Part shown: positions 1-64,000 of the stretch, in pieces | Numbering within the stretch: position 1 is the stretch's first letter | Layout of the letters: the number at the start of each line of letters is the position of its first letter | Assembly: GCF_024502345.1 (NCBI RefSeq) | Contig: NZ_JALDNN010000001.1 | Length of the DNA: 64,000 bases | Source of the DNA: Escherichia coli | GTDB lineage: Bacteria; Pseudomonadota; Gammaproteobacteria; Enterobacterales; Enterobacteriaceae | Direction: 5' to 3' (one strand) | Notes under the pieces: generated by a model | The model's database searches: none | What the model was told of the DNA's origin: nothing | Seen by the model: only the letters and a program-made list of their open reading frames with translations | Program-made: the position numbers and the translations under genes

Positions 1-1
1 G

Positions 2-745
2 CATTACGCCGCGACTACGCCGATTGTCGATATGGTGCGCTTCTCTCCGGCGCAACTGGACGCCGAAGCGCTGATTAATCTGCTGCGCCCGCTGACGCCG
101 CGTCTCTATTCCATCGCCTCCTCGCAGGCGGAAGTCGAGAACGAAGTACACGTCACCGTTGGTGTGGTGCGTTACGACGTGGAAGGCCGCGCCCGTGCCG
201 GTGGTGCCTCCAGCTTCCTCGCGGACCGCGTGGAAGAAGAGGGCGAAGTTCGCGTATTTATCGAACATAACGATAACTTCCGCCTGCCCGCTAACCCGGA
301 AACCCCGGTGATTATGATTGGCCCAGGCACCGGCATCGCGCCGTTCCGCGCCTTTATGCAGCAGCGCGCCGCTGACGAAGCGCCGGGTAAAAACTGGCTG
401 TTCTTTGGCAACCCGCATTTTACGGAAGATTTCCTCTACCAGGTGGAGTGGCAGCGCTACGTCAAAGAGGGCGTGCTGACACGTATCGATCTCGCCTGGT
501 CGCGCGATCAAAAAGAAAAAGTTTACGTACAAGACAAACTGCGCGAACAGGGCGCGGAGCTGTGGCGCTGGATCAATGACGGTGCCCACATTTATGTCTG
601 CGGCGACGCTAATCGCATGGCGAAAGACGTTGAGCAGGCACTTCTGGAAGTGATTGCCGAATTTGGTGGCATGGACACCGAAGCGGCGGATGAATTTTTA
701 AGTGAGCTGCGCGTAGAGCGCCGTTATCAGCGAGATGTCTACTAA
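2..745 (+). CDS. cysJ: Sulfite reductase [NADPH] flavoprotein alpha subunit, C-terminal part (5' end lies outside window)
   Basis: ORF 32..745 in frame from window edge; FAD/NADPH-binding C-terminal motifs; directly precedes cysI with 1-bp ATG/TAA overlap as in E. coli. Confidence 0.93.
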
Positions 746-2457
746 TGAGCGAAAAACATCCAGGGCCTTTAGTGGTCGAAGGAAAACTGACAGACGCCGA
801 GCGCATGAAGCTTGAAAGCAACTACCTGCGCGGCACCATTGCGGAAGATTTAAACGACGGTCTGACCGGCGGCTTTAAGGGCGACAACTTCCTGCTGATC
901 CGCTTCCACGGCATGTATCAGCAGGATGACCGCGACATCCGCGCCGAACGTGCTGAACAGAAGCTGGAGCCGCGCCACGCGATGCTGTTGCGCTGCCGTC
1001 TGCCGGGTGGGGTGATTACCACTAAACAGTGGCAGGCGATCGACAAATTTGCCGGTGAAAACACCATCTATGGCAGCATTCGCCTGACCAACCGCCAGAC
1101 GTTTCAGTTCCACGGCATTCTGAAAAAGAACGTCAAACCGGTGCACCAGATGCTGCACTCGGTCGGTCTTGATGCGCTGGCGACCGCTAACGACATGAAC
1201 CGTAACGTACTCTGCACCTCGAACCCTTACGAGTCGCAGCTACACGCGGAAGCGTATGAATGGGCGAAGAAAATCTCTGAACATCTGCTGCCGCGTACCC
1301 GCGCGTATGCGGAGATCTGGCTCGATCAGGAAAAAGTCGCCACCACCGATGAAGAACCGATCCTCGGCCAGACCTACCTGCCGCGTAAATTCAAAACCAC
1401 GGTAGTGATCCCGCCACAGAACGATATCGATCTGCACGCCAACGACATGAACTTCGTGGCAATCGCCGAAAACGGCAAGCTGGTGGGCTTTAACCTGCTG
1501 GTGGGCGGTGGGCTTTCCATCGAACACGGCAACAAGAAAACCTACGCCCGCACCGCGAGTGAGTTTGGCTATCTGCCGCTGGAGCATACGCTGGCAGTGG
1601 CGGAAGCCGTCGTGACAACTCAGCGTGACTGGGGTAACCGAACCGATCGTAAAAATGCCAAAACCAAATACACGCTGGAGCGCGTGGGGGTTGAGACGTT
1701 TAAAGCGGAAGTGGAGCGTCGCGCGGGGATCAAATTCGAGCCGATTCGCCCGTATGAGTTTACCGGACGCGGAGATCGTATTGGCTGGGTTAAGGGCATT
1801 GATGATAACTGGCACCTGACGCTGTTTATCGAAAATGGTCGCATCCTTGATTATCCGGGGCGTCCGCTGAAAACCGGCCTGCTGGAGATCGCGAAGATCC
1901 ACAAAGGCGATTTCCGCATTACGGCGAACCAGAATCTGATCATCGCCGGTGTGCCGGAAAGCGAGAAAGCGAAGATCGAGAAGATCGCTAAAGAGAGCGG
2001 GTTAATGAATGCCGTCACGCCGCAGCGTGAAAACTCAATGGCCTGCGTGTCATTCCCGACTTGCCCGCTGGCGATGGCGGAAGCGGAGCGTTTCCTGCCG
2101 TCTTTTATCGACAACATCGATAATTTAATGGCGAAACATGGTGTCAGCGATGAGCATATCGTGATGCGTGTAACAGGCTGCCCGAACGGTTGTGGTCGCG
2201 CGATGCTGGCGGAAGTGGGCCTGGTGGGTAAAGCGCCGGGTCGCTACAACCTGCATCTTGGCGGCAACCGTATTGGGACACGTATCCCACGGATGTATAA
2301 AGAAAACATCACCGAGCCGGAAATCCTGGCGTCGCTTGATGAACTGATAGGGCGCTGGGCGAAAGAGCGCGAAGCGGGTGAAGGCTTCGGCGACTTTACG
2401 GTGCGTGCGGGCATCATTCGCCCGGTGCTCGATCCGGCGCGCGATTTGTGGGATTAA
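745..2457 (+). CDS. cysI: Sulfite reductase hemoprotein beta subunit
   Basis: 570-aa ORF starting [22 protein letters not shown]; conserved position between cysJ and cysH. Confidence 0.95.
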
Positions 2458-2530
2458 CCATCAGCCCGGTCTTGTAGGCCTGATAAGACGCGTGAGCGTC
2501 GCATCAGGCAAGGCAAACAGTGAGGAATCT

Positions 2531-3265
2531 ATGTCCAAACTCGATCTAAACGCCCTGAACGAACTGCCGAAGGTAGATCGCATTCTGGCGCTGGCGGAAA
2601 CTAACGCCCAACTGGAAAAACTGGACGCTGAAGGCCGCGTAGCTTGGGCGCTGGATAATCTGCCCGGTGAATATGTACTTTCTTCCAGCTTTGGCATTCA
2701 GGCGGCGGTGAGCCTGCATCTGGTGAATCAAATTCGCCCGGATATTCCGGTGATCCTCACCGATACCGGTTACTTGTTCCCGGAAACCTACCGCTTTATT
2801 GACGAGTTAACGGACAAACTCAAGCTCAACCTGAAAGTGTACCGTGCTACCGAAAGCGCAGCCTGGCAGGAAGCACGCTACGGAAAACTGTGGGAACAGG
2901 GCGTTGAAGGCATTGAAAAGTACAATGACATCAACAAAGTCGAACCGATGAACCGGGCGCTGAAAGAACTTAACGCGCAAACGTGGTTTGCTGGCCTGCG
3001 CCGTGAACAATCCGGCAGCCGCGCCAATTTACCGGTGCTGGCAATTCAGCGTGGCGTATTTAAAGTGCTGCCGATTATCGACTGGGATAACCGAACGATA
3101 TATCAGTATCTGCAAAAGCATGGCCTGAAATATCACCCATTATGGGACGAAGGATATTTATCGGTGGGCGATACCCATACAACCCGTAAATGGGAACCCG
3201 GCATGGCGGAAGAAGAAACGCGTTTCTTTGGCTTAAAAAGGGAATGTGGGTTACACGAAGGGTAA
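2531..3265 (+). CDS. cysH: Phosphoadenosine phosphosulfate (PAPS) reductase
   Basis: ORF in frame 2378..3265; start set at ATG 2531 ([20 protein letters not shown]...), 244 aa, C-terminal ECGLH motif. Confidence 0.93.
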
Positions 3266-3282
3266 ATATTGTCGGATAAATT

Positions 3283-3320
3283 AAACGCCTCTGTCAGAAA
3301 TGATGGGGGCGTTTTTATTT
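3283..3320 (+). terminator. Rho-independent terminator after cysH
   Basis: GC stem aaacgcc ... ggcgttt followed by T-run (gtttttatttt). Confidence 0.6.
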
Positions 3321-3528
3321 TGCGAGCAGCATTCCTGATTTTAAACGTGAACGCCGCTGGAAGAATTATCAGGTATAGAATGGCGTCGGGTGCTTGAGGC
3401 TGTCTGGCGTTAAGCATTCGCGAGGTTCCAGATGGACAAAAGCCCCAGGCGATATTTCTATCAACCTGAGGCTCGCGTTCGAACGTAGCAATTCGAATGT
3501 TAGTCTCTTCTTTGCAGGGAGGCAAGAC

Positions 3529-3681
3529 ATGCTGACAAAATATGCCCTTGTGGCAATCATAGTGCTGTGTTTTACAGTACTGGGATTCACGCTGATGGTA
3601 GGCGACTCGTTGTGTGAGTTGAGTATCAGAGAACGTGGTATGGAGTTTAAGGCTGTTCTCGCTTACGAATCGAAGAAGTAG
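3529..3681 (+). CDS. Hok/Gef-family type I toxin (small membrane peptide), hokX-like locus
   Basis: 50-aa [53 protein letters not shown] preceded by gggagg RBS; matches Hok signature (hydrophobic N-terminus, SLCE(I/L), AYESxK); longer in-frame ORF 3394..3681 probably not translated as such. Confidence 0.72.
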
Positions 3682-3870
3682 CCACCACGCGGGGGTAAAA
3701 CCCCGCGTATTGAATTGTGATGGTTTGGTCTCCTGCACCCTTTTTTAAATTTATATTTTTTATGTGAATATATTGTCTCTATTTATTATTATGAATTTCA
3801 AATGAAAATCATAAATTTATTCACAATATAAATGTTTTATTGGCTGATATATATCACAGATAATTTTTAA

Positions 3871-6135
<2,265 letters not shown>

Positions 6136-6231
6136 GTTAGACGTTCTTTAAAAATAAGGAAATGTTTTAATTTAGTTGGTAGATTGTTGATGCGGAATAA
6201 ATTTGTTTAAAAACAGTTATGTATGCTTAGT
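6136..6231 (+). promoter_or_regulatory. AT-rich CRISPR leader immediately upstream of first repeat
   Basis: AT-rich tract (…taaaaataaggaaatgttttaatttagttggtagattgttgatgcggaataaatttgtttaaaaacagttatgtatgcttagt) abutting repeat 1; orientation consistent with repeat sense strand. Confidence 0.55.
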
Positions 6232-6443
6232 GTGTTCCCCGCGCCAGCGGGGATAAACCGGGGCCGACGGTCGCAGTATTGGACCATTTCAAGTGTTCCC
6301 CGCGCCAGCGGGGATAAACCGACTCTTACATGCTTAATCAGATTCTGGCGGATGTGTTCCCCGCGCCAGCGGGGATAAACCGGGCGCACTGGATGCGATG
6401 ATGGATATCACTTAGAATTCCCCGCCCCTGCGGTAGAACTCCC
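6232..6443 (+). CRISPR. Short type I-E CRISPR array: 4 repeats (last degenerate), 3 spacers of 32 bp
   Basis: 29-bp repeat GTGTTCCCCGCGCCAGCGGGGATAAACCG at 6232-6260, 6293-6321, 6354-6382; degenerate terminal repeat gaattccccgcccctgcggtagaactccc at 6415-6443; spacers 6261-6292, 6322-6353, 6383-6414. Confidence 0.92.
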
Positions 6444-6463
6444 AGCTCCCATTTTCAAACCCA

Positions 6464-7501
6464 TCAAGACGCCTTCGCCAGCTCCTTCACCAACGGTAGC
6501 ATTATCCGCATAACGTCACGGCAGCGACGTTCTATTCTTCCAGGAAGTGCCTTATCAATATGCTGTTGATTATCCAGTCTTACGTCATGCCAGCTATTTC
6601 CCGCAGGGAATGCGGCTGTTTTTGCGCGTTGCTGATAACCATCCTTATTCCCAAGATTCCAGTTAGTCGCTTCCACCGAAAGTACAGCAATGCCCGCTTT
6701 GTCGAATATTTCTGCGTCATTACAACACCCAGTGCCTTTCGGATAATTTTTATTCAGACTCGGATTGGTCGTTGCGGCTATTCCGTGACTGCGCGCAATT
6801 GCCAGCGCCCTGTCGCGCGTTAATTTCCTTACTGATTCAGGGGTTTTTACACCGCTGTTGAAATACAATTTATCGCCAACAATTAAGTTATCGAGATTAA
6901 TCACCAGCAGCGTATTTTTCTTTTCGGTGTCACTCATCCGCTTGAGTAAATTCTCAGCGCCTAATTTCCCTTCCTCTTCGCCGCTGGTCGCCACAAATCG
7001 AATACCATACTCGGTAGGCGTATTTTTCAGGCGTTCTGCCAGTTCCAGCATGACACCTAAACCTGCGGCGTTATCATCCATTCCTTGTAACGTCAGCCCG
7101 CCGAGATTGGCATCGGCGTCAGCATCGCTCAGCGGGGCGTAAGTATCCAGATGCGCCATAATGATGATCTGCTGCGGCGCTTTGCCTTCATGAGCGGCAA
7201 TCACCGTACTTCCCGTCACGTTATGCCAGCTCTTACGATTATCGCGGGCGGTATAAATATACCGACTATTAAATGTCCGAATATCACTGCGATAACCCAT
7301 TTGCTGAAACTGTTGGCGAATATAATCGGCAGATAACATTTCTGCAGGAGTTCCGGTCATGCGTCCCGGAAAGAAAGTAGCAATATGTCGTGCCTGAGTA
7401 TTAGCAAAATCGCCAGGTTTAGGTGACGAGGCGTGTACGGGGAGAATAAAGCATACGCCGAGCGCCAGGGCAGCGGTACGGTGGCGCAATGCGGAAAACA
7501 T
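6464..7501 (-). CDS. iap: Alkaline phosphatase isozyme conversion aminopeptidase
   Basis: 345-aa ORF with signal peptide (MFSALRHRTAALALGVCFILPVHA), M28-type peptidase motifs; conserved position next to CRISPR array. Confidence 0.88.
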   Translation of the reverse strand: MFSALRHRTAALALGVCFILPVHASSPKPGDFANTQARHIATFFPGRMTGTPAEMLSADYIRQQFQQMGYRSDIRTFNSRYIYTARDNRKSWHNVTGSTVIAAHEGKAPQQIIIMAHLDTYAPLSDADADANLGGLTLQGMDDNAAGLGVMLELAERLKNTPTEYGIRFVATSGEEEGKLGAENLLKRMSDTEKKNTLLVINLDNLIVGDKLYFNSGVKTPESVRKLTRDRALAIARSHGIAATTNPSLNKNYPKGTGCCNDAEIFDKAGIAVLSVEATNWNLGNKDGYQQRAKTAAFPAGNSWHDVRLDNQQHIDKALPGRIERRCRDVMRIMLPLVKELAKAS

Positions 7502-7752
7502 AGTGAGTCCTTAAATACCATGCAAATTTTTTTACCGCCATAGTATGAAACTGCCGCTGCGCTAAAACAATTTCAAATCTTCCTAAACGCCCGAAATCCG
7601 GTGCCTTAAGCACTTTTTGATATTAGCTTTGCCAAATCGTTATTCCGTTAAGGAACTACTCATTCTAATTGGTAATTTCATTCGTTCTCTTACGCTCCCT
7701 ATAGTCGAAACATCTGATGGCAAGAAAATAGCGGTATTGCAAAGGAACGGTT

Positions 7753-8661
7753 ATGGATCAAAAACGACTTACTCACCTGCGGCAACTGGAGGCGGAAAGC
7801 ATCCACATTATTCGCGAGGTGGCGGCAGAATTCTCAAATCCGGTGATGCTCTACTCTATCGGTAAAGATTCCAGCGTCATGCTGCATCTGGCGCGCAAGG
7901 CGTTTTATCCAGGTACGCTGCCTTTCCCGTTGCTGCATGTTGATACCGGCTGGAAATTCCGCGAGATGTATGAGTTCCGCGATCGTACGGCTAAAGCCTA
8001 CGGCTGCGAGTTGCTGGTGCATAAAAACCCGGAAGGCGTGGCGATGGGGATTAATCCATTCGTGCACGGCAGCGCGAAACATACCGATATTATGAAGACC
8101 GAAGGCCTGAAGCAGGCGCTGAATAAATACGGTTTTGATGCCGCCTTCGGTGGTGCGCGCCGCGACGAAGAGAAATCCCGTGCTAAAGAGCGTATCTACT
8201 CTTTCCGTGATCGCTTCCATCGCTGGGACCCGAAAAATCAGCGCCCGGAGCTGTGGCACAACTATAACGGGCAGATTAACAAAGGCGAAAGCATCCGCGT
8301 TTTCCCGCTCTCTAACTGGACCGAGCAGGATATCTGGCAATACATCTGGCTGGAAAATATCGACATTGTGCCGCTGTATCTCGCTGCGGAACGTCCGGTT
8401 CTGGAACGCGACGGTATGTTGATGATGATTGATGACAACCGTATCGACCTGCAACCGGGCGAAGTGATCAAAAAACGGATGGTGCGTTTCCGTACGCTGG
8501 GCTGCTGGCCGCTGACCGGTGCGGTGGAGTCAAATGCACAAACACTGCCGGAAATCATTGAAGAGATGCTGGTTTCCACCACCAGTGAACGTCAGGGCCG
8601 CGTGATTGACCGCGACCAGGCGGGATCCATGGAGCTGAAAAAACGTCAGGGGTATTTTTAA
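7753..8661 (+). CDS. cysD: Sulfate adenylyltransferase subunit 2
   Basis: 302-aa [30 protein letters not shown]..., PAPS-reductase-like fold; precedes cysN. Confidence 0.95.
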
Positions 8662-8662
8662 G

Positions 8663-10090
8663 ATGAACACCGCACTTGCACAACAAATCGCCAATGAAGG
8701 CGGCGTCGAAGCCTGGATGATTGCGCAACAACATAAAAGCCTGCTGCGTTTTCTGACCTGTGGTAGCGTCGATGACGGCAAAAGTACCCTGATTGGTCGT
8801 CTGCTGCACGATACCCGCCAAATCTATGAAGATCAGCTCTCATCGCTGCATAACGACAGTAAGCGTCACGGCACCCAGGGCGAAAAGCTGGATCTGGCAC
8901 TGCTGGTGGACGGCCTGCAAGCTGAGCGCGAACAGGGCATCACCATTGACGTGGCTTACCGTTATTTCTCTACCGAGAAGCGTAAATTTATTATCGCCGA
9001 CACCCCAGGGCACGAGCAGTACACCCGCAATATGGCGACTGGCGCATCGACATGTGAACTGGCGATCTTACTGATCGATGCCCGTAAAGGCGTGCTCGAT
9101 CAAACCCGTCGTCACAGTTTTATCTCCACACTGTTGGGGATCAAACATCTGGTCGTGGCGATCAACAAAATGGATCTGGTGGATTACAGTGAAGAGACGT
9201 TCACCCGTATTCGTGAAGATTATCTGACCTTTGCCGGGCAGCTGCCGGGTCATCTGGATATCCGCTTTGTGCCGCTCTCCGCACTGGAAGGTGACAACGT
9301 GGCTTCGCAAAGTGAAAGTATGCCGTGGTACAGCGGTCCGACACTGCTCGAAGTGCTGGAAACCGTGGAGATCCAGCGAGTGGTGGATGCCCAGCCAATG
9401 CGCTTCCCGGTGCAGTACGTTAACCGCCCAAATCTCGATTTTCGTGGCTACGCCGGAACGCTGGCATCCGGTCGCGTGGAAGTCGGGCAACGTGTAAAAG
9501 TGCTGCCCTCTGGTGTGGAATCAAACGTCGCGCGGATCGTGACTTTTGATGGTGATCGCGAAGAAGCCTTTGCCGGAGAAGCGATCACCCTGGTGCTGAC
9601 GGATGAGATCGACATCAGCCGTGGCGATCTGCTGCTGGCGGCAGACGAAGCGTTACCAGCTGTGCAGAGCGCGTCGGTGGATGTGGTATGGATGGCGGAA
9701 CAGCCGCTTTCCCCGGGCCAGAGTTATGACATCAAAATTGCCGGTAAGAAGACGCGTGCGCGTGTTGATGGCATTCGTTATCAGGTTGATATTAATAACC
9801 TTACCCAACGCGAAGTTGAAAACCTGCCGCTGAACGGCATCGGCCTGGTGGATCTCACTTTTGACGAGCCGCTGGTGTTAGATCGTTATCAGCAAAACCC
9901 GGTTACCGGTGGGCTGATTTTTATCGATCGCCTGAGCAATGTGACCGTAGGTGCCGGTATGGTGCATGAGCCAGTTAGCCAGGCAACTGCTGCGCCATCT
10001 GAATTTAGTGCATTCGAACTGGAATTGAATGCCCTGGTTCGCCGCCACTTTCCACACTGGGGCGCGCGCGATTTGCTGGGGGATAAATAA
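8663..10090 (+). CDS. cysN: Sulfate adenylyltransferase subunit 1 (GTPase)
   Basis: 475-aa ORF with GTP-binding motifs ([19 protein letters not shown]). Confidence 0.95.
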
Positions 10091-10695
10091 TGGCGCTGCA
10101 TGACGAAAACGTCGTCTGGCATAGCCATTCGGTCACTGTGCAACAACGCGAGCTACACCACGGTCATCGTGGTGTAGTGCTGTGGTTTACCGGCCTCTCC
10201 GGGTCCGGTAAATCAACGGTCGCCGGGGCGCTGGAGGAGGCGTTACATAAACTCGGCGTCAGTACGTATCTGCTGGATGGCGACAATGTTCGCCACGGAT
10301 TATGCAGCGATCTCGGTTTTAGCGATGCCGATCGTAAAGAGAATATCCGTCGCGTCGGTGAAGTGGCGAATTTGATGGTTGAAGCCGGACTGGTGGTGCT
10401 GACCGCATTTATCTCGCCACACCGCGCCGAACGCCAGATGGTTCGCGAACGCGTAGGAGAAGGGCGCTTTATCGAAGTGTTTGTCGATACGCCGCTGGCG
10501 ATTTGCGAAGCCCGCGATCCCAAAGGCTTATATAAGAAAGCGCGTGCCGGTGAACTGCGCAACTTTACGGGAATAGATTCCGTTTACGAAGCGCCTGAAT
10601 CGGCAGAAATTCATCTCAATGGTGAACAATTAGTAACAAATTTGGTACAGCAATTATTAGATCTGTTGAGACAGAACGATATTATCAGATCCTGA
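10090..10695 (+). CDS. cysC: Adenylyl-sulfate (APS) kinase
   Basis: 201-aa ORF with P-loop GLSGSGKST; overlaps cysN stop. Confidence 0.95.
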
Positions 10696-10744
10696 GACAC
10701 CACCGGGTTTCCATGCCCGGTTCGTCAAAGTAACAGGATCAAAT

Positions 10745-11068
10745 ATGCGTAATAGCCATAACATTACACTAACAAATAACGACAGCCTTACTGAGGATGA
10801 AGAAACCACATGGTCACTGTCTGGTGCCGTGGTCGGTTTTATCTCCTGGTTATTTGCGCTGGCGATGCCGATGTTGATTTATGGCTCTAACACGCTGTTC
10901 TTCTTTATCTACACCTGGCCTTTCTTTCTGGCACTGATGCCTGTCGCGGTAGTGGTGGGGATTGCGCTGCATTCATTGATGGACGGAAAGCTACGCTACA
11001 GTATTGTTTTCACCCTGATGACAGTAGGCATTATGTTTGGCGCACTGTTTATGTGGCTACTGGGCTAA
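10745..11068 (+). CDS. ygbE: Inner membrane protein YgbE
   Basis: 107-aa hydrophobic ORF in conserved position between cysC and ftsB. Confidence 0.8.
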   Translation: MRNSHNITLTNNDSLTEDEETTWSLSGAVVGFISWLFALAMPMLIYGSNTLFFFIYTWPFFLALMPVAVVVGIALHSLMDGKLRYSIVFTLMTVGIMFGALFMWLLG

Positions 11069-11261
11069 TTTGTACTTTCCCGTCTCCTCTGTTCATAATT
11101 CAAACCGTAACTAATAATGAGATTATGTTCTGCACGCCCTGGGTATACGTAACAATGGACAAATGTGGTACATTTGCCCGCGTTGTCGCGGTATCCCCAA
11201 CAGAGGATGTAGAGTCGTCTTCGGATGCATGGGATGATGATGCCGTTTTTCAGGGGGCAGG

Positions 11262-11573
11262 ATGGGTAAACTAACGCTGCTGTTGCTGGCTATTCTGGTC
11301 TGGCTACAGTATTCGCTGTGGTTCGGTAAGAACGGTATACATGACTATACCCGCGTCAATGATGATGTGGCGGCACAGCAAGCTACAAACGCGAAACTTA
11401 AAGCGCGAAACGATCAACTTTTTGCCGAAATTGACGATCTCAATGGCGGCCAGGAGGCGCTCGAAGAGCGTGCGCGTAATGAACTCAGCATGACCAGGCC
11501 GGGCGAAACTTTTTATCGTCTGGTGCCTGACGCGTCGAAGCGCGCACAGTCTGCGGGGCAAAACAATCGATAA
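11262..11573 (+). CDS. ftsB: Cell division protein FtsB
   Basis: 103-aa [28 protein letters not shown]..., TM helix plus coiled coil. Confidence 0.9.
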
Positions 11574-11591
11574 ATCAGCCCGGGAATTAAC

Positions 11592-12302
11592 ATGGCAACC
11601 ACTCATTTGGATGTTTGCGCCGTGGTTCCGGCGGCCGGATTTGGCCGTCGAATGCAAACGGAATGTCCTAAGCAATATCTCTCAATCGGTAATCAAACCA
11701 TTCTTGAACACTCGGTGCATGCGCTGCTGGCGCATCCCCGGGTGAAACGTGTCGTCATTGCCATAAGTCCTGGCGATAGCCGTTTTGCACAACTTCCTCT
11801 GGCGAATCATCCGCAAATCACCGTTGTAGATGGCGGTGATGAGCGTGCCGATTCCGTGCTGGCAGGTTTGAAAGCCGCTGGCGACGCGCAGTGGGTATTG
11901 GTGCATGACGCCGCTCGTCCTTGTCTGCATCAGGATGACCTCGCGCGATTGTTGGCGTTGAGCGAAACCAGCCGCACGGGAGGGATCCTAGCCGCACCAG
12001 TGCGCGATACTATGAAACGTGCCGAACCGGGCAAAAATGCCATTGCTCATACCGTTGATCGCAACGGCTTATGGCACGCGCTGACGCCGCAATTTTTCCC
12101 TCGTGAGCTGTTACATGACTGTCTGACGCGCGCTCTAAATGAAGGCGCGACTATTACCGACGAAGCCTCGGCGCTGGAATATTGCGGATTCCATCCTCAG
12201 TTGGTCGAAGGCCGTGCGGATAACATTAAAGTCACGCGCCCGGAGGATTTGGCACTGGCCGAGTTTTACCTCACCCGAACCATCCATCAGGAGAATACAT
12301 AA
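11592..12302 (+). CDS. ispD: 2-C-methyl-D-erythritol 4-phosphate cytidylyltransferase
   Basis: 236-aa [15 protein letters not shown]-terminal motif. Confidence 0.94.
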
Positions 12303-12781
12303 TGCGAATTGGACACGGTTTTGACGTACACGCCTTTGGCGGTGAAGGCCCAATTATCATTGGTGGCGTACGCATTCCTTACAAAAAAGGATTGCTGGCG
12401 CATTCTGATGGCGACGTGGCGCTCCATGCGTTGACCGATGCATTGCTTGGCGCGGCGGCGCTGGGGGATATCGGCAAGCTGTTCCCGGATACCGATCCGG
12501 CATTTAAAGGTGCCGACAGCCGCGAGCTGCTACGCGAAGCCTGGCGTCGTATTCAGGCGAAGGGTTATACCCTTGGCAACGTCGATGTCACTATCATCGC
12601 TCAGGCACCGAAGATGTTGCCGCACATTCCACAAATGCGCGTGTTTATTGCCGAAGATCTCGGCTGCCATATGGATGATGTTAACGTGAAAGCCACTACT
12701 ACGGAAAAACTTGGATTTACCGGACGTGGGGAAGGGATTGCCTGTGAAGCGGTGGCGCTACTCATTAAGGCAACAAAATGA
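12302..12781 (+). CDS. ispF: 2-C-methyl-D-erythritol 2,4-cyclodiphosphate synthase
   Basis: 159-aa [30 protein letters not shown]... Confidence 0.95.
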
Positions 12782-13807
12782 TTGAGTTTGATAATCTCAC
12801 TTACCTCCACGGTGAACCGCAAGGCACCGGGCTGCTGAAAGCCAATCCGGAAGACTTTGTGGTGGTGGAAGATTTGGGCTTTGAGCCTGATGGTGAAGGT
12901 GAGCATATTCTGGTTAGAATCCTCAAAAACGGCTGCAATACCCGATTTGTGGCGGATGCACTGGCGAAATTCCTGAAAATTCATGCCCGTGAAGTCAGCT
13001 TCGCTGGGCAAAAAGACAAACATGCTGTTACGGAACAGTGGTTATGCGCTCGCGTGCCAGGCAAGGAAATGCCCGATCTGAGCGCCTTTCAACTGGAAGG
13101 CTGCCAGGTGCTGGAGTATGCGCGGCACAAGCGCAAGCTGCGTTTAGGCGCGCTGAAAGGTAACGCCTTTACCCTGGTTCTGCGCGAAGTGAGCAATCGC
13201 GATGACGTTGAACAACGTCTGATCGATATTTGCGTAAAAGGTGTACCGAACTACTTCGGTGCCCAACGTTTTGGGATTGGCGGTAGCAACTTGCAGGGGG
13301 CGCAGCGCTGGGCGCAAACCAATACTCCGGTGCGCGATCGCAATAAACGGAGTTTTTGGTTGTCGGCAGCCCGCAGTGCGTTGTTTAATCAGATTGTTGC
13401 TGAGCGCCTCAAAAAAGCAGACGTTAATCAAGTTGTTGACGGCGATGCGCTACAATTAGCCGGACGTGGTAGCTGGTTTGTCGCAACCACCGAAGAACTG
13501 GCGGAATTACAGCGTCGCGTTAACGATAAAGAGCTGATGATAACCGCCGCATTGCCGGGCAGTGGCGAATGGGGAACTCAGCGTGAAGCGCTGGCATTCG
13601 AACAAGCAGCTGTCGCCGCAGAAACTGAATTACAAGCTTTACTGGTGCGCGAAAAAGTTGAAGCCGCGCGCAGAGCGATGCTGCTGTATCCGCAACAATT
13701 AAGCTGGAATTGGTGGGATGACGTCACCGTAGAGATCCGTTTCTGGCTTCCGGCGGGTAGTTTTGCAACCAGCGTTGTCAGGGAACTTATCAACACAACA
13801 GGTGATT

Positions 13808-13827
<20 letters not shown>
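12778..13827 (+). CDS. truD: tRNA pseudouridine(13) synthase
   Basis: 349-aa ORF in conserved position after ispF. Confidence 0.9.
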
Positions 13828-15189
<1,362 letters not shown>

Positions 15190-15328
15190 AACGTGAGGAA
15201 ATACCTGGATTTTTCCTGGTTATTTTGCCGCAGGTCAGCGTATCGTGAACATCTTTTCCAGTGTTCAGTATGGTGCCTTGCACGGTAATTATGTCACTGG
15301 TTATTAACCAATTTTTCCTGGGGGATAA

Positions 15329-16468
15329 ATGAGCGCGGGAAGCCCAAAATTCACCGTTCGCCGCATTGCGGCTTTGTCACTGGTTTCGCTATGGCTGGCA
15401 GGCTGTTCTGACACTTCAAATCCACCGGCACCGGTCAGCTCCGTTAATGGCAATGCGCCTGCAAATACCAATTCTGGTATGTTGATTACGCCGCCGCCGA
15501 AAATGGGGACGACGTCTACAGCCCAGCAACCGCAAATTCAGCCGGTACAGCAGCCACAAATTCAGGCCACTCAACAACCGCAAATCCAGCCAGTGCAGCC
15601 AGTAGCTCAGCAGCCGGTACAGATGGAAAACGGACGCATCGTCTATAACCGTCAGTATGGGAACATTCCGAAAGGCAGTTATAGCGGCAGTACCTATACC
15701 GTGAAAAAAGGCGACACGCTTTTCTATATCGCCTGGATTACTGGCAACGATTTCCGTGACCTTGCTCAGCGCAACAATATTCAGGCACCATACGCGCTGA
15801 ACGTCGGTCAGACCTTACAGGTGGGTAATGCTTCCGGTACGCCAATCACTGGCGGAAATGCCATTACCCAGGCCGACGCAGCAGAGCAAGGAGTTGTGAT
15901 CAAGCCTGCACAAAATTCCACCGTTGCTGTTGCGTCGCAACCGACAATTACGTATTCTGAGTCTTCGGGTGAACAGAGTGCTAACAAAATGTTGCCGAAC
16001 AACAAGCCAACTGCGACCACGGTCACAGCGCCTGTAACGGTACCAACAGCAAGCACAACCGAGCCGACTGTCAGCAGTACATCAACCAGTACGCCTATCT
16101 CCACCTGGCGCTGGCCGACTGAGGGCAAAGTGATCGAAACCTTTGGTGCTTCTGAGGGGGGCAACAAGGGGATTGATATCGCAGGCAACAAAGGACAGGC
16201 AATTATCGCGACCGCAGATGGCCGCGTTGTTTATGCCGGTAACGCGCTGCGCGGCTACGGTAATCTGATTATCATCAAACATAATGATGATTACCTGAGT
16301 GCCTACGCCCATAACGACACAATGCTGGTCCGGGAACAACAAGAAGTGAAGGCGGGGCAAAAAATAGCAACCATGGGTAGCACCGGAACCAGTTCAACAC
16401 GCTTGCATTTTGAAATTCGTTACAAGGGGAAATCCGTAAACCCGCTGCGTTATTTGCCGCAGCGATAA
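15329..16468 (+). CDS. nlpD: Murein hydrolase activator lipoprotein NlpD (LysM + M23 domains)
   Basis: 379-aa ORF with lipobox LAGCS, Q/P-rich tandem repeat ([25 protein letters not shown]), C-terminal M23 peptidase-like domain. Confidence 0.95.
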
Positions 16469-16530
16469 ATCGGCGGAACCAGGCTTTTGCTTGAATGTTC
16501 CGTCAAGGGATCACGGGTAGGAGCCACCTT

Positions 16531-17523
16531 ATGAGTCAGAATACGCTGAAAGTTCATGATTTAAATGAAGATGCGGAATTTGATGAGAACGGAGTTGAGG
16601 TTTTTGACGAAAAGGCCTTAGTAGAAGAGGAACCCAGTGATAACGATTTGGCCGAAGAGGAACTGTTATCGCAGGGAGCCACACAGCGTGTGTTGGACGC
16701 GACTCAGCTTTACCTTGGTGAGATTGGTTATTCACCACTGTTAACGGCCGAAGAAGAAGTTTATTTTGCGCGTCGCGCACTGCGTGGAGATGTCGCCTCT
16801 CGCCGCCGGATGATCGAGAGTAACTTGCGTCTGGTGGTAAAAATTGCCCGCCGTTATGGCAATCGTGGTCTGGCGTTGCTGGACCTTATCGAAGAGGGCA
16901 ACCTGGGGCTGATTCGCGCGGTAGAGAAGTTTGACCCGGAACGTGGTTTCCGCTTCTCAACATACGCAACCTGGTGGATTCGCCAGACGATTGAACGGGC
17001 GATTATGAACCAAACCCGTACTATTCGTTTGCCGATTCACATCGTAAAGGAGCTGAACGTTTACCTGCGAACCGCACGTGAGTTGTCCCATAAGCTGGAC
17101 CATGAACCAAGTGCGGAAGAGATCGCAGAGCAACTGGATAAGCCAGTTGATGACGTCAGCCGTATGCTTCGTCTTAACGAGCGCATTACCTCGGTAGACA
17201 CCCCGCTGGGTGGTGATTCCGAAAAAGCGTTGCTGGACATCCTGGCCGATGAAAAAGAGAACGGTCCGGAAGATACCACGCAAGATGACGATATGAAGCA
17301 GAGCATCGTCAAATGGCTGTTCGAGCTGAACGCCAAACAGCGTGAAGTACTGGCACGTCGATTCGGTTTGCTGGGGTACGAAGCGGCAACACTGGAAGAT
17401 GTAGGTCGTGAAATTGGCCTCACCCGTGAACGTGTTCGCCAGATTCAGGTTGAAGGCCTGCGCCGTTTGCGCGAAATCCTGCAAACGCAGGGGCTGAATA
17501 TCGAAGCGCTGTTCCGCGAATAA
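16531..17523 (+). CDS. rpoS: RNA polymerase sigma factor RpoS (sigma-38), apparently full length
   Basis: start at ATG 16531 ([21 protein letters not shown]...), 330 aa, no internal stop. Confidence 0.96.
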
Positions 17524-17537
17524 GTAAGCATCTGTCA

Positions 17538-17575
17538 GAAAGGCCAGTCTCAAGCGAGGCTGGCCTTTTTTCTTT
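17538..17575 (+). terminator. Rho-independent terminator after rpoS
   Basis: stem aggccag ... ctggcct followed by tttttt. Confidence 0.75.
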
Positions 17576-17643
17576 TGTTTGGGAAGCATGTGTTTTTGTC
17601 GCCTGGATAAGACACGTCAGCCTCCTACCCGGCAATCAGCATT

Positions 17644-18084
17644 CTATGTGCTCATCATCTTGCGCACCAACTGCATAAACAGCTCCTGCTCTTCTACACT
17701 CAAACGCCCCAAAAATTCCTCATCCACGCGGTCACCAATCGGTATCGCCGCAGCAAGTATCTTTTCTCCTTCGGCAGTCAGCCAGACAAAGCGTCGCCGC
17801 TTATCAGCGGCGTCATGTTCACGTCTGACTAAGCCACGATTTTCCATTCTTGCCAACATTTCTGCCAGCGTTGCTTTGGTGCTGACTGCTGCTTCTATCA
17901 GTGCCACCTGTTCGATACCAGGCTTATCAGCAATGGCACGCATCACCGCATACTGTGGTTTGGTCAGGTCAGGTAACTCGTGCTGCCAGCGAGCCGTGTG
18001 CTGCTGAAAAAGCTGTCGTAACTGATGGAACGCTTTATTTCGTAACGCCATGTAAACTCCGGGCAAACTATCTGCCGCTATCAT
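17644..18084 (-). CDS. MarR/SlyA-family transcriptional regulator (rpoS-mutS variable region)
   Basis: 146-aa ORF (start possibly at internal MALRNK); winged-helix MarR-like sequence; divergent from decarboxylase cluster. Confidence 0.72.
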   Translation of the reverse strand: MIAADSLPGVYMALRNKAFHQLRQLFQQHTARWQHELPDLTKPQYAVMRAIADKPGIEQVALIEAAVSTKATLAEMLARMENRGLVRREHDAADKRRRFVWLTAEGEKILAAAIPIGDRVDEEFLGRLSVEEQELFMQLVRKMMST

Positions 18085-18197
18085 AACGGTTTTTCAGTGA
18101 CGAAGGGGATGTTGTTACTTTTCAGTGCTTGCCGCAATGAGAACAGAGGCGTATTTTAATAATAACGTTCGTATACGAACAATTAAGAGAGTAAGCA

Positions 18198-18791
18198 ATG
18201 AAACTGATCGTCGGGATGACAGGGGCTACCGGTGCGCCTCTTGGTGTGGCATTACTGCAAGCGCTGCGGGAGATGCCGAATGTCGAGACTCATCTGGTGA
18301 TGTCGAAGTGGGCGAAAACCACCATTGAACTGGAAACGCCTTACAGCGCCCGCGATGTTGCTGCCCTCGCTGACTTCAGCCATAACCCGGCGGATCAGGC
18401 GGCGACCATCTCCTCAGGTTCCTTTCGTACCGACGGCATGATCGTTATTCCGTGCAGTATGAAAACGCTCGCCGGTATCCGCGCTGGTTACGCTGATGGC
18501 CTGGTAGGGCGCGCGGCGGACGTCGTGCTCAAAGAAGGCCGCAAACTGGTGCTGGTGCCGCGTGAAATGCCGCTTAGCACCATCCATCTCGAAAATATGC
18601 TCGCACTTTCACGCATGGGCGTGGCGATGGTGCCGCCGATGCCTGCCTTTTATAACCATCCCGAAACGGTAGATGACATTGTCCACCATGTAGTAGCCCG
18701 CGTGCTGGATCAATTTGGCCTCGAACATCCCCACGCCAGGCGCTGGCAAGGATTGCCGCAGGCCGGGAATTTTTCTCAGGAGAATGAATAA
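18198..18791 (+). CDS. ecdB: UbiX/Pad1-like flavin prenyltransferase
   Basis: 197-aa ORF MKLIVGMTGATGAPLGVALLQALREMPNVETHLVMSKWA... typical UbiX family. Confidence 0.82.
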   Translation: MKLIVGMTGATGAPLGVALLQALREMPNVETHLVMSKWAKTTIELETPYSARDVAALADFSHNPADQAATISSGSFRTDGMIVIPCSMKTLAGIRAGYADGLVGRAADVVLKEGRKLVLVPREMPLSTIHLENMLALSRMGVAMVPPMPAFYNHPETVDDIVHHVVARVLDQFGLEHPHARRWQGLPQAGNFSQENE

Positions 18792-20217
18792 TGGCATTTG
18801 ATGATTTACGCAGCTTTTTACAGGCGCTTGATGACCACGGCCAGTTACTGAAAATCAGCGAAGAGGTGAACGCGGAACCGGATCTGGCTGCCGCTGCCAA
18901 CGCCACCGGGCGTATCGGCGATGGTGCACCGGCGCTGTGGTTTGATAATATTCGCGGTTTTACCGATGCCCGCGTGGCGATGAATACCATCGGTTCCTGG
19001 CAGAACCACGCGATTTCCCTCGGCCTGCCGCCAAACACTCCGGTCAAAAAGCAGATTGATGAGTTTATCCGCCGCTGGGATAACTTCCCGATTGCCCCGG
19101 AGCGCCGCGCCAATCCTGCCTGGGCGCAGAACACCGTTGATAGCGACGAGATTAACCTGTTCGATATCCTGCCGCTGTTTCGTTTAAACGATGGCGATGG
19201 CGGTTTCTATCTCGACAAAGCGTGCGTGGTTTCCCGCGATCCGCTCGACCCAGATAACTTCGGCAAGCAGAACGTCGGCATCTACCGCATGGAAGTGAAG
19301 GGCAAGCGTAAGCTCGGCCTGCAACCGGTGCCGATGCACGATATCGCCCTGCATCTGCATAAAGCAGAAGAGCGCGGTGAAGATCTGCCGATTGCGATCA
19401 CGCTCGGTAACGATCCGATCATCACGCTGATGGGGGCCACGCCGCTGAAATACGATCAGTCTGAGTATGAAATGGCAGGCGCGCTGCGTGAAAGCCCGTA
19501 CCCGATCGCCACCGCCCCGCTGACCGGTTTTGATGTGCCGTGGGGTTCAGAAGTGATCCTCGAAGGGGTCATCAAAAGCCGTAAACGCGAAATCGAGGGG
19601 CCGTTCGGTGAGTTTACCGGGCACTACTCCGGCGGGCGTAACATGACCGTGGTGCGTATCGATAAAGTCTCTTACCGCACCAGGCCGATTTTCGAATCGC
19701 TGTACCTCGGCATGCCGTGGACCGAAATCGACTACCTGATGGGGCCAGCCACCTGCGTACCGCTGTATCAACAACTGAAAGCCGAGTTCCCGGAAGTGCA
19801 GGCGGTAAACGCCATGTACACCCACGGCCTGCTGGCGATTATCTCCACCAAAAAACGCTACGGCGGCTTTGCCCGCGGGTGGGCCTGCGTGCGATGACCA
19901 CGCCGCACGGTCTGGGCTACGTAAAGATGGTGATTATGGTCGATGAAGACGTTGACCCGTTCAACCTGCCGCAGGTGATGTGGGCGCTCTCCTCGAAAGT
20001 GAACCCGGCAGGGGATTTGGTGCAGTTGCCGAATATGTCCGTGCTGGAACTCGACCCAGGCTCAAGCCCGGCAGGGATCACCGACAAGCTGATTATCGAC
20101 GCCACCACGCCTGTTGCCCCGGACAACCGTGGTCACTACAGCCAGCCGGTGGTGGATTTGCCGGAAACCAAAGCCTGGGCTGAAAAACTGACCACTATGC
20201 TGGCTGCACGTAAATAA
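18791..20217 (+). pseudogene. ecdC: UbiD-family (hydroxyaryl acid) decarboxylase, interrupted by a frameshift near 19877
   Basis: two overlapping ORFs in different frames (18791..19897 and 19717..20217) together form one UbiD-like protein; joining sequence gcccgcgggtgggcctgcgtgcgatg suggests a 1-bp deletion. Confidence 0.75.
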
Positions 20218-20227
20218 GGAGAACAAG

Positions 20228-20464
20228 ATGATTTGTCCACGTTGTGCCGATGAACAGATTGAAGTGATGGTGAAATCGCCGGTGAAAGATGTCTGGACGG
20301 TATATCAGTGCCAGCATTGCCTTTATACCTGGCGCGATACCGAACCGCTACGCCGCACCAGTCGCGAACATTACCCGGAAGCGTTCCGCATGACGCAGAA
20401 AGATATTGATGATGCGCCAATGGTGCCGAGCATCCCGCCGCTGCTGGCGGAAGGTAAGCGCTAA
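20228..20464 (+). CDS. ecdD: Small subunit of decarboxylase (BsdD/EcdD-like, Cys-rich)
   Basis: 78-aa ORF MICPRCADEQIEV...YQCQHCLYTW, immediately after UbiD-like gene. Confidence 0.7.
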   Translation: MICPRCADEQIEVMVKSPVKDVWTVYQCQHCLYTWRDTEPLRRTSREHYPEAFRMTQKDIDDAPMVPSIPPLLAEGKR

Positions 20465-20466
20465 AT

Positions 20467-20498
20467 AAAAAGGTCCGATGCCCATCGGACCTTTTTAT
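20467..20498. terminator. Bidirectional rho-independent terminator between convergent ecdD and ygbN
   Basis: perfect hairpin aaaaaggtccgatgcccatcggacctttttatt flanked by A-run and T-run. Confidence 0.7.
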
Positions 20499-20503
20499 TA
20501 AGG

Positions 20504-21868
20504 TCAAATTACCGCCCATACGCACCAGGTAATTAAGAATCCGGTAAAACCGAGAATGGTCGTTAACACTGTCCAGGTTTTCAGACCGTCTGCTACCGAC
20601 AACCCCAGATATTTGGTCACAATCCAGAACCCTGAGTCATTAATATGTGACGCGCCAAGCCCACCAAAGCAGGCTGCCAGCGTCACCAATACGCACTGAA
20701 TCGGATTCAATCCCATCACCGCTTCTGAGAGTAACCCGCCGGTTGTCAGGATTGCTACGGTTGCTGACCCCTGCGATGCACGCAGCGCCAGTGAAATAAT
20801 AAATGCGGCTGGTAACAGAGGCAGGTCAATCATTTGTAGCATGTTGGCAAGGGCTTTGCCGACGCCCGATTCCACCAGCACTTTGCCAAATACCCCTCCA
20901 GCACCAGTAACCAAAATCACTACCGCCGCAGTGGGAAGGGCTGAGCCCATAATGTCGCTGGTGTGTTGTAAGCTCCAGCCGCGACGTAAAGCCAATAACC
21001 AGAATGCCAGCACCAGCGCAATCATTAGAGCTACCATTGGTGAGCCGATCAGCTGTAGCGTACCAAGCAGGGGATGCGAAGGCGGCATCAGTGTTGCGGA
21101 AACCGTACCCGCCATGATAATCGCGATAGGAATAACAATTAGCGAGGTGACCAGCGCGACGCCCGGTGGATTTATTTTATCGCTTAATTTTGTCGCGCCT
21201 TCCTCACTGGCCGGAGCCAGTTGCATCTGTTCCAGTACTTCCACCGACATCGCATATTGGCGTTTATTGATTATTTTCGCTGCAAAGTAGCCAACAACCC
21301 CTACGGGAATAGAAATCGCAATACCGATGATGGTTAGCCAGCCGATGTCTGCGTGGAGTAACCCCGCTGCGGCGACAGGGCCTGGATGCGGCGGTACCGC
21401 CACGTGAACAGTGAGCATGATCCCAGCGACAGGCAGGCCAAATTTGAGTGGCGATATTTTGGCTACCTTGGCAAAACCGTAAATGATTGGCGCAAGAATA
21501 ATAAAGCCGACATCAAAGAAGACGGGAATACCGAGGAAGAACGCTGCCAGAGTCAGCGCAGCGATAGTTCGTTTGTCACCTAACTTGCGACTGAAATAAT
21601 TAGCCAGTGATTCTGCACCACCAGAGTGTTCGATCATACGCCCCAGCATAGCGCCCAGACCAATAATAATAGTGACGGAACCAAGCACACCGCCCATCCC
21701 GGCGATCATCACTTTACCCACTTCGCCCGCCGGTATACCCGCCGCAAGTGCGACTAACAGGCTGACGAGGAGCAGAGCAACGAATGGTTGTACCTTTGCC
21801 TTGATGACCAGCAGCAACAGCATGATTACGCCAGCTAACGCAATGCATAACAATGTAATTGTGGACAT
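20504..21868 (-). CDS. ygbN: GntP-family permease
   Basis: 454-aa polytopic membrane ORF, GntP family. Confidence 0.85.
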   Translation of the reverse strand: MSTITLLCIALAGVIMLLLLVIKAKVQPFVALLLVSLLVALAAGIPAGEVGKVMIAGMGGVLGSVTIIIGLGAMLGRMIEHSGGAESLANYFSRKLGDKRTIAALTLAAFFLGIPVFFDVGFIILAPIIYGFAKVAKISPLKFGLPVAGIMLTVHVAVPPHPGPVAAAGLLHADIGWLTIIGIAISIPVGVVGYFAAKIINKRQYAMSVEVLEQMQLAPASEEGATKLSDKINPPGVALVTSLIVIPIAIIMAGTVSATLMPPSHPLLGTLQLIGSPMVALMIALVLAFWLLALRRGWSLQHTSDIMGSALPTAAVVILVTGAGGVFGKVLVESGVGKALANMLQMIDLPLLPAAFIISLALRASQGSATVAILTTGGLLSEAVMGLNPIQCVLVTLAACFGGLGASHINDSGFWIVTKYLGLSVADGLKTWTVLTTILGFTGFLITWCVWAVI

Positions 21869-21956
21869 GGGAAACCCTGTCTGAAAGTTATAGTTAACCT
21901 ACCCCATCCGTAGATGGGGGGATGTATGGGTACGTTGTAATTAGGGATTTAACGAA

Positions 21957-22733
21957 TTAGCGCCAGGCGTCAAACCAGCCAAGCCCTTCTTCGGTGAGGC
22001 CACGAGGTTTATATTCACAACCGATCCAGCCCTGATATCCCACCTCATCGAACAGGCGGAACAGCCACGGATAGTTGATTTCTCCATCGTCCGGTTCATG
22101 TCGATCAGGTAGTCCGGCAATTTGTACGTGCGCATATTTCCCAGCGTAGTCGCGGATTAAATGCGTCAGGTTGCCATCTACTTTTTGCGCATGAAAAGTA
22201 TCTAGTTGAATAAACACGTTATCTCGCGCAACCTCTTCAACAATAGCCAGTGCCTGATACTGGCTGGAGAAGAGATAATGAGGCTTAACGTCGGGGCTGA
22301 GTGCTTCAACTAATATTCGCTTGCCGTGTAGCGCAAAGCGGTCGGCCGCGTAGCGGAGATTATCGATAAATACTGCCCGGTACCGTTCAGCGTCTTCGCC
22401 AGCGGGCACGACGCCTGCCATCACATGGACTTGTTCACAATTGAGCGCCAATGCATATTCCAGTGCCAGGTCGATGTCTGCGTGTGCTTCGTGCTCACGT
22501 CCGGGAAGGGCGGATAATCCCCATTCCCCCGCATTAATATCTCCGGGAGCGGTATTGAACAGCGCCAGTGTCAGATGGTTTTGCTCCAGTTGCTTTTGGA
22601 TTTGCAGGGTGGAGTAGTCATAGGGAAACAGAAATTCCACAGCATCGAACCCGGCTTTTCGCGCTGCGGCGAAGCGTTCAATAAAAGGCACTTCGGTGAA
22701 CATCATGGATAAATTAGCTGCAAAACGAGGCAT
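21957..22733 (-). CDS. ygbM: Hydroxypyruvate isomerase-like (TIM-barrel)
   Basis: 258-aa ORF, xylose-isomerase-like TIM barrel; ygb operon position. Confidence 0.85.
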
Positions 22734-22737
22734 TGCA

Positions 22738-23376
22738 TTAACTCCTTAATTCCGCAATTTCACCTGCGGTCAGATAACGGATCGGGCGGTCACCGAGAAT
22801 AAAAATCAGCTTTGCCGTTTCCTCCAGCTCTTCCATATTGTTGGCGGCTTCTTGCAGGCTTTCACCGCAAACCACTGGGCCATGATTTGCCAGTAAAAAA
22901 GCCTGATTGTCTGCTGCCAGTTCCGCCAGATCCTGTGCGATGCGTTTATCGCCCGGTCGGTAATAAGGCACCAGCGGGACATTTCCCATCCGCATCACCA
23001 CGTATGGTGTGAACGGACGAATAACGTTGCTGCTGTCCAGCCCTTGCAGGCAGGAAAGCGCCGTCGACCATGTGCTGTGCAAATGCACCACCGCTTTACA
23101 GCGCGGATTGTTGCGATACAGCGCCAGATGAAAGAGCACCTCTTTCGAGGGTTTGTCACCACTTAACCATTCGCCATCCGCGGCGACTTTGGAAAGCCGC
23201 TGCGGATCGAGATTGCCCAGGCATGAACCTGTCGGTGTCGCCAGTAAATTCCCGTCAGGTAAAAGCAGCGACAGATTGCCAGCCGAACCGGTTGCATAGC
23301 CGCGCTGAAAGAATGAACTGGCAATCCGCGTCATCTCCTCTCGCAAAGACTGCTCTACTTTTGCGAAATCGCTCAT
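22738..23376 (-). CDS. ygbL: Class II aldolase/adducin-family protein
   Basis: 212-aa ORF, class II aldolase fold motifs. Confidence 0.85.
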
Positions 23377-24635
23377 GATAAAAACTCTCTTTGGGCTCGT
23401 GAAAAAAAGGCTTCATCACCGAAGTTGCCAGATTTAAGGGCGAGTGAGACAGGCTTATCCAGTGCGTTTACCCACGGCACGCCGGGGGAAATGGTTGGGC
23501 CAATATGAAACCCTTTTATGCCCAGGCTCTGTGTGACTACGCCGGAGGTCTCACCGCCTGCGACAATAAAGCGTGTCACGCCTTCCGCTGCTAACCGCGC
23601 CGCTAGTTGAGAAAACAGAGTTTCTACTGCCTGACTGGCTTTTTGTGCACCGTATTGCTGTTGAATTGCTGCCAATGCGTCAGTGCTGGCGGTGGCAAAA
23701 ACCAGTGGAGCAAGTACACTTTCCTGGCCCAGAACCCACTCTGCCAGTTCGTGTGCATAAGCGGCCAGAGTTTCGGTTGAGAGGCAGCGTGCCACATCAA
23801 CTTCACGGGCTGGTGCAATTTGACGGTAATGTGCCACCTGGCGGTTGGTCATTTGAGAGCATGAACCGGAGAGCACTACGCCGCGCCCAGCGAGCGGACG
23901 CCCTGCTTCGCGAGCCTGGTTACCGTTTTCTTGCGCCCACTGCCGGGCCAGGCCAATCGCCAGACCAGAACCGCCCGTTACCAGTGGGGCATCGCGCAAG
24001 GCTTCTCCCTGAATTTCCAGATGGTGTTCGGTCAGCGCATCAAGCACCGCGTAGCGGTAGCCTTCTTGCTGTAAGCGAGCCAGCTCTTGACGAACGGCAT
24101 CCACACCTTGTTCGAAAACATGTGCCGAAACGACGCCGCAGCGCCCTGTGGATTGCGCTTCAACCAGACGGGGAAGATAGCTGTCGGTCATGGGATTTAC
24201 CGGGTGATGGCGCATCCCGGATTCGGCCAGCAGTTGATTCATTACGAACAAATACCCCTGATAAACCGTACGTCCGTTGACCGGCAGGGCCGGAGAGAAG
24301 ACCGTAAACGGCGTGTCGAGAGCATCCATTAATGCATCGGTAACCGGGCCAATATTACCTTTCGCCGTACTGTCGAAAGTAGAGCAGTATTTGAAATAGA
24401 TCTGTTTGCAACCTTGCTGTTGCAACCAGCTCAGAGCCGCCAGCGATTGCTGTGTGGCTTCAACCACCGGACAGGAGCGCGTTTTCAGGCTGATCACCAG
24501 TGCGTCGATTGCTTCCGGCATTTTACCTGTTGGAACACCGTTAATTTGTACCGTTGGTAGACCGTTTTCCACCAGAAAACTGGCGATATCCGTCGCGCCG
24601 GTAAAATCATCGGCGATAACGCCAATCTTGATCAT
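23373..24635 (-). CDS. ygbK: Four-carbon acid sugar kinase family protein
   Basis: 420-aa ORF beginning MIKIGVIADDFTGATD (DUF1537-type N-terminus). Confidence 0.83.
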   Translation of the reverse strand: MIKIGVIADDFTGATDIASFLVENGLPTVQINGVPTGKMPEAIDALVISLKTRSCPVVEATQQSLAALSWLQQQGCKQIYFKYCSTFDSTAKGNIGPVTDALMDALDTPFTVFSPALPVNGRTVYQGYLFVMNQLLAESGMRHHPVNPMTDSYLPRLVEAQSTGRCGVVSAHVFEQGVDAVRQELARLQQEGYRYAVLDALTEHHLEIQGEALRDAPLVTGGSGLAIGLARQWAQENGNQAREAGRPLAGRGVVLSGSCSQMTNRQVAHYRQIAPAREVDVARCLSTETLAAYAHELAEWVLGQESVLAPLVFATASTDALAAIQQQYGAQKASQAVETLFSQLAARLAAEGVTRFIVAGGETSGVVTQSLGIKGFHIGPTISPGVPWVNALDKPVSLALKSGNFGDEAFFSRAQREFLS

Positions 24636-25540
24636 GATTTCGCTCCCGGTAGAGTGATGCCAGAGAAAATCTTGATAACTGCGCTATCGTCTTCTTTCCC
24701 GTAACCCGCGTTACTGGCGCTGGTGAACATATTCAATGCTGTTGAGGCCAATGGCAGCGGGAAGTGCAGGGCTTTGGCTGTATCGGCAACCAGACCAAGA
24801 TCCTTAACAAAAATATCGACGGCTGAATGCGGGGTGTAATCGCCATCCACCACATGACGCATCCGGTTTTCGAACATCCAGGAATTTCCGGCGGCATTGG
24901 TCACGACGTCATACATCACATCCAGCGGGATCCCCGCACGGGCTGCAAGTGCCATCGCTTCGGCTCCGGCAGCAATATGTACGCCCGCTAACAACTGGTG
25001 AATAATTTTTACGGTCGAACCTAGTCCCGGTTCTGCACCTATGCGATAAACTTTTCCGGCAACGGCTTCCAGCACGGGTGCCAGTCGTTCAAAGGCAATA
25101 TCGCTACCGGAGGCCATGACAGTCATTTCACCGTTAGCGGCTTTTACTGCACCACCAGAAACTGGCGCATCCAGCATTTCCAGATCGAATCCAGCCAGAG
25201 CGGTAGCAATTTCTTGCGCATCAGCACTAGCGATAGTGGAAGAAACCATTACTGCCGTACCGGGTTTCAGATGTTGTGCAACGCCTGTTTCACCAAACAG
25301 CACCTGTTTAACCTGGGCCGCATTGACCACCAGCACCAGCAGAGCGTCCAGTTTTTCGGCAAACGTCGCGGCGTTATCAGAAACCCCGCAAGCACCTGCC
25401 TCTTTCAACGTAGCGCAGGCATTGCTGTTCAGGTCTGCGCCCCAGGTAGAAAGACCTGCGCGGACACATGACAGTGCTGCTCCCATTCCCATTGACCCTA
25501 AGCCAACGATACCGACATGAAACTCAGATCCCGTTTTCAT
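24632..25540 (-). CDS. ygbJ: NAD-dependent 3-hydroxyisobutyrate dehydrogenase-like oxidoreductase
   Basis: 302-aa ORF with Rossmann motif GIVGLGSMGMG. Confidence 0.85.
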   Translation of the reverse strand: MKTGSEFHVGIVGLGSMGMGAALSCVRAGLSTWGADLNSNACATLKEAGACGVSDNAATFAEKLDALLVLVVNAAQVKQVLFGETGVAQHLKPGTAVMVSSTIASADAQEIATALAGFDLEMLDAPVSGGAVKAANGEMTVMASGSDIAFERLAPVLEAVAGKVYRIGAEPGLGSTVKIIHQLLAGVHIAAGAEAMALAARAGIPLDVMYDVVTNAAGNSWMFENRMRHVVDGDYTPHSAVDIFVKDLGLVADTAKALHFPLPLASTALNMFTSASNAGYGKEDDSAVIKIFSGITLPGAKS

Positions 25541-25705
25541 CTGCTCTCCTTGTTAATTTAAGTGATATTTTGTTTGATATTGTTAATATAAGCGCTGGAA
25601 GATAACGATATGGTGAGCTGATTCACATAAATTAACATTGTGTGTTATTTTATGTGAACTAAGCGTTAGTTGCGCCGCGCACGTTTCGCAGGCAAATAGC
25701 GTAGA

Positions 25706-26503
25706 ATGTCAGCAGGACAAAGGAAGGAGCAAAAGTTGATACCCGTAGAGCGTCGCCAAATCATCCTTGAGATGGTAGCTGAAAAAGGCATTGTCAGTAT
25801 TGCTGAACTAACGGACAGAATGAATGTGTCACATATGACCATTCGTCGGGATTTACAAAAACTGGAGCAGCAGGGAGCCGTTGTGCTGGTGTCCGGAGGC
25901 GTCCAGTCTCCGGGACGCGTGGCGCATGAACCTTCTCATCAGGTAAAAACTGCGCTGGCAATGACGCAAAAAGCGGCTATTGGCAAGCTGGCGGCAAGTC
26001 TTGTTCAGCCGGGAAGTTGTATCTATCTGGATGCGGGAACGACCACGTTAGCGATAGCACAGCATCTGATTCACATGGAGTCACTGACTGTGGTCACAAA
26101 CGATTTCGTTATTGCAGACTACTTGCTCGACAACAGTAATTGCACAATTATTCACACTGGCGGTGCAGTGTGTCGGGAAAACCGTTCCTGTGTCGGGGAA
26201 GCCGCTGCGACCATGCTGCGCAGCCTGATGATTGATCAGGCTTTTATTTCTGCATCGTCATGGAGTGTGCGGGGGATTTCTACGCCAGCGGAAGATAAAG
26301 TCACGGTGAAACGGGCGATTGCCAGTGCCAGCCGCCAGCGAGTTTTGGTCTGTGATGCGACGAAATATGGTCAGGTGGCGACATGGCTGGCGTTACCATT
26401 AAGCGAGTTTGATCAGATTATCACAGACGACGGTTTGCCGGAGAGTGCCAGTCGCGCGCTGGCGAAGCAGGATCTCTCTTTGCTGGTAGCGAAAAATGAA
26501 TAA
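25706..26503 (+). CDS. ygbI: DeoR-family transcriptional regulator (start codon uncertain)
   Basis: DeoR HTH (SIAELTDRMNVSHMTIRRDLQKLE) and sugar-binding C-terminal domain; divergent from ygbJ. Confidence 0.8.
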   Translation: MSAGQRKEQKLIPVERRQIILEMVAEKGIVSIAELTDRMNVSHMTIRRDLQKLEQQGAVVLVSGGVQSPGRVAHEPSHQVKTALAMTQKAAIGKLAASLVQPGSCIYLDAGTTTLAIAQHLIHMESLTVVTNDFVIADYLLDNSNCTIIHTGGAVCRENRSCVGEAAATMLRSLMIDQAFISASSWSVRGISTPAEDKVTVKRAIASASRQRVLVCDATKYGQVATWLALPLSEFDQIITDDGLPESASRALAKQDLSLLVAKNE

Positions 26504-26553
26504 TGGCCTGCAATAACATTTGGTTACTCATGCTTCACAGAAGAAGCATGAGA

Positions 26554-27210
26554 CTACTTTATTTTATAAAATGACAGCCGCCCGCTTTTCGGCGTGCCGG
26601 TATCAATATAAATCTGGTTAGCGAACGTCTGAATGTTATCAAACATCATATGTCCAAATATAAAATAATCAGCGCCGTTTATTTGTTGTAACTCGCCATT
26701 AAGCGATTTCTGCACACGATCAACAGGCCAGAGTAATTCGCTCTCCGCTATTTCTTTACCAAAGAGATATTCACTCCCCGGATAATCTGCATGTGCGATG
26801 ACATATTTTATGTTGTCGTTAGTGATTTCAATAATATGTGGAAGGTGATGGAATTTCAGCAACAGATCTGTAGCTTCTTTTTGCTCTGAATCATTTAAAT
26901 CGAAAAACCAGTCACCACCGCTGGCAAGCCACATATTGCCATCGCCGGTCGCGAACGCATCCAGCGCCATTGCTTCGTGGTTGCCTTTAACGGAGATAAA
27001 CCAGGGCTGGTTTAGCAGGCGCAGGACGTCAAGACTCTCCGGCCCACGATCAATATTATCGCCGACAGAAATAAGTAAGTCGGTTTCAGGGCAAAAAGAG
27101 AGTTGATGTAAGCGGGATTGTAATAATTGATATTCACCATGAATATCACCAACGACCCATATATGGCGATAGTGATGGGCATTAATTTTTTGATAGCGTG
27201 TAGATGGCAT
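26554..27210 (-). CDS. pphB: Serine/threonine protein phosphatase 2
   Basis: 218-aa ORF with metallophosphatase motifs (GDIHG, GDNIDRG, GNHE). Confidence 0.88.
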   Translation of the reverse strand: MPSTRYQKINAHHYRHIWVVGDIHGEYQLLQSRLHQLSFCPETDLLISVGDNIDRGPESLDVLRLLNQPWFISVKGNHEAMALDAFATGDGNMWLASGGDWFFDLNDSEQKEATDLLLKFHHLPHIIEITNDNIKYVIAHADYPGSEYLFGKEIAESELLWPVDRVQKSLNGELQQINGADYFIFGHMMFDNIQTFANQIYIDTGTPKSGRLSFYKIK

Positions 27211-27315
27211 GGTTTTACCCTGTAAAATAAGCTTTCCTATTATACAGGGTGTTTTTATTTTATTCGTCAGTTGTCGTTAATATTCCCGATAGCAAAAGAC
27301 TATCGGGAATTGTTA

Positions 27316-29877
27316 TTACACCAGGCTCTTCAAGCGATAAATCCATTCCAGCGCCTGACGCGGAGTCAGTGAATCCGGGTCCAGGTTTTCCAGAGCTTCG
27401 ACCGCTGGCGAGGTTTCTTCCGGTACTGACAGCAAAGACATTTGCGTACCATCCACTTGCGTAGCGGCGGCGTTCGGCGAAATGCTTTCCAGCTCACGCA
27501 GTTTTTGCCGTGCGCGCTTAATCACCTCTTTTGGCACGCCTGCCAGAGCTGCAACCGCCAGGCCGTAGCTTTTGCTCGCCGCGCCATCCTGCACGCTATG
27601 CATAAAGGCAATGGTGTCTCCGTGCTCCAGCGCATCGAGATGCACGTTGGCGACGCCTTCCATTTTTTCCGGTAACTGGGTCAGCTCGAAATAGTGGGTA
27701 GCAAACAGCGTCAATGCCTTAATCTTATTCGCCAGATTTTCTGCGCACGCCCACGCCAGCGACAGACCATCGTAAGTGGACGTTCCACGCCCGATCTCAT
27801 CCATCAATACCAGACTGTACTCGGTGGCGTTATGTAAAATATTGGCGGTTTCGGTCATCTCCACCATAAAGGTTGAGCGCCCGGACGCCAGGTCATCTGC
27901 CGCGCCTACGCGGGTAAAGATGCGATCGATAGGTCCAATCTCGACTTTTTGTGCCGGTACATAGCTGCCGATGTAGGCCATCAGCGCAATCAGTGCGGTC
28001 TGGCGCATATAGGTACTTTTACCGCCCATGTTCGGACCGGTGATGATCAACATGCGGCGCTGCGGCGACAGATTCAGCGGGTTGGCGATAAATGGCTCAT
28101 TCAGTACTTGTTCAACTACCGGATGGCGACCTTCGGTAATGCGAATGCCCGGTTTATCAATGAAGGTCGGGCAGGTGTAGTTCAGGGTATAGGCCCGTTC
28201 CGCCAGGTTCACCAGCACGTCGAGTTCCGCCAGCGCGCTCGCGCTCTGTTGCAACGCTTCCAGATGCGGCAACAGCAGGTCGAACAACTCTTCATAAAGC
28301 TGTTTTTCCAGTGCCAGTGCTTTGCCTTTTGAGGTGAGAACTTTATCTTCGTACTCTTTTAGCTCTGGAATGATGTAGCGCTCGGCGTTTTTCAGCGTCT
28401 GGCGACGCATGTAGTTGATGGGTGCCAGATGGCTTTGCCCACGGCTGATTTGAATGTAGTAGCCGTGCACCGCATTAAAGCCAACTTTCAGCGTGTCCAG
28501 GCCGGTACGTTCACGCTCGCGGACTTCCAGACGCTCCAGATAATCGGTCGCGCCGTCAGCCAGCGCGCGCCACTCATCCAGCTCTTCGTTATAGCCCGAT
28601 GCGATAACACCACCGTCGCGTACCAGCACCGGCGGTGTGTCGATGATTGCTCGCTCCAGCAGATCGCGCAGCTCGGCAAACTCGCCCATCTTCTCACGTA
28701 GCGCCTGTACCGGTGCACTATCGACAGTTTCTAACTGCGCACGCAGCTCCGGCAGTTGCTGGAAAGCGTGGCTCATACGGGCCAGATCGCGTGGGCGAGC
28801 AGTTCGTAAAGCCAGACGTGCCAGAATACGTTCCAGGTCGCCGACCTGACGCAGTACCGGCTGTAGCCCGGCGGTGAAATCCTGCAATGCGCCAATAGTT
28901 TGCTGGCGCTCAAGCAACACGCGGGTATCGCGCACTGGCATATGCAGCCAGCGTTTCAGCATACGGCTGCCCATCGGCGTGACGGTGCAGTCGAGCACAG
29001 AAGCCAGCGTATTTTCCGCACCACTCGCCAGGTTCTGGGTGATTTCCAGATTACGACGCGTCGCGGCATCCATAATGATGCTGTCCTGCTCACGTTCCAT
29101 GGTGATGGAACGAATATGCGGCAGAGTCGTACGTTGGGTATCTTTCGCATACTGCAACAGACAACCGGCAGCACAAAGTCCGCGCGGCGCGTTCTCGACG
29201 CCAAAACCGACCAGATCGCGAGTGCCAAATTGTAGATTCAACTGCTGGCGCGCGGTGTCGATTTCAAACTCCCACAGCGGGCGACGGCGCAGGCCGCGAC
29301 GGCCTTCAATTAACGACATTTCAGCAAAATCTTCTGCATACAGCAGTTCCGCAGGATTAGTGCGTTGCAGTTCTGCCGCCATCGTTTCCCGGTCAGCCGG
29401 TTCGCTCAGGCGAAAACGACCGGAACTGATATCCAGCGTCGCGTAGCCGAAACCTTTGCTGTCCTGCCAGATAGCCGCCAGCAGGTTGTCCTGACGCTCC
29501 TGCAACAGGGCTTCATCGCTGATGGTGCCTGGCGTAACGATACGCACAACTTTGCGCTCAACCGGACCTTTGCTGGTCGCCGGATCGCCAATTTGTTCGC
29601 AGATGGCAACGGACTCGCCCTGATTCACCAGTTTGGCGAGGTAGTTTTCCACCGCATGGTAGGGAATCCCCGCCATCGGGATCGGCTCTCCCGCCGAAGC
29701 ACCGCGTTTGGTCAGTGAAATATCCAGCAGTTGCGACGCGCGTTTTGCGTCGTCATAAAACAGTTCATAAAAATCACCCATCCGGTAAAACAGCAGGATC
29801 TCGGGATGCTGGGCTTTCAGCTTGAGATACTGCTGCATCATGGGGGTGTGCGAGTCTAAATTTTCTATTATACTCAT
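27316..29877 (-). CDS. mutS: DNA mismatch repair protein MutS
   Basis: 853-aa ORF; Walker [10 protein letters not shown], conserved N-terminal mismatch-binding region. Confidence 0.97.
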
Positions 29878-29971
29878 CGGCTTGTGATGTCCATTCTCTT
29901 AATTTTTAATGAGTTAGTGGTTTTTATGGTTATCATTATGTTTCACGTTGTCTCATCGAATATCATGAAAT

Positions 29972-29989
29972 CCTACATTTAAATGTAGG
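29972..29989. repeat. 18-bp perfect palindrome at the mutS-proximal island junction
   Basis: cctacatttaaatgtagg is its own reverse complement; overlaps the 11-bp sequence tgtaggttaaa (29984-29994) repeated at 50655-50665. Confidence 0.5.
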
Positions 29990-30073
29990 TTAAAGTGTAG
30001 CTTGCCAACCTATAGCTTGGTAAAATATGGGCACATACAGCACAACCTATATTTATGTTCATGACTGCATAAG

Positions 30074-31375
30074 GTGCATGATAACGGAGTCTTTATGGCA
30101 GGAAAACAAGAGGGAAAGCCACTTTCGTTTAAAGGGGTAGAAATGATGAAGCCAGGCGATAAAGATAAGGCTGATGTAGGCGAAAATCGTGGCTTACGTG
30201 TCTCCTGTGGTGCAACTGGTGTTAAGTCTTTTTTCTACCGTTACACAAGTCCTCTGACTGGCAAACTTGCTCAGGTTAAAATTGGTAACTTCCCGCAGAC
30301 TTCTCTCGCCGCTGCACGTCTTAAACTTCATGAATTAAAGCTCCTCCGGCAGGAAGGTCGGTGCCCTGCGTCAGAGCTTAAGCAAGATAAGCTCCAGCGT
30401 GCGATTGAAGCTGAACAGGCTAAGATCCCTGAATTGACCGTACAGGGATTAGTTGAACTGTATCTTACTGAACGTATTGAGGATCGTAAAACGAAGGACG
30501 GGAAGGTCATTCCCGGTGCCAGAAAACCGAAAGGACAGGCTGAGGTTCGTCGTACTCTCTATGGTGACGCTGTTAAAAGTTTAGGAACCCGGAATGCTGC
30601 TGAGATAACGCGCCAGGATGTTATTAATTTAATCAATGGCATTGTAGCTCGGGGCGCAACCGTACAGGCAGGGAATGTACTGAGAGAACTTTCACTCGCA
30701 TATGAATTTGCAATTGGACTTGGGCGCTTTGATGACAGTTTTGCGAATCCAGCGCTGTTAGCAAAATCTAGCTTACGACAGACCAGAATCAAGCTCACAA
30801 ATGGACGTGGAACACGAGTACTGAGTGAGGACGAGCTTGCAAAATTCCTTAAATGGCTACCGGGTTCGGCTTACACGCCAACGATCAAAAACGTGTTACG
30901 TCTGACTCTCTGGACCGGGTGTCGTACCGGTGAAGTCTGCAATATGGCATGGAAGGATGTTGATCTTGAAAAAGGCACCATTCATCTTAGAGAAACCAAG
31001 ACTGGAGTAGAGCGTTACGTTCAGTTATCGGATCAAGCGATCGACTTTCTCAAGGTTCTACGCCTTACCTCTGACAAATATCTATTCCCTTCACAAGCCA
31101 CTAAAAAGCCAATCCAGCAGAAGTATCTAACTGAAAACTCATGGCGTTTACGTGAAAGCGGTCAAATGCTTGATATACCTCATTGGACGCCGCATGATCT
31201 GCGTCGTACAGTACGAACGGGCTTATCTCGTTTGCAGTGTCCAAATGAGGTGGCTGAGGCCGTATTGGGGCATACACGAGGCGGTGTTGAAGGGATTTAT
31301 AATCTGTATAAGTATGATGCTGAGTGTAGGAAGTGGTTGCAGGTGTGGGCGGATTATTTAGATACTTTAACGTAA
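30074..31375 (+). CDS. Tyrosine-type integrase, P4-like family
   Basis: 433-aa ORF; C-terminal catalytic region with R...HDLRRT...LGH...Y pattern (TPHDLRRTVRTGLSRL, LGHTRGGVEGIYNLY). Confidence 0.85.
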   Translation: MHDNGVFMAGKQEGKPLSFKGVEMMKPGDKDKADVGENRGLRVSCGATGVKSFFYRYTSPLTGKLAQVKIGNFPQTSLAAARLKLHELKLLRQEGRCPASELKQDKLQRAIEAEQAKIPELTVQGLVELYLTERIEDRKTKDGKVIPGARKPKGQAEVRRTLYGDAVKSLGTRNAAEITRQDVINLINGIVARGATVQAGNVLRELSLAYEFAIGLGRFDDSFANPALLAKSSLRQTRIKLTNGRGTRVLSEDELAKFLKWLPGSAYTPTIKNVLRLTLWTGCRTGEVCNMAWKDVDLEKGTIHLRETKTGVERYVQLSDQAIDFLKVLRLTSDKYLFPSQATKKPIQQKYLTENSWRLRESGQMLDIPHWTPHDLRRTVRTGLSRLQCPNEVAEAVLGHTRGGVEGIYNLYKYDAECRKWLQVWADYLDTLT

Positions 31376-32161
31376 TTTGCCAATTAGATGTCCAATCATT
31401 TCGTTACATCAAAGTTGTGCTTAATTTTTATTTTATAAGGATAATATGGATATTTTTTCTGGAGAATCAATTCTTTCCCAAGTCCCTGATGTCAATCATT
31501 GGTTAGCTTCTTACGGCTTGAATTCAACTACATCAAGATATAGCAGATATATCTCTTATATTGATGCTTTTTTTGAGTCGAAAGATCCCACCTCATCTGA
31601 TGGAAGAGACAAATTTGATTTATTAACCAAGTCGTATGCAGAAATTATAGAAATAGTCAGCGTTAAAAAAGCGTTTGAACATGAAAGAAGCCCCGGATTT
31701 ATTGAGCGTTTAAGTAAGGTTGTTTCTGGAGTTGATCATGTTGGTATTAAAGAACCCAGTGAGCCAAGGAATTTTCTCTACGAATTACTTATGGCTGCCC
31801 GGCTAAAAAATGCTGGCTTTATTATTGATTTTGACCAAGGAACTGATGTTGTCGCATATGGATTTGGTCGTGCTATTTTCGTTGAATGTAAACGCACAAC
31901 ATCAATAAGAGGGTTCGAATCTAATTTCATTAAAGGTGGAAAGCAATTAGAGAGAAAGTTTAAGAGTACGAAACTTCCCCATTTTATGATTCGGGGATTT
32001 ATTGCTATCGATGTTTTACCATATGTATTGAACGATATTCCTAAATTTGAAATAGATAATGAAATGGAAGCTCGCATTTGTGCCAGGATAGTGATGGAAC
32101 GTTTTAAGCAAGATGCAAGTAGGCATATTAATAAGTATATATCACGTTATGAAAATGTTAG

Positions 32162-33356
<1,195 letters not shown>

Positions 33357-33775
33357 TTAGTGCAGGGGTGGTGATAATGGCGATGATACCTGTTTGGTTG
33401 CGTGATGTTATATTACTTCATGTTAATGAAATAGCTCATGTAATTCCTCCATCAACTAACACAGAAGATGTAGGTGAAGTCATATTTTTAGCCGAGAAGT
33501 TAAGCTATCCGCTACTTCCTGATTTTTAGTGTGAGTTAAAAGTTGATAGATCAAAAGTGTGTTTTTTTAGATTATATACTTGGATCCAAGCAGTGCTAAG
33601 GTTATTTCCTTAGCTCACTCATAACTAAATAGATATTTAGCTAGGGGGGACGATCAAACGTTAGCTCCTAGCTCATAACGGACGAACTGAGATATTTGTG
33701 CCCTGTAGAAGAGCACATCGACAGATAAAATTTCGACTGATACGGGGTTCGCTAACTGATGCCAGACAGGGCCAC

Positions 33776-34105
33776 TCAGTTCTTTTTCCCGGCCAGCATA
33801 TCAATCATCATGGGATAAATCTTTTCGCACTTCATGCCCGGATTCTGTACTGCGAAACTCCACCCCTCGTCCATCGCCGCAGCAACCTCTGTTGTTGAGG
33901 CTATGGGCCAATCGCTCACGGTGTCGTAGACTTTACTGATAGCCTTGTTCTTATCCATGCCGGTGTGTTGCTGCTGGCACATTCTGACCATTACTTCTGC
34001 GGCCTGAGCAGGCTGGCTTGCCGGGTAAGCAGCCAGCGCCGGGGCGGATGTCGTTGTGATGAGCAGTGCGGTAATAATATGCTTCTTTATTGTGTTACCC
34101 TTCAT
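33776..34105 (-). CDS. Small exported protein (signal peptide), function unknown
   Basis: 109-aa ORF with N-terminal hydrophobic signal (HIITALLITTTSAPALAAYPA); last gene of leftward operon. Confidence 0.5.
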   Translation of the reverse strand: MKGNTIKKHIITALLITTTSAPALAAYPASQPAQAAEVMVRMCQQQHTGMDKNKAISKVYDTVSDWPIASTTEVAAAMDEGWSFAVQNPGMKCEKIYPMMIDMLAGKKN

Positions 34106-34620
34106 TGAACCTGAATGCCCTGAACCGGGCTATTGTCCCATGTCATCGGTCGGTCTTCCGGAATTGCCGGGGCACTGTTAGTGGCCGGTTTATCAACAAC
34201 AGGTTTCGCGCTGGCGGGAAGGTCATCTGGTGAAATAACTCGGGTTATCACACCCATCTTCTCACCAACAGCGGAGTTCATCTGATCGCAGAGGGTTTTT
34301 ATCTGGAGCCGGATACCGCTCTGGTTTATTCCTTCGCTTTTGAATTGCTGCTCAAGAATAAAGCGGTCCTGAAGGGAATGGTAATAGTTAATATTGTCCT
34401 TCGTTAATATCATGATGTTGCCGGTATTATCCTGATAGCGATTGCTGCGGATAAGTTTATCCAGTGCGGTTAAAGCCTCATCGCCAGTGTAACCATACTG
34501 GTGGCAGGTATTCAGGGTGGCATAAGCCTCATACAGCCCCTGCAAATTTTCTGCGGGGAGTGTTTTTGCCCCGGCACAACCTGAAAATGCCAGAAGCAAC
34601 ATAGCAGCGGTTTTCCTCAT
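34102..34620 (-). CDS. Putative lipoprotein, function unknown
   Basis: 172-aa ORF, signal peptide with lipobox-like LAFSGC; overlaps downstream gene by 4 bp. Confidence 0.55.
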   Translation of the reverse strand: MRKTAAMLLLAFSGCAGAKTLPAENLQGLYEAYATLNTCHQYGYTGDEALTALDKLIRSNRYQDNTGNIMILTKDNINYYHSLQDRFILEQQFKSEGINQSGIRLQIKTLCDQMNSAVGEKMGVITRVISPDDLPASAKPVVDKPATNSAPAIPEDRPMTWDNSPVQGIQVQ

Positions 34621-34672
34621 TTTAGGTAGTCTCCTTTCATTGACGTTTCATCATCCGTCATGCGCGTTACAG

Positions 34673-35200
34673 TTAACGGATGCGGATATTTCTGGTGATT
34701 TTTCCATGTGTCAACGGGCTGCGTTTTTCCACAAAGAAATACGCGACATTGAACGCGGATTTGCGATGGTTGCCCCGGCCCAGAGAAGGCCAGCTCCTGA
34801 AGGACTCAATTTGTTCTTCGGTATAGGGTGTGTCAGAAAAATCGAACAGTACAAGCAGGGCTTTGCCGTCATACTTCATCAGTTTCTTCACCTCCGTGCT
34901 GTTGACGGAGGCTGACAGCGCAGAACGGGCAGCTCCCGGCTTACGGACGGCGAACTCTACAGCCACATCGTCAATGACGAAATCAATGTAGCCATGTCCG
35001 GACAAACTGCCCGGTAGTTTTCCCCTAACCTCAGGTGAGAGGCTGTCAGCAAACCAGCCCAGTAGGTAGCAACGCACCAGCGGTAATAGCTCCCGCTCAT
35101 TGCATTCGTTAAGGCGCAGGGTTTTGACAAATGCTTTCCGGTAAAGGGAACTAAAAAGGTACTCAAAGCATTCCGTTACTTCAGTAATAGTGGTCGCCAC
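34673..35200 (-). CDS. Hypothetical protein (175 aa)
   Basis: ORF directly downstream of Ner-like gene on the same strand; no family recognised. Confidence 0.5.
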   Translation of the reverse strand: MATTITEVTECFEYLFSSLYRKAFVKTLRLNECNERELLPLVRCYLLGWFADSLSPEVRGKLPGSLSGHGYIDFVIDDVAVEFAVRKPGAARSALSASVNSTEVKKLMKYDGKALLVLFDFSDTPYTEEQIESFRSWPSLGRGNHRKSAFNVAYFFVEKRSPLTHGKITRNIRIR

Positions 35201-35212
35201 TCTATGCTCCCT

Positions 35213-35491
35213 TCAGCTTTCCTTTTTGACAGACCTGCCTGCGTAGCGCTCAGGCCAGATAGTTTCGGGCGTGGTATCCAGTGCCTCAGCAATAATCTTT
35301 TCTGCCCGTGGATAGTGGCGCTCAAAAGCGTTACTCAGTGTCCTTGAGGCCAGCCCGTGATGCCGGGAGAGAGCAGACAGGGAAAGTCCCCGCTTGTGCA
35401 GGGCGGCGACAATATCAGCCCGGTGCCAGTTAACAGCACTTCCCTTACTTCGCTTTTTTTGCGAATCTGTTGAGTTACTCAATGTATTCAC
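35213..35491 (-). CDS. Ner/Nlp-family HTH DNA-binding regulator
   Basis: 92-aa ORF; WHRADIVAALHKRGLSLSALSR...IWPERY matches the Mu Ner / Sfs7 family pattern. Confidence 0.75.
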   Translation of the reverse strand: MNTLSNSTDSQKKRSKGSAVNWHRADIVAALHKRGLSLSALSRHHGLASRTLSNAFERHYPRAEKIIAEALDTTPETIWPERYAGRSVKKES

Positions 35492-35603
35492 TCCGGGTTG
35501 TTAGTACTGGAGATATTAAAAGCGAACAAAGGGAAGTTATCAAGTTCCTTTTGTGGTTATTTGCGCTCATTTAACTAACGCTTTGATAAGAGGTGAAATT
35601 TTT

Positions 35604-35984
35604 ATGGGCAGTGAACAGATGACTGACCCCTGCGTTACCGGAATGACGGAGAGTGGGGGGTGGCTTACAGCAGAGCAGTTTGCCGGAATGGAAGGGATGC
35701 CGGGCACAGCGAAAGGGGCGCGACTACGTCTGGAAAAGCTCACTGCTCTGCACCCGGAAATCCGCCGCAAACGCACCAGTGGGAAGGGGTTTCTGTACCA
35801 TATCAGCGCGGCAGGGATGGCACTGAAAAGTGAGCGGGATGCGACAGATACCTCAGCAGACGAGCAGCTCAACCTCTGGATACAGCTGTTTCGCACAATG
35901 AAACCGGCCTCCAGGGATAAACTTTTGCAGCAGGCTCTGGCTCAGGTTGCGAGGGACCTGACTAAAGGAGACGTTAACCAGTAA
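35604..35984 (+). CDS. Putative DNA-binding protein, Mu repressor-like N-terminal domain (divergent from ner-like gene)
   Basis: ATG 35604 with RBS gaggtgaaa; motif WLTAEQFAGMEGMPGTAKGARLRLEKL resembles the Mu-type winged-helix DNA-binding domain; weak. Confidence 0.4.
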   Translation: MGSEQMTDPCVTGMTESGGWLTAEQFAGMEGMPGTAKGARLRLEKLTALHPEIRRKRTSGKGFLYHISAAGMALKSERDATDTSADEQLNLWIQLFRTMKPASRDKLLQQALAQVARDLTKGDVNQ

Positions 35985-36031
35985 CAAGTGATAGATACTC
36001 TGGTTGCGCTGGAAGTGATAATAGGAATCAT

Positions 36032-36060
36032 TTGCTTTAACAGTTTGATTTTGCTATAAT
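36032..36060 (+). promoter_or_regulatory. Candidate sigma-70 promoter (TTGCTT-17 bp-TATAAT) upstream of the 207-aa ORF
   Basis: -35 ttgctt 36032-36037, 17-bp spacer, -10 tataat 36055-36060; followed by 12-bp inverted repeat taatacagtggc/gccactgtatta (36061-36100). Confidence 0.4.
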
Positions 36061-36067
36061 TAATACA

Positions 36068-36691
36068 GTGGCAGTCATTGCGTACTCAGCCACTGTATTA
36101 ACCCATCCTGGCTTGTTCACAGCCATCACTTTTCCTGGAATAGCAACAATGACACTTCCCCGAGACGTTCATGCGTCCCGTCAGGGCCAGCATGACTACT
36201 TATGTGGCATCTACAGCTTGATTAACACCCTCAGTTACCTTTATGACGGCAGAGTACGGCGAGAAAAATTAATGTACCGCCTGCTTAGCAGCTATAAGCG
36301 ACGATGGGATTTATTTGATCTCCTGACGCTCGGTCTGGACGAGGAACAAATGGACCACCTGATTGGTGATGTTCTCCTGAAAGGGCATTACGCCCGGCAT
36401 TATCCCCTGAATTTTCATACCCCCTTCCGTTACCGCTCCCTGCGCAGCCGACAGATACTCAGCGACATCAGCGACTGGCTGGCGTTGCCGGAGAACCAGG
36501 CGCAGCGCGTGGTGATTCTGGGCACATCCTGGCACTGGTCTGTGGTAGTCCGTACCGATGCTACCCGGCTGTTCCTGTTTGACAGCTTGGGAATACGCAG
36601 CCAGCGCAGGGATACGTTCTCCGTACAGCCGGAGCTGAAGCGCCACACGCTGCTGCCGGACGCCATCTATTTCGTCGAACGTGAGTTCTGA
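36068..36691 (+). CDS. Hypothetical protein (207 aa; start uncertain, alternative ATG at 36149)
   Basis: ORF upstream of radC-like gene; no family recognised. Confidence 0.45.
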   Translation: MAVIAYSATVLTHPGLFTAITFPGIATMTLPRDVHASRQGQHDYLCGIYSLINTLSYLYDGRVRREKLMYRLLSSYKRRWDLFDLLTLGLDEEQMDHLIGDVLLKGHYARHYPLNFHTPFRYRSLRSRQILSDISDWLALPENQAQRVVILGTSWHWSVVVRTDATRLFLFDSLGIRSQRRDTFSVQPELKRHTLLPDAIYFVEREF

Positions 36692-36713
36692 CCCCTGCAG
36701 AAGGAGACTGACC

Positions 36714-37202
36714 ATGACTTTTACCGCCTGCGACCAGAGCGGTTTTTACCGGACCACCGGGCCGGTGTCCCGCGAGGATATTATCCGCTTTGCCCATACG
36801 CTGCTCTCCCGCCGGTTTCGCAATCGCCGAAAAATTACGTCCTCTAATGATGTTCACCAGTGGCTGGTGCTGAAGCTGGCAGAGGACACCCGGGAGAGCT
36901 TCGGAATGATACTGCTCTCGCAGCAGCACCATCTTCTGGGCTACCACATCCTGTTCACCGGGACGCTGAACCAGACCATGGTTTACCCCCGCGAAATTGT
37001 CGCTCTGGCGCTGACGCATCATGCAGCCGCAGTGATACTGGTCCATAACCACCCAAGCGGTGAGCCTGAGCCGAGCCAGGCCGATAAACTCATTACCCAA
37101 AAAATTACCGATGCGCTTTCACTCCTTGATATCCGCGTCGTGGACCACCTTATTGTGGGTGGTGACGATGCTTACTCCTTTGCAGAACACGGCCTGCTCT
37201 GA
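36714..37202 (+). CDS. RadC-like JAB-domain protein (YeeS/YfjY/YkfG family)
   Basis: start at ATG 36714 after aaggag RBS; JAMM motif region ...AAAVILVHNHPSGEPEPSQADKLIT... and C-terminal DHLIVGGDDAYSFAEHGLL closely resemble E. coli YeeS. Confidence 0.85.
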   Translation: MTFTACDQSGFYRTTGPVSREDIIRFAHTLLSRRFRNRRKITSSNDVHQWLVLKLAEDTRESFGMILLSQQHHLLGYHILFTGTLNQTMVYPREIVALALTHHAAAVILVHNHPSGEPEPSQADKLITQKITDALSLLDIRVVDHLIVGGDDAYSFAEHGLL

Positions 37203-37289
37203 GTGACCTGGTTTAATACACATTAACCACGGTAATCCACGTTCGCCTTATCCCTTCATTTTTAAACTGTAAATACTGAGGTTTTAACC

Positions 37290-37721
37290 ATGAACATCAA
37301 TGCCGTTATTCAGCCGGCAGGCTTTGTGCTGCCTGTCAGTCTGCAGCTGTTCGACATGCTGATGGTAGAAGCAGGCGAAAAAACCGCTAGTAAACATCGC
37401 ATTACCGCCGTTACGCTCAATTTCCGGGACCCGAACTACAGCGCGGAGCGGGGCGGCTATCACCCGGTGGAAATTCGGCTGGTTCACCAGGGGGATGAAT
37501 GGTGCCTGGACTACGCCACCGATTTTGGCTATGTCGGCAACGCTTACCCCGAGCTTGAGAAAATCATCGATATCAGTTGGTCGCAGGGCTACGTCTGGCA
37601 CTGCCGTACAGGGGATTTGTCCCCGTCTGAGGCGCGGGCGCTCTACACCCTGTGGGAGCGCAACTTCCTGAGCTATCACGCCAGTGGGGTCTACATCACC
37701 CGAGTGCTGTGGGAAAGCTGA
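37290..37721 (+). CDS. Hypothetical protein in the position normally held by the CbeA-type antitoxin (143 aa)
   Basis: ORF between radC-like and cbtA-like genes; no similarity to YeeU/YfjZ antitoxins as I recall them. Confidence 0.5.
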   Translation: MNINAVIQPAGFVLPVSLQLFDMLMVEAGEKTASKHRITAVTLNFRDPNYSAERGGYHPVEIRLVHQGDEWCLDYATDFGYVGNAYPELEKIIDISWSQGYVWHCRTGDLSPSEARALYTLWERNFLSYHASGVYITRVLWES

Positions 37722-37864
37722 ACTACTGACCTGAGCTGCCGGGCGCACCGGTAAACATCCGTTCTCCCTTCTGGCGGGCGGGTTTCCATAAGCGCGGCTC
37801 GGGTTGCCGTTCATGTTCGCGCCCTCTTTTCAATACCATTCACATTACCCACGAGAATACTGTC

Positions 37865-38482
37865 ATGAAAAAACAACCTGTCTCACTGGCTCGGGAGACA
37901 TCGTGCTGCCTGTCGCCTGCTGATGTCTGGCGTACCCTGCTGACTCACCTGCTGGCACAGCACTATGGGCTTGCCCTCAACGATACGCCGTTTGGTGAGG
38001 AAGGCACCATTCAGGCGCATATTGACGCTGGTGTTACCATGATGGAAGCCCTGAATACCGTCGTTGAGAAGTATGATCTGGTACGTACAGATCGGGACAG
38101 TGTGGGCCTTCACCCTGGCTCCTCATTGATTACTGCTATTGATGTTCTCCGGGCGCGAAAAGCCACCGGGCTCCTGAAGCGGGGAGCATATCAGTTCGTG
38201 AGCCACATCACGCAGGGGCGCAGGCCCGCCCCGGACAGTGCAGTAACCGCCGGGCCCTCCGCGCCGTTACCATTGCTACCATCGGACACATTCACCCGAC
38301 AGGACGCGGTGTCCATTATGGCGGTGTATGACTGTGTGGCTATTGAGGATGACCAGCATACCCATTTCCGTCTGGCAATACGCGATGCTGAAGGTCAGCT
38401 TATCTGGCGGGCCTGGAACTTTGAGTCCGGAGCCGGGCAGGGGCTTAACCACTATCTGCAACGTTATGGTGTGAAAAAATGA
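37865..38482 (+). CDS. CbtA/YeeV-family type IV toxin homolog with about 75-aa C-terminal extension
   Basis: N-terminal 125 aa (…DVWRTLLTHLLAQHYGLALNDTPFGEEGTIQAHIDAGVTMMEALNTVVEKYDLVRTD…IDVLRARKATGL) align with CbtA (…[37 protein letters not shown]…VEKYALVRTD…IDILRARRATGL); ORF continues to 205 aa. Confidence 0.72.
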   Translation: MKKQPVSLARETSCCLSPADVWRTLLTHLLAQHYGLALNDTPFGEEGTIQAHIDAGVTMMEALNTVVEKYDLVRTDRDSVGLHPGSSLITAIDVLRARKATGLLKRGAYQFVSHITQGRRPAPDSAVTAGPSAPLPLLPSDTFTRQDAVSIMAVYDCVAIEDDQHTHFRLAIRDAEGQLIWRAWNFESGAGQGLNHYLQRYGVKK

Positions 38483-38576
38483 CCACACAGGGCTGAATGG
38501 CATCCCCAGATGAATTGACTGCTTCCCCGGTCTGCATGGCCGGGATACTCCATTTTTAAGTATTGAGGATGATGTT

Positions 38577-39524
38577 ATGACCTCGAACCGCAAGGGCAGG
38601 CGTGCGGAAACTGTGCGCCAACAAAACGTCCCCACCATCAACCCGGCACAGCTTTGGCTGGCAGGTCTGACGCGCGCCGGGCGCAAGGGGATGCAAAGCC
38701 AGCTTCGGCGCTGTGCCGGTATCCTGCTTCCGGGCTCGGATACCGACAGCTACCCCTGGCAGATGCTGAACTACACGGGGATGATGCAGATCCGTGCGCA
38801 CATGCTGGATGCTGGCTATGCTGTCGCGACTGTCAACATGGCACTGTCGGCGCTGAAATCGGTTGCCTTTAGCGCGTTCAGTATGGGTCTGATGGATGCT
38901 GACACGCTTGCGCGCATACGCAACGTCAGGCGGGTCAGTGGTGACGGTTGTAGGCTGGGGCGTGCGCTGGCCCGCCATGAAATCCGGTCAATGCTGGCGG
39001 CGGCAGCGACGTTCTCCACTGTGCGCTGTCAGCGCGAACGGGCCATTTTGTTGCTTCTGTGTGGTGCCGGGCTGCGAGCGGGTGAGCTGGTTGCCCTGAA
39101 TGCGGAGGATATTGACGTTGCCGCAGGGATTGTCTGGGTCAGGGAGGGAAAAGGGCGCAAAAGTCGTGAAATTCACCTTGCCGCGAAGGTATGCACGCAG
39201 CTGCGCCGTTGGCTGAAGTGCCGTGGAGACCATGAAGGGCCGTTGTTCAGTCGTATCAGCCGGGCAGACCGGCCAGGGCCACACAGGCTTACCACGACTG
39301 GATTGACGGGGCTGTTGGCACAGCTACGCGAAGCCGCTGGCGTGGACTATTTCACCCCGCACGACCTCAGACGAACGTTCATCACACAGTTGCTGGAGCA
39401 GGGAACCGACCTCAACGTGGTACGCCAGCTTGCGGGGCATGCCGATATCGCCACAACCACCCGATATGACTACAGGGGCCGGGGTACGCAGGACAGAGCC
39501 TCCAGGGCTTTCTGTTGCTGGTAA
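38577..39524 (+). CDS. Tyrosine recombinase / phage-integrase-family protein (XerC/D-like)
   Basis: 315-aa ORF; catalytic-domain motifs LLLCGAGLRAGELVAL, TPHDLRRTFIT, AGHADIATTTRYDY. Confidence 0.8.
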   Translation: MTSNRKGRRAETVRQQNVPTINPAQLWLAGLTRAGRKGMQSQLRRCAGILLPGSDTDSYPWQMLNYTGMMQIRAHMLDAGYAVATVNMALSALKSVAFSAFSMGLMDADTLARIRNVRRVSGDGCRLGRALARHEIRSMLAAAATFSTVRCQRERAILLLLCGAGLRAGELVALNAEDIDVAAGIVWVREGKGRKSREIHLAAKVCTQLRRWLKCRGDHEGPLFSRISRADRPGPHRLTTTGLTGLLAQLREAAGVDYFTPHDLRRTFITQLLEQGTDLNVVRQLAGHADIATTTRYDYRGRGTQDRASRAFCCW

Positions 39525-39823
39525 ATCTTCATGGGGTGGGGGATGGCCTTCGTCACCTGCTGATTAAATTCACCAGAGGGTCCCGGAGATATTTTTGATG
39601 CCCCAAAGGCACGTCCAGGGCGGGCTCAGTGCTATGGGGAGGCCGGGAAAGTACGACCAACTCACCACCCCTGCTGAATGACACTATCGTACTTCGCGGC
39701 GCGGAGAGTATAACTTGGTAGCTGAGTATTTCTCAGAGCGATTAAAGTAGTTGTCTGTATGCATGTAGCGTCGGGAAACCATGAAACTAAACTCTGAATT
39801 CATTTAGCTGAATTTGCAGGCAA

Positions 39824-40339
39824 CTACGCCGAAGGACTGTCTGCCCGCTCTGTGCCATCCAGCTTTTCCATTGTTTGGATTACCCAGCGAAAATCATTTA
39901 TTTTTTCAGTCGTTTCCTTGCTCCATGTTTTGCCCGTTACTGCTGTTTTTTTCTTCTCTATATCCACTGGCGATGGATATTTTTTACAAAATTTGAGCAT
40001 GATATCCTTCAGTTCACACTTTTCCTTCAACTCATGAAATTTCAGATAGAGTTCTTTCAGCAGTTTCGCTTCTTTCGATACAGGTTCATATAAGTAGTCG
40101 ATGTAGACCATGTTGATCATGTTATCCAGCGCCTGGCGATATACTTTTCCTCTTCCTTTCTTCAGCATTGAATAATCGTCGTCGTCAAGCCAGTTAGCGA
40201 TCTCCAGTAAACGCTCCTGGCTGTCTTCATGCAGGTTGATTTCAAACCGCTTTCCATATTTCTCCTCCAGCCCTTTGCGGCTTTTCTGCTTAGGCGTCCT
40301 GGGCTCCGCCTTAGCCATATTTTCTTCGTTTTTTCCCAT
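39824..40339 (-). CDS. Hypothetical Lys/Glu-rich protein (171 aa), AT-rich gene
   Basis: ORF between second recombinase and alpA, opposite strand; strongly AT-rich; overlapping plus-strand ORFs judged spurious. Confidence 0.45.
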   Translation of the reverse strand: MGKNEENMAKAEPRTPKQKSRKGLEEKYGKRFEINLHEDSQERLLEIANWLDDDDYSMLKKGRGKVYRQALDNMINMVYIDYLYEPVSKEAKLLKELYLKFHELKEKCELKDIMLKFCKKYPSPVDIEKKKTAVTGKTWSKETTEKINDFRWVIQTMEKLDGTERADSPSA

Positions 40340-40545
40340 AACTCATACCTCATTTCGGATTGCCACTATCAGAGATCTTTTTGGACCGTCATAAATCAAT
40401 GACGGTCATTCTACTCCAAAGAATGACCGTCCAAAAGTGGGCCGCGAACACTTTGACCGGCGATCGCCATGAATAATCGGCCGAAATCAACTTTGTAAAG
40501 GGAGGGCTGGCCGCCCACTGGGGGTGGATAGATGGAGTTAAAAAT

Positions 40546-40752
40546 ATGAATAACTGCAGGCTGCTCGATATCAAGACTGTGCTCGGGATGTACCCAGTAT
40601 CACGCGCAACGTTATATCGCCAGATCAAGGCGGGGCTCTTTCCGGAGCCTGTACGCATCGGTGCCCGTCGGGTGGCATGGCGTATGGAGGATATCCACGC
40701 GCATATCAGTGGGCTGCCCAATGTTGAGCTGGCTGAAGCAGCTCGTCTGTAA
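40546..40752 (+). CDS. alpA: AlpA-family phage regulatory protein (excisionase-like HTH)
   Basis: 68-aa ORF MNNCRLLDIKTVLGMYPVSRATLYRQIKAGLFPEPVRIGARRVAWRMEDIHAHI matches AlpA/MerR-type excisionase pattern. Confidence 0.8.
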   Translation: MNNCRLLDIKTVLGMYPVSRATLYRQIKAGLFPEPVRIGARRVAWRMEDIHAHISGLPNVELAEAARL

Positions 40753-40853
40753 GCCTCATATAGCCCCTCGTACAGGGGTTCATTCACCATAGTCAGTAGC
40801 ACCTCTACGGATAGCTACTGACATGAATTGCCGTGAGGCTAAGGGAACTGGCG

Positions 40854-41948
40854 ATGATTACAGTTAATCGTGAGCGTGTGGACAATCTCTCCGGGTCTGT
40901 ATACCTGGGGCGAAATACTGACGGCAATAGGTGCTATGGGCGAATTGATAAACTCGCCTGGGTAATGGATTTGTCTGATGATAGCGAGAATGCAGTGCTG
41001 AGTGGGCGTCTGGCTGGGCTGAGAGCGGGAGGGAACTATATCGTGCGGTGCCGCCCTGCCGGTAAAGGGGAGTGTTCTGGCCTCTATCGATCCGTGGTGG
41101 AGATCCGTCTCAAGAGTAAATCCAGTCATCATCCGCTGATGCTGGTCATTTACTTTGCGCCGACGAATACGGTGCGGGGCTCAGTGCGTATGGAAATGAG
41201 TCCTCAGCACTATTCAGCAGAGCAGATCACAGGACTGTTCATCTGGCTTGGGCGTAAGGGACGTCTGGGGAAGTACCTGTACAGGGGCTTGCGCCAGGCA
41301 TGGGTGACGTCCATTCACTACGCACTGGATGTAAAGGGAATGAAACTTCATGACTACCTGATTGGTCTGGCAAAGGTTCATGATGGTGAGTTTTACGATT
41401 TGCATGGTGAACAGGAAGGGTTGCGTCTGGGCTCTGCCACGCTGGTAGCCTCTGTCTACGCCAAGGTCCATTCTCCGTCGTTGAGCGTGGAGGAGCGCTA
41501 TGCATCTCCAAAGATTACGCTGGAGGAGGCGCAATTCGAGCGTTTTTTACGTCTGGAACTCCGCCTGCAGCCGGGGCGCCAGCAATTGAAGCTAAGTCAG
41601 ATGACGAGTATGACCTGTCTGGTCAGCAGGCTGATGTTCTGGCGTCGGGAGGTACTCCAGGATCGTCGGCTGGATCCGGATTTTGCGCAGCGGCTGGCGT
41701 TGATGTCAGTACCACGTGCACGGGCCACGTTTGAGCCCGCGAGGAGTCTGAATGGCCACAGAGTCAGTGCAACCCCAAAGGCTGCCAGGAAACGCGTGGA
41801 CAAGGTCATGGCTAATTACCGGGCGGCATTGTTTGATTCTGCGGCTATCTGGGACCAGTTACCGGTCATTCTCGCAAAACTCGGGCTTCTCGCGCAGCCT
41901 CAGTACTGGATTTACCGTAATCGCGTGAAGTGGCGAGGGAGCCGCTGA
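40854..41948 (+). CDS. Hypothetical protein (about 364 aa), possibly replication-associated
   Basis: ORF directly downstream of alpA with RBS aagggaa before ATG 40854; family not recognised with confidence. Confidence 0.45.
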   Translation: MITVNRERVDNLSGSVYLGRNTDGNRCYGRIDKLAWVMDLSDDSENAVLSGRLAGLRAGGNYIVRCRPAGKGECSGLYRSVVEIRLKSKSSHHPLMLVIYFAPTNTVRGSVRMEMSPQHYSAEQITGLFIWLGRKGRLGKYLYRGLRQAWVTSIHYALDVKGMKLHDYLIGLAKVHDGEFYDLHGEQEGLRLGSATLVASVYAKVHSPSLSVEERYASPKITLEEAQFERFLRLELRLQPGRQQLKLSQMTSMTCLVSRLMFWRREVLQDRRLDPDFAQRLALMSVPRARATFEPARSLNGHRVSATPKAARKRVDKVMANYRAALFDSAAIWDQLPVILAKLGLLAQPQYWIYRNRVKWRGSR

Positions 41949-42301
41949 AGATAAGCCAGAAGCATATTAGAGGGGGTGTGATGCCACCCTCGTCTGTGGC
42001 GACCAAAAAAATGGCTCCCCCTGATATGTTCTGTGAGGCACGCCTCATCACAGCTGAACAGGGGGTGTGGCTATAGTATGGTGTATACAGTACATACCAG
42101 TACCAGTCTGTTCCCCCTCTGGAACCCTCAATGAGATTGCGACAAGTCACAAGGCATTGTTTTGAGGAAAATTCAGATCCTGAGATAGCCCCCCAAAAAA
42201 TGCAGCCAGCCTGAGTCACATCACTCTGCGCAACCGTAATTCACTGTGCAAATGTACAGCCTGTAAACAGGCAGCATGTTCATAAAACGGAGCACAGTGA
42301 A

Positions 42302-43786
42302 ATGAAAGCCTACTGCACACAAAACAATATTCTCGTCACGGAAAGCACGATGAATGCTTTCAGGGAGGCCATTTTTAGCGTTCCATTCGACGACACATGT
42401 GACGGACGATGCAAGCCAACGTGGTATATGTCCATTGCTATTTTTTTGCAGCATCTTATTTGCAGCGCCACTGCGAGCCGTAACACGCGTAAGCGGTCGC
42501 AATTTAAGGGGAACCGACTATGGACCTGTTCAGTTCCGTTTCCTTATGCACTGGGAGAAAAAGTGGCTCCGGCAGTATTCAGACGCTCAAGAGAGCTACC
42601 GTTTGAAAGAGCGCTGGAAAAGCTGGAGGAAGTAGGGTTTATCAGAATCATTACACACGATGTTATACGTCACAAATGCCGGGAATTTGCGCTTTCTCGG
42701 CGGTTTCTCGACGTGCTGTTTCCCGGGGACAGAACTGCTTATCTCAACCTGGAAGATCGGTATGGCTATCTGACCGATGTTTACCGCAGACGTATGGGAC
42801 CGATGACGCTGGAAGAACGGCTTGCTCAGGCCATGTTACGAAAGTGCAAAGTCAGGCATTTAACGTCAACCCGGAATATACCTGATAAGGCCTTTCGTGA
42901 GCGGGTTGCAGCGGTGTATGACCGGCTTGAAGCGTTGCCGGTTAACATCGATGCGCTGAGGATGTACTGTAACGAGCAACCATCCACTGTGAACAGGGTT
43001 TATTATCACAATTTTATCAGCCATCTTTGTGAAGCCGGTGTTGAGGCTATCAGCCTGAGTCCGTTAATCGTCTCATATCGGCAGGTATATCGTACGGCTA
43101 GGCTGGGCGGGCGTTCGTTTGAGGTGGGGAAGGGGTTTCAGTATCTGCCAAAAGGCATGAAATGGGCATGTCTGGGGCAGGGCTATAACTACGATATAAA
43201 AAGCAGCCAGCTTGAGATACTGCGTCATGAGCTGCAGCGTATCGGATTATCCGATAAAAACCTGAAGCGGCTGGAAACGGATTACATTACAAAGAAACTG
43301 GGCGTCACCACGGATGAGGTAAAACAATTTAGGTTTGCTGCTGTCTTTAGCGCTGGTTCGGTCAGCCTTTCAGTGAAAAGTGGAGTAAGGAAGAGGCTGA
43401 ATAAAGTTCTCGGCGATAAGAGGGCAGAAAACGTGCTCAAACGCTGGAAAAAATTGATGCAACCGCTACGGGAAGATCTGAAGAGGCTGATCGAGGATTA
43501 TCTGGCGACGGGAACCACAAATCGATACGGGCTTTGCGTGAAAAATGCTGTGGGACAAAATTTTAACTGTAGCTGGAAGAATTTCAGCGCCAGACAGGCA
43601 TGGCAGCCAGCGCAGATGCACCGAAAGCTGCTTGCGCACATGTTACAGGGGCTGGAAAGTCAGGCTGTGTACGATTATGTTGCCAGCAATAAAGGCGTTT
43701 GTGCGCTAGAGCATGATGGGTTTGTTACATATGAAGAGATAACTGACTGGTCCCATCCATATCTTTTGATAGAGAAAAAGCATTGA
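42302..43786 (+). CDS. Hypothetical protein (494 aa)
   Basis: long ORF after a 350-bp intergenic gap; no family recognised. Confidence 0.5.
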   Translation: MKAYCTQNNILVTESTMNAFREAIFSVPFDDTCDGRCKPTWYMSIAIFLQHLICSATASRNTRKRSQFKGNRLWTCSVPFPYALGEKVAPAVFRRSRELPFERALEKLEEVGFIRIITHDVIRHKCREFALSRRFLDVLFPGDRTAYLNLEDRYGYLTDVYRRRMGPMTLEERLAQAMLRKCKVRHLTSTRNIPDKAFRERVAAVYDRLEALPVNIDALRMYCNEQPSTVNRVYYHNFISHLCEAGVEAISLSPLIVSYRQVYRTARLGGRSFEVGKGFQYLPKGMKWACLGQGYNYDIKSSQLEILRHELQRIGLSDKNLKRLETDYITKKLGVTTDEVKQFRFAAVFSAGSVSLSVKSGVRKRLNKVLGDKRAENVLKRWKKLMQPLREDLKRLIEDYLATGTTNRYGLCVKNAVGQNFNCSWKNFSARQAWQPAQMHRKLLAHMLQGLESQAVYDYVASNKGVCALEHDGFVTYEEITDWSHPYLLIEKKH

Positions 43787-43922
43787 AGCAAGTTATACAT
43801 TATCTAAATCTGAGGGCTCATAGATTGGGCTGTTGCTCGGTTAAATCATTGTATCTTTTCAGTATGTTATAGTGTATTCTCATTTAAAGTGAGCGTAACT
43901 ATATCCTGAGTCAATTGAAAAT

Positions 43923-45458
43923 ATGAAGCAAGAAACGATCGTTCAAAAAATTTGGAGTCTCTGCAACATACTAAGAGGTGATGGTATCACCTATTATCAG
44001 TATGTTTCTGAACTAAGTTATTTGCTTTTTCTGAAGATTGCTCAAGAAAATGGTTCAGAAAAGCTGATACCTCAAGGCTACCGCTGGGCTGATCTTGAAT
44101 CCCATCCAGAAGCAGGATTATTAGGGTTTTATCAAGAGATGCTCACTCACTTGGGTGCGCATGTTAAAAATGAAATCATAAGAGAGATTTACGCATTCCC
44201 TACAACCGTTTTCTCCCATTCTGAAAATTTAAAAGCTGTTGTAGATGGTATTTCGAAAATAGAGTGGCACCAAGTAGGAAAAGATGGGTTTGGCGACCTC
44301 TATAGTGGTTTAATTGATAAAAGTGCTCAAGATACGCGTTCGGGAGCCGGGCAGTATTTTACTCCACGCTCTTTAGTTAACACGATAGTGAGATTGATAA
44401 AACCGAGTCTTGGCGAATTGATTCAAGATCCTGCGTCAGGAAGTGGTGGCTTCTTAGTTTCTGCTGACAGCTATATTCGAGTCAAATATTCACGAAAAGA
44501 GTATCAATTGAACCCTCCTAAATATCAAGGAGTGGAAATAGAGAAAAATACTCGTCGAATTTGCTTAATGAATACCTTTTTACATGATTTAGATGCACAC
44601 ATTATCTATGGTGATGCACTGACTGATGACGTAGCAGGGTTGGATGAAGCCGATGTAATCTTAGCCAATCCCCCTTTTGGCAATAAGGCTGGGGGACAAC
44701 GTCCTTTACGTAACGATATTCCATTCCCCAATACAAATAAGCAATTAGCTTTTTTGCAGCATATTTATTTGAAGCTTAAAGCTGGCGGTCGAGCTGCTGT
44801 AGTGGTACCCGATAATGTACTATTCGAATCTGGGGTTGGTACCGATGTACGTCGTGACTTAATGAATAAGTGCAATCTTCATACTATCTTGCGACTGCCC
44901 ACTGGTATTTTTTACGCCCAAGGTGTTAAAACCAATGTTCTGTTCTTTACTAAAGGCTCTGACAAAGATAAATATCAACAAGATAGCTGCACTGAGAACG
45001 TCTGGGTATACGATCTACGTACCAATATGCCAAGTTTTGGTAAACGTACACCCTTCGGTAATTCAGATATTGGCTTTGCGGCAGAAGATTTCGGTACAGA
45101 TCAGCACCTCGGCGCGTTCGAAAAAGTGTTCGGAGATAATCCAGACGGCACCAGCAAGCGCACCGAAGGTGAATACAGCTTTGGTGCAACAGATATTGAA
45201 ATTGATACAGAAGCAGTAGAAGAAAACCTGAATGTTGATGAACAGCTAGCCCATTCTCGCTGGCGCTACTTCAGCCGTGAGTGGATAGCCAATAATAAAG
45301 GCGATTCGCTGGATATCTCATGGTTAAAAGACAAAAAGAGTGTCGATGCGGCTGGTTTATCCGAGCCAAACGTTCTCGCTCGCGAGGCAAAAGAAGAATT
45401 AGAAGCAGCATTGAGTGAGCTGGATAGTTTATTGATCGCATTGGAAGGGGCCGAATAA
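43923..45458 (+). CDS. hsdM: Type I restriction-modification N6-adenine DNA methyltransferase subunit
   Basis: 511-aa ORF with GQYFTPR, DPASGSGGFL (SAM binding) and NPPFG catalytic motif. Confidence 0.9.
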   Translation: MKQETIVQKIWSLCNILRGDGITYYQYVSELSYLLFLKIAQENGSEKLIPQGYRWADLESHPEAGLLGFYQEMLTHLGAHVKNEIIREIYAFPTTVFSHSENLKAVVDGISKIEWHQVGKDGFGDLYSGLIDKSAQDTRSGAGQYFTPRSLVNTIVRLIKPSLGELIQDPASGSGGFLVSADSYIRVKYSRKEYQLNPPKYQGVEIEKNTRRICLMNTFLHDLDAHIIYGDALTDDVAGLDEADVILANPPFGNKAGGQRPLRNDIPFPNTNKQLAFLQHIYLKLKAGGRAAVVVPDNVLFESGVGTDVRRDLMNKCNLHTILRLPTGIFYAQGVKTNVLFFTKGSDKDKYQQDSCTENVWVYDLRTNMPSFGKRTPFGNSDIGFAAEDFGTDQHLGAFEKVFGDNPDGTSKRTEGEYSFGATDIEIDTEAVEENLNVDEQLAHSRWRYFSREWIANNKGDSLDISWLKDKKSVDAAGLSEPNVLAREAKEELEAALSELDSLLIALEGAE

Positions 45459-47143
45459 TGATTGAGACTTCTTTACCATGGCTGAGAGTCCAGCTCGGTG
45501 ACGTAGTTCCCTATGGTAAAACCGAAAAATGCGAATTATCTGACGTTACAGGTAACACTTGGGTACTTGAGCTCGAAGATATAGAAAAAGATAGCTCGAA
45601 GATCATACAACGGCTAGATGCAACTGCACGACCATTTAAAAGCACGAAAAATAAATTCCGTAAAGGAGATGTCCTTTACGGGAAACTGCGACCTTACTTA
45701 AATAAAGTTGTCATTGCGGACAGTTCTGGCGTTTGTTCGACTGAAATCATGCCTCTAAATGCTGAGCCATTTATTGACAATAGGTACCTCTTTTACTGGT
45801 TGAAAACTGAAGTTTTTATTGATTTTGTAAATTCTGTAAGCTACGGCGTGAATATGCCTCGACTCGGAACTAAAGATGGATTAGCTGCTCCATTTATTGT
45901 AGCTCCGCTTGCTGAGCAAAAAGTTATTGCCGATAAACTTGATACCTTGTTGGTGCAGGTGGATGCCATTAAGGCTCGCCTCGAACGCATCCCAGAAATC
46001 CTAAAAACCTTCCGCCAATCGATCCTCACCGCCGCAGTTAGTGGGAAGTTGACGGAGGGATGGCGATTAAAGAATAAACTCAGTAATGTAGTTGTAAAAC
46101 AAAATATCAATCTACCAAAATTAACCCCAAATGAACACTACCTCGAACATGTTGAAGGATGGCAATGGGTAAGACTGGGTTCTGTTGTTAGTCTAATAAA
46201 CGGCGATAGAGGAAAAAACTACCCTAATAAAAATGAATATGTTAAGGATGGAATACCGTTCATAAATACAGGGCATATTAATTCAGATGGAACACTTTCT
46301 GATGAACGCATGAATTTTATTTCCAAGGATAAGTTTGACTCCTTAAGTGGGGGAAAGACGAAATCAACAGATCTAGTTTATTGCCTCCGAGGTGCAACTA
46401 TGGGAAAAACTGCACGTGTCCACTACAAAATAGGGGCAATAGCATCCTCTCTTGTAATTATCCGACCGAGTGATTACATAGACAGAGATTTCGCATATTA
46501 TTTTCTTATTAGCCCTCCGGCTAAAGATTTAATTAATGAATTTGATAACGGATCCGCTCAGCCAAATCTATCTGCAAAGAGTTTGTCTACATACCCTTTA
46601 CAACTCCCTTCGTTTAAAGAACAAATCGAAATCGTCAGTCGCGTCGAAGAAATGTTCAACTTTTCATCTCTTGCCGAAGCAAAAGCTAAAACTGCATTAG
46701 AGCGTGTCAATAAAATTACTCAATCAATCCTAGCCAAAGCTTTCCGAGGCGAACTCACTGCAGATTGGCGCGCCGCCAACCCGGATTTAATCAGCGAAGA
46801 GAAAAGTGCTGAAGCTTTGCTGGAAAAAATTAAGGCAGAACGTGAAGCCATCGAAAAACAACCTAAGCCAACACGTTCCGTTATAAAAAAAAATACAGGT
46901 GGCCGTATGAGTAAACAGATTATCAAAGTGGTTGAAGCGCTAAAACAAGCGGGAAAACCGCTTAGTGGCCAACAATTGTTAGCTGCAGCTGGTTACCCTA
47001 GTGATAGCAGTACTGAGCAACTGGAACAGTTCTTTCTGGATATACGTGACGCTCTTACCATAGAAGAGTCCATTGTAAAGCTTGAGCGCGGTGGCGACAG
47101 TCAAGATTGGTTCGCCTTGGCTAATAATAAAGCAAAGAACTAA
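45458..47143 (+). CDS. hsdS: Type I restriction-modification specificity subunit (two target-recognition domains)
   Basis: 561-aa ORF overlapping hsdM stop (ATAATG); repeated conserved segments (IPEILKTFRQSIL..., ITQSILAKAFRGELT) typical of HsdS central and C-terminal regions. Confidence 0.8.
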   Translation: MIETSLPWLRVQLGDVVPYGKTEKCELSDVTGNTWVLELEDIEKDSSKIIQRLDATARPFKSTKNKFRKGDVLYGKLRPYLNKVVIADSSGVCSTEIMPLNAEPFIDNRYLFYWLKTEVFIDFVNSVSYGVNMPRLGTKDGLAAPFIVAPLAEQKVIADKLDTLLVQVDAIKARLERIPEILKTFRQSILTAAVSGKLTEGWRLKNKLSNVVVKQNINLPKLTPNEHYLEHVEGWQWVRLGSVVSLINGDRGKNYPNKNEYVKDGIPFINTGHINSDGTLSDERMNFISKDKFDSLSGGKTKSTDLVYCLRGATMGKTARVHYKIGAIASSLVIIRPSDYIDRDFAYYFLISPPAKDLINEFDNGSAQPNLSAKSLSTYPLQLPSFKEQIEIVSRVEEMFNFSSLAEAKAKTALERVNKITQSILAKAFRGELTADWRAANPDLISEEKSAEALLEKIKAEREAIEKQPKPTRSVIKKNTGGRMSKQIIKVVEALKQAGKPLSGQQLLAAAGYPSDSSTEQLEQFFLDIRDALTIEESIVKLERGGDSQDWFALANNKAKN

Positions 47144-47152
47144 GGACAGCCC

Positions 47153-48757
47153 ATGAAAGTCGACAAACTGCATATTCGCTCACGCTTTAAAAATCTTGAA
47201 AACGTGAAAGTGGACTTTGACGAAAACCACCTGATGACCGTTATCGTAGGCCGTAATGGTTCCGGTAAGTCCAATGTTCTAGAAGCCTTGGTTGCTATAT
47301 TTCGCAATCTTGATTTAGGTGAAGCACCAACATTTTCTTATGAGTTGGACTATCAACTAGGTGAGGAAGCCGGGGTTAAGTGGTATGACGTCAAGGTTGA
47401 TGCAGATCCAGACCGCGGAACGCTAGCAAAGCAATACCAAGTTTATGTCAAAGATAAACACGATAGCAAAGCGGATTTCAAGCTTACACCCTTCTCCAAA
47501 GTGAAACGCGATAAGAAAACCAAACAAGCAGAGTTTCTTCCTAACTTTCTATTCGCCTATTATTCCGGACCATCGGATAGATTAGAAAAATACTTTCGAA
47601 AGCATCGTGATGATTATTATCGAAACCTACTCTACAACAAGCTTGACTTGAAAGCAGATATTCGTTCTCTATTTTATGCCAAACCCTATCACAGTCAGTT
47701 TGTGCTCTTGGCATTTTTCCTGTCAGATGAAAATAGTCCTCAGCGCAAGTTTATTAAGGAGCATTTGGGTATTGAGGGATTGGACAGTATTCATTTTGTG
47801 ATGCGCCAACCTGAGTGGGCTAAGCTGAAGGGGGAATTATTCTGGGGAGCACAAGGTGTAGTTCGTCGCTTTTTGGATGAATTGATACAGCACACATTGT
47901 CACCGATAAAAGTAACTCGTCAAGAAGATACGTCGTTAACGGGTAGTTATATTCGAAATGAGTTCTTTCATCTATTTTTACCTGACGTAAACGCACTACA
48001 TGAATTTGCTAGAGATCTCAGTGCTGACGAACTGTTTAAAATGCTTGAAAGCACTCTGCTGTCAGAAATTATCTCTGAGGTTAGCATACGGGTGAAAGTA
48101 ACCAGCAGCAGGGAGCCTCTCACTTTCCGTGAACTTAGCGAAGGTGAACAACAGCTATTAACCGTATTGGGCTTACTCTGGTTCACCGGTGGTAAAGATT
48201 CCTTATTTTTACTCGACGAACCTGATACCCACCTTAATCCGTCATGGGCCGTTAAATACCTTAAATTCCTGCGTGAATTCGTACCCAATCATGAAACCAG
48301 CCATTTACTAATGGTCACACACCATCCTTTAGCTATTGCCGAGCTGAAGAAACAACAAGTACAAGTCATGTGGCGTGACGATGAAAATAATGTTCACTCA
48401 CAAGAGCCTTATATAGATCCTCGTGGCGCTGGCTTTATGGCCACACTTACTGAGATTTTTGGTCTAAATACAACACTGGATCTGGAAACCCAAAAGTTAT
48501 TGGACGATAGGAACGAACTAGCCCATATCGAAAATCGAACAGAAGATCAGAACAACCAGCTTGACCTTCTTAATGATGAGTTAAACAGACTAGGATTTTC
48601 ACTTGAAAACAGGGACCCGTTATACAGCGAGTTTCTTTTAGCATGGCAAGACCTAAGATACAGCGATAAACCACCACTAACACCGGATAAAGCGGCTCAG
48701 AGACGAGCTGCTATGAAAAATGTAATTGAGGCGCTTAAAGCTAAGAAGGGTTGCTAA
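47153..48757 (+). CDS. ABC-type (AAA_15/21-like) ATPase, Septu PtuA-like
   Basis: 534-aa ORF; Walker A VGRNGSGKSNVLEAL, signature LSEGEQQLL, Walker B LFLLDEPDTHLNP, H-loop VTHHP; starts 10 bp after hsdS. Confidence 0.7.
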   Translation: MKVDKLHIRSRFKNLENVKVDFDENHLMTVIVGRNGSGKSNVLEALVAIFRNLDLGEAPTFSYELDYQLGEEAGVKWYDVKVDADPDRGTLAKQYQVYVKDKHDSKADFKLTPFSKVKRDKKTKQAEFLPNFLFAYYSGPSDRLEKYFRKHRDDYYRNLLYNKLDLKADIRSLFYAKPYHSQFVLLAFFLSDENSPQRKFIKEHLGIEGLDSIHFVMRQPEWAKLKGELFWGAQGVVRRFLDELIQHTLSPIKVTRQEDTSLTGSYIRNEFFHLFLPDVNALHEFARDLSADELFKMLESTLLSEIISEVSIRVKVTSSREPLTFRELSEGEQQLLTVLGLLWFTGGKDSLFLLDEPDTHLNPSWAVKYLKFLREFVPNHETSHLLMVTHHPLAIAELKKQQVQVMWRDDENNVHSQEPYIDPRGAGFMATLTEIFGLNTTLDLETQKLLDDRNELAHIENRTEDQNNQLDLLNDELNRLGFSLENRDPLYSEFLLAWQDLRYSDKPPLTPDKAAQRRAAMKNVIEALKAKKGC

Positions 48758-49599
48758 TGATTTACATCAAACGAGACGCCACGCTAATTCCTGCAAAGGT
48801 ACTTGCCGTTGCCCAACGCGCGCAAGATGCTCTGGAACAGCTTCCCGCTGAGCAGAGGAAAGGTTTCATCAAGAAAAAGTCTCATATATGGAGAGGCTTT
48901 TCTAAATACCTAGCCCAAATGTCTTATGGGAAGTGCTGGTATTCAGAAGCTAAAGATGCAGGTGCAAATTTCGATGTAGATCATTTCCGACCTAAGGCTG
49001 AAGCAAAGAGGACAGAAGATTTGGTCGATGCGGATGGTTATGCGTGGCTCGCATTTGATTGGGAAAACTTCAGGCTTTCTGCTCAGAATTGTAACCGTTT
49101 AAACACAGATGAATCAGGTAACACGGTAGGAAAAGGCAGTTGGTTCCCGCTGCTAGATGGTAGCCCTAAAGCCTGCTGGGATAATCGCTGTATTAACGAT
49201 GAAAAAGTCACTTTGCTAGACCCTGTAGTTAAAGCTGACCTCACCTATATAGACTACGACGACAGCGGTAGATTTACTTCAAGTAAGCTCTGCGTTGGTA
49301 AGGCAGCATTAAGGGTTAGGCAATCTGGCATTATTTATGGCCTCAATTTGGAGAAAATGCGTGAAGCACGATTTCAGGTTATGAGGGAGGCTAAAGAACT
49401 CCTTGAAACTATTCACCAATGTGCCGAAGACTTAGACCCTCTGGGCAATGAAGCCCCCATGAGAACTATTGAACGACAAATAGAACAACTCCAATCCAGA
49501 ACCCGGGCCGATGCACCATTTAGCCGTGCAGTAAGAACACAACTGATAAAACTCGGTGCAGAGGATTACTTAATTGATCGAAGTTTGGATGCAGCCTAG
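48757..49599 (+). CDS. HNH-motif nuclease-like protein, Septu PtuB-like
   Basis: ATG 48757 overlaps stop of upstream ATPase (TAATG); motif KCWYSEAKDAGANFDVDHFRPKA ... FRLSAQNCNRLN consistent with an HNH endonuclease fold. Confidence 0.6.
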   Translation: MIYIKRDATLIPAKVLAVAQRAQDALEQLPAEQRKGFIKKKSHIWRGFSKYLAQMSYGKCWYSEAKDAGANFDVDHFRPKAEAKRTEDLVDADGYAWLAFDWENFRLSAQNCNRLNTDESGNTVGKGSWFPLLDGSPKACWDNRCINDEKVTLLDPVVKADLTYIDYDDSGRFTSSKLCVGKAALRVRQSGIIYGLNLEKMREARFQVMREAKELLETIHQCAEDLDPLGNEAPMRTIERQIEQLQSRTRADAPFSRAVRTQLIKLGAEDYLIDRSLDAA

Positions 49600-49770
49600 T
49601 TGTTTATCTTTCTGATAATGGGGTTGTCCGTTAGCCAACCTGATATATTGCTTAAAGGGCTTGCCCGATGAGTGAGCCTTTGACGGGGCTTGATATGAAT
49701 TTGCGTAGAAGTTTTGGTATACTGTTTAAACGATGTCTTTCAGCCCAGATTCAACTTCTTAGGAGTGATT

Positions 49771-49941
49771 ATGAGCACCCACAAAAAAACTCAGGCAAGC
49801 TACGCTAAGCCATCTCGTGCTGACATTGTTCGCTCAGTAGCAACATCTACGGCTGTTGAAACAGGGCAGTCCTCCGCGAAGATCGAAGCTTCACTTGAAG
49901 CCACGCGCAAAAAATTTGCTCATTTGCGTCTTGCGGTTTAA
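49771..49941 (+). CDS. Small hypothetical protein (56 aa)
   Basis: ATG 49771 preceded by aggagtg RBS; convergent with and overlapping the 3' end of fic by 4 bp. Confidence 0.3.
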   Translation: MSTHKKTQASYAKPSRADIVRSVATSTAVETGQSSAKIEASLEATRKKFAHLRLAV

Positions 49942-50555
49942 TCCCTTCTTAATGCTTCTCGCACCCAGTGTTTCATCGGCTCATAGTCCATTGATATGCC
50001 AGCATGGATGGCCGATATATACTGAGTTTTGTTTTGCTCCCAGCTTTGATAATCCAGCGGTTTGTATCCTCCCTGAACGGCCATCACGTCGGCTAGCAGT
50101 CGCGACAGGCGTCCGTTTCCCTCTCTGAATGGATGGATAAGTATTATCTCTACATGGGTTATGGCGATAGCGGTGATGAGTTGTTCTTCGTCCATGCCGC
50201 TACACGGTGTGTATTGAGCCAGATACTTAGTGTCGAATTCGTTCAGCAGTTTTGGCACCTGCGCTGAGGGGGCAAACATAAAGCCGCCTTTGCTAATATT
50301 CACCGCTCTTTCTTGTCCAGCCCACTCGTAGATGTTACCTAACCAGCGGCGATGCCAGCTTTTTAGCATGGCTACGCTGAGCTGTCCTTCCGGGAACTGC
50401 TCTTCAAAAACAGACTGGTAGAGTTGTTCTAACAGGACAAGTTCAGCCTCATCCATCTCATCAGAAGTCGCAATCCCCAGCTTATTAGCCAAAACCTGCT
50501 CGCCAGAGTCTTTCTCATACTGGCCTTCACTGCTGGATACATGGTATCGGCTCAT
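49938..50555 (-). CDS. Fic/Doc-family protein (probable AMPylase/toxin)
   Basis: 205-aa ORF with canonical Fic motif HPFREGNGRLSR. Confidence 0.85.
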   Translation of the reverse strand: MSRYHVSSSEGQYEKDSGEQVLANKLGIATSDEMDEAELVLLEQLYQSVFEEQFPEGQLSVAMLKSWHRRWLGNIYEWAGQERAVNISKGGFMFAPSAQVPKLLNEFDTKYLAQYTPCSGMDEEQLITAIAITHVEIILIHPFREGNGRLSRLLADVMAVQGGYKPLDYQSWEQNKTQYISAIHAGISMDYEPMKHWVREALRRD

Positions 50556-51053
50556 GGAGATGCCCTGTGTTATTAGAAGGAGGGGAAAACAGAGAGAGTA
50601 TAACGCTGGATGAGTACAGCAAACAATATTCTTAAAATCAGATAGTTACAAAAGTGTAGGTTAAAATGTATTTTTTATTCTCTGGTGGAAAATAATCTTT
50701 AATAATCAGCATTAACACACCAATGCATCATGGGCGTATGGGCGTCGAAATTTTCTATTGCACTCATGGGGTTATGTCCGGTTCCCTGATATTAAATGGG
50801 GTGTGATGGTTTTTATTTTCGTTGTAATCACATAAGGCGCACATGATACCGGAGTTAATCATTTCAGGGGAAGAAGCGAACGGCGAGTTCTTGATGTTGG
50901 TTCCGGGAAAGATGCTGTTTTGCAGCTTTTGCGTGATGCTTATGAAGCAAGTACGCAAAATTGCGTCGGTTGAATAAACCTCCTCCTTCAGAGCCATAGT
51001 CCCCTTTCAAATTAAGTTGTAGTATAAATACACCTTAAGAGTATGGAGGCAGT

Positions 51054-51407
51054 ATGTCCGGCAAGCGTATCTCTCGTGAAAAACTGACGATTAAAAAAAT
51101 GATCGATCTTTATCAAGCGAAATGCCCGCAGGCGTCAGCGGAGCCGGAGCATTACGAGGCGTTGTTTGTTTACGCGCAAAAGCGGCTGGATAAATGTGTG
51201 TTCGGCGAAGAGAAACCAGCCTGTAAGCAGTGTCCGGTGCACTGTTACCAGCCTGCAAAGCGTGAAGAGATGAAACAGATTATGCGTTGGGCCGGGCCGA
51301 GAATGCTGTGGCGTCATCCGATCTTAACCGTGCGTCATCTCATCGATGACAAGCGTCCGGTGCCAGAACTGCCGGAAAAATATCGTCCGAAAAAACCTCG
51401 TGAATAG
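51054..51407 (+). CDS. ygbA: Uncharacterized protein YgbA
   Basis: 117-aa ORF MSGKRISREKLTIKKMIDLYQAKCPQ... with CxxC pairs; conserved position next to fhlA. Confidence 0.88.
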   Translation: MSGKRISREKLTIKKMIDLYQAKCPQASAEPEHYEALFVYAQKRLDKCVFGEEKPACKQCPVHCYQPAKREEMKQIMRWAGPRMLWRHPILTVRHLIDDKRPVPELPEKYRPKKPRE

Positions 51408-51443
51408 TATGCCGGACAGTCAGATCTGTCCGGCAATTTGCAG

Positions 51444-53522
51444 TTAAATCAATGCCGATTTATCAATTCCCAGTCGCTTCATCCGTGACAGCAGGGTCGT
51501 GCGTTTCAGCCCCAGACGTTGCGCAGCGCCTTTAGGCCCGGCAACCACGCCGTTAGTTTCTTTCAGCACGCGAACAATCAACTGATATTCATCTTCGCCC
51601 TCCTGAGCGACAACCGTTGCGGCAGGCGGCGTTTCAGGCTCCGGTAAAGCAATATCTGGCAATGACAACTGCAGCACGTTGCCGCGTGTTAGCAATACCG
51701 CGCGCTCAATGACGTTTTCCAGTTCGCGTACGTTACCCGGCCACTCCATATTGCTCAAGGTGCGCAACGTCTCGGCAGGAATGCTGTCGATATTGCGCCC
51801 CAGACGACGGGCAATTTTGAAGGTAAAGGCTTTCGCCAGCAGCGGAATATCTTCCGGACGCTCGCGTAGTGGCGGAAGGTGAATCGGGAATACGTTCAGG
51901 CGGTAATAGAGATCGCTACGGAACTCACGGTCGGCGACCATTTTTTTCAGATCGCGGTTAGTCGCGGCAATTAAACGTACGTCCGTCTGAATGATTTTGT
52001 TGCTGCCGAGACGTTCAAACTCCTGTTCCTGCAATACACGCAGCAACTTCGGCTGTAACTCCAGTGGCATATCGCCCACTTCGTCGAGGAACAGGGAGCT
52101 TTTATCCGCCAGTTCAAAACGACCAATGCGCTGGGCGCTGGCACCGGTAAAAGCCCCACGCTCATGACCAAACAGATCGCTTTCCAGTAATCCGGCAGGC
52201 ATCGCCGCGCAGTTCATTTTGACCATGCGGCGATTATTACGCCCACTGAGATTATGGATCGCGCGGGCAATCAGCTCTTTACCCGTGCCAGTTTCACCGA
52301 GGATCAGCACGGTACTGTCACTTTGCGCCACCATTTCAACTTGTTTAAGCACGCTGTACATGGCTTCGCTGCGGCCAATAATCTCGCCAAATTCACTATC
52401 AACATTGTTGAGCTGCTCGGTCAGGGCGAGGTTTTCATCAACCAGCCGTTCTTTCAGACGATGGATTTCCTGATAGGCGAGGGCGTTATCGACAGCGATT
52501 GCCACACGTTCGGCAATCTGGCGCAGTAAATTCAGATTGGTAGTGGTAAACACTTTCTCTTCGCATTGCGCCAGTTTCAGCACGCCCAGCATGGTGTCGC
52601 CAGACATCAGCGGTAACAGGCACAAGGTTTGAATCTGGTTGCCCCAGGTGTCGAACAACATGCGTTCATAGGGGGCTAAATCGTCCCGCTCGTGGAGATT
52701 GATCAGCAGCATCTCTTTACTTTTGAACACGCGTTCGGTGAGGGTTCCGGCTTCATCGACTTCGCTCTGTTCGTGGGCGGGATGTTGTTTATCAAGATAG
52801 TGAGTGGAGTAGATGTTGAGTTTGTTTTTACGGTGGCTGCGTAAGACAATGCTGATATCGTCAATGTCGAAATAGTAATGGATTTCTTTGGCGACTTCGC
52901 TGACCAGTTCGTCCATATCCAGGCGGGAAAGCACCGCGTTGGTGATGGCGACCAGGATGCGGAAGTTATCGCGTTCCCGGCATAACAACTCATAGTCGAC
53001 ATTGTTAACGACGCGACTCTGGATTTGTTCGGTGATGACAGAAACGATCTGCGTAAATGTTTGCAGACGATTGAACTCTTTTTCGCTCCAGGGGCGATCG
53101 TCATAACGAATAAATTCACAGCCACCAAAAATATGCCCTTCCGCCGCCAGTGGCATCAGGCAATAGTGACCAAATTTTGGGTATAGCCCACCTGCGGCCA
53201 GCTGCGGCCAGGTTTCACAAAATTCTTCGTAACTGCAATGCAGCGTATCAGGGCGCGACAAAATGCTGCGTACCGGACCGTGTGCCAGAACAGTTTCGTC
53301 TTCATATTTAATGGGGGTGTCTTTTTCACGCGATGCGTAATAAGACGCACGTTGAGTCTGCGCTTGCCACAACACAATAGCCGCGTTGTCGGCGAGCGCA
53401 GAACGCTTTACCAGTTGCGAAAGAGCCTCACACAGCGAGGCCAGATCGGGCTGCTGCAATAGTGTCCGAGTGATGTCGAACAACCCTTGCTGTCCGAGAT
53501 CACTCATCGGTGTATATGACAT
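51444..53522 (-). CDS. fhlA: Formate hydrogenlyase transcriptional activator (sigma-54 enhancer-binding protein)
   Basis: start set at MSYTPMSDLGQQGLF (53522); GAF domains plus AAA+ sigma-54 interaction domain (GETGTGKE, GAFTGA) and C-terminal HTH. Confidence 0.95.
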   Translation of the reverse strand: MSYTPMSDLGQQGLFDITRTLLQQPDLASLCEALSQLVKRSALADNAAIVLWQAQTQRASYYASREKDTPIKYEDETVLAHGPVRSILSRPDTLHCSYEEFCETWPQLAAGGLYPKFGHYCLMPLAAEGHIFGGCEFIRYDDRPWSEKEFNRLQTFTQIVSVITEQIQSRVVNNVDYELLCRERDNFRILVAITNAVLSRLDMDELVSEVAKEIHYYFDIDDISIVLRSHRKNKLNIYSTHYLDKQHPAHEQSEVDEAGTLTERVFKSKEMLLINLHERDDLAPYERMLFDTWGNQIQTLCLLPLMSGDTMLGVLKLAQCEEKVFTTTNLNLLRQIAERVAIAVDNALAYQEIHRLKERLVDENLALTEQLNNVDSEFGEIIGRSEAMYSVLKQVEMVAQSDSTVLILGETGTGKELIARAIHNLSGRNNRRMVKMNCAAMPAGLLESDLFGHERGAFTGASAQRIGRFELADKSSLFLDEVGDMPLELQPKLLRVLQEQEFERLGSNKIIQTDVRLIAATNRDLKKMVADREFRSDLYYRLNVFPIHLPPLRERPEDIPLLAKAFTFKIARRLGRNIDSIPAETLRTLSNMEWPGNVRELENVIERAVLLTRGNVLQLSLPDIALPEPETPPAATVVAQEGEDEYQLIVRVLKETNGVVAGPKGAAQRLGLKRTTLLSRMKRLGIDKSALI

Positions 53523-53595
53523 TTTGTTCTTCCAGGAAAGCACCGCAAAGCGGTGCAAAAGGTCATTGACTAACTATAGGAGATTTAGAATTTTA

Positions 53596-54606
53596 TTAGC
53601 ATATACGCGGAAGCGGTTCGGCGTGTGGTAAATCGAGGGTTCGTTTCACGCCATACAGACCGGCAAGACGAACACCTTTACGTTCCACCACTTCACCAAT
53701 CAGCGCCGCGTCTTTCCCCAGTGGATGGGAATGTAACGCTGCCAGCACTTGCTCTGCCGCGTTGCGTTCAACGGCGATCACCAGTTTGCCTTCGTTGGCA
53801 AAGTTCAGGGCGTCCAGTCCCAGCAGTTCGCAAACGCCGCGCACGGCTGGTTTAACCGGCAGTGCCGCTTCTGAAATTTCAATACCACAACCGCAGGCTG
53901 CCGCGAACTCATGTACCACCGCGTTTACACCACCACGGGTGGCATCACGCAGCGCTTTCACGCCGGGAATGTCACGCAGCGTCTGAATAAGCGGCGTTAG
54001 TACCGCGCAGTCGCTGACCAGTTCGCCATCCAGCCCCAGCTGCTCACGCAAGTTAAGGATAGTCGCCCCGTGGTCGCCGAGTGTACCGCTAACCAGTAAT
54101 ACATCGCCTGCGGTTAGCGTCTGTGCGCCCCAGTGAATATTCGCCGGAATTGCGCCCATGCCAGCGGTGTTGATAAACAGTTTATCTGCCGCGCCGCGCT
54201 GCACCACTTTAGTATCGCCAGTGACGATGGCAATGCCTGCCGCGCGCGCGGTTTCTGCCATGCTGGTCACTACGGCTTTCAGTGTCTCCATCGGCAATCC
54301 TTCTTCGAGGATAAAGCCACAGGAGAGATAGCGCGGAATGGCACCACTGACCGCAACGTCATTGGCTGTGCCGCAAATCGCCAGCTTGCCGATATTACCG
54401 CCAGGAAAGAACAGCGGGTCAATGACGTAACTGTCGGTGGAGAACGCCAGACGGTCGCCTTCCGCTACCAGCTGCGCCAGATCAAGACGAGCCTGATCTT
54501 CCTGCTCTGCCAGCCACGGGTTGGCAAAGGCTTCCATAAACAGACTGTTGATTAATTGCTGCATCGCCTGGCCGCCGCTGCCGTGGGCGAGTTGGATATT
54601 ATTCAC
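53596..54606 (-). CDS. hypE: Hydrogenase maturation factor HypE
   Basis: 336-aa ORF, AIR-synthase-like fold, C-terminal PRIC. Confidence 0.95.
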   Translation of the reverse strand: MNNIQLAHGSGGQAMQQLINSLFMEAFANPWLAEQEDQARLDLAQLVAEGDRLAFSTDSYVIDPLFFPGGNIGKLAICGTANDVAVSGAIPRYLSCGFILEEGLPMETLKAVVTSMAETARAAGIAIVTGDTKVVQRGAADKLFINTAGMGAIPANIHWGAQTLTAGDVLLVSGTLGDHGATILNLREQLGLDGELVSDCAVLTPLIQTLRDIPGVKALRDATRGGVNAVVHEFAAACGCGIEISEAALPVKPAVRGVCELLGLDALNFANEGKLVIAVERNAAEQVLAALHSHPLGKDAALIGEVVERKGVRLAGLYGVKRTLDLPHAEPLPRIC

Positions 54607-55724
54607 GCTTCACTCTCCTGCTGACGATACTGATACCACGCGGCGCACGCTCCTTCGGAGGAAACCATCAGCGCACCAAACGCGGTTTGAGGATTACAGG
54701 TGTTACCAAACAGCGGGCATTGATGCGGCTTACATTTGCCCGTTAATACTTCACCACAACGCGCACGCGGGTCATCGCAGACCTGCTGCGGTGCCGGGCG
54801 GAAATGTGCTTCGGCATCGAATCGTTGATAATCCGGCGTCAGGTGCACGCCAGAAGATTCAATCACGCCTAAGCCGCGCCATTCGCTGTCGCCGTTGACA
54901 CAGAACACATCGGCAATCGCCTGTTGCGCCAGCAGGTTACCGGCATCCGGTACCACCCGACGATACTGATTCTCTACCTTGCTGTGGGCCGCTATTTTCT
55001 GCTCCACCAGCATGACCACGCCTTGCAGTAGATCAAGGGGTTCGAAACCAGCGACCACCAGCGGACGATGAAAATCGCTGGCGATAAAATTATAGGCATC
55101 AGTGCCGATAACCATACTAACGTGGCCCGGCGCGAGGAACGCGTCGATACCGTTATCCGGCTGTTCCAGCAAACTGCGAAGCGTCGGGATAAGCGTAATG
55201 TGCTGGCAGAAGAAGTAAAAATTCTGCACATCACGCGCTTTCGCCTGTTGCAGAGTGATGGCGGTGGTCGGCATGGTGGTTTCAAAACCTAAGCCGAAGA
55301 ACACCACTTTGCGGGTTGGATTCTCCTGCGCCAGTTTCAACGCATCCATCGGCGAGTAAACGATGCGCACATCGGCACCGCGTGCTTTTGCCTGCAACAG
55401 CGATCCCTGTTTCCCCGGCACGCGCATGGCGTCGCCAAAGGTACAGAAGATGACTTCCGGATGGCTGGCAATCTCCACGCAGGTGTCGATTCTGCCCATC
55501 GGCAGTACGCACACCGGGCAACCCGGACCGTGGATAAACTCAACATTTTCAGGCAGTAACTGGTCGAGGCCGAATTTAAAAATGGCGTGGGTATGACCAC
55601 CGCACACTTCCATAATCCGCAGAGGGCGTTCGGCGGTGTAAGAGAGATGTGAAGCACGTTCGCGCAGATGCTCAATTAACTGCATCACCTGTTCCGGCGC
55701 GCGATATTCATCAACAAAACGCAT
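54603..55724 (-). CDS. hypD: Hydrogenase maturation factor HypD
   Basis: 373-aa ORF with Cys motifs (CGGHTH, GPGCPVC). Confidence 0.95.
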   Translation of the reverse strand: MRFVDEYRAPEQVMQLIEHLRERASHLSYTAERPLRIMEVCGGHTHAIFKFGLDQLLPENVEFIHGPGCPVCVLPMGRIDTCVEIASHPEVIFCTFGDAMRVPGKQGSLLQAKARGADVRIVYSPMDALKLAQENPTRKVVFFGLGFETTMPTTAITLQQAKARDVQNFYFFCQHITLIPTLRSLLEQPDNGIDAFLAPGHVSMVIGTDAYNFIASDFHRPLVVAGFEPLDLLQGVVMLVEQKIAAHSKVENQYRRVVPDAGNLLAQQAIADVFCVNGDSEWRGLGVIESSGVHLTPDYQRFDAEAHFRPAPQQVCDDPRARCGEVLTGKCKPHQCPLFGNTCNPQTAFGALMVSSEGACAAWYQYRQQESEA

Positions 55725-55996
55725 TATTTTTCCTCGCCATACAACAGCGCGCCGACATCCGGCTCAACGTCAAACATGTTTTGTAAGGCGTCGAGAGTGT
55801 CGCGTGCTTCGGCTTCATTAATTACGCTCATGGCAAAGCCAACGTGTACCAGTACCCACTGGCCCACGCGCGGCTGACCGTTTTCATCGCAGCTGCCGAC
55901 TAACGTTAAATCGACATCGCGCTGAATGCCGCAGACGTCGACTTTCGCCTGGTTGCCGTCAATGGTGCGGATCTGGCCGGGAACGCCTATGCACAT
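55724..55996 (-). CDS. hypC: Hydrogenase maturation factor HypC
   Basis: start set at [10 protein letters not shown] (90 aa). Confidence 0.93.
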
Positions 55997-56859
55997 CGCT
56001 GTGTCTCCAGCCAGTTCAGCCACTGGTCCATCCCTTCACCGCTGGTGGCGGAAATAAGGATGATTTCAATTTCTGGATTGACTTCGCGGGCGCAGGCGAT
56101 GCACTTCTCAACGTCAAAGTTGAGATACGGCAACAGGTCAACTTTGTTGAGCAGCATCAGCGAGGCGGCGGCAAACATATGCGGATATTTCAGCGGTTTG
56201 TCTTCACCTTCGGTAACGGAAAGCACCGCCACTTTGTGTTTTTCACCGAGATCGAAGCTGGCCGGGCATACGAGGTTGCCAACGTTTTCGATAAACAGAA
56301 TACCGTTATCGTCCAGTGGCAGACGCGGTGCGGCGTCGGCAATCATCTGTGCGTCAAGATGGCAGCCTTTACCGGTGTTCACCTGAATCGCTGGTGTGCC
56401 GGTAGCGCGAATGCGTGCGGCATCGTTCACGGTTTGCTGATCGCCTTCAATAACCGCGCACGGAACGCTGTCTTTCAGGCGCATTAAGGTTTCCGTCAGC
56501 AGGGTGGTTTTACCGGAACCAGGGCTGGAAACCAGGTTGAGCACCAGTTGCTTGCGGGCAGCAAAGCGCGCGCGGTTGCGTTCAGCCAGACGGTTATTTT
56601 TGTCCAGCACGTCAATTTCGACTTCCAGCATCCGGCGCTGGCTCATGCCCGGCGCGTGAGTGCCCGCTTCGCCATGACCGTAATGCAGGTCGCCTTCTTC
56701 AGTCTGGCTGGGGGTAAATTCAGGCGTTTTAATGCCGGTGATTTTCATCTTCGGGCGTGCCGCCGGGGCAAATGGCGCGCTACGAAACGCGGAATGAGGG
56801 TTATGTTCATCACCCTCGATATACAGGTTGCCTTCACCGCAACCGCATGTTGTACACAT
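55987..56859 (-). CDS. hypB: Hydrogenase nickel incorporation GTPase HypB
   Basis: 290-aa ORF, N-terminal Cys/His metal-binding ([10 protein letters not shown]) and GTPase motif (GSGKTT). Confidence 0.95.
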
Positions 56860-56862
56860 CGC

Positions 56863-57213
56863 TCACTCCTGGTCTATTTCTATCCGCCGAATCTGTAAAC
56901 CGTCGTCTGCCACAATCTGTAGCATGTCACCATGACACTGTGGACAGCGGCGGACTCGCTGGGTCAGTAGCGTCACATACTGTTGGCATGTTTCACACCA
57001 GCATTCGGCCTCTTGTTCTTCGAGGTGCAGTTTACAACCTTCCGCCACGCTGCCGCGGCAAACCAGATCAAAACAAAAGGCAAGAGAGCTGGTTTCGACA
57101 CAAGAAAATGCGCCAATTTTGAGCCAGACCCCAGTTACGCGTTTTGCGCCGTGTTTTGCGGCCTGCTGTTCGATCAATTCCAGTGCCCGTTGGCAGAGGG
57201 TTATTTCGTGCAT
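56863..57213 (-). CDS. hypA: Hydrogenase nickel incorporation protein HypA
   Basis: start set at MHEITLCQRALE; zinc CxxC...CxxC motifs. Confidence 0.93.
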   Translation of the reverse strand: MHEITLCQRALELIEQQAAKHGAKRVTGVWLKIGAFSCVETSSLAFCFDLVCRGSVAEGCKLHLEEQEAECWCETCQQYVTLLTQRVRRCPQCHGDMLQIVADDGLQIRRIEIDQE

Positions 57214-57244
57214 ATCGCCTCCCATTAACTATTGCCAGCTACAA

Positions 57245-57259
57245 GCAATAATTGTGCCA
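57245..57259 (-). promoter_or_regulatory. Candidate sigma-54 promoter for the hyp operon
   Basis: plus-strand gcaataattgtgcca = reverse complement of TGGCAC-N5-TTGC; hyp/hyc divergent region is FhlA/sigma-54 controlled in E. coli. Confidence 0.5.
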
Positions 57260-57372
57260 GTGTTGATTATCCCTACAGTGAATAATGTCGATGATGTCGA
57301 AATGACACGTCGACACGGCGACGAAATTCACCAAAATCTTAAAAATCGCTTTAATAACAATAAATTAAAAGT

Positions 57373-57389
57373 TGGCACAAAAAATGCTT
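57373..57389 (+). promoter_or_regulatory. Candidate sigma-54 promoter upstream of hycA
   Basis: ttggcacaaaaaatgctt with GG and GC elements 10 nt apart. Confidence 0.5.
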
Positions 57390-57424
57390 AAAGCTGGCAT
57401 CTCTGTTAAACGGGTAACCTGACA

Positions 57425-57886
57425 ATGACTATTTGGGAAATAAGCGAGAAAGCCGATTACATCGCACAGCGGCATCGTCGCCTACAGGACCAGTGGCACA
57501 TCTACTGCAATTCGCTGGTTCAGGGGATCACGTTATCGAAAGCGCGCCTGCATCACGCCATGAGCTGCGCGCCGGACAAAGAACTCTGTTTCGTCCTTTT
57601 TGAACATTTTCGTATTTACGTCACCCTGGCGGATGGCTTTAACAGCCACACCATCGAGTATTACGTCGAAACAAAAGATGGCGAAGACAAACAGCGGATT
57701 GCGCAGGCGCAACTGAGCATTGACGGCATGATTGATGGCAAGGTCAACATCCGCGATCGCGAACAGGTTCTGGAACACTATCTCGAAAAAATCGCTGGCG
57801 TTTACGACAGCTTATACACCGCTATTGAAAACAATGTGCCGGTGAATTTAAGCCAACTGGTAAAGGGACAAAGCCCGGCAGCATGA
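57425..57886 (+). CDS. hycA: Formate hydrogenlyase regulatory protein HycA
   Basis: 153-aa ORF in conserved position. Confidence 0.92.
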   Translation: MTIWEISEKADYIAQRHRRLQDQWHIYCNSLVQGITLSKARLHHAMSCAPDKELCFVLFEHFRIYVTLADGFNSHTIEYYVETKDGEDKQRIAQAQLSIDGMIDGKVNIRDREQVLEHYLEKIAGVYDSLYTAIENNVPVNLSQLVKGQSPAA

Positions 57887-58010
57887 GCTGAGGCTTTGCC
57901 CGTTTTGCAGGCGTTACGCCTGTTTGGGGATGGGCGTGTCGATGAGTGTCGAAAATGACATTTCATCGGCATGTTTTCGTCAAAAATGACAATCACCTGA
58001 GGAATGCCTG

Positions 58011-58622
58011 GTGAATCGTTTTGTAATTGCTGACTCCACGCTCTGTATCGGCTGCCACACTTGTGAGGCCGCCTGTTCAGAGACGCATCGCCAGCACGGC
58101 CTGCAATCAATGCCGCGCCTGAGAGTGATGCTAAATGAAAAAGAATCTGCGCCGCAGCTCTGTCACCACTGTGAAGATGCACCCTGCGCGGTGGTCTGCC
58201 CGGTTAACGCCATCACCCGCGTTGATGGGGCCGTGCAGTTGAATGAAAGCCTGTGCGTAAGCTGCAAACTGTGCGGCATCGCCTGCCCGTTTGGCGCAAT
58301 TGAATTTTCCGGCAGCCGTCCGCTGGATATTCCGGCAAACGCCAATACCCCGAAAGCGCCACCGGCACCGCCTGCTCCGGCGCGTGTCAGCACATTGCTT
58401 GACTGGGTGCCAGGTATTCGCGCGATCGCCGTCAAATGTGACCTTTGTAGCTTTGATGAACAAGGTCCGGCCTGCGTGCGGATGTGCCCGACTAAAGCCC
58501 TGCATCTGGTGGATAACACCGATATCGCCCGCGTCAGCAAACGTAAGCGTGAGCTGACCTTTAACACGGACTTTGGCGATCTCACCTTGTTTCAGCAGGC
58601 TCAAAGTGGAGAGGCTAAATGA
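58011..58622 (+). CDS. hycB: Formate hydrogenlyase subunit 2, 4Fe-4S ferredoxin-type
   Basis: 203-aa ORF with multiple CxxCxxCxxxCP clusters. Confidence 0.95.
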   Translation: MNRFVIADSTLCIGCHTCEAACSETHRQHGLQSMPRLRVMLNEKESAPQLCHHCEDAPCAVVCPVNAITRVDGAVQLNESLCVSCKLCGIACPFGAIEFSGSRPLDIPANANTPKAPPAPPAPARVSTLLDWVPGIRAIAVKCDLCSFDEQGPACVRMCPTKALHLVDNTDIARVSKRKRELTFNTDFGDLTLFQQAQSGEAK

Positions 58623-60445
58623 GCGCAATTTCCCTGATCAATAGCGGCGTGGCGTGGTTTGTCGCCGCCGCTGTTCTGGCATTTCTCTTTTCTTTTCAAA
58701 AGGCGCTAAGCGGCTGGATAGCCGGAATTGGCGGCGCGGTTGGTAGTCTGTATACGGCAGCCGCGGGCTTCACTGTACTGACTGGCGCGGTTGGCGTGAG
58801 CGGTGCGCTGTCGCTGGTAAGCTACGATGTGCAAATCTCTCCGCTTAACGCGATTTGGCTGATTACGCTCGGTCTGTGCGGTCTGTTTGTCAGCCTCTAC
58901 AACATTGACTGGCATCGCCACGCGCAGGTGAAGTGCAACGGCTTGCAGATCAATATGTTGATGGCTGCCGCCGTCTGCGCCGTCATTGCCAGCAACCTCG
59001 GCATGTTCGTGGTAATGGCCGAAGTCATGGCCTTGTGTGCGGTGTTCCTCACCAGCAACAGCAAAGAGGGCAAACTGTGGTTTGCGCTGGGGCGTCTTGG
59101 CACTCTGCTGCTGGCGATTGCTTGCTGGCTGCTGTGGCAGCGTTACGGCACGCTGGATCTGCGCCTGCTGGATATGCGTATGCAACAGCTGCCGCTCGGT
59201 TCCGATATCTGGCTGCTCGGTGTGATTGGCTTTGGCCTGCTGGCCGGGATTATTCCGCTGCACGGCTGGGTGCCGCAGGCACATGCGAACGCCTCTGCGC
59301 CAGCTGCCGCGTTGTTTTCTACGGTAGTCATGAAAATTGGCCTGCTGGGCATTTTAACCCTGTCGCTGCTGGGCGGTAATGCACCGCTGTGGTGGGGGAT
59401 CGCGCTGCTGGTGCTCGGCATGATCACCGCGTTCGTCGGTGGTCTGTATGCGTTGATGGAACACAACATCCAGCGCCTGCTGGCTTACCACACCCTGGAA
59501 AATATCGGCATTATCCTGCTGGGGCTGGGCGCTGGCGTAACGGGTATCGCGCTCGAACAACCGGCGCTGATTGCCCTTGGTCTGGTCGGTGGTCTGTACC
59601 ATCTGCTTAACCATAGCCTGTTCAAAAGCGTACTGTTCCTCGGGGCGGGGAGCGTCTGGTTCCGTACCGGTCATCGCGATATCGAAAAACTCGGTGGTAT
59701 TGGCAAGAAAATGCCGGTTATCTCCATCGCCATGTTAGTCGGGCTGATGGCAATGGCTGCGCTGCCGCCACTGAACGGTTTTGCCGGGGAATGGGTTATC
59801 TATCAATCCTTTTTCAAACTGAGCAATAGTGGCGCGTTTGTTGCCCGTCTGCTGGGGCCGCTGCTCGCTGTGGGTCTGGCAATTACCGGTGCGCTGGCGG
59901 TGATGTGTATGGCGAAAGTCTATGGCGTCACGTTCCTCGGCGCGCCGCGTACCAAAGAAGCCGAAAACGCCTCCTGTGCACCGATCCTGATGAGCGTAAG
60001 CGTAGTGGCACTGGCGATTTGCTGCGTAATTGGCGGTGTTGCTGCGCCGTGGCTGCTGCCGATGCTCTCTGCTGCTGTACCTCTGCCTCTGGAGCCTGCT
60101 AACACCACCGTTTCTCAACCAATGATCACATTGCTGCTGATTGCCTGCCCGCTGCTGCCATTCATCATTATGGCGATTTGCAAAGGCGACCGCCTGCCGT
60201 CACGTTCCCGCGGTGCGGCCTGGGTGTGCGGCTACGACCATGAAAAATCAATGGTGATTACCGCTCACGGTTTTGCCATGCCGGTGAAACAGGCGTTTGC
60301 GCCAGTGCTGAAACTGCGCAAATGGCTGAATCCGGTGTCGCTGGTGCCGGGCTGGCAGTGCGAAGGTAGTGCGTTGCTGTTCCGCCGGATGGCGCTGGTT
60401 GAACTGGCGGTACTGGTGGTGATTATTGTTTCACGAGGAGCCTGA
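58619..60445 (+). CDS. hycC: Formate hydrogenlyase subunit 3 (membrane, NuoL/ND5-like)
   Basis: 608-aa polytopic membrane ORF. Confidence 0.95.
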   Translation: MSAISLINSGVAWFVAAAVLAFLFSFQKALSGWIAGIGGAVGSLYTAAAGFTVLTGAVGVSGALSLVSYDVQISPLNAIWLITLGLCGLFVSLYNIDWHRHAQVKCNGLQINMLMAAAVCAVIASNLGMFVVMAEVMALCAVFLTSNSKEGKLWFALGRLGTLLLAIACWLLWQRYGTLDLRLLDMRMQQLPLGSDIWLLGVIGFGLLAGIIPLHGWVPQAHANASAPAAALFSTVVMKIGLLGILTLSLLGGNAPLWWGIALLVLGMITAFVGGLYALMEHNIQRLLAYHTLENIGIILLGLGAGVTGIALEQPALIALGLVGGLYHLLNHSLFKSVLFLGAGSVWFRTGHRDIEKLGGIGKKMPVISIAMLVGLMAMAALPPLNGFAGEWVIYQSFFKLSNSGAFVARLLGPLLAVGLAITGALAVMCMAKVYGVTFLGAPRTKEAENASCAPILMSVSVVALAICCVIGGVAAPWLLPMLSAAVPLPLEPANTTVSQPMITLLLIACPLLPFIIMAICKGDRLPSRSRGAAWVCGYDHEKSMVITAHGFAMPVKQAFAPVLKLRKWLNPVSLVPGWQCEGSALLFRRMALVELAVLVVIIVSRGA

Positions 60446-60447
60446 GA

Positions 60448-61371
60448 ATGAGTGTTTTATATCCGTTAATTCAGGCGCTGGTGTTATTTGCCTTTGCGCC
60501 GCTGCTCTCCGGTATTACCCGCGTGGCGCGCGCCCGTCTGCATAACCGTCGTGGGCCGGGTGTGTTGCAGGAGTATCGTGACATTTTCAAACTGCTGGGC
60601 CGCCAGAGCGTTGGCCCGGATGCCTCCGGCTGGGTGTTCCGCCTGACGCCGTATGTGATGGTGGGCGTCATGCTGACTATCGCTACTGCGCTGCCGGTGG
60701 TGACCGTCGGTTCTCCGCTGCCGCAACTGGGTGATTTAATCACCTTACTGTATCTCTTTGCCATCGCGCGTTTCTTCTTTGCCATTTCTGGTCTGGATAC
60801 CGGTAGCCCGTTTACCGCTATCGGCGCGAGCCGTGAAGCGATGCTTGGCGTGCTGGTCGAACCGATGCTTCTGCTTGGTCTGTGGGTTGCCGCACAGGTT
60901 GCCGGTTCCACCAACATCAGCAACATCACCGACACCGTTTATCACTGGCCGCTGAGCCAGAGCATCCCGCTGGTACTGGCGCATTGTGCCTGTGCGTTCG
61001 CCACCTTTATCGAAATGGGCAAACTGCCGTTCGACCTGGCGGAAGCCGAGCAGGAGCTGCAGGAAGGCCCGCTCTCTGAATACAGCGGCAGCGGCTTTGG
61101 CGTCATGAAATGGGGTATCAGCCTGAAACAGCTGGTGGTGCTGCAGATGTTCGTCGGCGTATTTATCCCGTGGGGACAGATGGAAACCTTCACCGCCGGT
61201 GGGCTGCTGCTGGCGCTGGTGATTGCCATCGTCAAACTGGTCGTCGGCGTCCTGGTTATCGCGCTGTTCGAAAACAGCATGGCCCGTCTGCGTCTTGATA
61301 TTACTCCGCGCATTACCTGGGCTGGGTTTGGCTTTGCATTTTTAGCGTTCGTCTCCTTGCTGGCGGCGTGA
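60448..61371 (+). CDS. hycD: Formate hydrogenlyase subunit 4 (membrane, NuoH-like)
   Basis: 307-aa membrane ORF. Confidence 0.95.
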   Translation: MSVLYPLIQALVLFAFAPLLSGITRVARARLHNRRGPGVLQEYRDIFKLLGRQSVGPDASGWVFRLTPYVMVGVMLTIATALPVVTVGSPLPQLGDLITLLYLFAIARFFFAISGLDTGSPFTAIGASREAMLGVLVEPMLLLGLWVAAQVAGSTNISNITDTVYHWPLSQSIPLVLAHCACAFATFIEMGKLPFDLAEAEQELQEGPLSEYSGSGFGVMKWGISLKQLVVLQMFVGVFIPWGQMETFTAGGLLLALVIAIVKLVVGVLVIALFENSMARLRLDITPRITWAGFGFAFLAFVSLLAA

Positions 61372-61388
61372 TTAAAGAGAGTTTGAGC

Positions 61389-63098
61389 ATGTCTGAAGAA
61401 AAATTAGGTCAACATTATCTCGCCGCGCTGAATGAGGCATTTCCGGGCGTCGTGCTGGACCACGCCTGGCAGACCAAAGATCAGCTGACCGTGACCGTGA
61501 AGGTGAACTATCTGCCAGAAGTGGTGGAGTTTCTCTACTACAAACAGGGTGGCTGGCTGTCGGTGCTTTTTGGTAACGACGAACGCAAACTGAATGGTCA
61601 TTACGCCGTTTATTACGTGCTGTCGATGGAGAAGGGGACTAAGTGTTGGGTAACGGTGCGCGTCGAAGTTGACGCCAACAAACCGGAATATCCGTCCGTA
61701 ACGCCGCGCGTTCCGGCGGCGGTGTGGGGCGAGCGCGAAGTGCGCGATATGTACGGATTGATTCCGGTTGGTCTGCCGGATGAACGCCGTCTGGTGCTGC
61801 CGGATGACTGGCCGGATGAACTTTATCCGCTGCGTAAAGACAGCATGGATTATCGTCAGCGTCCGGCACCGACCACCGATGCTGAAACCTACGAGTTCAT
61901 CAACGAACTGGGCGACAAGAAAAACAACGTCGTGCCGATTGGTCCGCTGCACGTCACTTCTGACGAACCGGGCCACTTCCGTCTGTTCGTCGATGGCGAA
62001 AACATTATCGACGCCGACTACCGCCTGTTCTATGTCCATCGCGGCATGGAAAAACTGGCGGAAACCCGCATGGGTTATAACGAAGTGACCTTCCTCTCTG
62101 ACCGTGTGTGCGGGATCTGCGGCTTTGCTCACAGCACCGCCTACACCACGTCGGTGGAAAACGCGATGGGTATTCAGGTGCCAGAACGTGCGCAGATGAT
62201 CCGCGCCATTCTGCTGGAGGTGGAACGCCTGCACTCGCATCTGCTCAACCTCGGCCTCGTCTGCCACTTTACCGGCTTCGACTCCGGCTTTATGCAGTTC
62301 TTCCGCGTGCGTGAAACCTCCATGAAAATGGCAGAGATCCTTACCGGTGCGCGTAAAACCTACGGCCTGAACCTGATCGGCGGGATTCGTCGCGATCTGC
62401 TGAAAGATGACATGATCCAGACCCGCCAGCTGGCGCAACAGATGCGTCGTGAAGTGCAGGAGCTGGTGGATGTGCTGCTGAGCACACCGAACATGGAACA
62501 ACGCACCGTCGGCATTGGTCGTCTGGACCCGGAAATCGCCCGCGATTTCAGTAATGTCGGCCCGATGGTCCGTGCCAGCGGTCACGCCCGTGATACCCGT
62601 GCCGATCACCCGTTTGTCGGCTATGGCCTGCTGCCAATGGAAGTCCACAGCGAGCAGGGGTGCGACGTTATTTCCCGTCTGAAAGTGCGTATCAACGAAG
62701 TCTATACCGCGCTGAACATGATCGACTACGGTCTGGATAACCTGCCGGGTGGCCCACTGATGGTGGAAGGCTTTACCTACATTCCGCACCGCTTTGCGCT
62801 GGGCTTTGCCGAAGCGCCGCGCGGCGATGATATCCACTGGAGCATGACCGGCGACAACCAGAAGCTGTACCGCTGGCGCTGCCGTGCCGCGACCTACGCG
62901 AACTGGCCGACCCTGCGCTACATGCTGCGCGGCAACACCGTTTCCGATGCGCCGCTGATTATCGGTAGCCTGGACCCTTGCTACTCCTGTACCGACCGCA
63001 TGACCGTAGTCGATGTGCGTAAGAAGAAGAGCAAAGTGGTGCCGTACAAAGAACTCGAGCGCTACAGCATTGAGCGTAAAAACTCGCCGCTGAAATAA
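61389..63098 (+). CDS. hycE: Formate hydrogenlyase subunit 5, [NiFe] hydrogenase 3 large subunit
   Basis: start set at MSEEKLGQHYLAALNEAF; Ni-binding CxxC motifs (RVCGICGFAH; C-terminal DPCYSCTDR). Confidence 0.95.
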   Translation: MSEEKLGQHYLAALNEAFPGVVLDHAWQTKDQLTVTVKVNYLPEVVEFLYYKQGGWLSVLFGNDERKLNGHYAVYYVLSMEKGTKCWVTVRVEVDANKPEYPSVTPRVPAAVWGEREVRDMYGLIPVGLPDERRLVLPDDWPDELYPLRKDSMDYRQRPAPTTDAETYEFINELGDKKNNVVPIGPLHVTSDEPGHFRLFVDGENIIDADYRLFYVHRGMEKLAETRMGYNEVTFLSDRVCGICGFAHSTAYTTSVENAMGIQVPERAQMIRAILLEVERLHSHLLNLGLVCHFTGFDSGFMQFFRVRETSMKMAEILTGARKTYGLNLIGGIRRDLLKDDMIQTRQLAQQMRREVQELVDVLLSTPNMEQRTVGIGRLDPEIARDFSNVGPMVRASGHARDTRADHPFVGYGLLPMEVHSEQGCDVISRLKVRINEVYTALNMIDYGLDNLPGGPLMVEGFTYIPHRFALGFAEAPRGDDIHWSMTGDNQKLYRWRCRAATYANWPTLRYMLRGNTVSDAPLIIGSLDPCYSCTDRMTVVDVRKKKSKVVPYKELERYSIERKNSPLK

Positions 63099-63107
63099 GG
63101 AATCGCC

Positions 63108-63650
63108 ATGTTTACCTTTATCAAAAAAGTTATCAAAACCGGCACGGCGACCTCGTCTTATCCGCTGGAGCCGATTGCGGTTGATAAAAACTTCCGTGGT
63201 AAGCCAGAGCAGAACCCGCAGCAGTGCATCGGCTGCGCGGCCTGCGTCAATGCCTGCCCGTCAAACGCCTTAACGGTTGAAACTGACCTCGCCACAGGAG
63301 AGCTTGCGTGGGAGTTTAATCTCGGGCGTTGCATCTTCTGTGGACGCTGCGAAGAAGTTTGCCCGACGGCGGCGATCAAACTGTCGCAAGAGTACGAACT
63401 GGCGGTGTGGAAGAAAGAAGACTTCCTGCAACAGTCCCGCTTCGCGCTGTGCAACTGCCGCGTCTGCAATCGTCCTTTCGCCGTTCAGAAAGAGATCGAC
63501 TACGCCATTGCGCTGCTTAAGCACAACGGCGACAGCCGCGCGGAAAACCACCGCGAAAGCTTTGAGACTTGCCCGGAATGTAAGCGCCAGAAATGCCTGG
63601 TGCCGTCCGACCGTATTGAACTGACTCGCCATATGAAAGAGGCCATCTGA
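63108..63650 (+). CDS. hycF: Formate hydrogenlyase subunit 6 (2x 4Fe-4S)
   Basis: 180-aa ORF with CxxCxxCxxxCP motifs. Confidence 0.95.
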
Positions 63651-64000
63651 TGAGCAATTTATTAGGCCCCCGTGACGCCAACGGCATTCCGGTCCCGATG
63701 ACGGTGGATGAATCCATCGCCAGTATGAAGGCGTCGTTACTGAAAAAAATCAAACGCTCTGCCTACGTTTACCGCGTGGACTGCGGCGGCTGCAACGGCT
63801 GCGAAATCGAAATTTTCGCCACGCTTTCGCCGCTGTTTGATGCAGAACGCTTCGGCATTAAAGTCGTTCCTTCACCGCGTCATGCGGATATTTTACTGTT
63901 TACCGGCGCGGTCACCCGTGCAATGCGATCCCCTGCGCTGCGTGCGTGGCAGTCCGCGCCGGACCCGAAAATTTGTATCTCCTACGGTGCCTGCGGTAAC
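63650..64000 (+). CDS. hycG: Formate hydrogenlyase subunit 7, hydrogenase 3 small subunit (3' end outside window)
   Basis: ATG 63650 overlapping hycF stop; [22 protein letters not shown]...; ORF runs to window edge. Confidence 0.9.

Follow-up and report, generated by a model that had tools for sequence, protein, structure and literature searches.

We analysed a stretch of 64,000 nt of Escherichia coli DNA (the window) and, on balance, lean towards reading its part from 38.6 to 43.8 kb as a conserved core for excision and replication within one P4-integrase island, equipped with a nickase and an island-own primase-polymerase. The two large proteins of this core are most likely a Rep_trans-fold rolling-circle initiator or nickase (364 aa, Rep) and a stripped-down, DNA-polymerase-I-like enzyme of the TV-Pol type (494 aa, ORF494). 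Both folds, Rep_trans and family A, are well supported, and from them we infer the roles in replication and priming. The kinds of protein are known, while this variant of the core is new and carries no functional annotation in Pfam, NCBIfam, PHROGs or PADLOC. A preliminary description of this DNA had given the ORF layout, a gap of ~350 bp and two large proteins with no assignable motifs. The ORFs, the gap (353 bp) and the lack of database matches are real. The description had also taken the genes after alpA to be of replication type, in agreement with the two folds; its statement that the large proteins are of unknown type is superseded by them.

Features of the island (positions in the window)

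29834..29877, left att, 44-bp direct repeat (BLAST against K-12 ygbA-mutS)
30074..31375, plus strand, P4-type tyrosine integrase, 433 aa (Pfam Arm-DNA-bind_3, Phage_int_M, Phage_integrase)
36681..37721, plus strand, RadC (JAB) and DUF2787 genes (Pfam RadC 3.4e-43, DUF2787 1.1e-34)
38577..39524, plus strand, XerC-like tyrosine recombinase, 315 aa (Phage_integrase E 1.3e-32; XerC/XerD models sub-threshold)
39824..40339, minus strand, ORF171, 171 aa, Lys/Glu-rich (ORF call; no family match)
40401..40431, perfect 12-bp inverted repeat GACGGTCATTCT / AGAATGACCGTC (repeat search, ORF171-alpA intergenic region)
40546..40752, plus strand, AlpA-family HTH protein, 68 aa (Pfam Phage_AlpA E 3.8e-9; phrog_66, phrog_2790)
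40833/40854..41948, plus strand, first large ORF (Rep), 371 aa from GTG or 364 aa from ATG (RefSeq start)
41949..42301, non-coding region upstream of the polymerase gene, 353 bp, with a conserved cis site inside
42032..42052, plus strand, small hairpin/inverted repeat TGTGAGGC-AC-GCCTCA-T-CACA (sequence reading and DNA fold)
42068..42081, plus strand, conserved motif TGGCTATAGTATGG, one copy in the window
42302..43786, plus strand, second large ORF (ORF494), 494 aa, most likely a minimal family-A (TV-Pol-type) polymerase
43923..50555, defence cargo that differs among relatives: hsdM, hsdS (hsdR lacking), Septu PtuA/PtuB, Fic (PDC-S04) (Pfam, PADLOC)
50724..50767, right att, 44-bp direct repeat (BLAST against K-12 ygbA-mutS)

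Island borders and upstream backbone

An anti-phage defence island of ~20.9 kb occupies positions 29878-50767 and is inserted at the mutS 5' end. The direct repeats at its borders correspond to the first 44 nt of mutS and were found by BLAST against the K-12 ygbA-mutS region, of which positions 264-307 have two copies in the window that agree at 37 of 44 positions. The P4-type integrase at the left end is probably the integrase of the island, and relatives carry the same integrase type at the island end, adjoining ychF. Integrase, alpA, replication module, flanking repeats and defence or accessory cargo, i.e. the satellite-type feature set of I55 and PICI elements, are all found; among the island ORFs scanned, there are no recognisable packaging or transfer genes, no Pfam matches for terS or capsid genes and no helicase. 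An IS insertion lies within the island. The core had been described as a separate second module, a division we do not retain, since the mutS copies are the only flanking repeats and the XerC-like gene is internal and absent in some relatives.

Upstream of the core, the RadC and DUF2787 genes are syntenic in most related loci and form a conserved backbone. The XerC-like recombinase is 56% identical to its counterpart in the related locus L002 and is missing the arm-binding domain; its gene lies inside the island, accompanies radC and is absent from Morganellaceae islands. The radC-int junction is ~92% identical in ~600 E. coli genomes without Rep and Pol. A recombinase had been counted among the genes at 39824-43786 and does exist, but it is located outside this segment, at 38577-39524.

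The description of ORF171 as Lys/Glu-rich, AT-rich and overlapped by plus-strand ORFs is borne out by a Lys and Glu content of 27.5%, a GC content of 43% compared to 55-61% in the neighbours, and five overlapping short ORFs (52-72 aa). It has no family or PDB match (Pfam, NCBIfam, PHROGs, PADLOC, PDB) and belongs to a small, fast-evolving family of conserved position, its N-terminal 86 aa being 33% identical to the L002 counterpart. ORF171, which is divergent from alpA, is presumed to be a regulator, and the inverted repeat between the two genes is a probable operator. AlpA is predicted to be an excisionase or activator; both PHROGs that it matches are annotated as excisionase/regulator.

The first large protein

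That both large ORFs are real genes, as previously assumed, is confirmed by conserved families with full-length homologues (41-82% identity for Rep, 50-74% for ORF494) and by confident AlphaFold models (pLDDT 87.5 and 91.4). In fold comparison, Rep shows the Rep_trans fold as in RepD and RepDE. Sequence searches gave no credible Pfam, NCBIfam or PADLOC match for Rep, which stays below the gathering score of Rep_trans PF02486; 11 of 34 family members match this model, sub-threshold only and with a best E of 0.0025, and a profile search of PDB sequences with Rep returned nothing. Y202-x-K204, R233-x-E235-x-R237, D159 and E114, candidates for the catalytic tyrosine and the metal-binding acidic residues, are invariant in the 34 sequences. 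We take them to resemble the pT181 RepC motifs RIY(191)NK and RVEIELKR, a likeness of motifs rather than the outcome of a residue-level structural alignment. Rep is only 11-12% identical to pT181/pC221 RepC, RepD and RepDE (PDB 4cwc, 4cij; PMC4797284), and differs from known Rep_trans initiators by an extra helical C-terminal region of ~100 aa and by its chromosomal location in a Gram-negative island. In tblastn searches, no Rep homologue was found in 72,556 plasmids and none in phages.

The second large protein

ORF494 consists of a winged-helix-like N-terminal region of ~245 aa and a polymerase core (residues 245-494) with thumb, palm and fingers; it has no nuclease domain. No credible match was obtained in Pfam, NCBIfam or PADLOC, and none of the 36 family members matches DNA_pol_A, even with the E cutoff relaxed to 5. 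A single PHROG of unknown function is matched (phrog_30690, 2.4e-29). The sole Pfam match for ORF171 and the two large proteins, GBP_PSP (E 0.015, 9 residues), was discarded as spurious.

Comparison with PolA by hhalign aligns GGRSFE..FQYLP of ORF494 with TGRLSS..NLQNIP, which places R271 in the TGR motif (beta-hairpin arginine), D298 at D705, K341/F345/F349 at K758/F762/Y766 and R441/Q449/G450 at R841/Q849/G850, while the equivalence of D472 and D882 comes from manual alignment. R271, D298 and D472 are invariant in 36 close relatives, and among 98 distant polymerase representatives, conservation extends to R271 (96), D298 (97), K341 (98), Q449 (88), H471 (88) and D472 (95). Motif C reads H471-D472-G473, not H-D-E, with Gly present in 94 of the 98 distant relatives, and the steric-gate Glu of PolA is replaced by Gln. 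Four positions upstream of K341, R or K is found in 39 of the 98; at this O-helix arginine position (R754) the enterobacterial group carries E/D, with an invariant R344 instead.

A family HMM run against the ORFs in the first 50 kb of phage Ma-LMM01 hit gp030 (E 7.7e-41; next match E 0.33), and hhalign of the ORF494 family with gp030 gave a probability of 99.3% over residues 2-494. Ma-LMM01 appears in the TV-Pol survey as a carrier, in a listing that names the phage and not the gene (PMC2579912). Full-length homologues of the polymerase also occur in PaBG-group jumbo phages, where they would be accessory, since the carrier phages have their own replicative PolA (PMC7412058). Relatives on phage contigs sit among replication genes, such as those of a DnaG-type primase and clamp loader.

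The intergenic region

For the 353-bp gap at 41949-42301, iterons or an origin had been envisaged: a conserved cis element is indeed present, but in the form of a single hairpin-plus-motif site, and classical multi-copy iterons were not found. The gap has no Rfam match, no strong sigma-70 promoter and no significant fold (z = -0.85). The hairpin TGTGAGGC-AC-GCCTCA-T-CACA sits ~20 nt upstream of the motif TGGCTATAGTATGG, and its GAGGC/GCCTC stem is seen in many aligned loci, though not in all loci of the plus group. In every locus checked the conserved motif occurs once, 167-248 nt ahead of the ATG of the polymerase gene; 17 of 23 loci have the exact 8-mer and the others a degenerate version of it, and the motif is reversed in orientation in one polymerase sub-lineage. 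Between loci L002 and L012, the region upstream of the polymerase gene is 89% identical over 564-581 nt despite different upstream genes. Because the hairpin plus ATGGCTATAGTATGG site stays with the polymerase gene in Rep-less islands, where Rep is replaced, and because its orientation flips between lineages, it is not simply the Rep origin.

Recurrence of the core

The core recurs, with differing cargo, in at least 15 named Enterobacterales genera. The order integrase, reverse gene, AlpA, Rep, gap and Pol is found in E. coli, Klebsiella, Hafnia, Brenneria, Salmonella, Morganella and Proteus, as well as in Providencia, Lonsdalea, Kosakonia, Pectobacterium and others. The genes are thus shared by related integrative elements, where their absence had been named beforehand as an argument against the replication-type reading. 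In Serratia, a 280-aa protein and a DUF927 protein occupy the Rep slot, and the polymerase is retained together with its upstream region, which resembles the displacement of initiators and helicases described around TV-Pols (PMC2579912). Relatives carry different cargo at the position equivalent to 43923..50555. The polymerase gene borders this cargo, an arrangement that would fit a defence role as well. The window's own variant is rare, being present in 5 of 5426 complete E. coli genomes, in copies that are 99.9-100% identical.

Comparison with known systems

As outlined by Iyer, Abhiman & Aravind (2008, Biol Direct 3:39; PMC2579912), TV-Pols are proteins of 400-600 aa with thumb, palm and fingers and no nuclease domain, and a subset has an N-terminal domain and is encoded beside lambda-type integrases at hot spots of restriction-modification genes; the function of TV-Pols is itself a prediction. 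ORF494 falls within this size range, shares the two catalytic Asp, the Arg of the beta-hairpin and the Lys of the O-helix, and has the accessory domain and the integrase/restriction-modification neighbourhood of the subset. It differs by the loss of the R of RxxxK in the enterobacterial lineage, by its Rep_trans partner in place of a D5-like helicase, resolvase or transposase, by its location in a P4-integrase defence island and by the conserved DNA site attached upstream of its gene.

The sole experimental precedent for the primase function that we propose for ORF494 is CcPol-MP of SCCmec, an A-family polymerase shown by experiment to serve its element as a primase and not as a repair polymerase (Bebel 2020 in PMC10061031; Rice 2023, PMC10061031). 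Both polymerases belong to the conserved core of an integrative island with restriction-modification or defence cargo. CcPol depends on an adjacent OB-fold SSB partner (MP) and has a helicase beside it, neither of which adjoins ORF494, whose gene is flanked by Rep_trans upstream, across the 353-bp gap, and by hsdM 137 bp downstream, with no small ORF between. CcPol retains remnants of a 3'-5' exonuclease domain where ORF494 has a winged-helix-like N-terminus, the reported examples are all from Bacillota, and the two CcPols of S. aureus already carried an A-family polymerase annotation, whereas ORF494 escapes detection by Pfam.

I55-type islands excise and are transduced as satellites by jumbo phages (Zhao et al. 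2025, PMC12595487). They share with the present island an end integrase, alpA, RadC, an HTH protein, a replication-initiator-like gene, variable defence cargo, direct repeats and the absence of transfer genes. I55 is located downstream of tmRNA, compared to the mutS 5' end here and a ychF-adjacent site in relatives; it encodes YqaJ and an inovirus Gp2-like protein, with no polymerase reported, and the jumbo phages carrying polymerase homologues are of the PaBG group, to which the I55 helper phage does not belong (PMC12390700, PMC7412058). With Gram-negative PICIs and P4-like satellites, the island has in common the gene order, namely the integrase, which is of the P4 type, the divergent regulator, alpA and a replication module, which here consists of Rep_trans and TV-Pol in place of Pri-Rep or the P4 alpha primase-helicase; packaging, capsid-redirecting and Psu/Delta/Sid genes are absent from the window.

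Proposed model and alternatives

Our model builds on gene content, the two folds, the conservation of catalytic positions, the cis site, the borders and the cross-genus synteny, all of which are shown by the data; nicking, priming, site recognition, excision and phage dependence are its proposed steps. ORF171 and AlpA would constitute a divergent regulatory switch around the inverted-repeat operator, and AlpA would promote excision of the island to a circle. The Rep_trans-type nickase could then nick a putative origin on this circle, leading to rolling-circle replication with host helicase and polymerase. ORF494 would act as the primase-polymerase of the island: recruited by its winged-helix-like N-terminal region to the hairpin-ATGGCTATAGTATGG site in the gap, it would start, and perhaps extend, the complementary strand there. 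The amplified DNA would be available for horizontal transfer, probably by phage hijacking in analogy to I55-type islands.

Some of the same observations could fit a mobilisation module, in which a MOB_T-like relaxase nicks oriT, ssDNA is moved by a co-resident conjugative element and the polymerase primes in the recipient like plasmid-encoded primases. Rep_trans-related proteins are relaxases of ICEs and IMEs (PMC9371924, PMC7563843, PMC5704250), Rep matches this fold, the island is without transfer genes of its own, and the conserved hairpin plus motif could be an oriT-like or priming site. We nevertheless regard this as unlikely: known MOB_T systems are from Firmicutes, coupling-protein and mating-pair genes are absent nearby, the plasmid search with Rep was empty, the conserved site follows the polymerase gene and not Rep, and the related I55 island is moved by phage, not conjugation (PMC12595487). 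It also seems improbable that ORF494 acts as a T7/N4-class RNA polymerase, single-subunit and with promoter specificity, dedicated to origin primer RNA or island gene expression from the CTATAG-containing site, with the T7-like features looked for in ORF494 (Tyr at the Y639 position, a small steric-gate residue, promoter-recognition elements) not being present.

That the polymerase and the upstream non-coding region form an anti-phage system in the manner of retrons or DRTs, or a factor against jumbo-phage replication, is given a comparably low probability, even though this unit is mobile independently of Rep, directly adjoins defence cargo and has full-length homologues in PaBG-group jumbo phages. 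PADLOC gives no match, the gap has neither an Rfam family nor a significant fold, relatives on phage contigs lie among replication genes, and accounts of the TV-Pol family tie it to replication (PMC2579912, PMC10061031). The accessory anti-phage role previously considered for Rep and Pol likewise ranks lower, since the two proteins are part of the invariant core, with the polymerase at a fixed position, while the downstream defence cargo turns over. Finally, the rarity of the window's variant in complete E. coli genomes, the IS insertion and the lack of hsdR in the type I system might suggest inactive leftovers of an old element. This we consider highly improbable, given that the Rep and Pol ORFs are both intact, with full-length homologues, invariant catalytic-type residues, confident AlphaFold models and near-identical copies in the five E. 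coli genomes.

Extending the preferred reading of an excision and replication core, one may speculate, with considerable doubt, that ORF494 and the hairpin-ATGGCTATAGTATGG site make up a self-contained, sequence-specific de novo priming system, in which the family-A enzyme would find its own DNA site by means of the winged-helix N-terminus and which would be exchanged between defence islands and PaBG-group jumbo phages. If so, the island could replicate without relying on the priming machinery of the host, for instance while a helper jumbo phage infects the cell, and the enterobacterial islands would be phage satellites with a polymerase of their own, comparable in Gram-negative bacteria to the SCCmec CcPol system but with the template recognised differently.

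Borders and gene content of the island

From predicted folds and from conservation among related loci, the segment, part of an E. coli chromosome, is best read as the excision and replication core of a single defence island, with activities, origin, excision and transfer route proposed from these features. The gene layout of the preliminary description was borne out, with the reverse gene ORF171, alpA, two large ORFs and a 353-bp gap all present, and its core arrangement recurs in related Enterobacterales islands. The recombinase counted with these genes also exists, but at 38577-39524 it lies just outside the range that had been given for the module.

Features of the island
30074-31375: P4-type integrase with arm-binding domain, at the mutS end
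39824-40339, minus strand: ORF171, 171 aa
40546-40752: AlpA, 68 aa (Pfam Phage_AlpA, 3.8e-9)
40854-41948: Rep_trans-like ORF, 364 aa from ATG (the RefSeq start), 371 aa from GTG at 40833
41949-42301: gap, 353 bp
42302-43786: ORF494, 494 aa
43923-50555: defence cargo downstream of the polymerase gene (pol): hsdM, hsdS, Septu PtuA and PtuB, then Fic (PADLOC PDC-S04)

The first 44 nt of mutS are present twice, at 29834-29877 and 50724-50767 (37 of 44 positions match, from alignment with K-12), and between them lies an insertion of 20.9 kb that separates mutS from ygbA. Since the att repeats are the start of the mutS reading frame, the start-codon region that mutS now has comes from the island, and MutS is still a full-length 853-aa ORF. 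Island relatives use other sites, for example next to ychF. The earlier view of the segment as an element of its own ("module 2") had to be given up, since no repeat above chance links 29878-39900 with 43700-50800 and a third 44-bp att copy is missing. Because no other pair of delimiting repeats was found either, we place the XerC-like recombinase inside the island. Roughly 600 of 5426 complete E. coli genomes (about 11%) contain the radC/XerC-like junction at about 92% identity, with unrelated genes after it, and islands of Morganellaceae are without the XerC-like recombinase. In E. coli 1162C (locus L010, 14563-20397) and about 600 others, what comes after the junction is a reverse gene of another kind, an AlpA-like HTH protein and, in place of Rep and Pol, three further unknown proteins; this gene set may be an alternative, uncharacterised replication module.

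ORF171 is Lys/Glu-rich and AT-rich as described, with 27.5% Lys+Glu and 43% GC compared to 55-61% GC in its neighbours. Between ORF171 and alpA, the stretch 40379-40436 holds a perfect 12-bp inverted repeat, GACGGTCATTCT / AGAATGACCGTC (40401-40431), and further copies of GACCGTCAT; the repeat is likely an operator of divergent ORF171/alpA promoters. Elsewhere in the island, an IS5-family transposase (DDE_Tnp_1 and DUF772, 32194-33210) interrupts a gene that is an intact 885-nt ORF in E. coli KMi029, and at 37865-38482 one 205-aa ORF joins CbtA_toxin (residues 1-111) to DUF905 (residues 137-205), where RefSeq lists a truncated cbtA pseudogene and a separate DUF905 gene.

Among 5426 complete E. 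coli genomes, only five have the exact 5.4-kb core, but its architecture is much more widely spread. The conserved order is (HTH_35 ... DUF2787 ... RadC), XerC-like integrase, reverse gene of about 170 aa, AlpA, Rep_trans-like protein, gap, Pol and variable cargo, plus a P4-type integrase at one of the island's ends, and it was found in E. coli, Klebsiella, Citrobacter, Hafnia, Brenneria, Salmonella, Serratia, Lonsdalea, Kosakonia, Pectobacterium, Lelliottia, Mangrovibacter, Morganella, Proteus and Providencia. Each of the five core proteins has its homologue in the other of the two E. coli variants, at identities of 56% (integrase), 33% (ORF171, N-terminus), 24% (Rep, E 7e-23) and 54% (Pol). 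In 18 of 23 loci, Rep can be recognised ahead of pol; in Serratia locus L012 (4541-8958) the slot between AlpA and pol is taken by a 280-aa protein, a 562-aa DUF927 protein and reverse Mrr-like and 150-aa genes, and Rep-less islands of this kind keep pol and its upstream region. Cargo across the islands includes type I RM, Septu, AbiE, Fic, HEPN, DUF87 and others. Despite the type I hsdM-hsdS pair, hsdR was found nowhere in the island studied here; it is intact in the E. coli relatives L003 and L005 and IS-interrupted in L002 and L004. One Serratia relative carries the same hsdM-hsdS-PtuAB-Fic cargo.

The Rep_trans-like protein

Both large ORFs and ORF171 lack a credible match in Pfam, NCBIfam and PADLOC. 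In PHROGs, the sole match of ORF494 is phrog_30690 of unknown function and ORF171 gives a weak MazG-family match (E 0.028), and phmmer and profile searches of the three proteins against PDB sequences returned chance matches only. Functional annotation for both large proteins is absent from all four protein-family libraries tested, and both gene families are named "hypothetical" in many Enterobacterales genomes and metagenome assemblies.

For the 364-aa protein, 48 relatives were found in a collection of 5.8 billion proteins; every one comes from Enterobacterales, and nearly all carry the name "hypothetical", with a single UniRef entry called "Replication initiation protein". Its AlphaFold model, built on 34 relatives, is confident (pLDDT 91.4, pTM 0.88) and displays a Rep_trans fold, from which we predict a rolling-circle nickase of Rep_trans type. 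Invariant residues are D159 in H-Y-A-L-D, Y202-x-K204 and R233-x-E235-x-R237, reminiscent of the active-site region of RepC, with equivalence at the level of residues presumed. Searches with tblastn of 50,697 phage records and of 72,556 plasmids detected no relatives.

ORF494 as a probable TV-Pol-type polymerase

About 150 close relatives of ORF494 (490-510 aa) are known, all of them hypothetical proteins of Enterobacterales without Pfam domains. Its model is confident (pLDDT 87.5, pTM 0.79), and in a Foldseek comparison with viral models uncharacterised jumbo-phage proteins ranked first, followed by virophage helicase/primase/polymerase proteins and PolA enzymes. The statement that neither large ORF has assignable motifs holds for the library searches, but in the alignment of ORF494 relatives motifs resembling those of family A polymerases stood out. 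By hhalign, a profile of 134 ORF494 family members can be aligned both with Pol I of E. coli and with T7 DNA polymerase, and these motifs are in register.

Motif positions of ORF494 and their counterparts in E. coli Pol I (Klenow numbering)
G-G-R271-S-F-E...F-Q280-Y-L-P: T-G-R-L-S-S...N-L-Q-N-I-P
D298: D705
Q303: E710 (steric gate)
K341 / F345 / F349: K758 / F762 / Y766
R441 / Q449 / G450: R841 / Q849 / G850
H471-D472-G473: H881-D882-E883 (manual alignment)

Among 98 distant representatives, R271 is retained in 96, Q280 in 95, D298 in 97 and K341 in all 98, Q449 in 88, G450 in 94 and E452 in 97, and H471, D472 and G473 in 88, 95 and 94, respectively. At the sequence level, this near-universal retention argues for an active enzyme. 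ORF494 departs from canonical PolA in three ways: Gly takes the place of the second motif-C carboxylate, Gln sits at the steric-gate position, and the enterobacterial group has an invariant R344 instead of the O-helix Arg, whose position is R or K in 39 of the 98 distant relatives. It has no exonuclease domain. No family member matches Pfam DNA_pol_A even at E values up to 5, and ten distant polymerase relatives gave nothing in Pfam. A profile search of 1.84 billion representatives yielded 388 clusters at E < 1e-3, having mainly the polymerase core in common.

The TV-Pol family was defined in 2008 by Iyer, Abhiman and Aravind (PMC2579912). According to that article, TV-Pols are minimal PolA/T7-RNA-polymerase-like proteins of 400-600 aa from bacterial mobile elements and viruses, without nuclease domains, for which the authors predicted a primase-polymerase role; a subset has an extra N-terminal domain and adjoins lambda-type integrases in restriction-modification hot spots, and cyanophage Ma-LMM01 is among the named carriers, its gene being unnamed in that text. 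Scanning the first 50 kb of this phage, we found that gp030 matches the ORF494 family HMM (E 7.7e-41), and hhalign pairs it with ORF494 residues 2-494 at 99.3% probability; on these two matches we place ORF494 in TV-Pol. The gp030 gene (L046, 22746-24266) is annotated as hypothetical and adjoins IS605-type transposases.

CcPol of SCCmec, together with its OB-fold partner MP, has been shown experimentally to be a primase (PMC10061031). Unlike CcPol, ORF494 has neither an OB-fold partner nor an adjacent helicase; its N-terminus is different, and it does not come from Bacillota, the only group with reported PolA-SSB pairs. A survey of bacterial DNA polymerases from 2026 distinguishes only PolA1-3 and a minor PolA1-like group and describes nothing comparable to the ORF494 group (PMC12926913). 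No description of the polymerase/Rep pair in Enterobacterales was found in the literature searched.

Full-length homologues of the polymerase (about 26% identity, E 1e-36) are present in 50 records of jumbo phages whose hosts are Erwinia, Dickeya and Yersinia, giving a concrete lead on how islands without transfer genes move from cell to cell. Examples lie in Erwinia phage Alexandra (L006, 6929-8506) and in L042 (8001-9575), preceded by a non-coding stretch of about 500 bp. The carrier phages belong to the PaBG group and have their own UDG-fused PolA replicase, clamp and clamp loader (PMC7412058). A metagenomic relative of the polymerase sits among DnaG-type primase and clamp-loader genes.

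A conserved site upstream of the polymerase gene

In the gap, where a search for iterons or an origin had been suggested, the only repeats found are AGGGGGTGTG and CCAAAAAATG, each present twice (10-11 nt) and unconvincing on their own. What the comparison with 22 other loci revealed instead is a single conserved site of consensus ATATGGCTATAGTATGGGG (42068-42081), present once per island at 167-248 nt upstream of the pol start codon, often with a GAGGC/GCCTC hairpin (42032-42052) before it and A-tracts on its flanks. Of 23 loci, 17 have the exact 8-mer, and in the remaining ones a degenerate copy can be aligned; one polymerase sub-lineage has hairpin and motif flipped together with respect to pol. 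Motif orientation and Rep type are uncorrelated, and the motif was not found by eye upstream of the jumbo-phage homologue. Locus L028 (about 6795-6850) has seven CCATTAT heptamers in tandem right beside the conserved CTATAGCC motif, resembling an iteron-style expansion of part of the site. An Rfam scan of 39400-42500 returned no family, scans of the gap detected neither a good sigma-70 promoter nor a terminator, and the DNA around the motif folds no more stably than shuffled sequence (z = -0.85).

In E. coli L002 and Serratia L012, the latter without a Rep_trans gene, the sequence preceding pol is 89% identical over about 570 nt. Since this region travels with pol even in the Rep-less island, the site belongs to the polymerase and not to Rep. 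We infer from sequence that it could be the place at which the polymerase is recruited, as a priming site or a component of an origin.

Discussion

We propose a model in which ORF171 and AlpA would act as a switch around the inverted repeat at 40401-40431, the P4-type integrase would carry out excision assisted by AlpA, the Rep_trans nickase would start rolling-circle replication and the TV-Pol-type enzyme would provide priming, and possibly synthesis, at its own conserved site. Rival readings see in these genes a relaxase-plus-primase mobilisation module, a defence unit or a promoter-specific RNA polymerase. The last is kept alive by the CTATAG core of the site, which resembles T7 and SP6 promoters. 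Comparison of the ORF494 family with T7 RNA polymerase by hhalign gives no alignment.

For transfer, Pseudomonas islands offer a parallel: carrying int, alpA, RadC, HTH and initiator-like genes and defence cargo, they excise and are transduced as satellites by a jumbo phage (PMC12595487). The parallel with this island class, I55, is one of analogy only, and a direct link between its helper phage and the polymerase carriers was rejected, as they belong to different jumbo-phage groups (PMC12390700, PMC7412058).

Rep and the polymerase each fall within described superfamilies. What appears to be undescribed in the literature searched is that the two occur as a pair, that a cis site is attached, and that they are set in P4-integrase defence islands of Enterobacterales and have homologues in jumbo phages. 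Identifying the two proteins as a putative nickase and a TV-Pol turns a common class of defence island into a testable replicon with initiator, polymerase/primase and cis site; islands of this class sit at mutS, ychF and other sites, and their cargo includes type I RM, Septu, AbiE and Fic. Should priming at its own site be borne out, this enzyme would be the first TV-Pol from Gram-negative bacteria to be characterised and would add a second, mechanistically different case of a family A polymerase acting as a primase.

Follow-up and report, generated by a model that had tools for sequence, protein, structure and literature searches.

A Septu ATPase/nuclease pair joined to a type I methyltransferase core: comparative evidence for a candidate composite defence system in Escherichia coli

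In its stand-alone form, Septu is an overlapping two-gene unit in which an ABC ATPase gene (ptuA) is followed by an HNH nuclease gene (ptuB), and in the published structure the C-terminal tail of PtuA pairs with PtuB. In retron-Septu (the type I-A retron Eco7/Ec78, or 'Septu type II'), PtuAB is reported to be encoded in one operon with, and placed under, a different, upstream-encoded nucleic-acid-handling module, a precedent for the co-option of PtuAB by an upstream sensor. ABC-ATPase-regulated nucleases also occur in or beside type I hsd operons: PrrC of EcoprrI (and RloC) depends functionally on restriction–modification (R-M) proteins, and PrrC, whose anticodon-nuclease domain is part of a single polypeptide, is encoded between hsdS and hsdR and known only with complete R-M systems. 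The methylation-associated defence system (MADS), which has multiple genes and further components, lacks a classical HsdR; it brings together an S subunit, a type I-like methyltransferase, and an ABC-type ATPase. Type I loci often host other defence genes ('guilt by embedding'), and Septu has been reported nested within the methylase-containing system Hma, as a case of co-location. Among curated NCBIfam families, TIGR04435 ('restriction system-associated AAA family ATPase') comprises ATPases noted for an association with restriction. The coupling of a methylase with Septu, which the preliminary description of the present locus presented as undescribed, was found nowhere in the searchable full-text literature, several key papers lying outside it.

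The locus lies in a 64-kb stretch of E. coli DNA (the window), where hsdM, hsdS, ptuA, and ptuB form the head-to-tail plus-strand run initially described (positions 43923–49599); neighbouring genes overlap or are 9 nt apart, and the catalytic motifs are intact. The hsdM gene (43923–45458) encodes a 511-aa type I N6-adenine DNA methyltransferase subunit (PADLOC MTase_I PDLC03026, 3e-190), 50% identical to EcoKI HsdM, and overlaps hsdS (45458–47143; 561-aa specificity subunit; PADLOC Specificity_I, 8e-114) at ATAATG (45455–45460). Both proteins look intact, as had been noted: HsdM contains DPASGSGGF and NPPFG, which are conserved across relatives, and HsdS contains two Pfam Methylase_S domains, its target-recognition domains occupying residues 11–178 and 233–415 ahead of a C-terminal extension. 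On this comparative evidence, the two are shown to be a type I methyltransferase core. The genes nearly abut, but the ATPase gene does not start 10 bp after hsdS, as originally noted: the hsdS stop codon (TAA, 47141–47143) and the ptuA ATG (47153) are separated by 9 nt, including GGA. In turn, ptuA (47153–48757; 534 aa) overlaps ptuB (48757–49599) at TAATG (48755–48759). PtuB has 280 amino acids from the ATG at 48757, the start chosen by PGAP, or 282 from a TTG at 48751.

The assignment of the ATPase/HNH pair to Septu held, with full-length PADLOC matches to PtuA (PDLC00293, 2e-215, residues 1–532) and PtuB (PDLC00343, 1e-99). PtuA contains GRNGSGKSN, LSEGEQQ, and LLDEPD, and its Walker A, signature, Walker B, and H-loop motifs are invariant in relatives; PtuB contains DVDHFRPK and NCNRLN, and its DH...N motif is conserved. 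However, similarity to the PtuA proteins studied so far is marginal: the solved PtuA structures match weakly in sequence (PDB, E 3e-7), and the NCBIfam PtuA score, 63.5 bits, lies below the cut-off of 500. For PtuB, there was no sequence match in the PDB. TIGR04435 was the best NCBIfam match for PtuA in every clade tested, but it matched only the C-terminal ATPase half, at 114–164 bits against a cut-off of 300, and is a sister family. No reverse transcriptase (RT) or ncRNA is present, and the NCBIfam cut-offs for retron-type PtuA and PtuB were not reached; unlike in retron-Septu, the partner here is the methyltransferase core with a putative winged-helix adaptor, not RT and msDNA. PADLOC gave weak cross-hits to mad2, mad5, and mad3, and NCBIfam scores fell far short of all three equivalog cut-offs for MADS (89 vs 720, 51 vs 400, and 28 vs 420).

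The arrangement was compared across approximately 70 related loci, with 61 species-level genome loci used for linkage counts. A ptuA gene of this subfamily was located directly 3' of hsdS in 60 of the 61 loci (PtuA identity 34–86%), and the order hsdM-hsdS-ptuA-ptuB recurred in 60/61 independent loci across phyla. In every intact locus, the hsdS-to-ptuA spacing fell between −77 and +26 nt; in one decayed locus (L036), it was 243 nt. The arrangement was also plasmid-borne, the genes upstream of hsdM were unrelated among loci (glmS, gyrB, parB, and an autotransporter gene), and no conserved additional gene was seen in the related loci. In contrast to stand-alone Septu, this PtuA subfamily evidently occurs essentially never without hsdS, its place 3' of hsdS being fixed, and unlike the embedded cases, ptuAB is appended to the hsd genes and not inserted between them.

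All 55 full-length linked HsdS proteins carry a C-terminal extension that is missing from EcoKI HsdS, which is 35% identical to the window's HsdS and ends ~95 residues earlier. The extension (46850–47140) consists of a K/R-rich linker and a ~70-aa domain with a winged-helix fold (residues ~484–555), a proposed PtuA adaptor. Its identity tracks that of PtuA and not that of HsdM (r 0.88; partial correlation 0.85 given HsdM); for example, the HsdM proteins of two loci (L009 and L049) are 81% identical, whereas their PtuA proteins are 43% and their extensions 21% identical. In the same test, PtuB co-varied with the C-terminal 45 residues of PtuA (r 0.86), which recovers the published contact between the PtuA C-terminus and PtuB. 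The comparative evidence shows that the winged-helix domain belongs functionally with PtuA, just as it assigns the PtuA tail to the HNH nuclease PtuB. Because the extension and PtuA are encoded side by side, recombination breakpoints would yield the same pattern, and part of their co-variation could stem from this.

Natural HsdS::PtuA fusions were represented by nine cluster representatives of 786–1179 aa, in which an HsdS N-terminus is followed by the linker region and PtuA; the HsdS part is full-length in six and partial in three. Four were confirmed in the DNA as single ORFs, followed by ptuB and hsdM. Together with the PtuA-tracking extension on every linked HsdS and the near-universal linkage to hsdMS, these fusions back the hybrid system that had been proposed, and they indicate that the methyltransferase/specificity pair is tied to PtuAB by a small adaptor domain. 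This is evidence of a dedicated protein-level link, in contrast to the co-location reported for Hma and the other embedded cases; PrrC differs in that the system in the window has two proteins, an HNH nuclease, an HsdS tether, natural fusions of S with the ATPase, and many members without HsdR.

The linker-encoding region contains an A9 run (46885–46893); a conserved in-frame ATG (46907–46909), with which the winged-helix domain opens, follows 13 nt downstream. This is the sole A9/T9 run in the window, which is not significant alone. Klebsiella pneumoniae alleles have A7, A8, or A10 at this site, which divides the HsdS core from the winged helix, and upstream of the ATG, anti-SD pairing is as strong as at real gene starts. 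One K. pneumoniae genome has an insertion sequence in hsdS, with ptuA and ptuB intact and the winged-helix ORF still present. The fusion proteins comprising HsdS, the extension region, and PtuA (~1100 aa) come from other lineages.

A self-sufficient Septu might also sit, functionally unconnected, beside an hsdMS that is decaying or is an orphan (epigenetic) one. Defence genes cluster, type I loci are common insertion sites, and hsdR is decayed in some related loci (a 72-aa remnant in L047 and fragments in L016 and L036). Against this stand the shared order and tight spacing in 60/61 loci across phyla, the virtual absence of this PtuA subfamily away from hsdS, the fusions, the specificity of the PtuA-tracking extension for linked HsdS, and selection on hsdM, and we regard mere co-location as very improbable and largely refuted. 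The dN/dS of the window's hsdM against relatives lacking hsdR (R-less) was 0.06–0.09, and the median was 0.077 for R-less pairs and 0.044 for pairs with hsdR (R+), indicating strong purifying selection in R-less loci, barely relaxed. NPPFG and the SAM motif were invariant in all 24 R-less loci, although the methylase motifs might instead have been kept for an epigenetic role. The alternative first offered, that Septu is riding in a decayed R-M locus, was ruled out by the purifying selection on hsdM, the kept NPPFG, and the deep R-less HsdM clade. The linkage, the extension, the fusions, and the conservation of hsdM argue for a conserved composite system.

HsdR was absent from the window, as reported: when all 64 kb were translated in six frames, an HMM built from 28 HsdR proteins had no match at E ≤ 10, and tblastn with the same 28 proteins found nothing at E ≤ 0.01. 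As this E. coli island has no HsdR, PtuAB would be the system's only nuclease. The suggestion that PtuAB stands in place of HsdR was upheld only with respect to that absence; a full-length EcoKI-like HsdR was encoded beside hsdMS-ptuAB in about half of the related loci (29 of 61), and PtuAB is therefore better described as an add-on module. Twenty-four loci, plus the window, were R-less. In the window's deep HsdM clade of 15 loci, spanning gamma-, beta-, and alphaproteobacteria and Nitrospinota, hsdR was detected in none (14 R-less and one cut by a contig end). Repeated loss of hsdR has thus occurred, and loci without it appear to represent a stable, functional form.

A cognate HsdR could be supplied in trans from elsewhere in the genome to an ordinary type I R-M system with a neighbouring Septu, since hsdR often has its own promoter and is separable from hsdMS; ten related loci have a gap of 1.3–1.7 kb between hsdR and hsdM. 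The HsdR search covered the window, ±7–10 kb of the related loci, and the canonical hsd locus of E. coli ET490, a strain that carries an identical cassette and whose immigration control region lacks hsdRMS. However, the window's HsdM clade has no R+ member, and identity to the nearest R+ HsdM proteins is ≤62%, a level at which cross-family type I complementation is not expected. A 70-kb conjugative Vibrio vulnificus plasmid carries the cassette with HsdR nowhere on it, and HsdR in trans would leave the fusions and the winged-helix extension unexplained. This explanation seems improbable.

The core and PtuAB are very probably coupled, both physically and functionally, and on balance we think that the four genes encode one composite machine, in which this coupling is combined with a trigger of one kind or another controlled by the core. 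The chain would run from M2S1 through the winged helix to PtuA and then PtuB: by binding PtuA, the winged helix would put PtuAB under a core that reads sequence and methylation, and the length and flexibility of the linker suggest a tether more than allosteric control. As the trigger, we tentatively prefer unmodified DNA. The core would engage its bipartite target in unmodified incoming DNA and license the tethered PtuAB to cut, while methylation by HsdM would shield host sites; if true, the system would be restriction-like, its effector being an ABC ATPase paired with an HNH nuclease.

A PrrC-like guard is a possibility to which we give somewhat less credence. Here, the HsdM2S1 core, with or without HsdR, would keep the tethered PtuAB latent until Ocr/ArdA-type DNA mimics or Stp-like peptides attack the core; PtuAB, thus freed or activated, would cleave tRNA or DNA and abort the infection, and an R-less core would be kept solely as bait. 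PrrC, an ABC-ATPase-regulated nuclease in a type I locus, is masked by EcoprrI until T4 Stp triggers it; PARIS is an ABC-ATPase/nuclease pair triggered by Ocr; and in retron-Septu, PtuAB is reported to be restrained by its upstream-encoded partner. The PtuAB proteins of the characterised E. coli Septu and retron-Eco7 cleave tRNA-Tyr on infection and do not act as site-directed DNases, which also resembles PrrC. The evidence for physical coupling fits a guard equally well, and a back-up makes sense in the 29 loci with both HsdR and PtuAB, where there seems little need for a second effector at the same unmodified sites, so a guard role fits better there. Bait, however, needs no catalysis, yet the catalytic motifs of R-less HsdM are invariant, and target-recognition domains are still exchanged between close R-less relatives (HsdM 87% and HsdS 42% identical). 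The viable K. pneumoniae isolate with disrupted hsdS and intact ptuAB also argues against HsdS as an antitoxin, as a single case that retains the winged-helix ORF.

Two flanking genes accompany the cassette in some genomes. A 494-aa ORF of unknown family (42302–43786, plus strand), 137 nt upstream of hsdM, had no match in PADLOC, NCBIfam, or Pfam and is absent from most other loci; a 490-aa homologue, 52–54% identical, travels with the cassette at the same position in two Salmonella loci (L079 and L080). On the 3' side, a gene for a 205-aa Fic-family protein (49938–50555, minus strand; PADLOC PDC-S04, 1e-101) converges with the operon and is also found 3' of the cassette in Lelliottia (98% identical) and Salmonella (96.6%), and Fic genes recur in related loci.

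The four genes run head to tail on the plus strand as hsdM (43923–45458), hsdS (45458–47143), ptuA (47153–48757), and ptuB (48757–49599), and on re-reading of the ORFs all coordinates and motifs of the preliminary description proved correct. hsdM and hsdS overlap at ATAATG, and ptuB starts at TAATG; ptuA follows hsdS as tightly as had been described, with a spacer of 9 nt after the hsdS stop rather than 10 bp. Counts in a promoter and terminator scan of 43600–50000 equalled the shuffled expectation. HsdM matches the PADLOC MTase_I profile (3e-190), is 50% identical to EcoKI HsdM, and carries DPASGSGGF and NPPFG. HsdS has two Methylase_S domains, and its alignment with EcoKI HsdS spans both conserved regions, after which HsdS continues for approximately 95 more residues. 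The features of a type I methyltransferase are thus present, namely the SAM-binding motif I and catalytic NPPF/Y motif of HsdM and the two target-recognition domains of HsdS, and the cassette falls outside the definition of a complete type I restriction–modification (R-M) system because hsdR is missing. The reported absence of hsdR from the island was borne out for the whole window: a set of 28 HsdR proteins, used both as an HMM and as tblastn queries, gave no match in any frame of the 64 kb. HsdR could instead be supplied in trans from elsewhere in the genome, an unlikely alternative on which the immigration control region of E. coli ET490, whose cassette is identical to that of the window, has some bearing: this region (yjiA–mdtM; ET490 coordinates 4185001–4212000) contained no hsdRMS, mrr, mcrBC, or symE, and the interval held only brnTA and one IS1.

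The proposed assignment of the ATPase and HNH proteins to Septu held over their full lengths. The 534-aa ATPase matches PADLOC PtuA (PDLC00293, 2e-215), with residues 1–532 aligned to a 527-position profile, and the 280-aa protein matches PADLOC PtuB (PDLC00343, 1e-99) from end to end. The Walker A, signature, Walker B, and H-loop motifs of PtuA are invariant among 60 relatives. The PtuB D-H...N motif is also conserved, and ptuB lies directly downstream of ptuA; in other Septu systems, anti-phage activity requires the ATPase and HNH motifs. By sequence comparison, both proteins are remote from the PtuA and PtuB studied so far: the closest PDB match to PtuA covers only part of the ATPase (E 3e-7), and a search of the PDB with the PtuB sequence gave no match. 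The PtuA subfamily is large: 5,865 proteins in a 90%-clustered collection scored below 1e-10, with Enterobacterales, Pseudomonas, Acinetobacter, and Vibrio well represented.

Several related families were considered and rejected. Scores against the retron-type PtuA and PtuB models (NCBIfam NF041760 and NF041761) were 63.5 bits against a cut-off of 500 and 37.6 against 150, respectively, and the locus contains no reverse transcriptase. MADS was excluded by the scores for MAD2 (89 versus 720 bits), MAD3 (27.7 versus 420), and MAD5 (50.9 versus 400) and by the presence of only four genes. The "restriction system-associated AAA family ATPase" model TIGR04435 gave 163.5 bits for the window protein and 114–147 bits for nine relatives from all clades, against a cut-off of 300, with only the C-terminal half matching. 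PrrC and RloC, which are encoded in type I hsd operons and silenced by the R-M complex, combine an N-terminal ABC-ATPase-like domain and a C-terminal anticodon nuclease in a single polypeptide; here, genetic linkage to hsdMS is present, but the ATPase and nuclease are separate proteins and the nuclease is of the HNH type; no PrrC model appeared among the best 25 of 140 PADLOC matches.

A scan with a PtuA alignment, using one genome per species, yielded 61 loci with PtuA identities of 34–86%, spanning the Gamma-, Beta-, and Alphaproteobacteria, Firmicutes, Fibrobacteres, Nitrospinota, and others. The PtuA of this subfamily hardly ever occurs as a stand-alone Septu, in that hsdS lay immediately 5′ of ptuA, with hsdM 5′ of hsdS, in 60 of the 61 loci, the exception being the most distant one (L056; PtuA identity 35%); in two loci (L046 and L062), the order was S-A-B-M or a remnant of it. 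Intact loci had hsdS–ptuA spacings of −77 to +26 nt, and ptuA–ptuB spacings were mostly −4 or −1. Independent co-location of Septu and hsdMS, which would make the two mere neighbors, is unlikely given an order retained over such a taxonomic range.

The same loci differed in their hsdR content. A full-length EcoKI-like hsdR was detected upstream of hsdM by the HsdR HMM in 29 loci, and no hsdR was found at E ≤ 1 within the 7–10 kb available on each side in 24 loci and the window; contig ends made four further loci uninformative. In the remaining four, hsdR was fragmented or cut, in one of them (L033) by a contig end. The other three are snapshots of hsdR decay beside an intact or nearly intact hsdMS–ptuAB: a 72-aa C-terminal remnant at 5029–5247 of locus L047, and fragmented genes at 1701–5230 of L036 and 82–3921 of L016. 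On the HsdM tree, the window fell in a clade of 15 loci, none with a detectable hsdR (one member ends at a contig end), from Providencia, Lelliottia, Trabulsiella, Enterobacter, Acinetobacter, Vibrio, Advenella, Rhizobium, Mesorhizobium, Stappia, Robiginitomaculum, Kordiimonadaceae, and a Nitrospinota MAG. The remaining loci without hsdR were dispersed among relatives that have it; hsdR loss has thus occurred repeatedly, and one old lineage persists without the gene. The PtuA and HsdM trees conflict. For example, Enterobacter sp. kpr-6 shares 81% identity with the window in PtuA and 78% in PtuB but only 49% in HsdM, and the hsdR of that strain is 89% identical to EcoKI hsdR. Modules have been swapped between loci, yet the S-A-B linkage is always retained.

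The linkage extends to covalent fusion. Nine of the best 150 PtuA cluster representatives are proteins of 786–1179 aa with PtuA at the C-terminus, preceded by a linker region and, at the N-terminus, by a two-domain HsdS (six proteins) or a partial HsdS (three). When four of these (L065–L068) were traced in the DNA, each was a single ORF of 1143–1161 aa followed by homologues of PtuB (30–34% identical) and HsdM (33–37%); no HsdR-like ORF was found at the four loci, including ±10 kb on one 2.1-Mb NCBI contig. Where HsdS and PtuA are separate, HsdS carries an additional domain. The full-length PtuA-linked HsdS proteins (n = 55) are 509–607 aa long, versus 464 aa in EcoKI, and all 55 end in a K/R-rich linker and a domain of about 65–75 aa, which in the clade of the window has the motif "...PLSGQQLLxAAGYPxDxxTxxLExFFLDIR...QDWF". 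No Pfam domain was found in this extension; AlphaFold, run with the 55-sequence alignment, predicted a winged helix with a core pLDDT of 86–90 (helix, helix, helix, beta-hairpin).

Across 51 loci, the identity of the winged helix followed that of PtuA (r = 0.88; partial r = 0.85 given HsdM; label permutation p = 5e-4) far more closely than that of HsdM (partial r = 0.23). Between loci L009 and L049, for instance, HsdM is 81% identical, with PtuA at 43% and the winged helix at 21%. The method was controlled by comparing the C-terminal 45 residues of PtuA with PtuB, which gave r = 0.86 (partial 0.74), in agreement with a published structure in which PtuB contacts the PtuA C-terminal domains. The window and Lelliottia illustrate this boundary, with 89% identity in the PtuA core, 24% in the PtuA tail, and 28% in PtuB. 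Since the co-varying segments adjoin in the DNA, recombination alone could contribute to the signal. The surviving breakpoints nonetheless delimit the modules [HsdS core] / [winged helix + PtuA core] / [PtuA tail + PtuB]. The last of these, at 48620–49599 in the window, comprises the ~45 C-terminal residues of PtuA plus all of PtuB, and among 57 loci it was swapped as one block without regard to the PtuA core. At least three very different types of PtuB occur, of about 269, 280, and 287–292 aa, and that of the window is the rarer one, found in only four genome loci.

The linker preceding the winged helix contains an A9 homopolymer (46885–46893, plus strand), the only A9 run in the window and no more than expected by chance, for which a recoded design is AAGAAGAAA. 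Klebsiella pneumoniae alleles have A7, A8, or A10 at this tract, where A9 is in frame, so that the HsdS core and winged helix become separate ORFs, and in a Shewanella locus an A8 run in the HsdS linker shifts the reading frame (loci with A-tract variants: L076–L078 and L036). These length variants could reflect phase variation, slippage, or homopolymer sequencing error. Thirteen nucleotides after the A9 tract, a conserved in-frame ATG (46907–46909, plus strand; HsdS M484) opens the winged-helix domain, and Met is present at this point in all 34 loci of the window's PtuA clade (window region 46889–46909). Anti-Shine–Dalgarno pairing before this Met has a median of −4.2 kcal, compared with −5.5 kcal at true starts and −1.5 kcal at other internal ATGs, and thus matches genuine gene starts in strength. 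Its retention in loci with different amino acids at these positions suggests that translation can start internally and produce a free winged-helix protein of ~78 aa. Gene callers often annotate such a small ORF (P0274–P0300), even inside intact hsdS genes. The notion that these ~78-aa ORFs represent a winged-helix–PtuAB system free of HsdS was rejected, because in Salmonella they are alternative gene calls within intact hsdS and in K. pneumoniae they result from A-tract frameshifts or an IS in hsdS.

According to one reading in the preliminary description, a Septu system rides in a decayed R-M locus. This was rejected on the basis of the motifs retained in loci lacking hsdR and of the selection acting on them. 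NPPFG is present in HsdM in 24 of 24 loci without and 29 of 29 with hsdR, and the former also keep the SAM motif, the Walker A, signature, and Walker B motifs of PtuA, and the D-H...N motif of PtuB. In the clade without hsdR, hsdM dN/dS ranged from 0.055 to 0.108 (median 0.077; 20 pairs), compared with 0.023–0.124 (median 0.044; 12 pairs) among hsdR-bearing pairs of comparable divergence; values for ptuA and ptuB were 0.03–0.23. The target-recognition domains diverge sharply among close relatives, with HsdM 87% but HsdS 42% identical between the window and Providencia. When all flanking ORFs were clustered, no further conserved gene, and in particular no nuclease or helicase gene that might stand in for HsdR, was found beside the cassettes lacking it: the ten largest upstream ORFs were housekeeping, mobile-element, or matchless genes, and those just 5′ include glmS, gyrB, parB, and an autotransporter gene. 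In Vibrio vulnificus, fic-hsdM-hsdS-ptuA-ptuB is found on a conjugative plasmid (70 kb, MOBF/MPF_F) that has no HsdR-like sequence anywhere, and Pantoea pEuc2 carries S-A-B-M with no hsdR found nearby. In the HsdM alignment (window residues ~100–270), 23 columns at least 90% conserved in hsdR-bearing loci are altered in the clade without hsdR (for example, D19G, LV206–207IE, and A214C), and one six-column segment is deleted; these changes may mark a lost HsdR contact surface.

The fusions and adaptor domain uphold the part of the earlier "hybrid" interpretation that concerns genetic and probable physical coupling. Replacement of HsdR by PtuAB, the other part, is not a rule across the family, although it is possible for the lineage of the window. 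The mechanism proposed here starts from what the comparisons show, namely gene order, coupling signals, fusions, the adaptor domain, and selection on every component. HsdM2S1 would assemble as in any type I system, and the winged helix of HsdS would bind PtuA and thereby place PtuAB under the control of a core that reads sequence and methylation. We tentatively prefer a restriction-like trigger, plausible though short of probable, in which the core would license PtuAB when it stalls at an unmodified target on DNA entering the cell. Such a trigger best explains the long persistence of methylase catalysis and of target-recognition-domain diversity without HsdR, and it also explains why islands and plasmids carry the cassette on its own and why intact ptuAB is tolerated in an isolate whose hsdS is interrupted by an IS. 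By analogy with PrrC, which is released when T4 Stp acts on the type I system, PtuAB may alternatively be set free when anti-restriction proteins attack the core. This guard-like trigger is only slightly less likely than the restriction-like one; it best accounts for the many members that have hsdR and fits the cleavage of tRNA-Tyr by characterised PtuAB upon infection. It is possible, though less likely than not, that the cassette without hsdR constitutes an unrecognised R-M class in which a type I core reads sequence and methylation and a tethered PtuAB replaces HsdR as effector, with a coupling perhaps tuned by the slippery A9 tract and by the internal start for a free winged-helix protein.

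Septu is among the most widespread anti-phage systems, and how stand-alone PtuAB senses infection is unclear. Here, the same effector is apparently wired to a well-understood reader of DNA sequence and methylation in three ways, as a neighbor with an adaptor domain, by covalent fusion, and in both the presence and the absence of the classical restriction subunit, providing a defined sensor, tether, and effector for asking what turns PtuAB on. The effector end of the system resembles Septu and the sensor end a type I methyltransferase. Co-option of PtuAB by an upstream sensor is a logic shared with retron-Septu, and a type I-linked ABC-ATPase nuclease is one shared with PrrC. The coupling, if true, would be a second and far more widespread case in which type I R-M proteins keep an ABC-ATPase nuclease under their control, and if the form without hsdR restricts unmodified DNA, it would represent a new type of effector for R-M. 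In the PADLOC papers, Septu is described both in company with a reverse transcriptase and embedded in Hma, and type I loci are noted as frequent hosts of embedded genes; in the open-access literature on PtuA or Septu with HsdS or HsdM, we found no description of the HsdS–PtuA coupling, the extension, or the fusions. Current pipelines would label these loci "Septu" plus "incomplete or orphan type I R-M", splitting a single system and inflating the counts of orphan methylases. In ET490, PGAP labels the four genes "N-6 DNA methylase", "restriction endonuclease subunit S", "AAA family ATPase", and "hypothetical protein".

The cassette lies at the right end of an integrase-bearing island of ~20 kb (30074–50555) inserted between mutS and ygbA, in the chromosomal order pphB-mutS ... 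ygbA-fhlA-hyp-hyc; the island also carries HTH, RadC/JAB, and DUF2787 genes, remnants of CbtA/YeeU, a second integrase, and AlpA. G+C is 41–44% across the cassette and about 52% in the surroundings. Among 5,426 complete E. coli genomes compared, the 5.9-kb stretch at 43800–49700 was found at 100% identity in five and at 98.7% in a sixth. The coordinate offset between the window and ET490 changes by 1,196 bp between the mutS end and the cassette, indicating either that ~1.2 kb of the window, somewhere between the island integrase and the cassette, is absent from ET490 or that the window derives from a different strain. The fhlA gene, annotated as frameshifted in ET490, is intact in the window, with an ORF of 704 aa. 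The island backbone also occurs in E. coli KFu019 and NCTC11121 (L002 and L082), at a different site (yicC–dinD), with a diverged cassette (HsdM 87%, HsdS 57%, PtuA 71%, and PtuB 33% identical) that again lacks hsdR. The Lelliottia cassette occupies the same site upstream of ygbA-fhlA, with a different upstream flank.

Fic genes recur beside the cassette (at L009, L013, L019, L023, L034, L072, L073, and other loci). In the window, a 205-aa Fic-family protein (PADLOC candidate PDC-S04; 49938–50555, minus strand) and a convergent 56-aa ORF (49771–49941, plus strand) follow it, and the two are also 3′ of the cassette in Lelliottia and Salmonella. A Fic of 360–394 aa is encoded directly 5′ of hsdM in 12 loci and, in those that have hsdR, separates it from hsdM; on the plasmids of Vibrio and Pantoea, too, the cassette is flanked by fic genes. 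Upstream, a 494-aa ORF (42302–43786, plus strand) ends 137 nt before hsdM and has no match in Pfam, NCBIfam, or PADLOC. Two Salmonella loci (L079 and L080) encode a homologue that is 52–54% identical at the same position (3480–4952), together with a ptuB and Fic 98.6% and 96.6% identical to those of the window, suggesting that the block from the 494-aa ORF to Fic moves between genera as a unit.

What the first reader, a model, noticed from the sequence alone, without database searches (positions are those of the whole stretch)
49771..50555. Fic-domain protein at the island's ygbA-proximal end with a convergent, overlapping small ORF
The minus-strand 205-aa ORF carries a perfect HPFREGNGRLSR Fic motif. 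Fic toxins are usually controlled by an upstream antitoxin or an internal inhibitory helix. Here the only nearby small gene (56 aa, 49771-49941, good RBS) is convergent and overlaps fic's 3' end by 4 bp, so its transcript would be antisense to the fic 3' end. This is an unusual arrangement for toxin control.
Basis: partly seen in the sequence, partly recalled or inferred. Interest (0 to 1): 0.35.

Follow-up and report, generated by a model that had tools for sequence, protein, structure and literature searches.

The report
Fic toxin with convergent AntY-type antitoxin
The small gene that runs head-on into the end of this E. coli fic gene encodes the toxin's protein antitoxin, a relative of the published FicY-AntY pair of Yersinia, so the layout is real and conserved but of a known kind.

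Summary
A 205-aa Fic ORF (49938-50555, minus strand) has an intact HPFREGNGRLSR motif. A 56-aa ORF (49771-49941, plus strand) converges on it, and their stop codons overlap by 4 bp.

The interpretation needs correcting. The small ORF is a conserved protein (dN/dS about 0.1) with 144 cluster representatives. Its only invariant residues besides one leucine are S26 and E30, in the motif S-T-A-V-E-T-G. This is the Fic inhibitory-helix signature [S/T]xxxE[G/N], with T in place of G/N.

The same STAIET motif in a downstream convergent ORF was published for AntY, which blocks FicY of Yersinia pseudotuberculosis in vitro (Lu et al. 2020). The window's proteins are about 46% identical to an AntY-like/FicY-like pair.

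In an unbiased scan using Fic as the query, 79 of 80 loci had the small gene convergent and immediately 3' of fic. The one exception ends at a contig edge. None of 98 Fic proteins carries a conserved internal inhibitory motif.

The pair is therefore a class I Fic toxin-antitoxin module of the FicY-AntY type. It lies at the far end of a 20.9-kb island integrated into the 5' end of mutS. RNA-level antisense coupling remains possible but is untested and is not needed to explain the control. This is a new member of a known kind, of modest interest.

The parts
49938..50555 (-). fic: 205-aa class I Fic (FicT/FicY-like) AMP-transferase toxin
   Evidence: It matches Pfam Fic at 4.8e-19 and PADLOC PDC-S04 model PDLC04839 at 1e-101 over the full length. 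It is 46% identical over 202 aa (E=9e-65) to the Fic partner of an AntY-like gene. The closest solved structures are Fic-1 (8wt0), VbhT, EfFIC and NmFic.
50100..50135 (-). Catalytic Fic signature HPFREGNGRLSR (residues 141-152)
   Evidence: Read directly from the sequence. The motif is intact in 97 of 98 family members.
49771..49941 (+). antY-like gene: 56-aa antitoxin predicted to fold as a two-helix hairpin
   Evidence: Homologues were found. The invariant residues are S26, E30 and L54. dN/dS is about 0.1. It is 46% identical over 37 aa (E=4e-9) to the 52-aa AntY-like protein P0405. AlphaFold2 predicts helices at residues 16-31 and 35-49. It has no Pfam, NCBIfam or PADLOC match.
49846..49866 (+). 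Inhibitory-helix motif S26-T-A-V-E30-T-G, at the C-terminal end of helix 1
   Evidence: S and E are invariant across 54 diverse family members. The motif is equivalent to S22TAIET27 of AntY (PMC7479194). It occupies the same position, the end of the first helix, as SRRLEG in EcFicA (PMC5033356).
49938..49941 (.). 4-bp overlap of the two stop codons (TTTAA), with no room for a terminator
   Evidence: Read from the sequence. The identical overlap occurs in 43 of 76 Fic-queried pairs. No terminator-like site is found nearby.
49761..49765 (+). Shine-Dalgarno sequence AGGAG of the small gene
   Evidence: Seen in the sequence. The purine core is conserved in the 92%-identical E. coli variants.
49715..49723 (+). 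Candidate extended -10 promoter element (TGgTATACT) for the small gene; inferred only
   Evidence: It is conserved (TGGTATAMT) in three diverged E. coli alleles. The consensus scan did not call it because there is no -35 element.

Best explanation
This is a class I Fic toxin-antitoxin pair of the FicY-AntY type. The 205-aa Fic protein is an AMP-transferase with a complete catalytic motif and no built-in inhibitory helix. The convergent 56-aa gene encodes a two-helix hairpin protein. The end of its first helix carries S26xxxE30. By analogy with VbhA, EcFicA, AntF and AntY, this helix inserts into the Fic active site. There the glutamate pairs with the last arginine of the Fic motif and prevents productive ATP binding, so the toxin stays off while the antitoxin is present. 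The likely targets are the ATPase subunits of topoisomerase IV or gyrase (ParE/GyrB), as shown for FicY and Fic-1. The two genes have separate promoters because they converge. Shown here: both genes are real, they are always linked tail to tail, S and E are invariant, Fic lacks an internal motif, and both proteins are homologous to an AntY-like/FicY-like pair. Inferred: physical binding, the salt bridge, the target, and toxicity.
For: 1. Motif. S26 and E30 are, with L54, the only invariant residues in 54 diverse homologues. The published AntY motif is S22TAIET27 in a downstream convergent ORF, and AntY protein inhibited FicY AMPylation of ParE in a dose-dependent way (PMC7479194).
2. Homology. 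The window's small protein is 46% identical over 37 aa (E=4e-9) to the 52-aa AntY-like protein P0405. P0405 has S22TAIET27, and its termini match the primers printed in that paper's supplement. The window's Fic is 46% identical (E=9e-65) to the 204-aa Fic that converges on P0405 with the same 4-bp overlap.
3. Linkage. In a Fic-queried scan, 79 of 80 loci have the small gene convergent and adjacent, across Enterobacterales, Pseudomonas, Alcaligenaceae, Comamonadaceae and others. Pairwise identities of the two proteins correlate at r=0.78.
4. No self-inhibition. No conserved [ST]xxxE[GN] motif occurs in 98 Fic sequences.
5. Structure. An AlphaFold2 model of a Fic-linker-small fusion, built with a paired alignment, has pTM 0.82, and the small protein has pLDDT 93-96. 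Foldseek puts the Fic part closest to class I toxins VbhT, EcFicT and Fic-1 (TM 0.79-0.83). Some alignments to class III EfFIC run to 241-249 columns on a roughly 200-residue target. This implies that EfFIC's C-terminal inhibitory helix is matched by the docked small protein.
6. Selection. dN/dS is about 0.1 for both genes.
7. Decay pattern. Some loci show fic broken or degraded beside an intact small gene, as expected for toxin-antitoxin pairs.
Against: The motif departs from the canonical [S/T]xxxE[G/N]: T follows E, and G comes one position later.
The small protein shows no detectable sequence or profile similarity to YhfG/EcFicA (hhalign probability 0.3%). It matches no Pfam family.
The hairpin model alone finds no significant structural match.
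I could not retrieve the deposited AntY and FicY sequences (ACA66912, ACA66911). Their identity with the 52-aa/204-aa subfamily is inferred from the motif numbering, the printed primers and a compatible protein mass.
I had no model coordinates, so the E30-arginine contact was not seen directly.
Some distant small-protein homologues have no adjacent Fic.
No expression or toxicity data exist for this locus.
Confidence: 0.85

Rival explanations
1. Antisense or transcriptional-interference control. The transcript of the small gene reads into the 3' end of fic, and fic's transcript reads into the small gene. RNA duplex formation or polymerase collision, rather than the small protein, sets toxin expression.
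For: The stop codons overlap by 4 bp, and no terminator-like site lies between or near them. Even relatives with 110-182 bp gaps show no convincing intergenic terminator. Convergent orientation is kept in 76 of 76 pairs across two proteobacterial classes, while spacing drifts from -21 to +182 bp. This would fit selection on orientation itself.
Against: The small gene is a protein under purifying selection (dN/dS about 0.1), and its invariant residues are the two that define Fic inhibition. AntY protein alone inhibits FicY in vitro (PMC7479194). No Rfam family or other RNA signal was found in the region. Conserved orientation may simply reflect inheritance of a compact two-gene unit. As the sole mechanism this is unlikely. 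As an added regulatory layer it is untested.
Confidence: 0.1
2. The pair is primarily an anti-phage abortive-infection system. Phage infection depletes or sequesters the labile antitoxin, and freed Fic AMPylates topoisomerases and halts the cell. This concerns the biological role and is compatible with the mechanism proposed above.
For: Fic matches the PADLOC defence-candidate model PDC-S04 at 1e-101. The pair sits beside Septu-like PtuA/PtuB plus type I M and S subunits here, and beside a full type I restriction-modification system in other E. coli. Relatives lie next to integrases on islands.
Against: PDC-S04 is only a computational candidate. One native-host test of a PDC-S04 gene found no defence (bioRxiv 10.1101/2024.12.20.629700). 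In Serratia, Xenorhabdus and Pragia the pair stands alone next to mutS, with no other defence genes. Its position at an island end fits an island-stabilising addiction module equally well.
Confidence: 0.3
3. The small ORF is unrelated to Fic (a chance ORF or an independent gene), and Fic is regulated some other way, such as self-inhibition or lack of activity.
For: The small protein has no match in curated family libraries. It has no detectable homology to YhfG. A few distant homologues lack a Fic neighbour.
Against: Linkage is 79 of 80 loci. The S...E pair is invariant. Both genes are under purifying selection and their divergences correlate. Fic has no internal inhibitory motif. FicY-AntY is a published precedent.
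Confidence: 0.03

Closest known systems
FicY-AntY of Yersinia pseudotuberculosis YPIII (Lu et al. 2020, Front Microbiol 11:2084, PMC7479194)
   Same: Both have a class I Fic of about 205 aa with a downstream convergent small ORF that carries S-T-A-(I/V)-E-T. AntY-like pairs in my data show the identical 4-bp stop overlap. Identity to the AntY-like subfamily is about 46% for both proteins.
   Different: The window's pair belongs to a sister subfamily (56 aa versus 52 aa, with different termini). It sits at the integrase-distal end of an island inserted in mutS, whereas the AntY-like fic genes I retrieved lie directly downstream of an integrase gene. There is no biochemistry for the E. coli pair. 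The deposited FicY and AntY sequences themselves were not retrieved.
Canonical FicTA modules: VbhT-VbhA, EcFicT-EcFicA (YhfG), Fic-1-AntF (PDB 3SHG, 5JFF, 8WT0)
   Same: All are class I. A separate small helical protein supplies the inhibitory S/T...E helix, and the motif sits at the end of its first helix. The Fic folds are close (Foldseek TM 0.79-0.83). Fic-1-AntF and VbhT target GyrB and ParE.
   Different: In those systems the antitoxin gene lies upstream in one operon. Here it is downstream and convergent, with its own promoter. The motif has T, not G/N, after E. There is no detectable sequence homology to YhfG and no match to any Pfam family.
PADLOC candidate defence gene PDC-S04
   Same: Fic matches model PDLC04839 over its full length at 1e-101. 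It also lies in a defence-island neighbourhood.
   Different: PDC-S04 is catalogued as a single gene. The data here show that this clade is an obligate two-gene unit. Defence activity is unproven.
Class III Fic proteins (NmFic, EfFIC)
   Same: They are similar in size and core fold and are among the best sequence and structure matches. Their inhibitory helix follows the Fic core, which is where the docked small protein sits in the fusion model.
   Different: In class III the helix is part of the same polypeptide. Here Fic ends before it, and the helix is encoded on the opposite strand.

Membership tests
Fic/Fido AMP-transferases | Fic domain with the signature HxFx(D/E)GNGRxxR | tested here: met
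   HPFREGNGRLSR is encoded at 50100-50135. Pfam Fic matches at 4.8e-19. The motif is intact in 97 of 98 relatives.
Class I Fic (FicT toxins) | No inhibitory [S/T]xxxE[G/N] helix within the Fic polypeptide | tested here: met
   A regular-expression search over 98 family members found only sporadic single occurrences at varying positions. The window's Fic has none.
Class I Fic (FicT toxins) | A separate adjacent small protein supplies the inhibitory helix | tested here: met
   The 56-aa neighbour has invariant S26 and E30 at the end of helix 1. It is adjacent in 79 of 80 loci.
Class I Fic (FicT toxins) | The antitoxin binds Fic, and its glutamate contacts the last arginine of the motif | tested here: inconclusive
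   The fusion model has pTM 0.82 with a confidently placed small protein, and the extended EfFIC alignments are suggestive.
Canonical inhibitory motif (Engel et al. 2012) | [S/T]xxxE[G/N] exactly | tested here: not met
   The sequence is S-T-A-V-E-T-G. T follows E in nearly all members, and G is shifted by one position. S and E are kept. AntY has the same variant and is functional.
FicTA operon architecture | The antitoxin gene lies immediately upstream of the toxin gene on the same strand | tested here: not met
   The gene is downstream, on the opposite strand, with a 4-bp stop overlap. All 76 complete pairs are convergent.
FicY-AntY type | A downstream convergent small ORF carrying S-T-A-I/V-E-T | tested here: met
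   compared with PMC7479194.
FicY-AntY type | Sequence homology of both proteins to FicY and AntY | tested here: met
   The small protein is 46% identical (E=4e-9) and Fic is 46% identical (E=9e-65) to the AntY-like/FicY-like pair P0405 and L110. The small-protein profile also reaches that subfamily (P0354 and P0377, E about 1e-4 against 1.84 billion proteins). Caveat: equating P0405 with AntY rests on the motif numbering and the printed primers, not on the accession sequence.
FicY-AntY type | AMPylation of ParE that is blocked by the small protein | not testable with these tools
   This needs biochemistry.
YhfG (PF10832) / VbhA antitoxin families | Sequence membership of the small protein | tested here: not met
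   There is no relevant Pfam hit even at E<=1. hhalign of the family profile against YhfG gives probability 0.3%. YhfG itself matches PF10832 at 5e-24, while five AntY-family members do not.
PADLOC PDC-S04 | Match to the PDC-S04 profile | tested here: met
   PDLC04839 matches at 1e-101, residues 1-203 of 205.
PADLOC PDC-S04 | Anti-phage activity | not testable with these tools
   The only report found is negative, for a PDC-S04 gene tested in its native host.
Type I (antisense RNA) toxin-antitoxin systems | The antitoxin is a non-coding antisense RNA | tested here: not met
   The partner is a protein-coding gene under purifying selection with a strong ribosome-binding site. No Rfam match was found. 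Whether the transcripts overlap was not testable.

The most novel reading that the evidence does not exclude
The strictly conserved tail-to-tail layout leaves no room for a terminator, so each mRNA must read into its partner's gene. The toxin-to-antitoxin ratio might then be set by polymerase collision or by cleavage of the 3' RNA duplex. Any change in the relative firing of the two promoters, for example when a phage or stress shuts down host transcription, would flip the module on. That would be a regulatory logic not described for protein-protein toxin-antitoxin systems. It would also explain why orientation is invariant while spacing drifts.
Probability: 0.15. Interest if true: 0.6.

Novelty: new member of a known kind. 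Interest (0 to 1): 0.28.

Why it matters
The result assigns a function to a widespread 'hypothetical protein' family of 52-56 aa that is absent from Pfam, NCBIfam and PADLOC. It shows that the PADLOC candidate PDC-S04 of this clade is an obligate two-gene toxin-antitoxin unit. Tests that clone fic alone will therefore be toxic or misleading. It extends the single published FicY-AntY example to a clade spanning gamma- and betaproteobacteria, with an invariant convergent design. For E. coli itself the pair is rare, found in 39 of 5426 complete genomes and complete in 12.

Tried and rejected
1. Pfam, NCBIfam and PADLOC scans of the small protein returned nothing relevant.
2. A profile search of the small family against PDB sequences gave only a chance hit, MIC60 at E=0.7.
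3. hhalign of the small family against E. coli YhfG found no homology.
4. A Foldseek search with the small-protein model alone gave nothing below E=2.6. A two-helix hairpin is too simple to be discriminating.
5. An Rfam scan of 49400-51100 at E<=1 gave no hits.
6. The promoter and terminator consensus scan found no terminator at the gene junction and no canonical promoter for either gene. The same held for relatives with wider gaps, apart from two weak stem-loops inside the small gene of L069.
7. I tried to find the real AntY by looking up small proteins with S at position 22. P0269, P0377 and P0354 turned out to be orphan or differently partnered homologues. The AntY-like subfamily was then reached through a dedicated search.
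8. I considered a class II reading of S48VFEEQ in Fic and rejected it, because neither S48 nor E52 is conserved.
9. Several dN/dS rows are meaningless, because of saturation or offset starts, and were ignored.

Full report
**Observation**

The window is E. coli. Five complete genomes are 100% identical over 49600-50700. The minus-strand ORF 49938-50555 encodes a 205-aa protein with a Pfam Fic domain (E=4.8e-19). Its signature HPFREGNGRLSR is encoded at 50100-50135. The plus-strand ORF 49771-49941 encodes 56 aa behind an AGGAG ribosome-binding site. The two stop codons share four bases, 49938-49941 (TTTAA). RefSeq annotates both genes at the same positions, as 'hypothetical protein' and 'Fic family protein'. 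The description is accurate.

**Is the small ORF a real gene?**

Yes.
- It has more than 140 close homologues across Enterobacterales, at 73-98% identity among those listed, all unnamed.
- A profile search of 1.84 billion cluster representatives finds 144 family members.
- In comparisons where synonymous sites are not saturated, dN/dS is 0.07-0.17 in most comparisons (one at 0.33). This is the same range as fic, at 0.06-0.13.
- Between the 92%-identical E. coli alleles, nearly all differences fall at third codon positions.
- No Pfam, NCBIfam or PADLOC model covers it.

**What does it encode?**

In an alignment of 54 diverse members, the only invariant residues are S26, E30 and L54. T27, A28, T31, L42 and A55 are nearly invariant. 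The core reads R-(S/A)-V-A-(S/T)-S-T-A-(I/V)-E-T-G-Q. AlphaFold2 predicts a two-helix hairpin (residues 16-31 and 35-49), with S26...E30 at the end of helix 1.

That is the position of the SRRLEG inhibition motif in EcFicA (PMC5033356), and AntF has the same two-helix shape (PMC13327609). The motif is the Fic inhibitory signature [S/T]xxxE[G/N], except that T follows E and G comes one residue later.

**Fic has no inhibitory helix of its own**

No conserved [ST]xxxE[GN] motif occurs in 98 family members. The S48VFEEQ stretch of the window's protein is not conserved. The closest solved structures by sequence and by fold are the class I toxins Fic-1 (8WT0), VbhT and EcFicT, and the class III proteins EfFIC and NmFic. 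The window's Fic ends before the point where class III proteins carry their C-terminal helix.

**Linkage**

I searched one genome per species with a Fic alignment. I then looked for the small protein in six-frame translations of the 80 loci returned.
- 79 loci have it on the opposite strand immediately 3' of fic. The single exception ends 70 bp after fic.
- Of the 76 complete pairs, all are convergent. 43 have exactly the 4-bp overlap, and the rest range from a 21-bp overlap to a 182-bp gap.
- The loci span Enterobacterales, Morganellaceae, Pseudomonas, Alcaligenaceae, Comamonadaceae, Lysobacterales, Methyloprofundus and others.
- Pairwise identities of the two proteins correlate at r=0.78.
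- Where one partner has decayed, it is fic. Examples are a split fic in some Serratia and a C-terminal remnant in a metagenomic contig.

**Published precedent**

Lu et al. [quoted passage not shown] The motif is S22TAIET27. They show that AntY blocks FicY AMPylation of ParE in a dose-dependent way, and that FicY inhibits topoisomerase IV.

I could not fetch the accession sequences. However, the primers printed in the supplement for 'YPK_0608' encode MTKKTVH(S/R)... and ...VGLAR*. These are the termini of a 52-aa subfamily (P0405, P0413 and others) whose members have S22TAIET27 exactly. P0405 converges on a 204-aa Fic with the same 4-bp overlap. That Fic is 46% identical to the window's Fic (E=9e-65), and P0405 is 46% identical to the window's small protein over the core (E=4e-9). 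The FicY mass implied by the paper, about 23.6 kDa, fits a protein of about 205 aa. The window's pair is therefore a sister subfamily of FicY-AntY.

**Structural support**

I built a fusion of Fic, a 30-residue linker and the small protein, modelled with a paired alignment of 34 loci. It gave pTM 0.82, with pLDDT 93-96 over the small protein and a disordered linker. Foldseek matched the Fic part to VbhT, EcFicT and Fic-1 at TM 0.79-0.83. Several alignments to EfFIC run to 241-249 columns on a roughly 200-residue target. That is possible only if the alignment crosses the linker and matches EfFIC's C-terminal inhibitory helix to the docked small protein. This is indirect evidence, because I had no coordinates.

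**Mechanism**

The best-supported reading (confidence about 0.85) is a type II, class I Fic toxin-antitoxin pair. The small protein inhibits Fic by inserting its S...E helix into the active site. The likely target is ParE/GyrB. Binding, the target and toxicity are inferred.

**Antisense idea**

There is no terminator-like site at the junction, nor in relatives with wider gaps. There is no Rfam match. Overlapping 3' transcripts are therefore plausible, and the invariant orientation is notable. Still, nothing requires an RNA mechanism, and protein-level inhibition has been shown for AntY. I give it 0.1 as the main mechanism and keep it as the most novel reading that the evidence does not exclude.

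**Context**

The pair lies inside a 20.9-kb island, not beside it. A 53-nt direct repeat at 29834-29886 and 50724-50776 bounds the island. The left copy supplies the current first codons of mutS ([15 protein letters not shown]). The right copy is the displaced 5' end that looks like the native one (MSAIENFDAHTPMM, then out of frame). The integrase is at the left end (30074-31375), followed by cargo that includes a methylase, a specificity subunit and Septu-like PtuA/PtuB. antY-fic are the last genes before the right repeat.

The Fic protein matches PADLOC's candidate PDC-S04 at 1e-101. One native-host test of a PDC-S04 gene found no defence. Whether the pair defends against phage or stabilises the island is open.

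**Verdict**

But the partner is a protein antitoxin of a published type. This is a new member of a known kind, of modest interest.

Noticed in passing
window 29834-29886 and 50724-50776: A 53-nt imperfect direct repeat (81% identical) bounds a 20.9-kb island integrated into the 5' end of mutS. The left copy now provides MutS codons 1-15 ([15 protein letters not shown]). The right copy is the displaced 5' end that looks like the native one (MSAIENFDAHTPMM, then out of frame). The island therefore replaces the start of a mismatch-repair gene.
   Followed up: partly
window 29981-29999 and 50652-50670: The 19-nt repeat AARTGTAGGTTAAARTGTA lies upstream of the integrase gene and upstream of fic, at the two island ends. 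A similar TGTAGGTTAAA element occurs in Pragia (L009 3937-3967 and 6885-6915). It may be an integrase arm-type or regulatory site.
   Followed up: no
L006 5879-5939/6940-7003; L012 5715-5827/6879-6991; L009 3831-3890/6958-7017: In Serratia, Xenorhabdus and Pragia the antY-fic pair sits next to mutS. It is flanked by direct repeats of 60-113 nt only 1.06-1.16 kb apart (3.1 kb in Pragia), with no integrase. This looks like a mini-island holding only the toxin-antitoxin pair.
   Followed up: partly
window 43923-49599: A type I-like methylase (43923-45458) and specificity subunit (45458-47143) have no R subunit. They are followed directly by Septu-like PtuA (47153-48757; also matches TIGR04435 'restriction system-associated AAA ATPase') and PtuB (48751-49599). 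Other E. coli carry a complete type I system at the same place (L002).
   Followed up: partly
L004, L005, L008 (Serratia), positions 6165-6824: In these strains fic is split into 113-aa and 80-aa pieces by a premature stop, while the identical 55-aa small gene stays intact. Sister strains (L006, L007) keep fic whole.
   Followed up: partly
L103 4001-4920; L104; L022; L105; L106: Distant homologues of the small protein occur without a 205-aa Fic. One converges on a 56-aa plus 192-aa (faint Zeta-toxin match) gene pair. Others sit next to an AIM24 gene, next to ygiB-like genes, or at an island end beside an integrase. These may be orphan antitoxins or partners of other toxins.
   Followed up: no
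L108, L110-L112, positions 4156-6091: In the AntY-like subfamily, fic lies 4 nt downstream of a P4-type integrase gene on the same strand. It may be co-transcribed with it, and antY converges from the cargo side.
   Followed up: no
L115 3001-3439 (E. coli FDAARGOS_1251; also hits H15-H20): About 26 other E. coli genomes keep only an unannotated 440-bp remnant, 85% identical to the 5' part of fic and its upstream region. In the one locus inspected (L115) IS100 lies beside it, among other IS fragments.
   Followed up: partly
PMC7479194 supplementary primer table: The primers labelled FicY / YPK_0608 encode MTKKTVH... and ...VGLAR*. These match the 52-aa AntY-like protein, not a Fic protein, so the label or the table row appears to be swapped.
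   Followed up: partly
L009 4722-5732; L012 7040-8092: Pragia and Xenorhabdus carry a second, larger Fic protein with HTH domains (336-350 aa) right beside the antY-fic pair.
   Followed up: no
window 51444-53558: RefSeq marks the fhlA gene (labelled 'flhA' in the record) as frameshifted in the identical strain ET490. In the window it reads as one 704-aa ORF from an upstream TTG.
   Followed up: no
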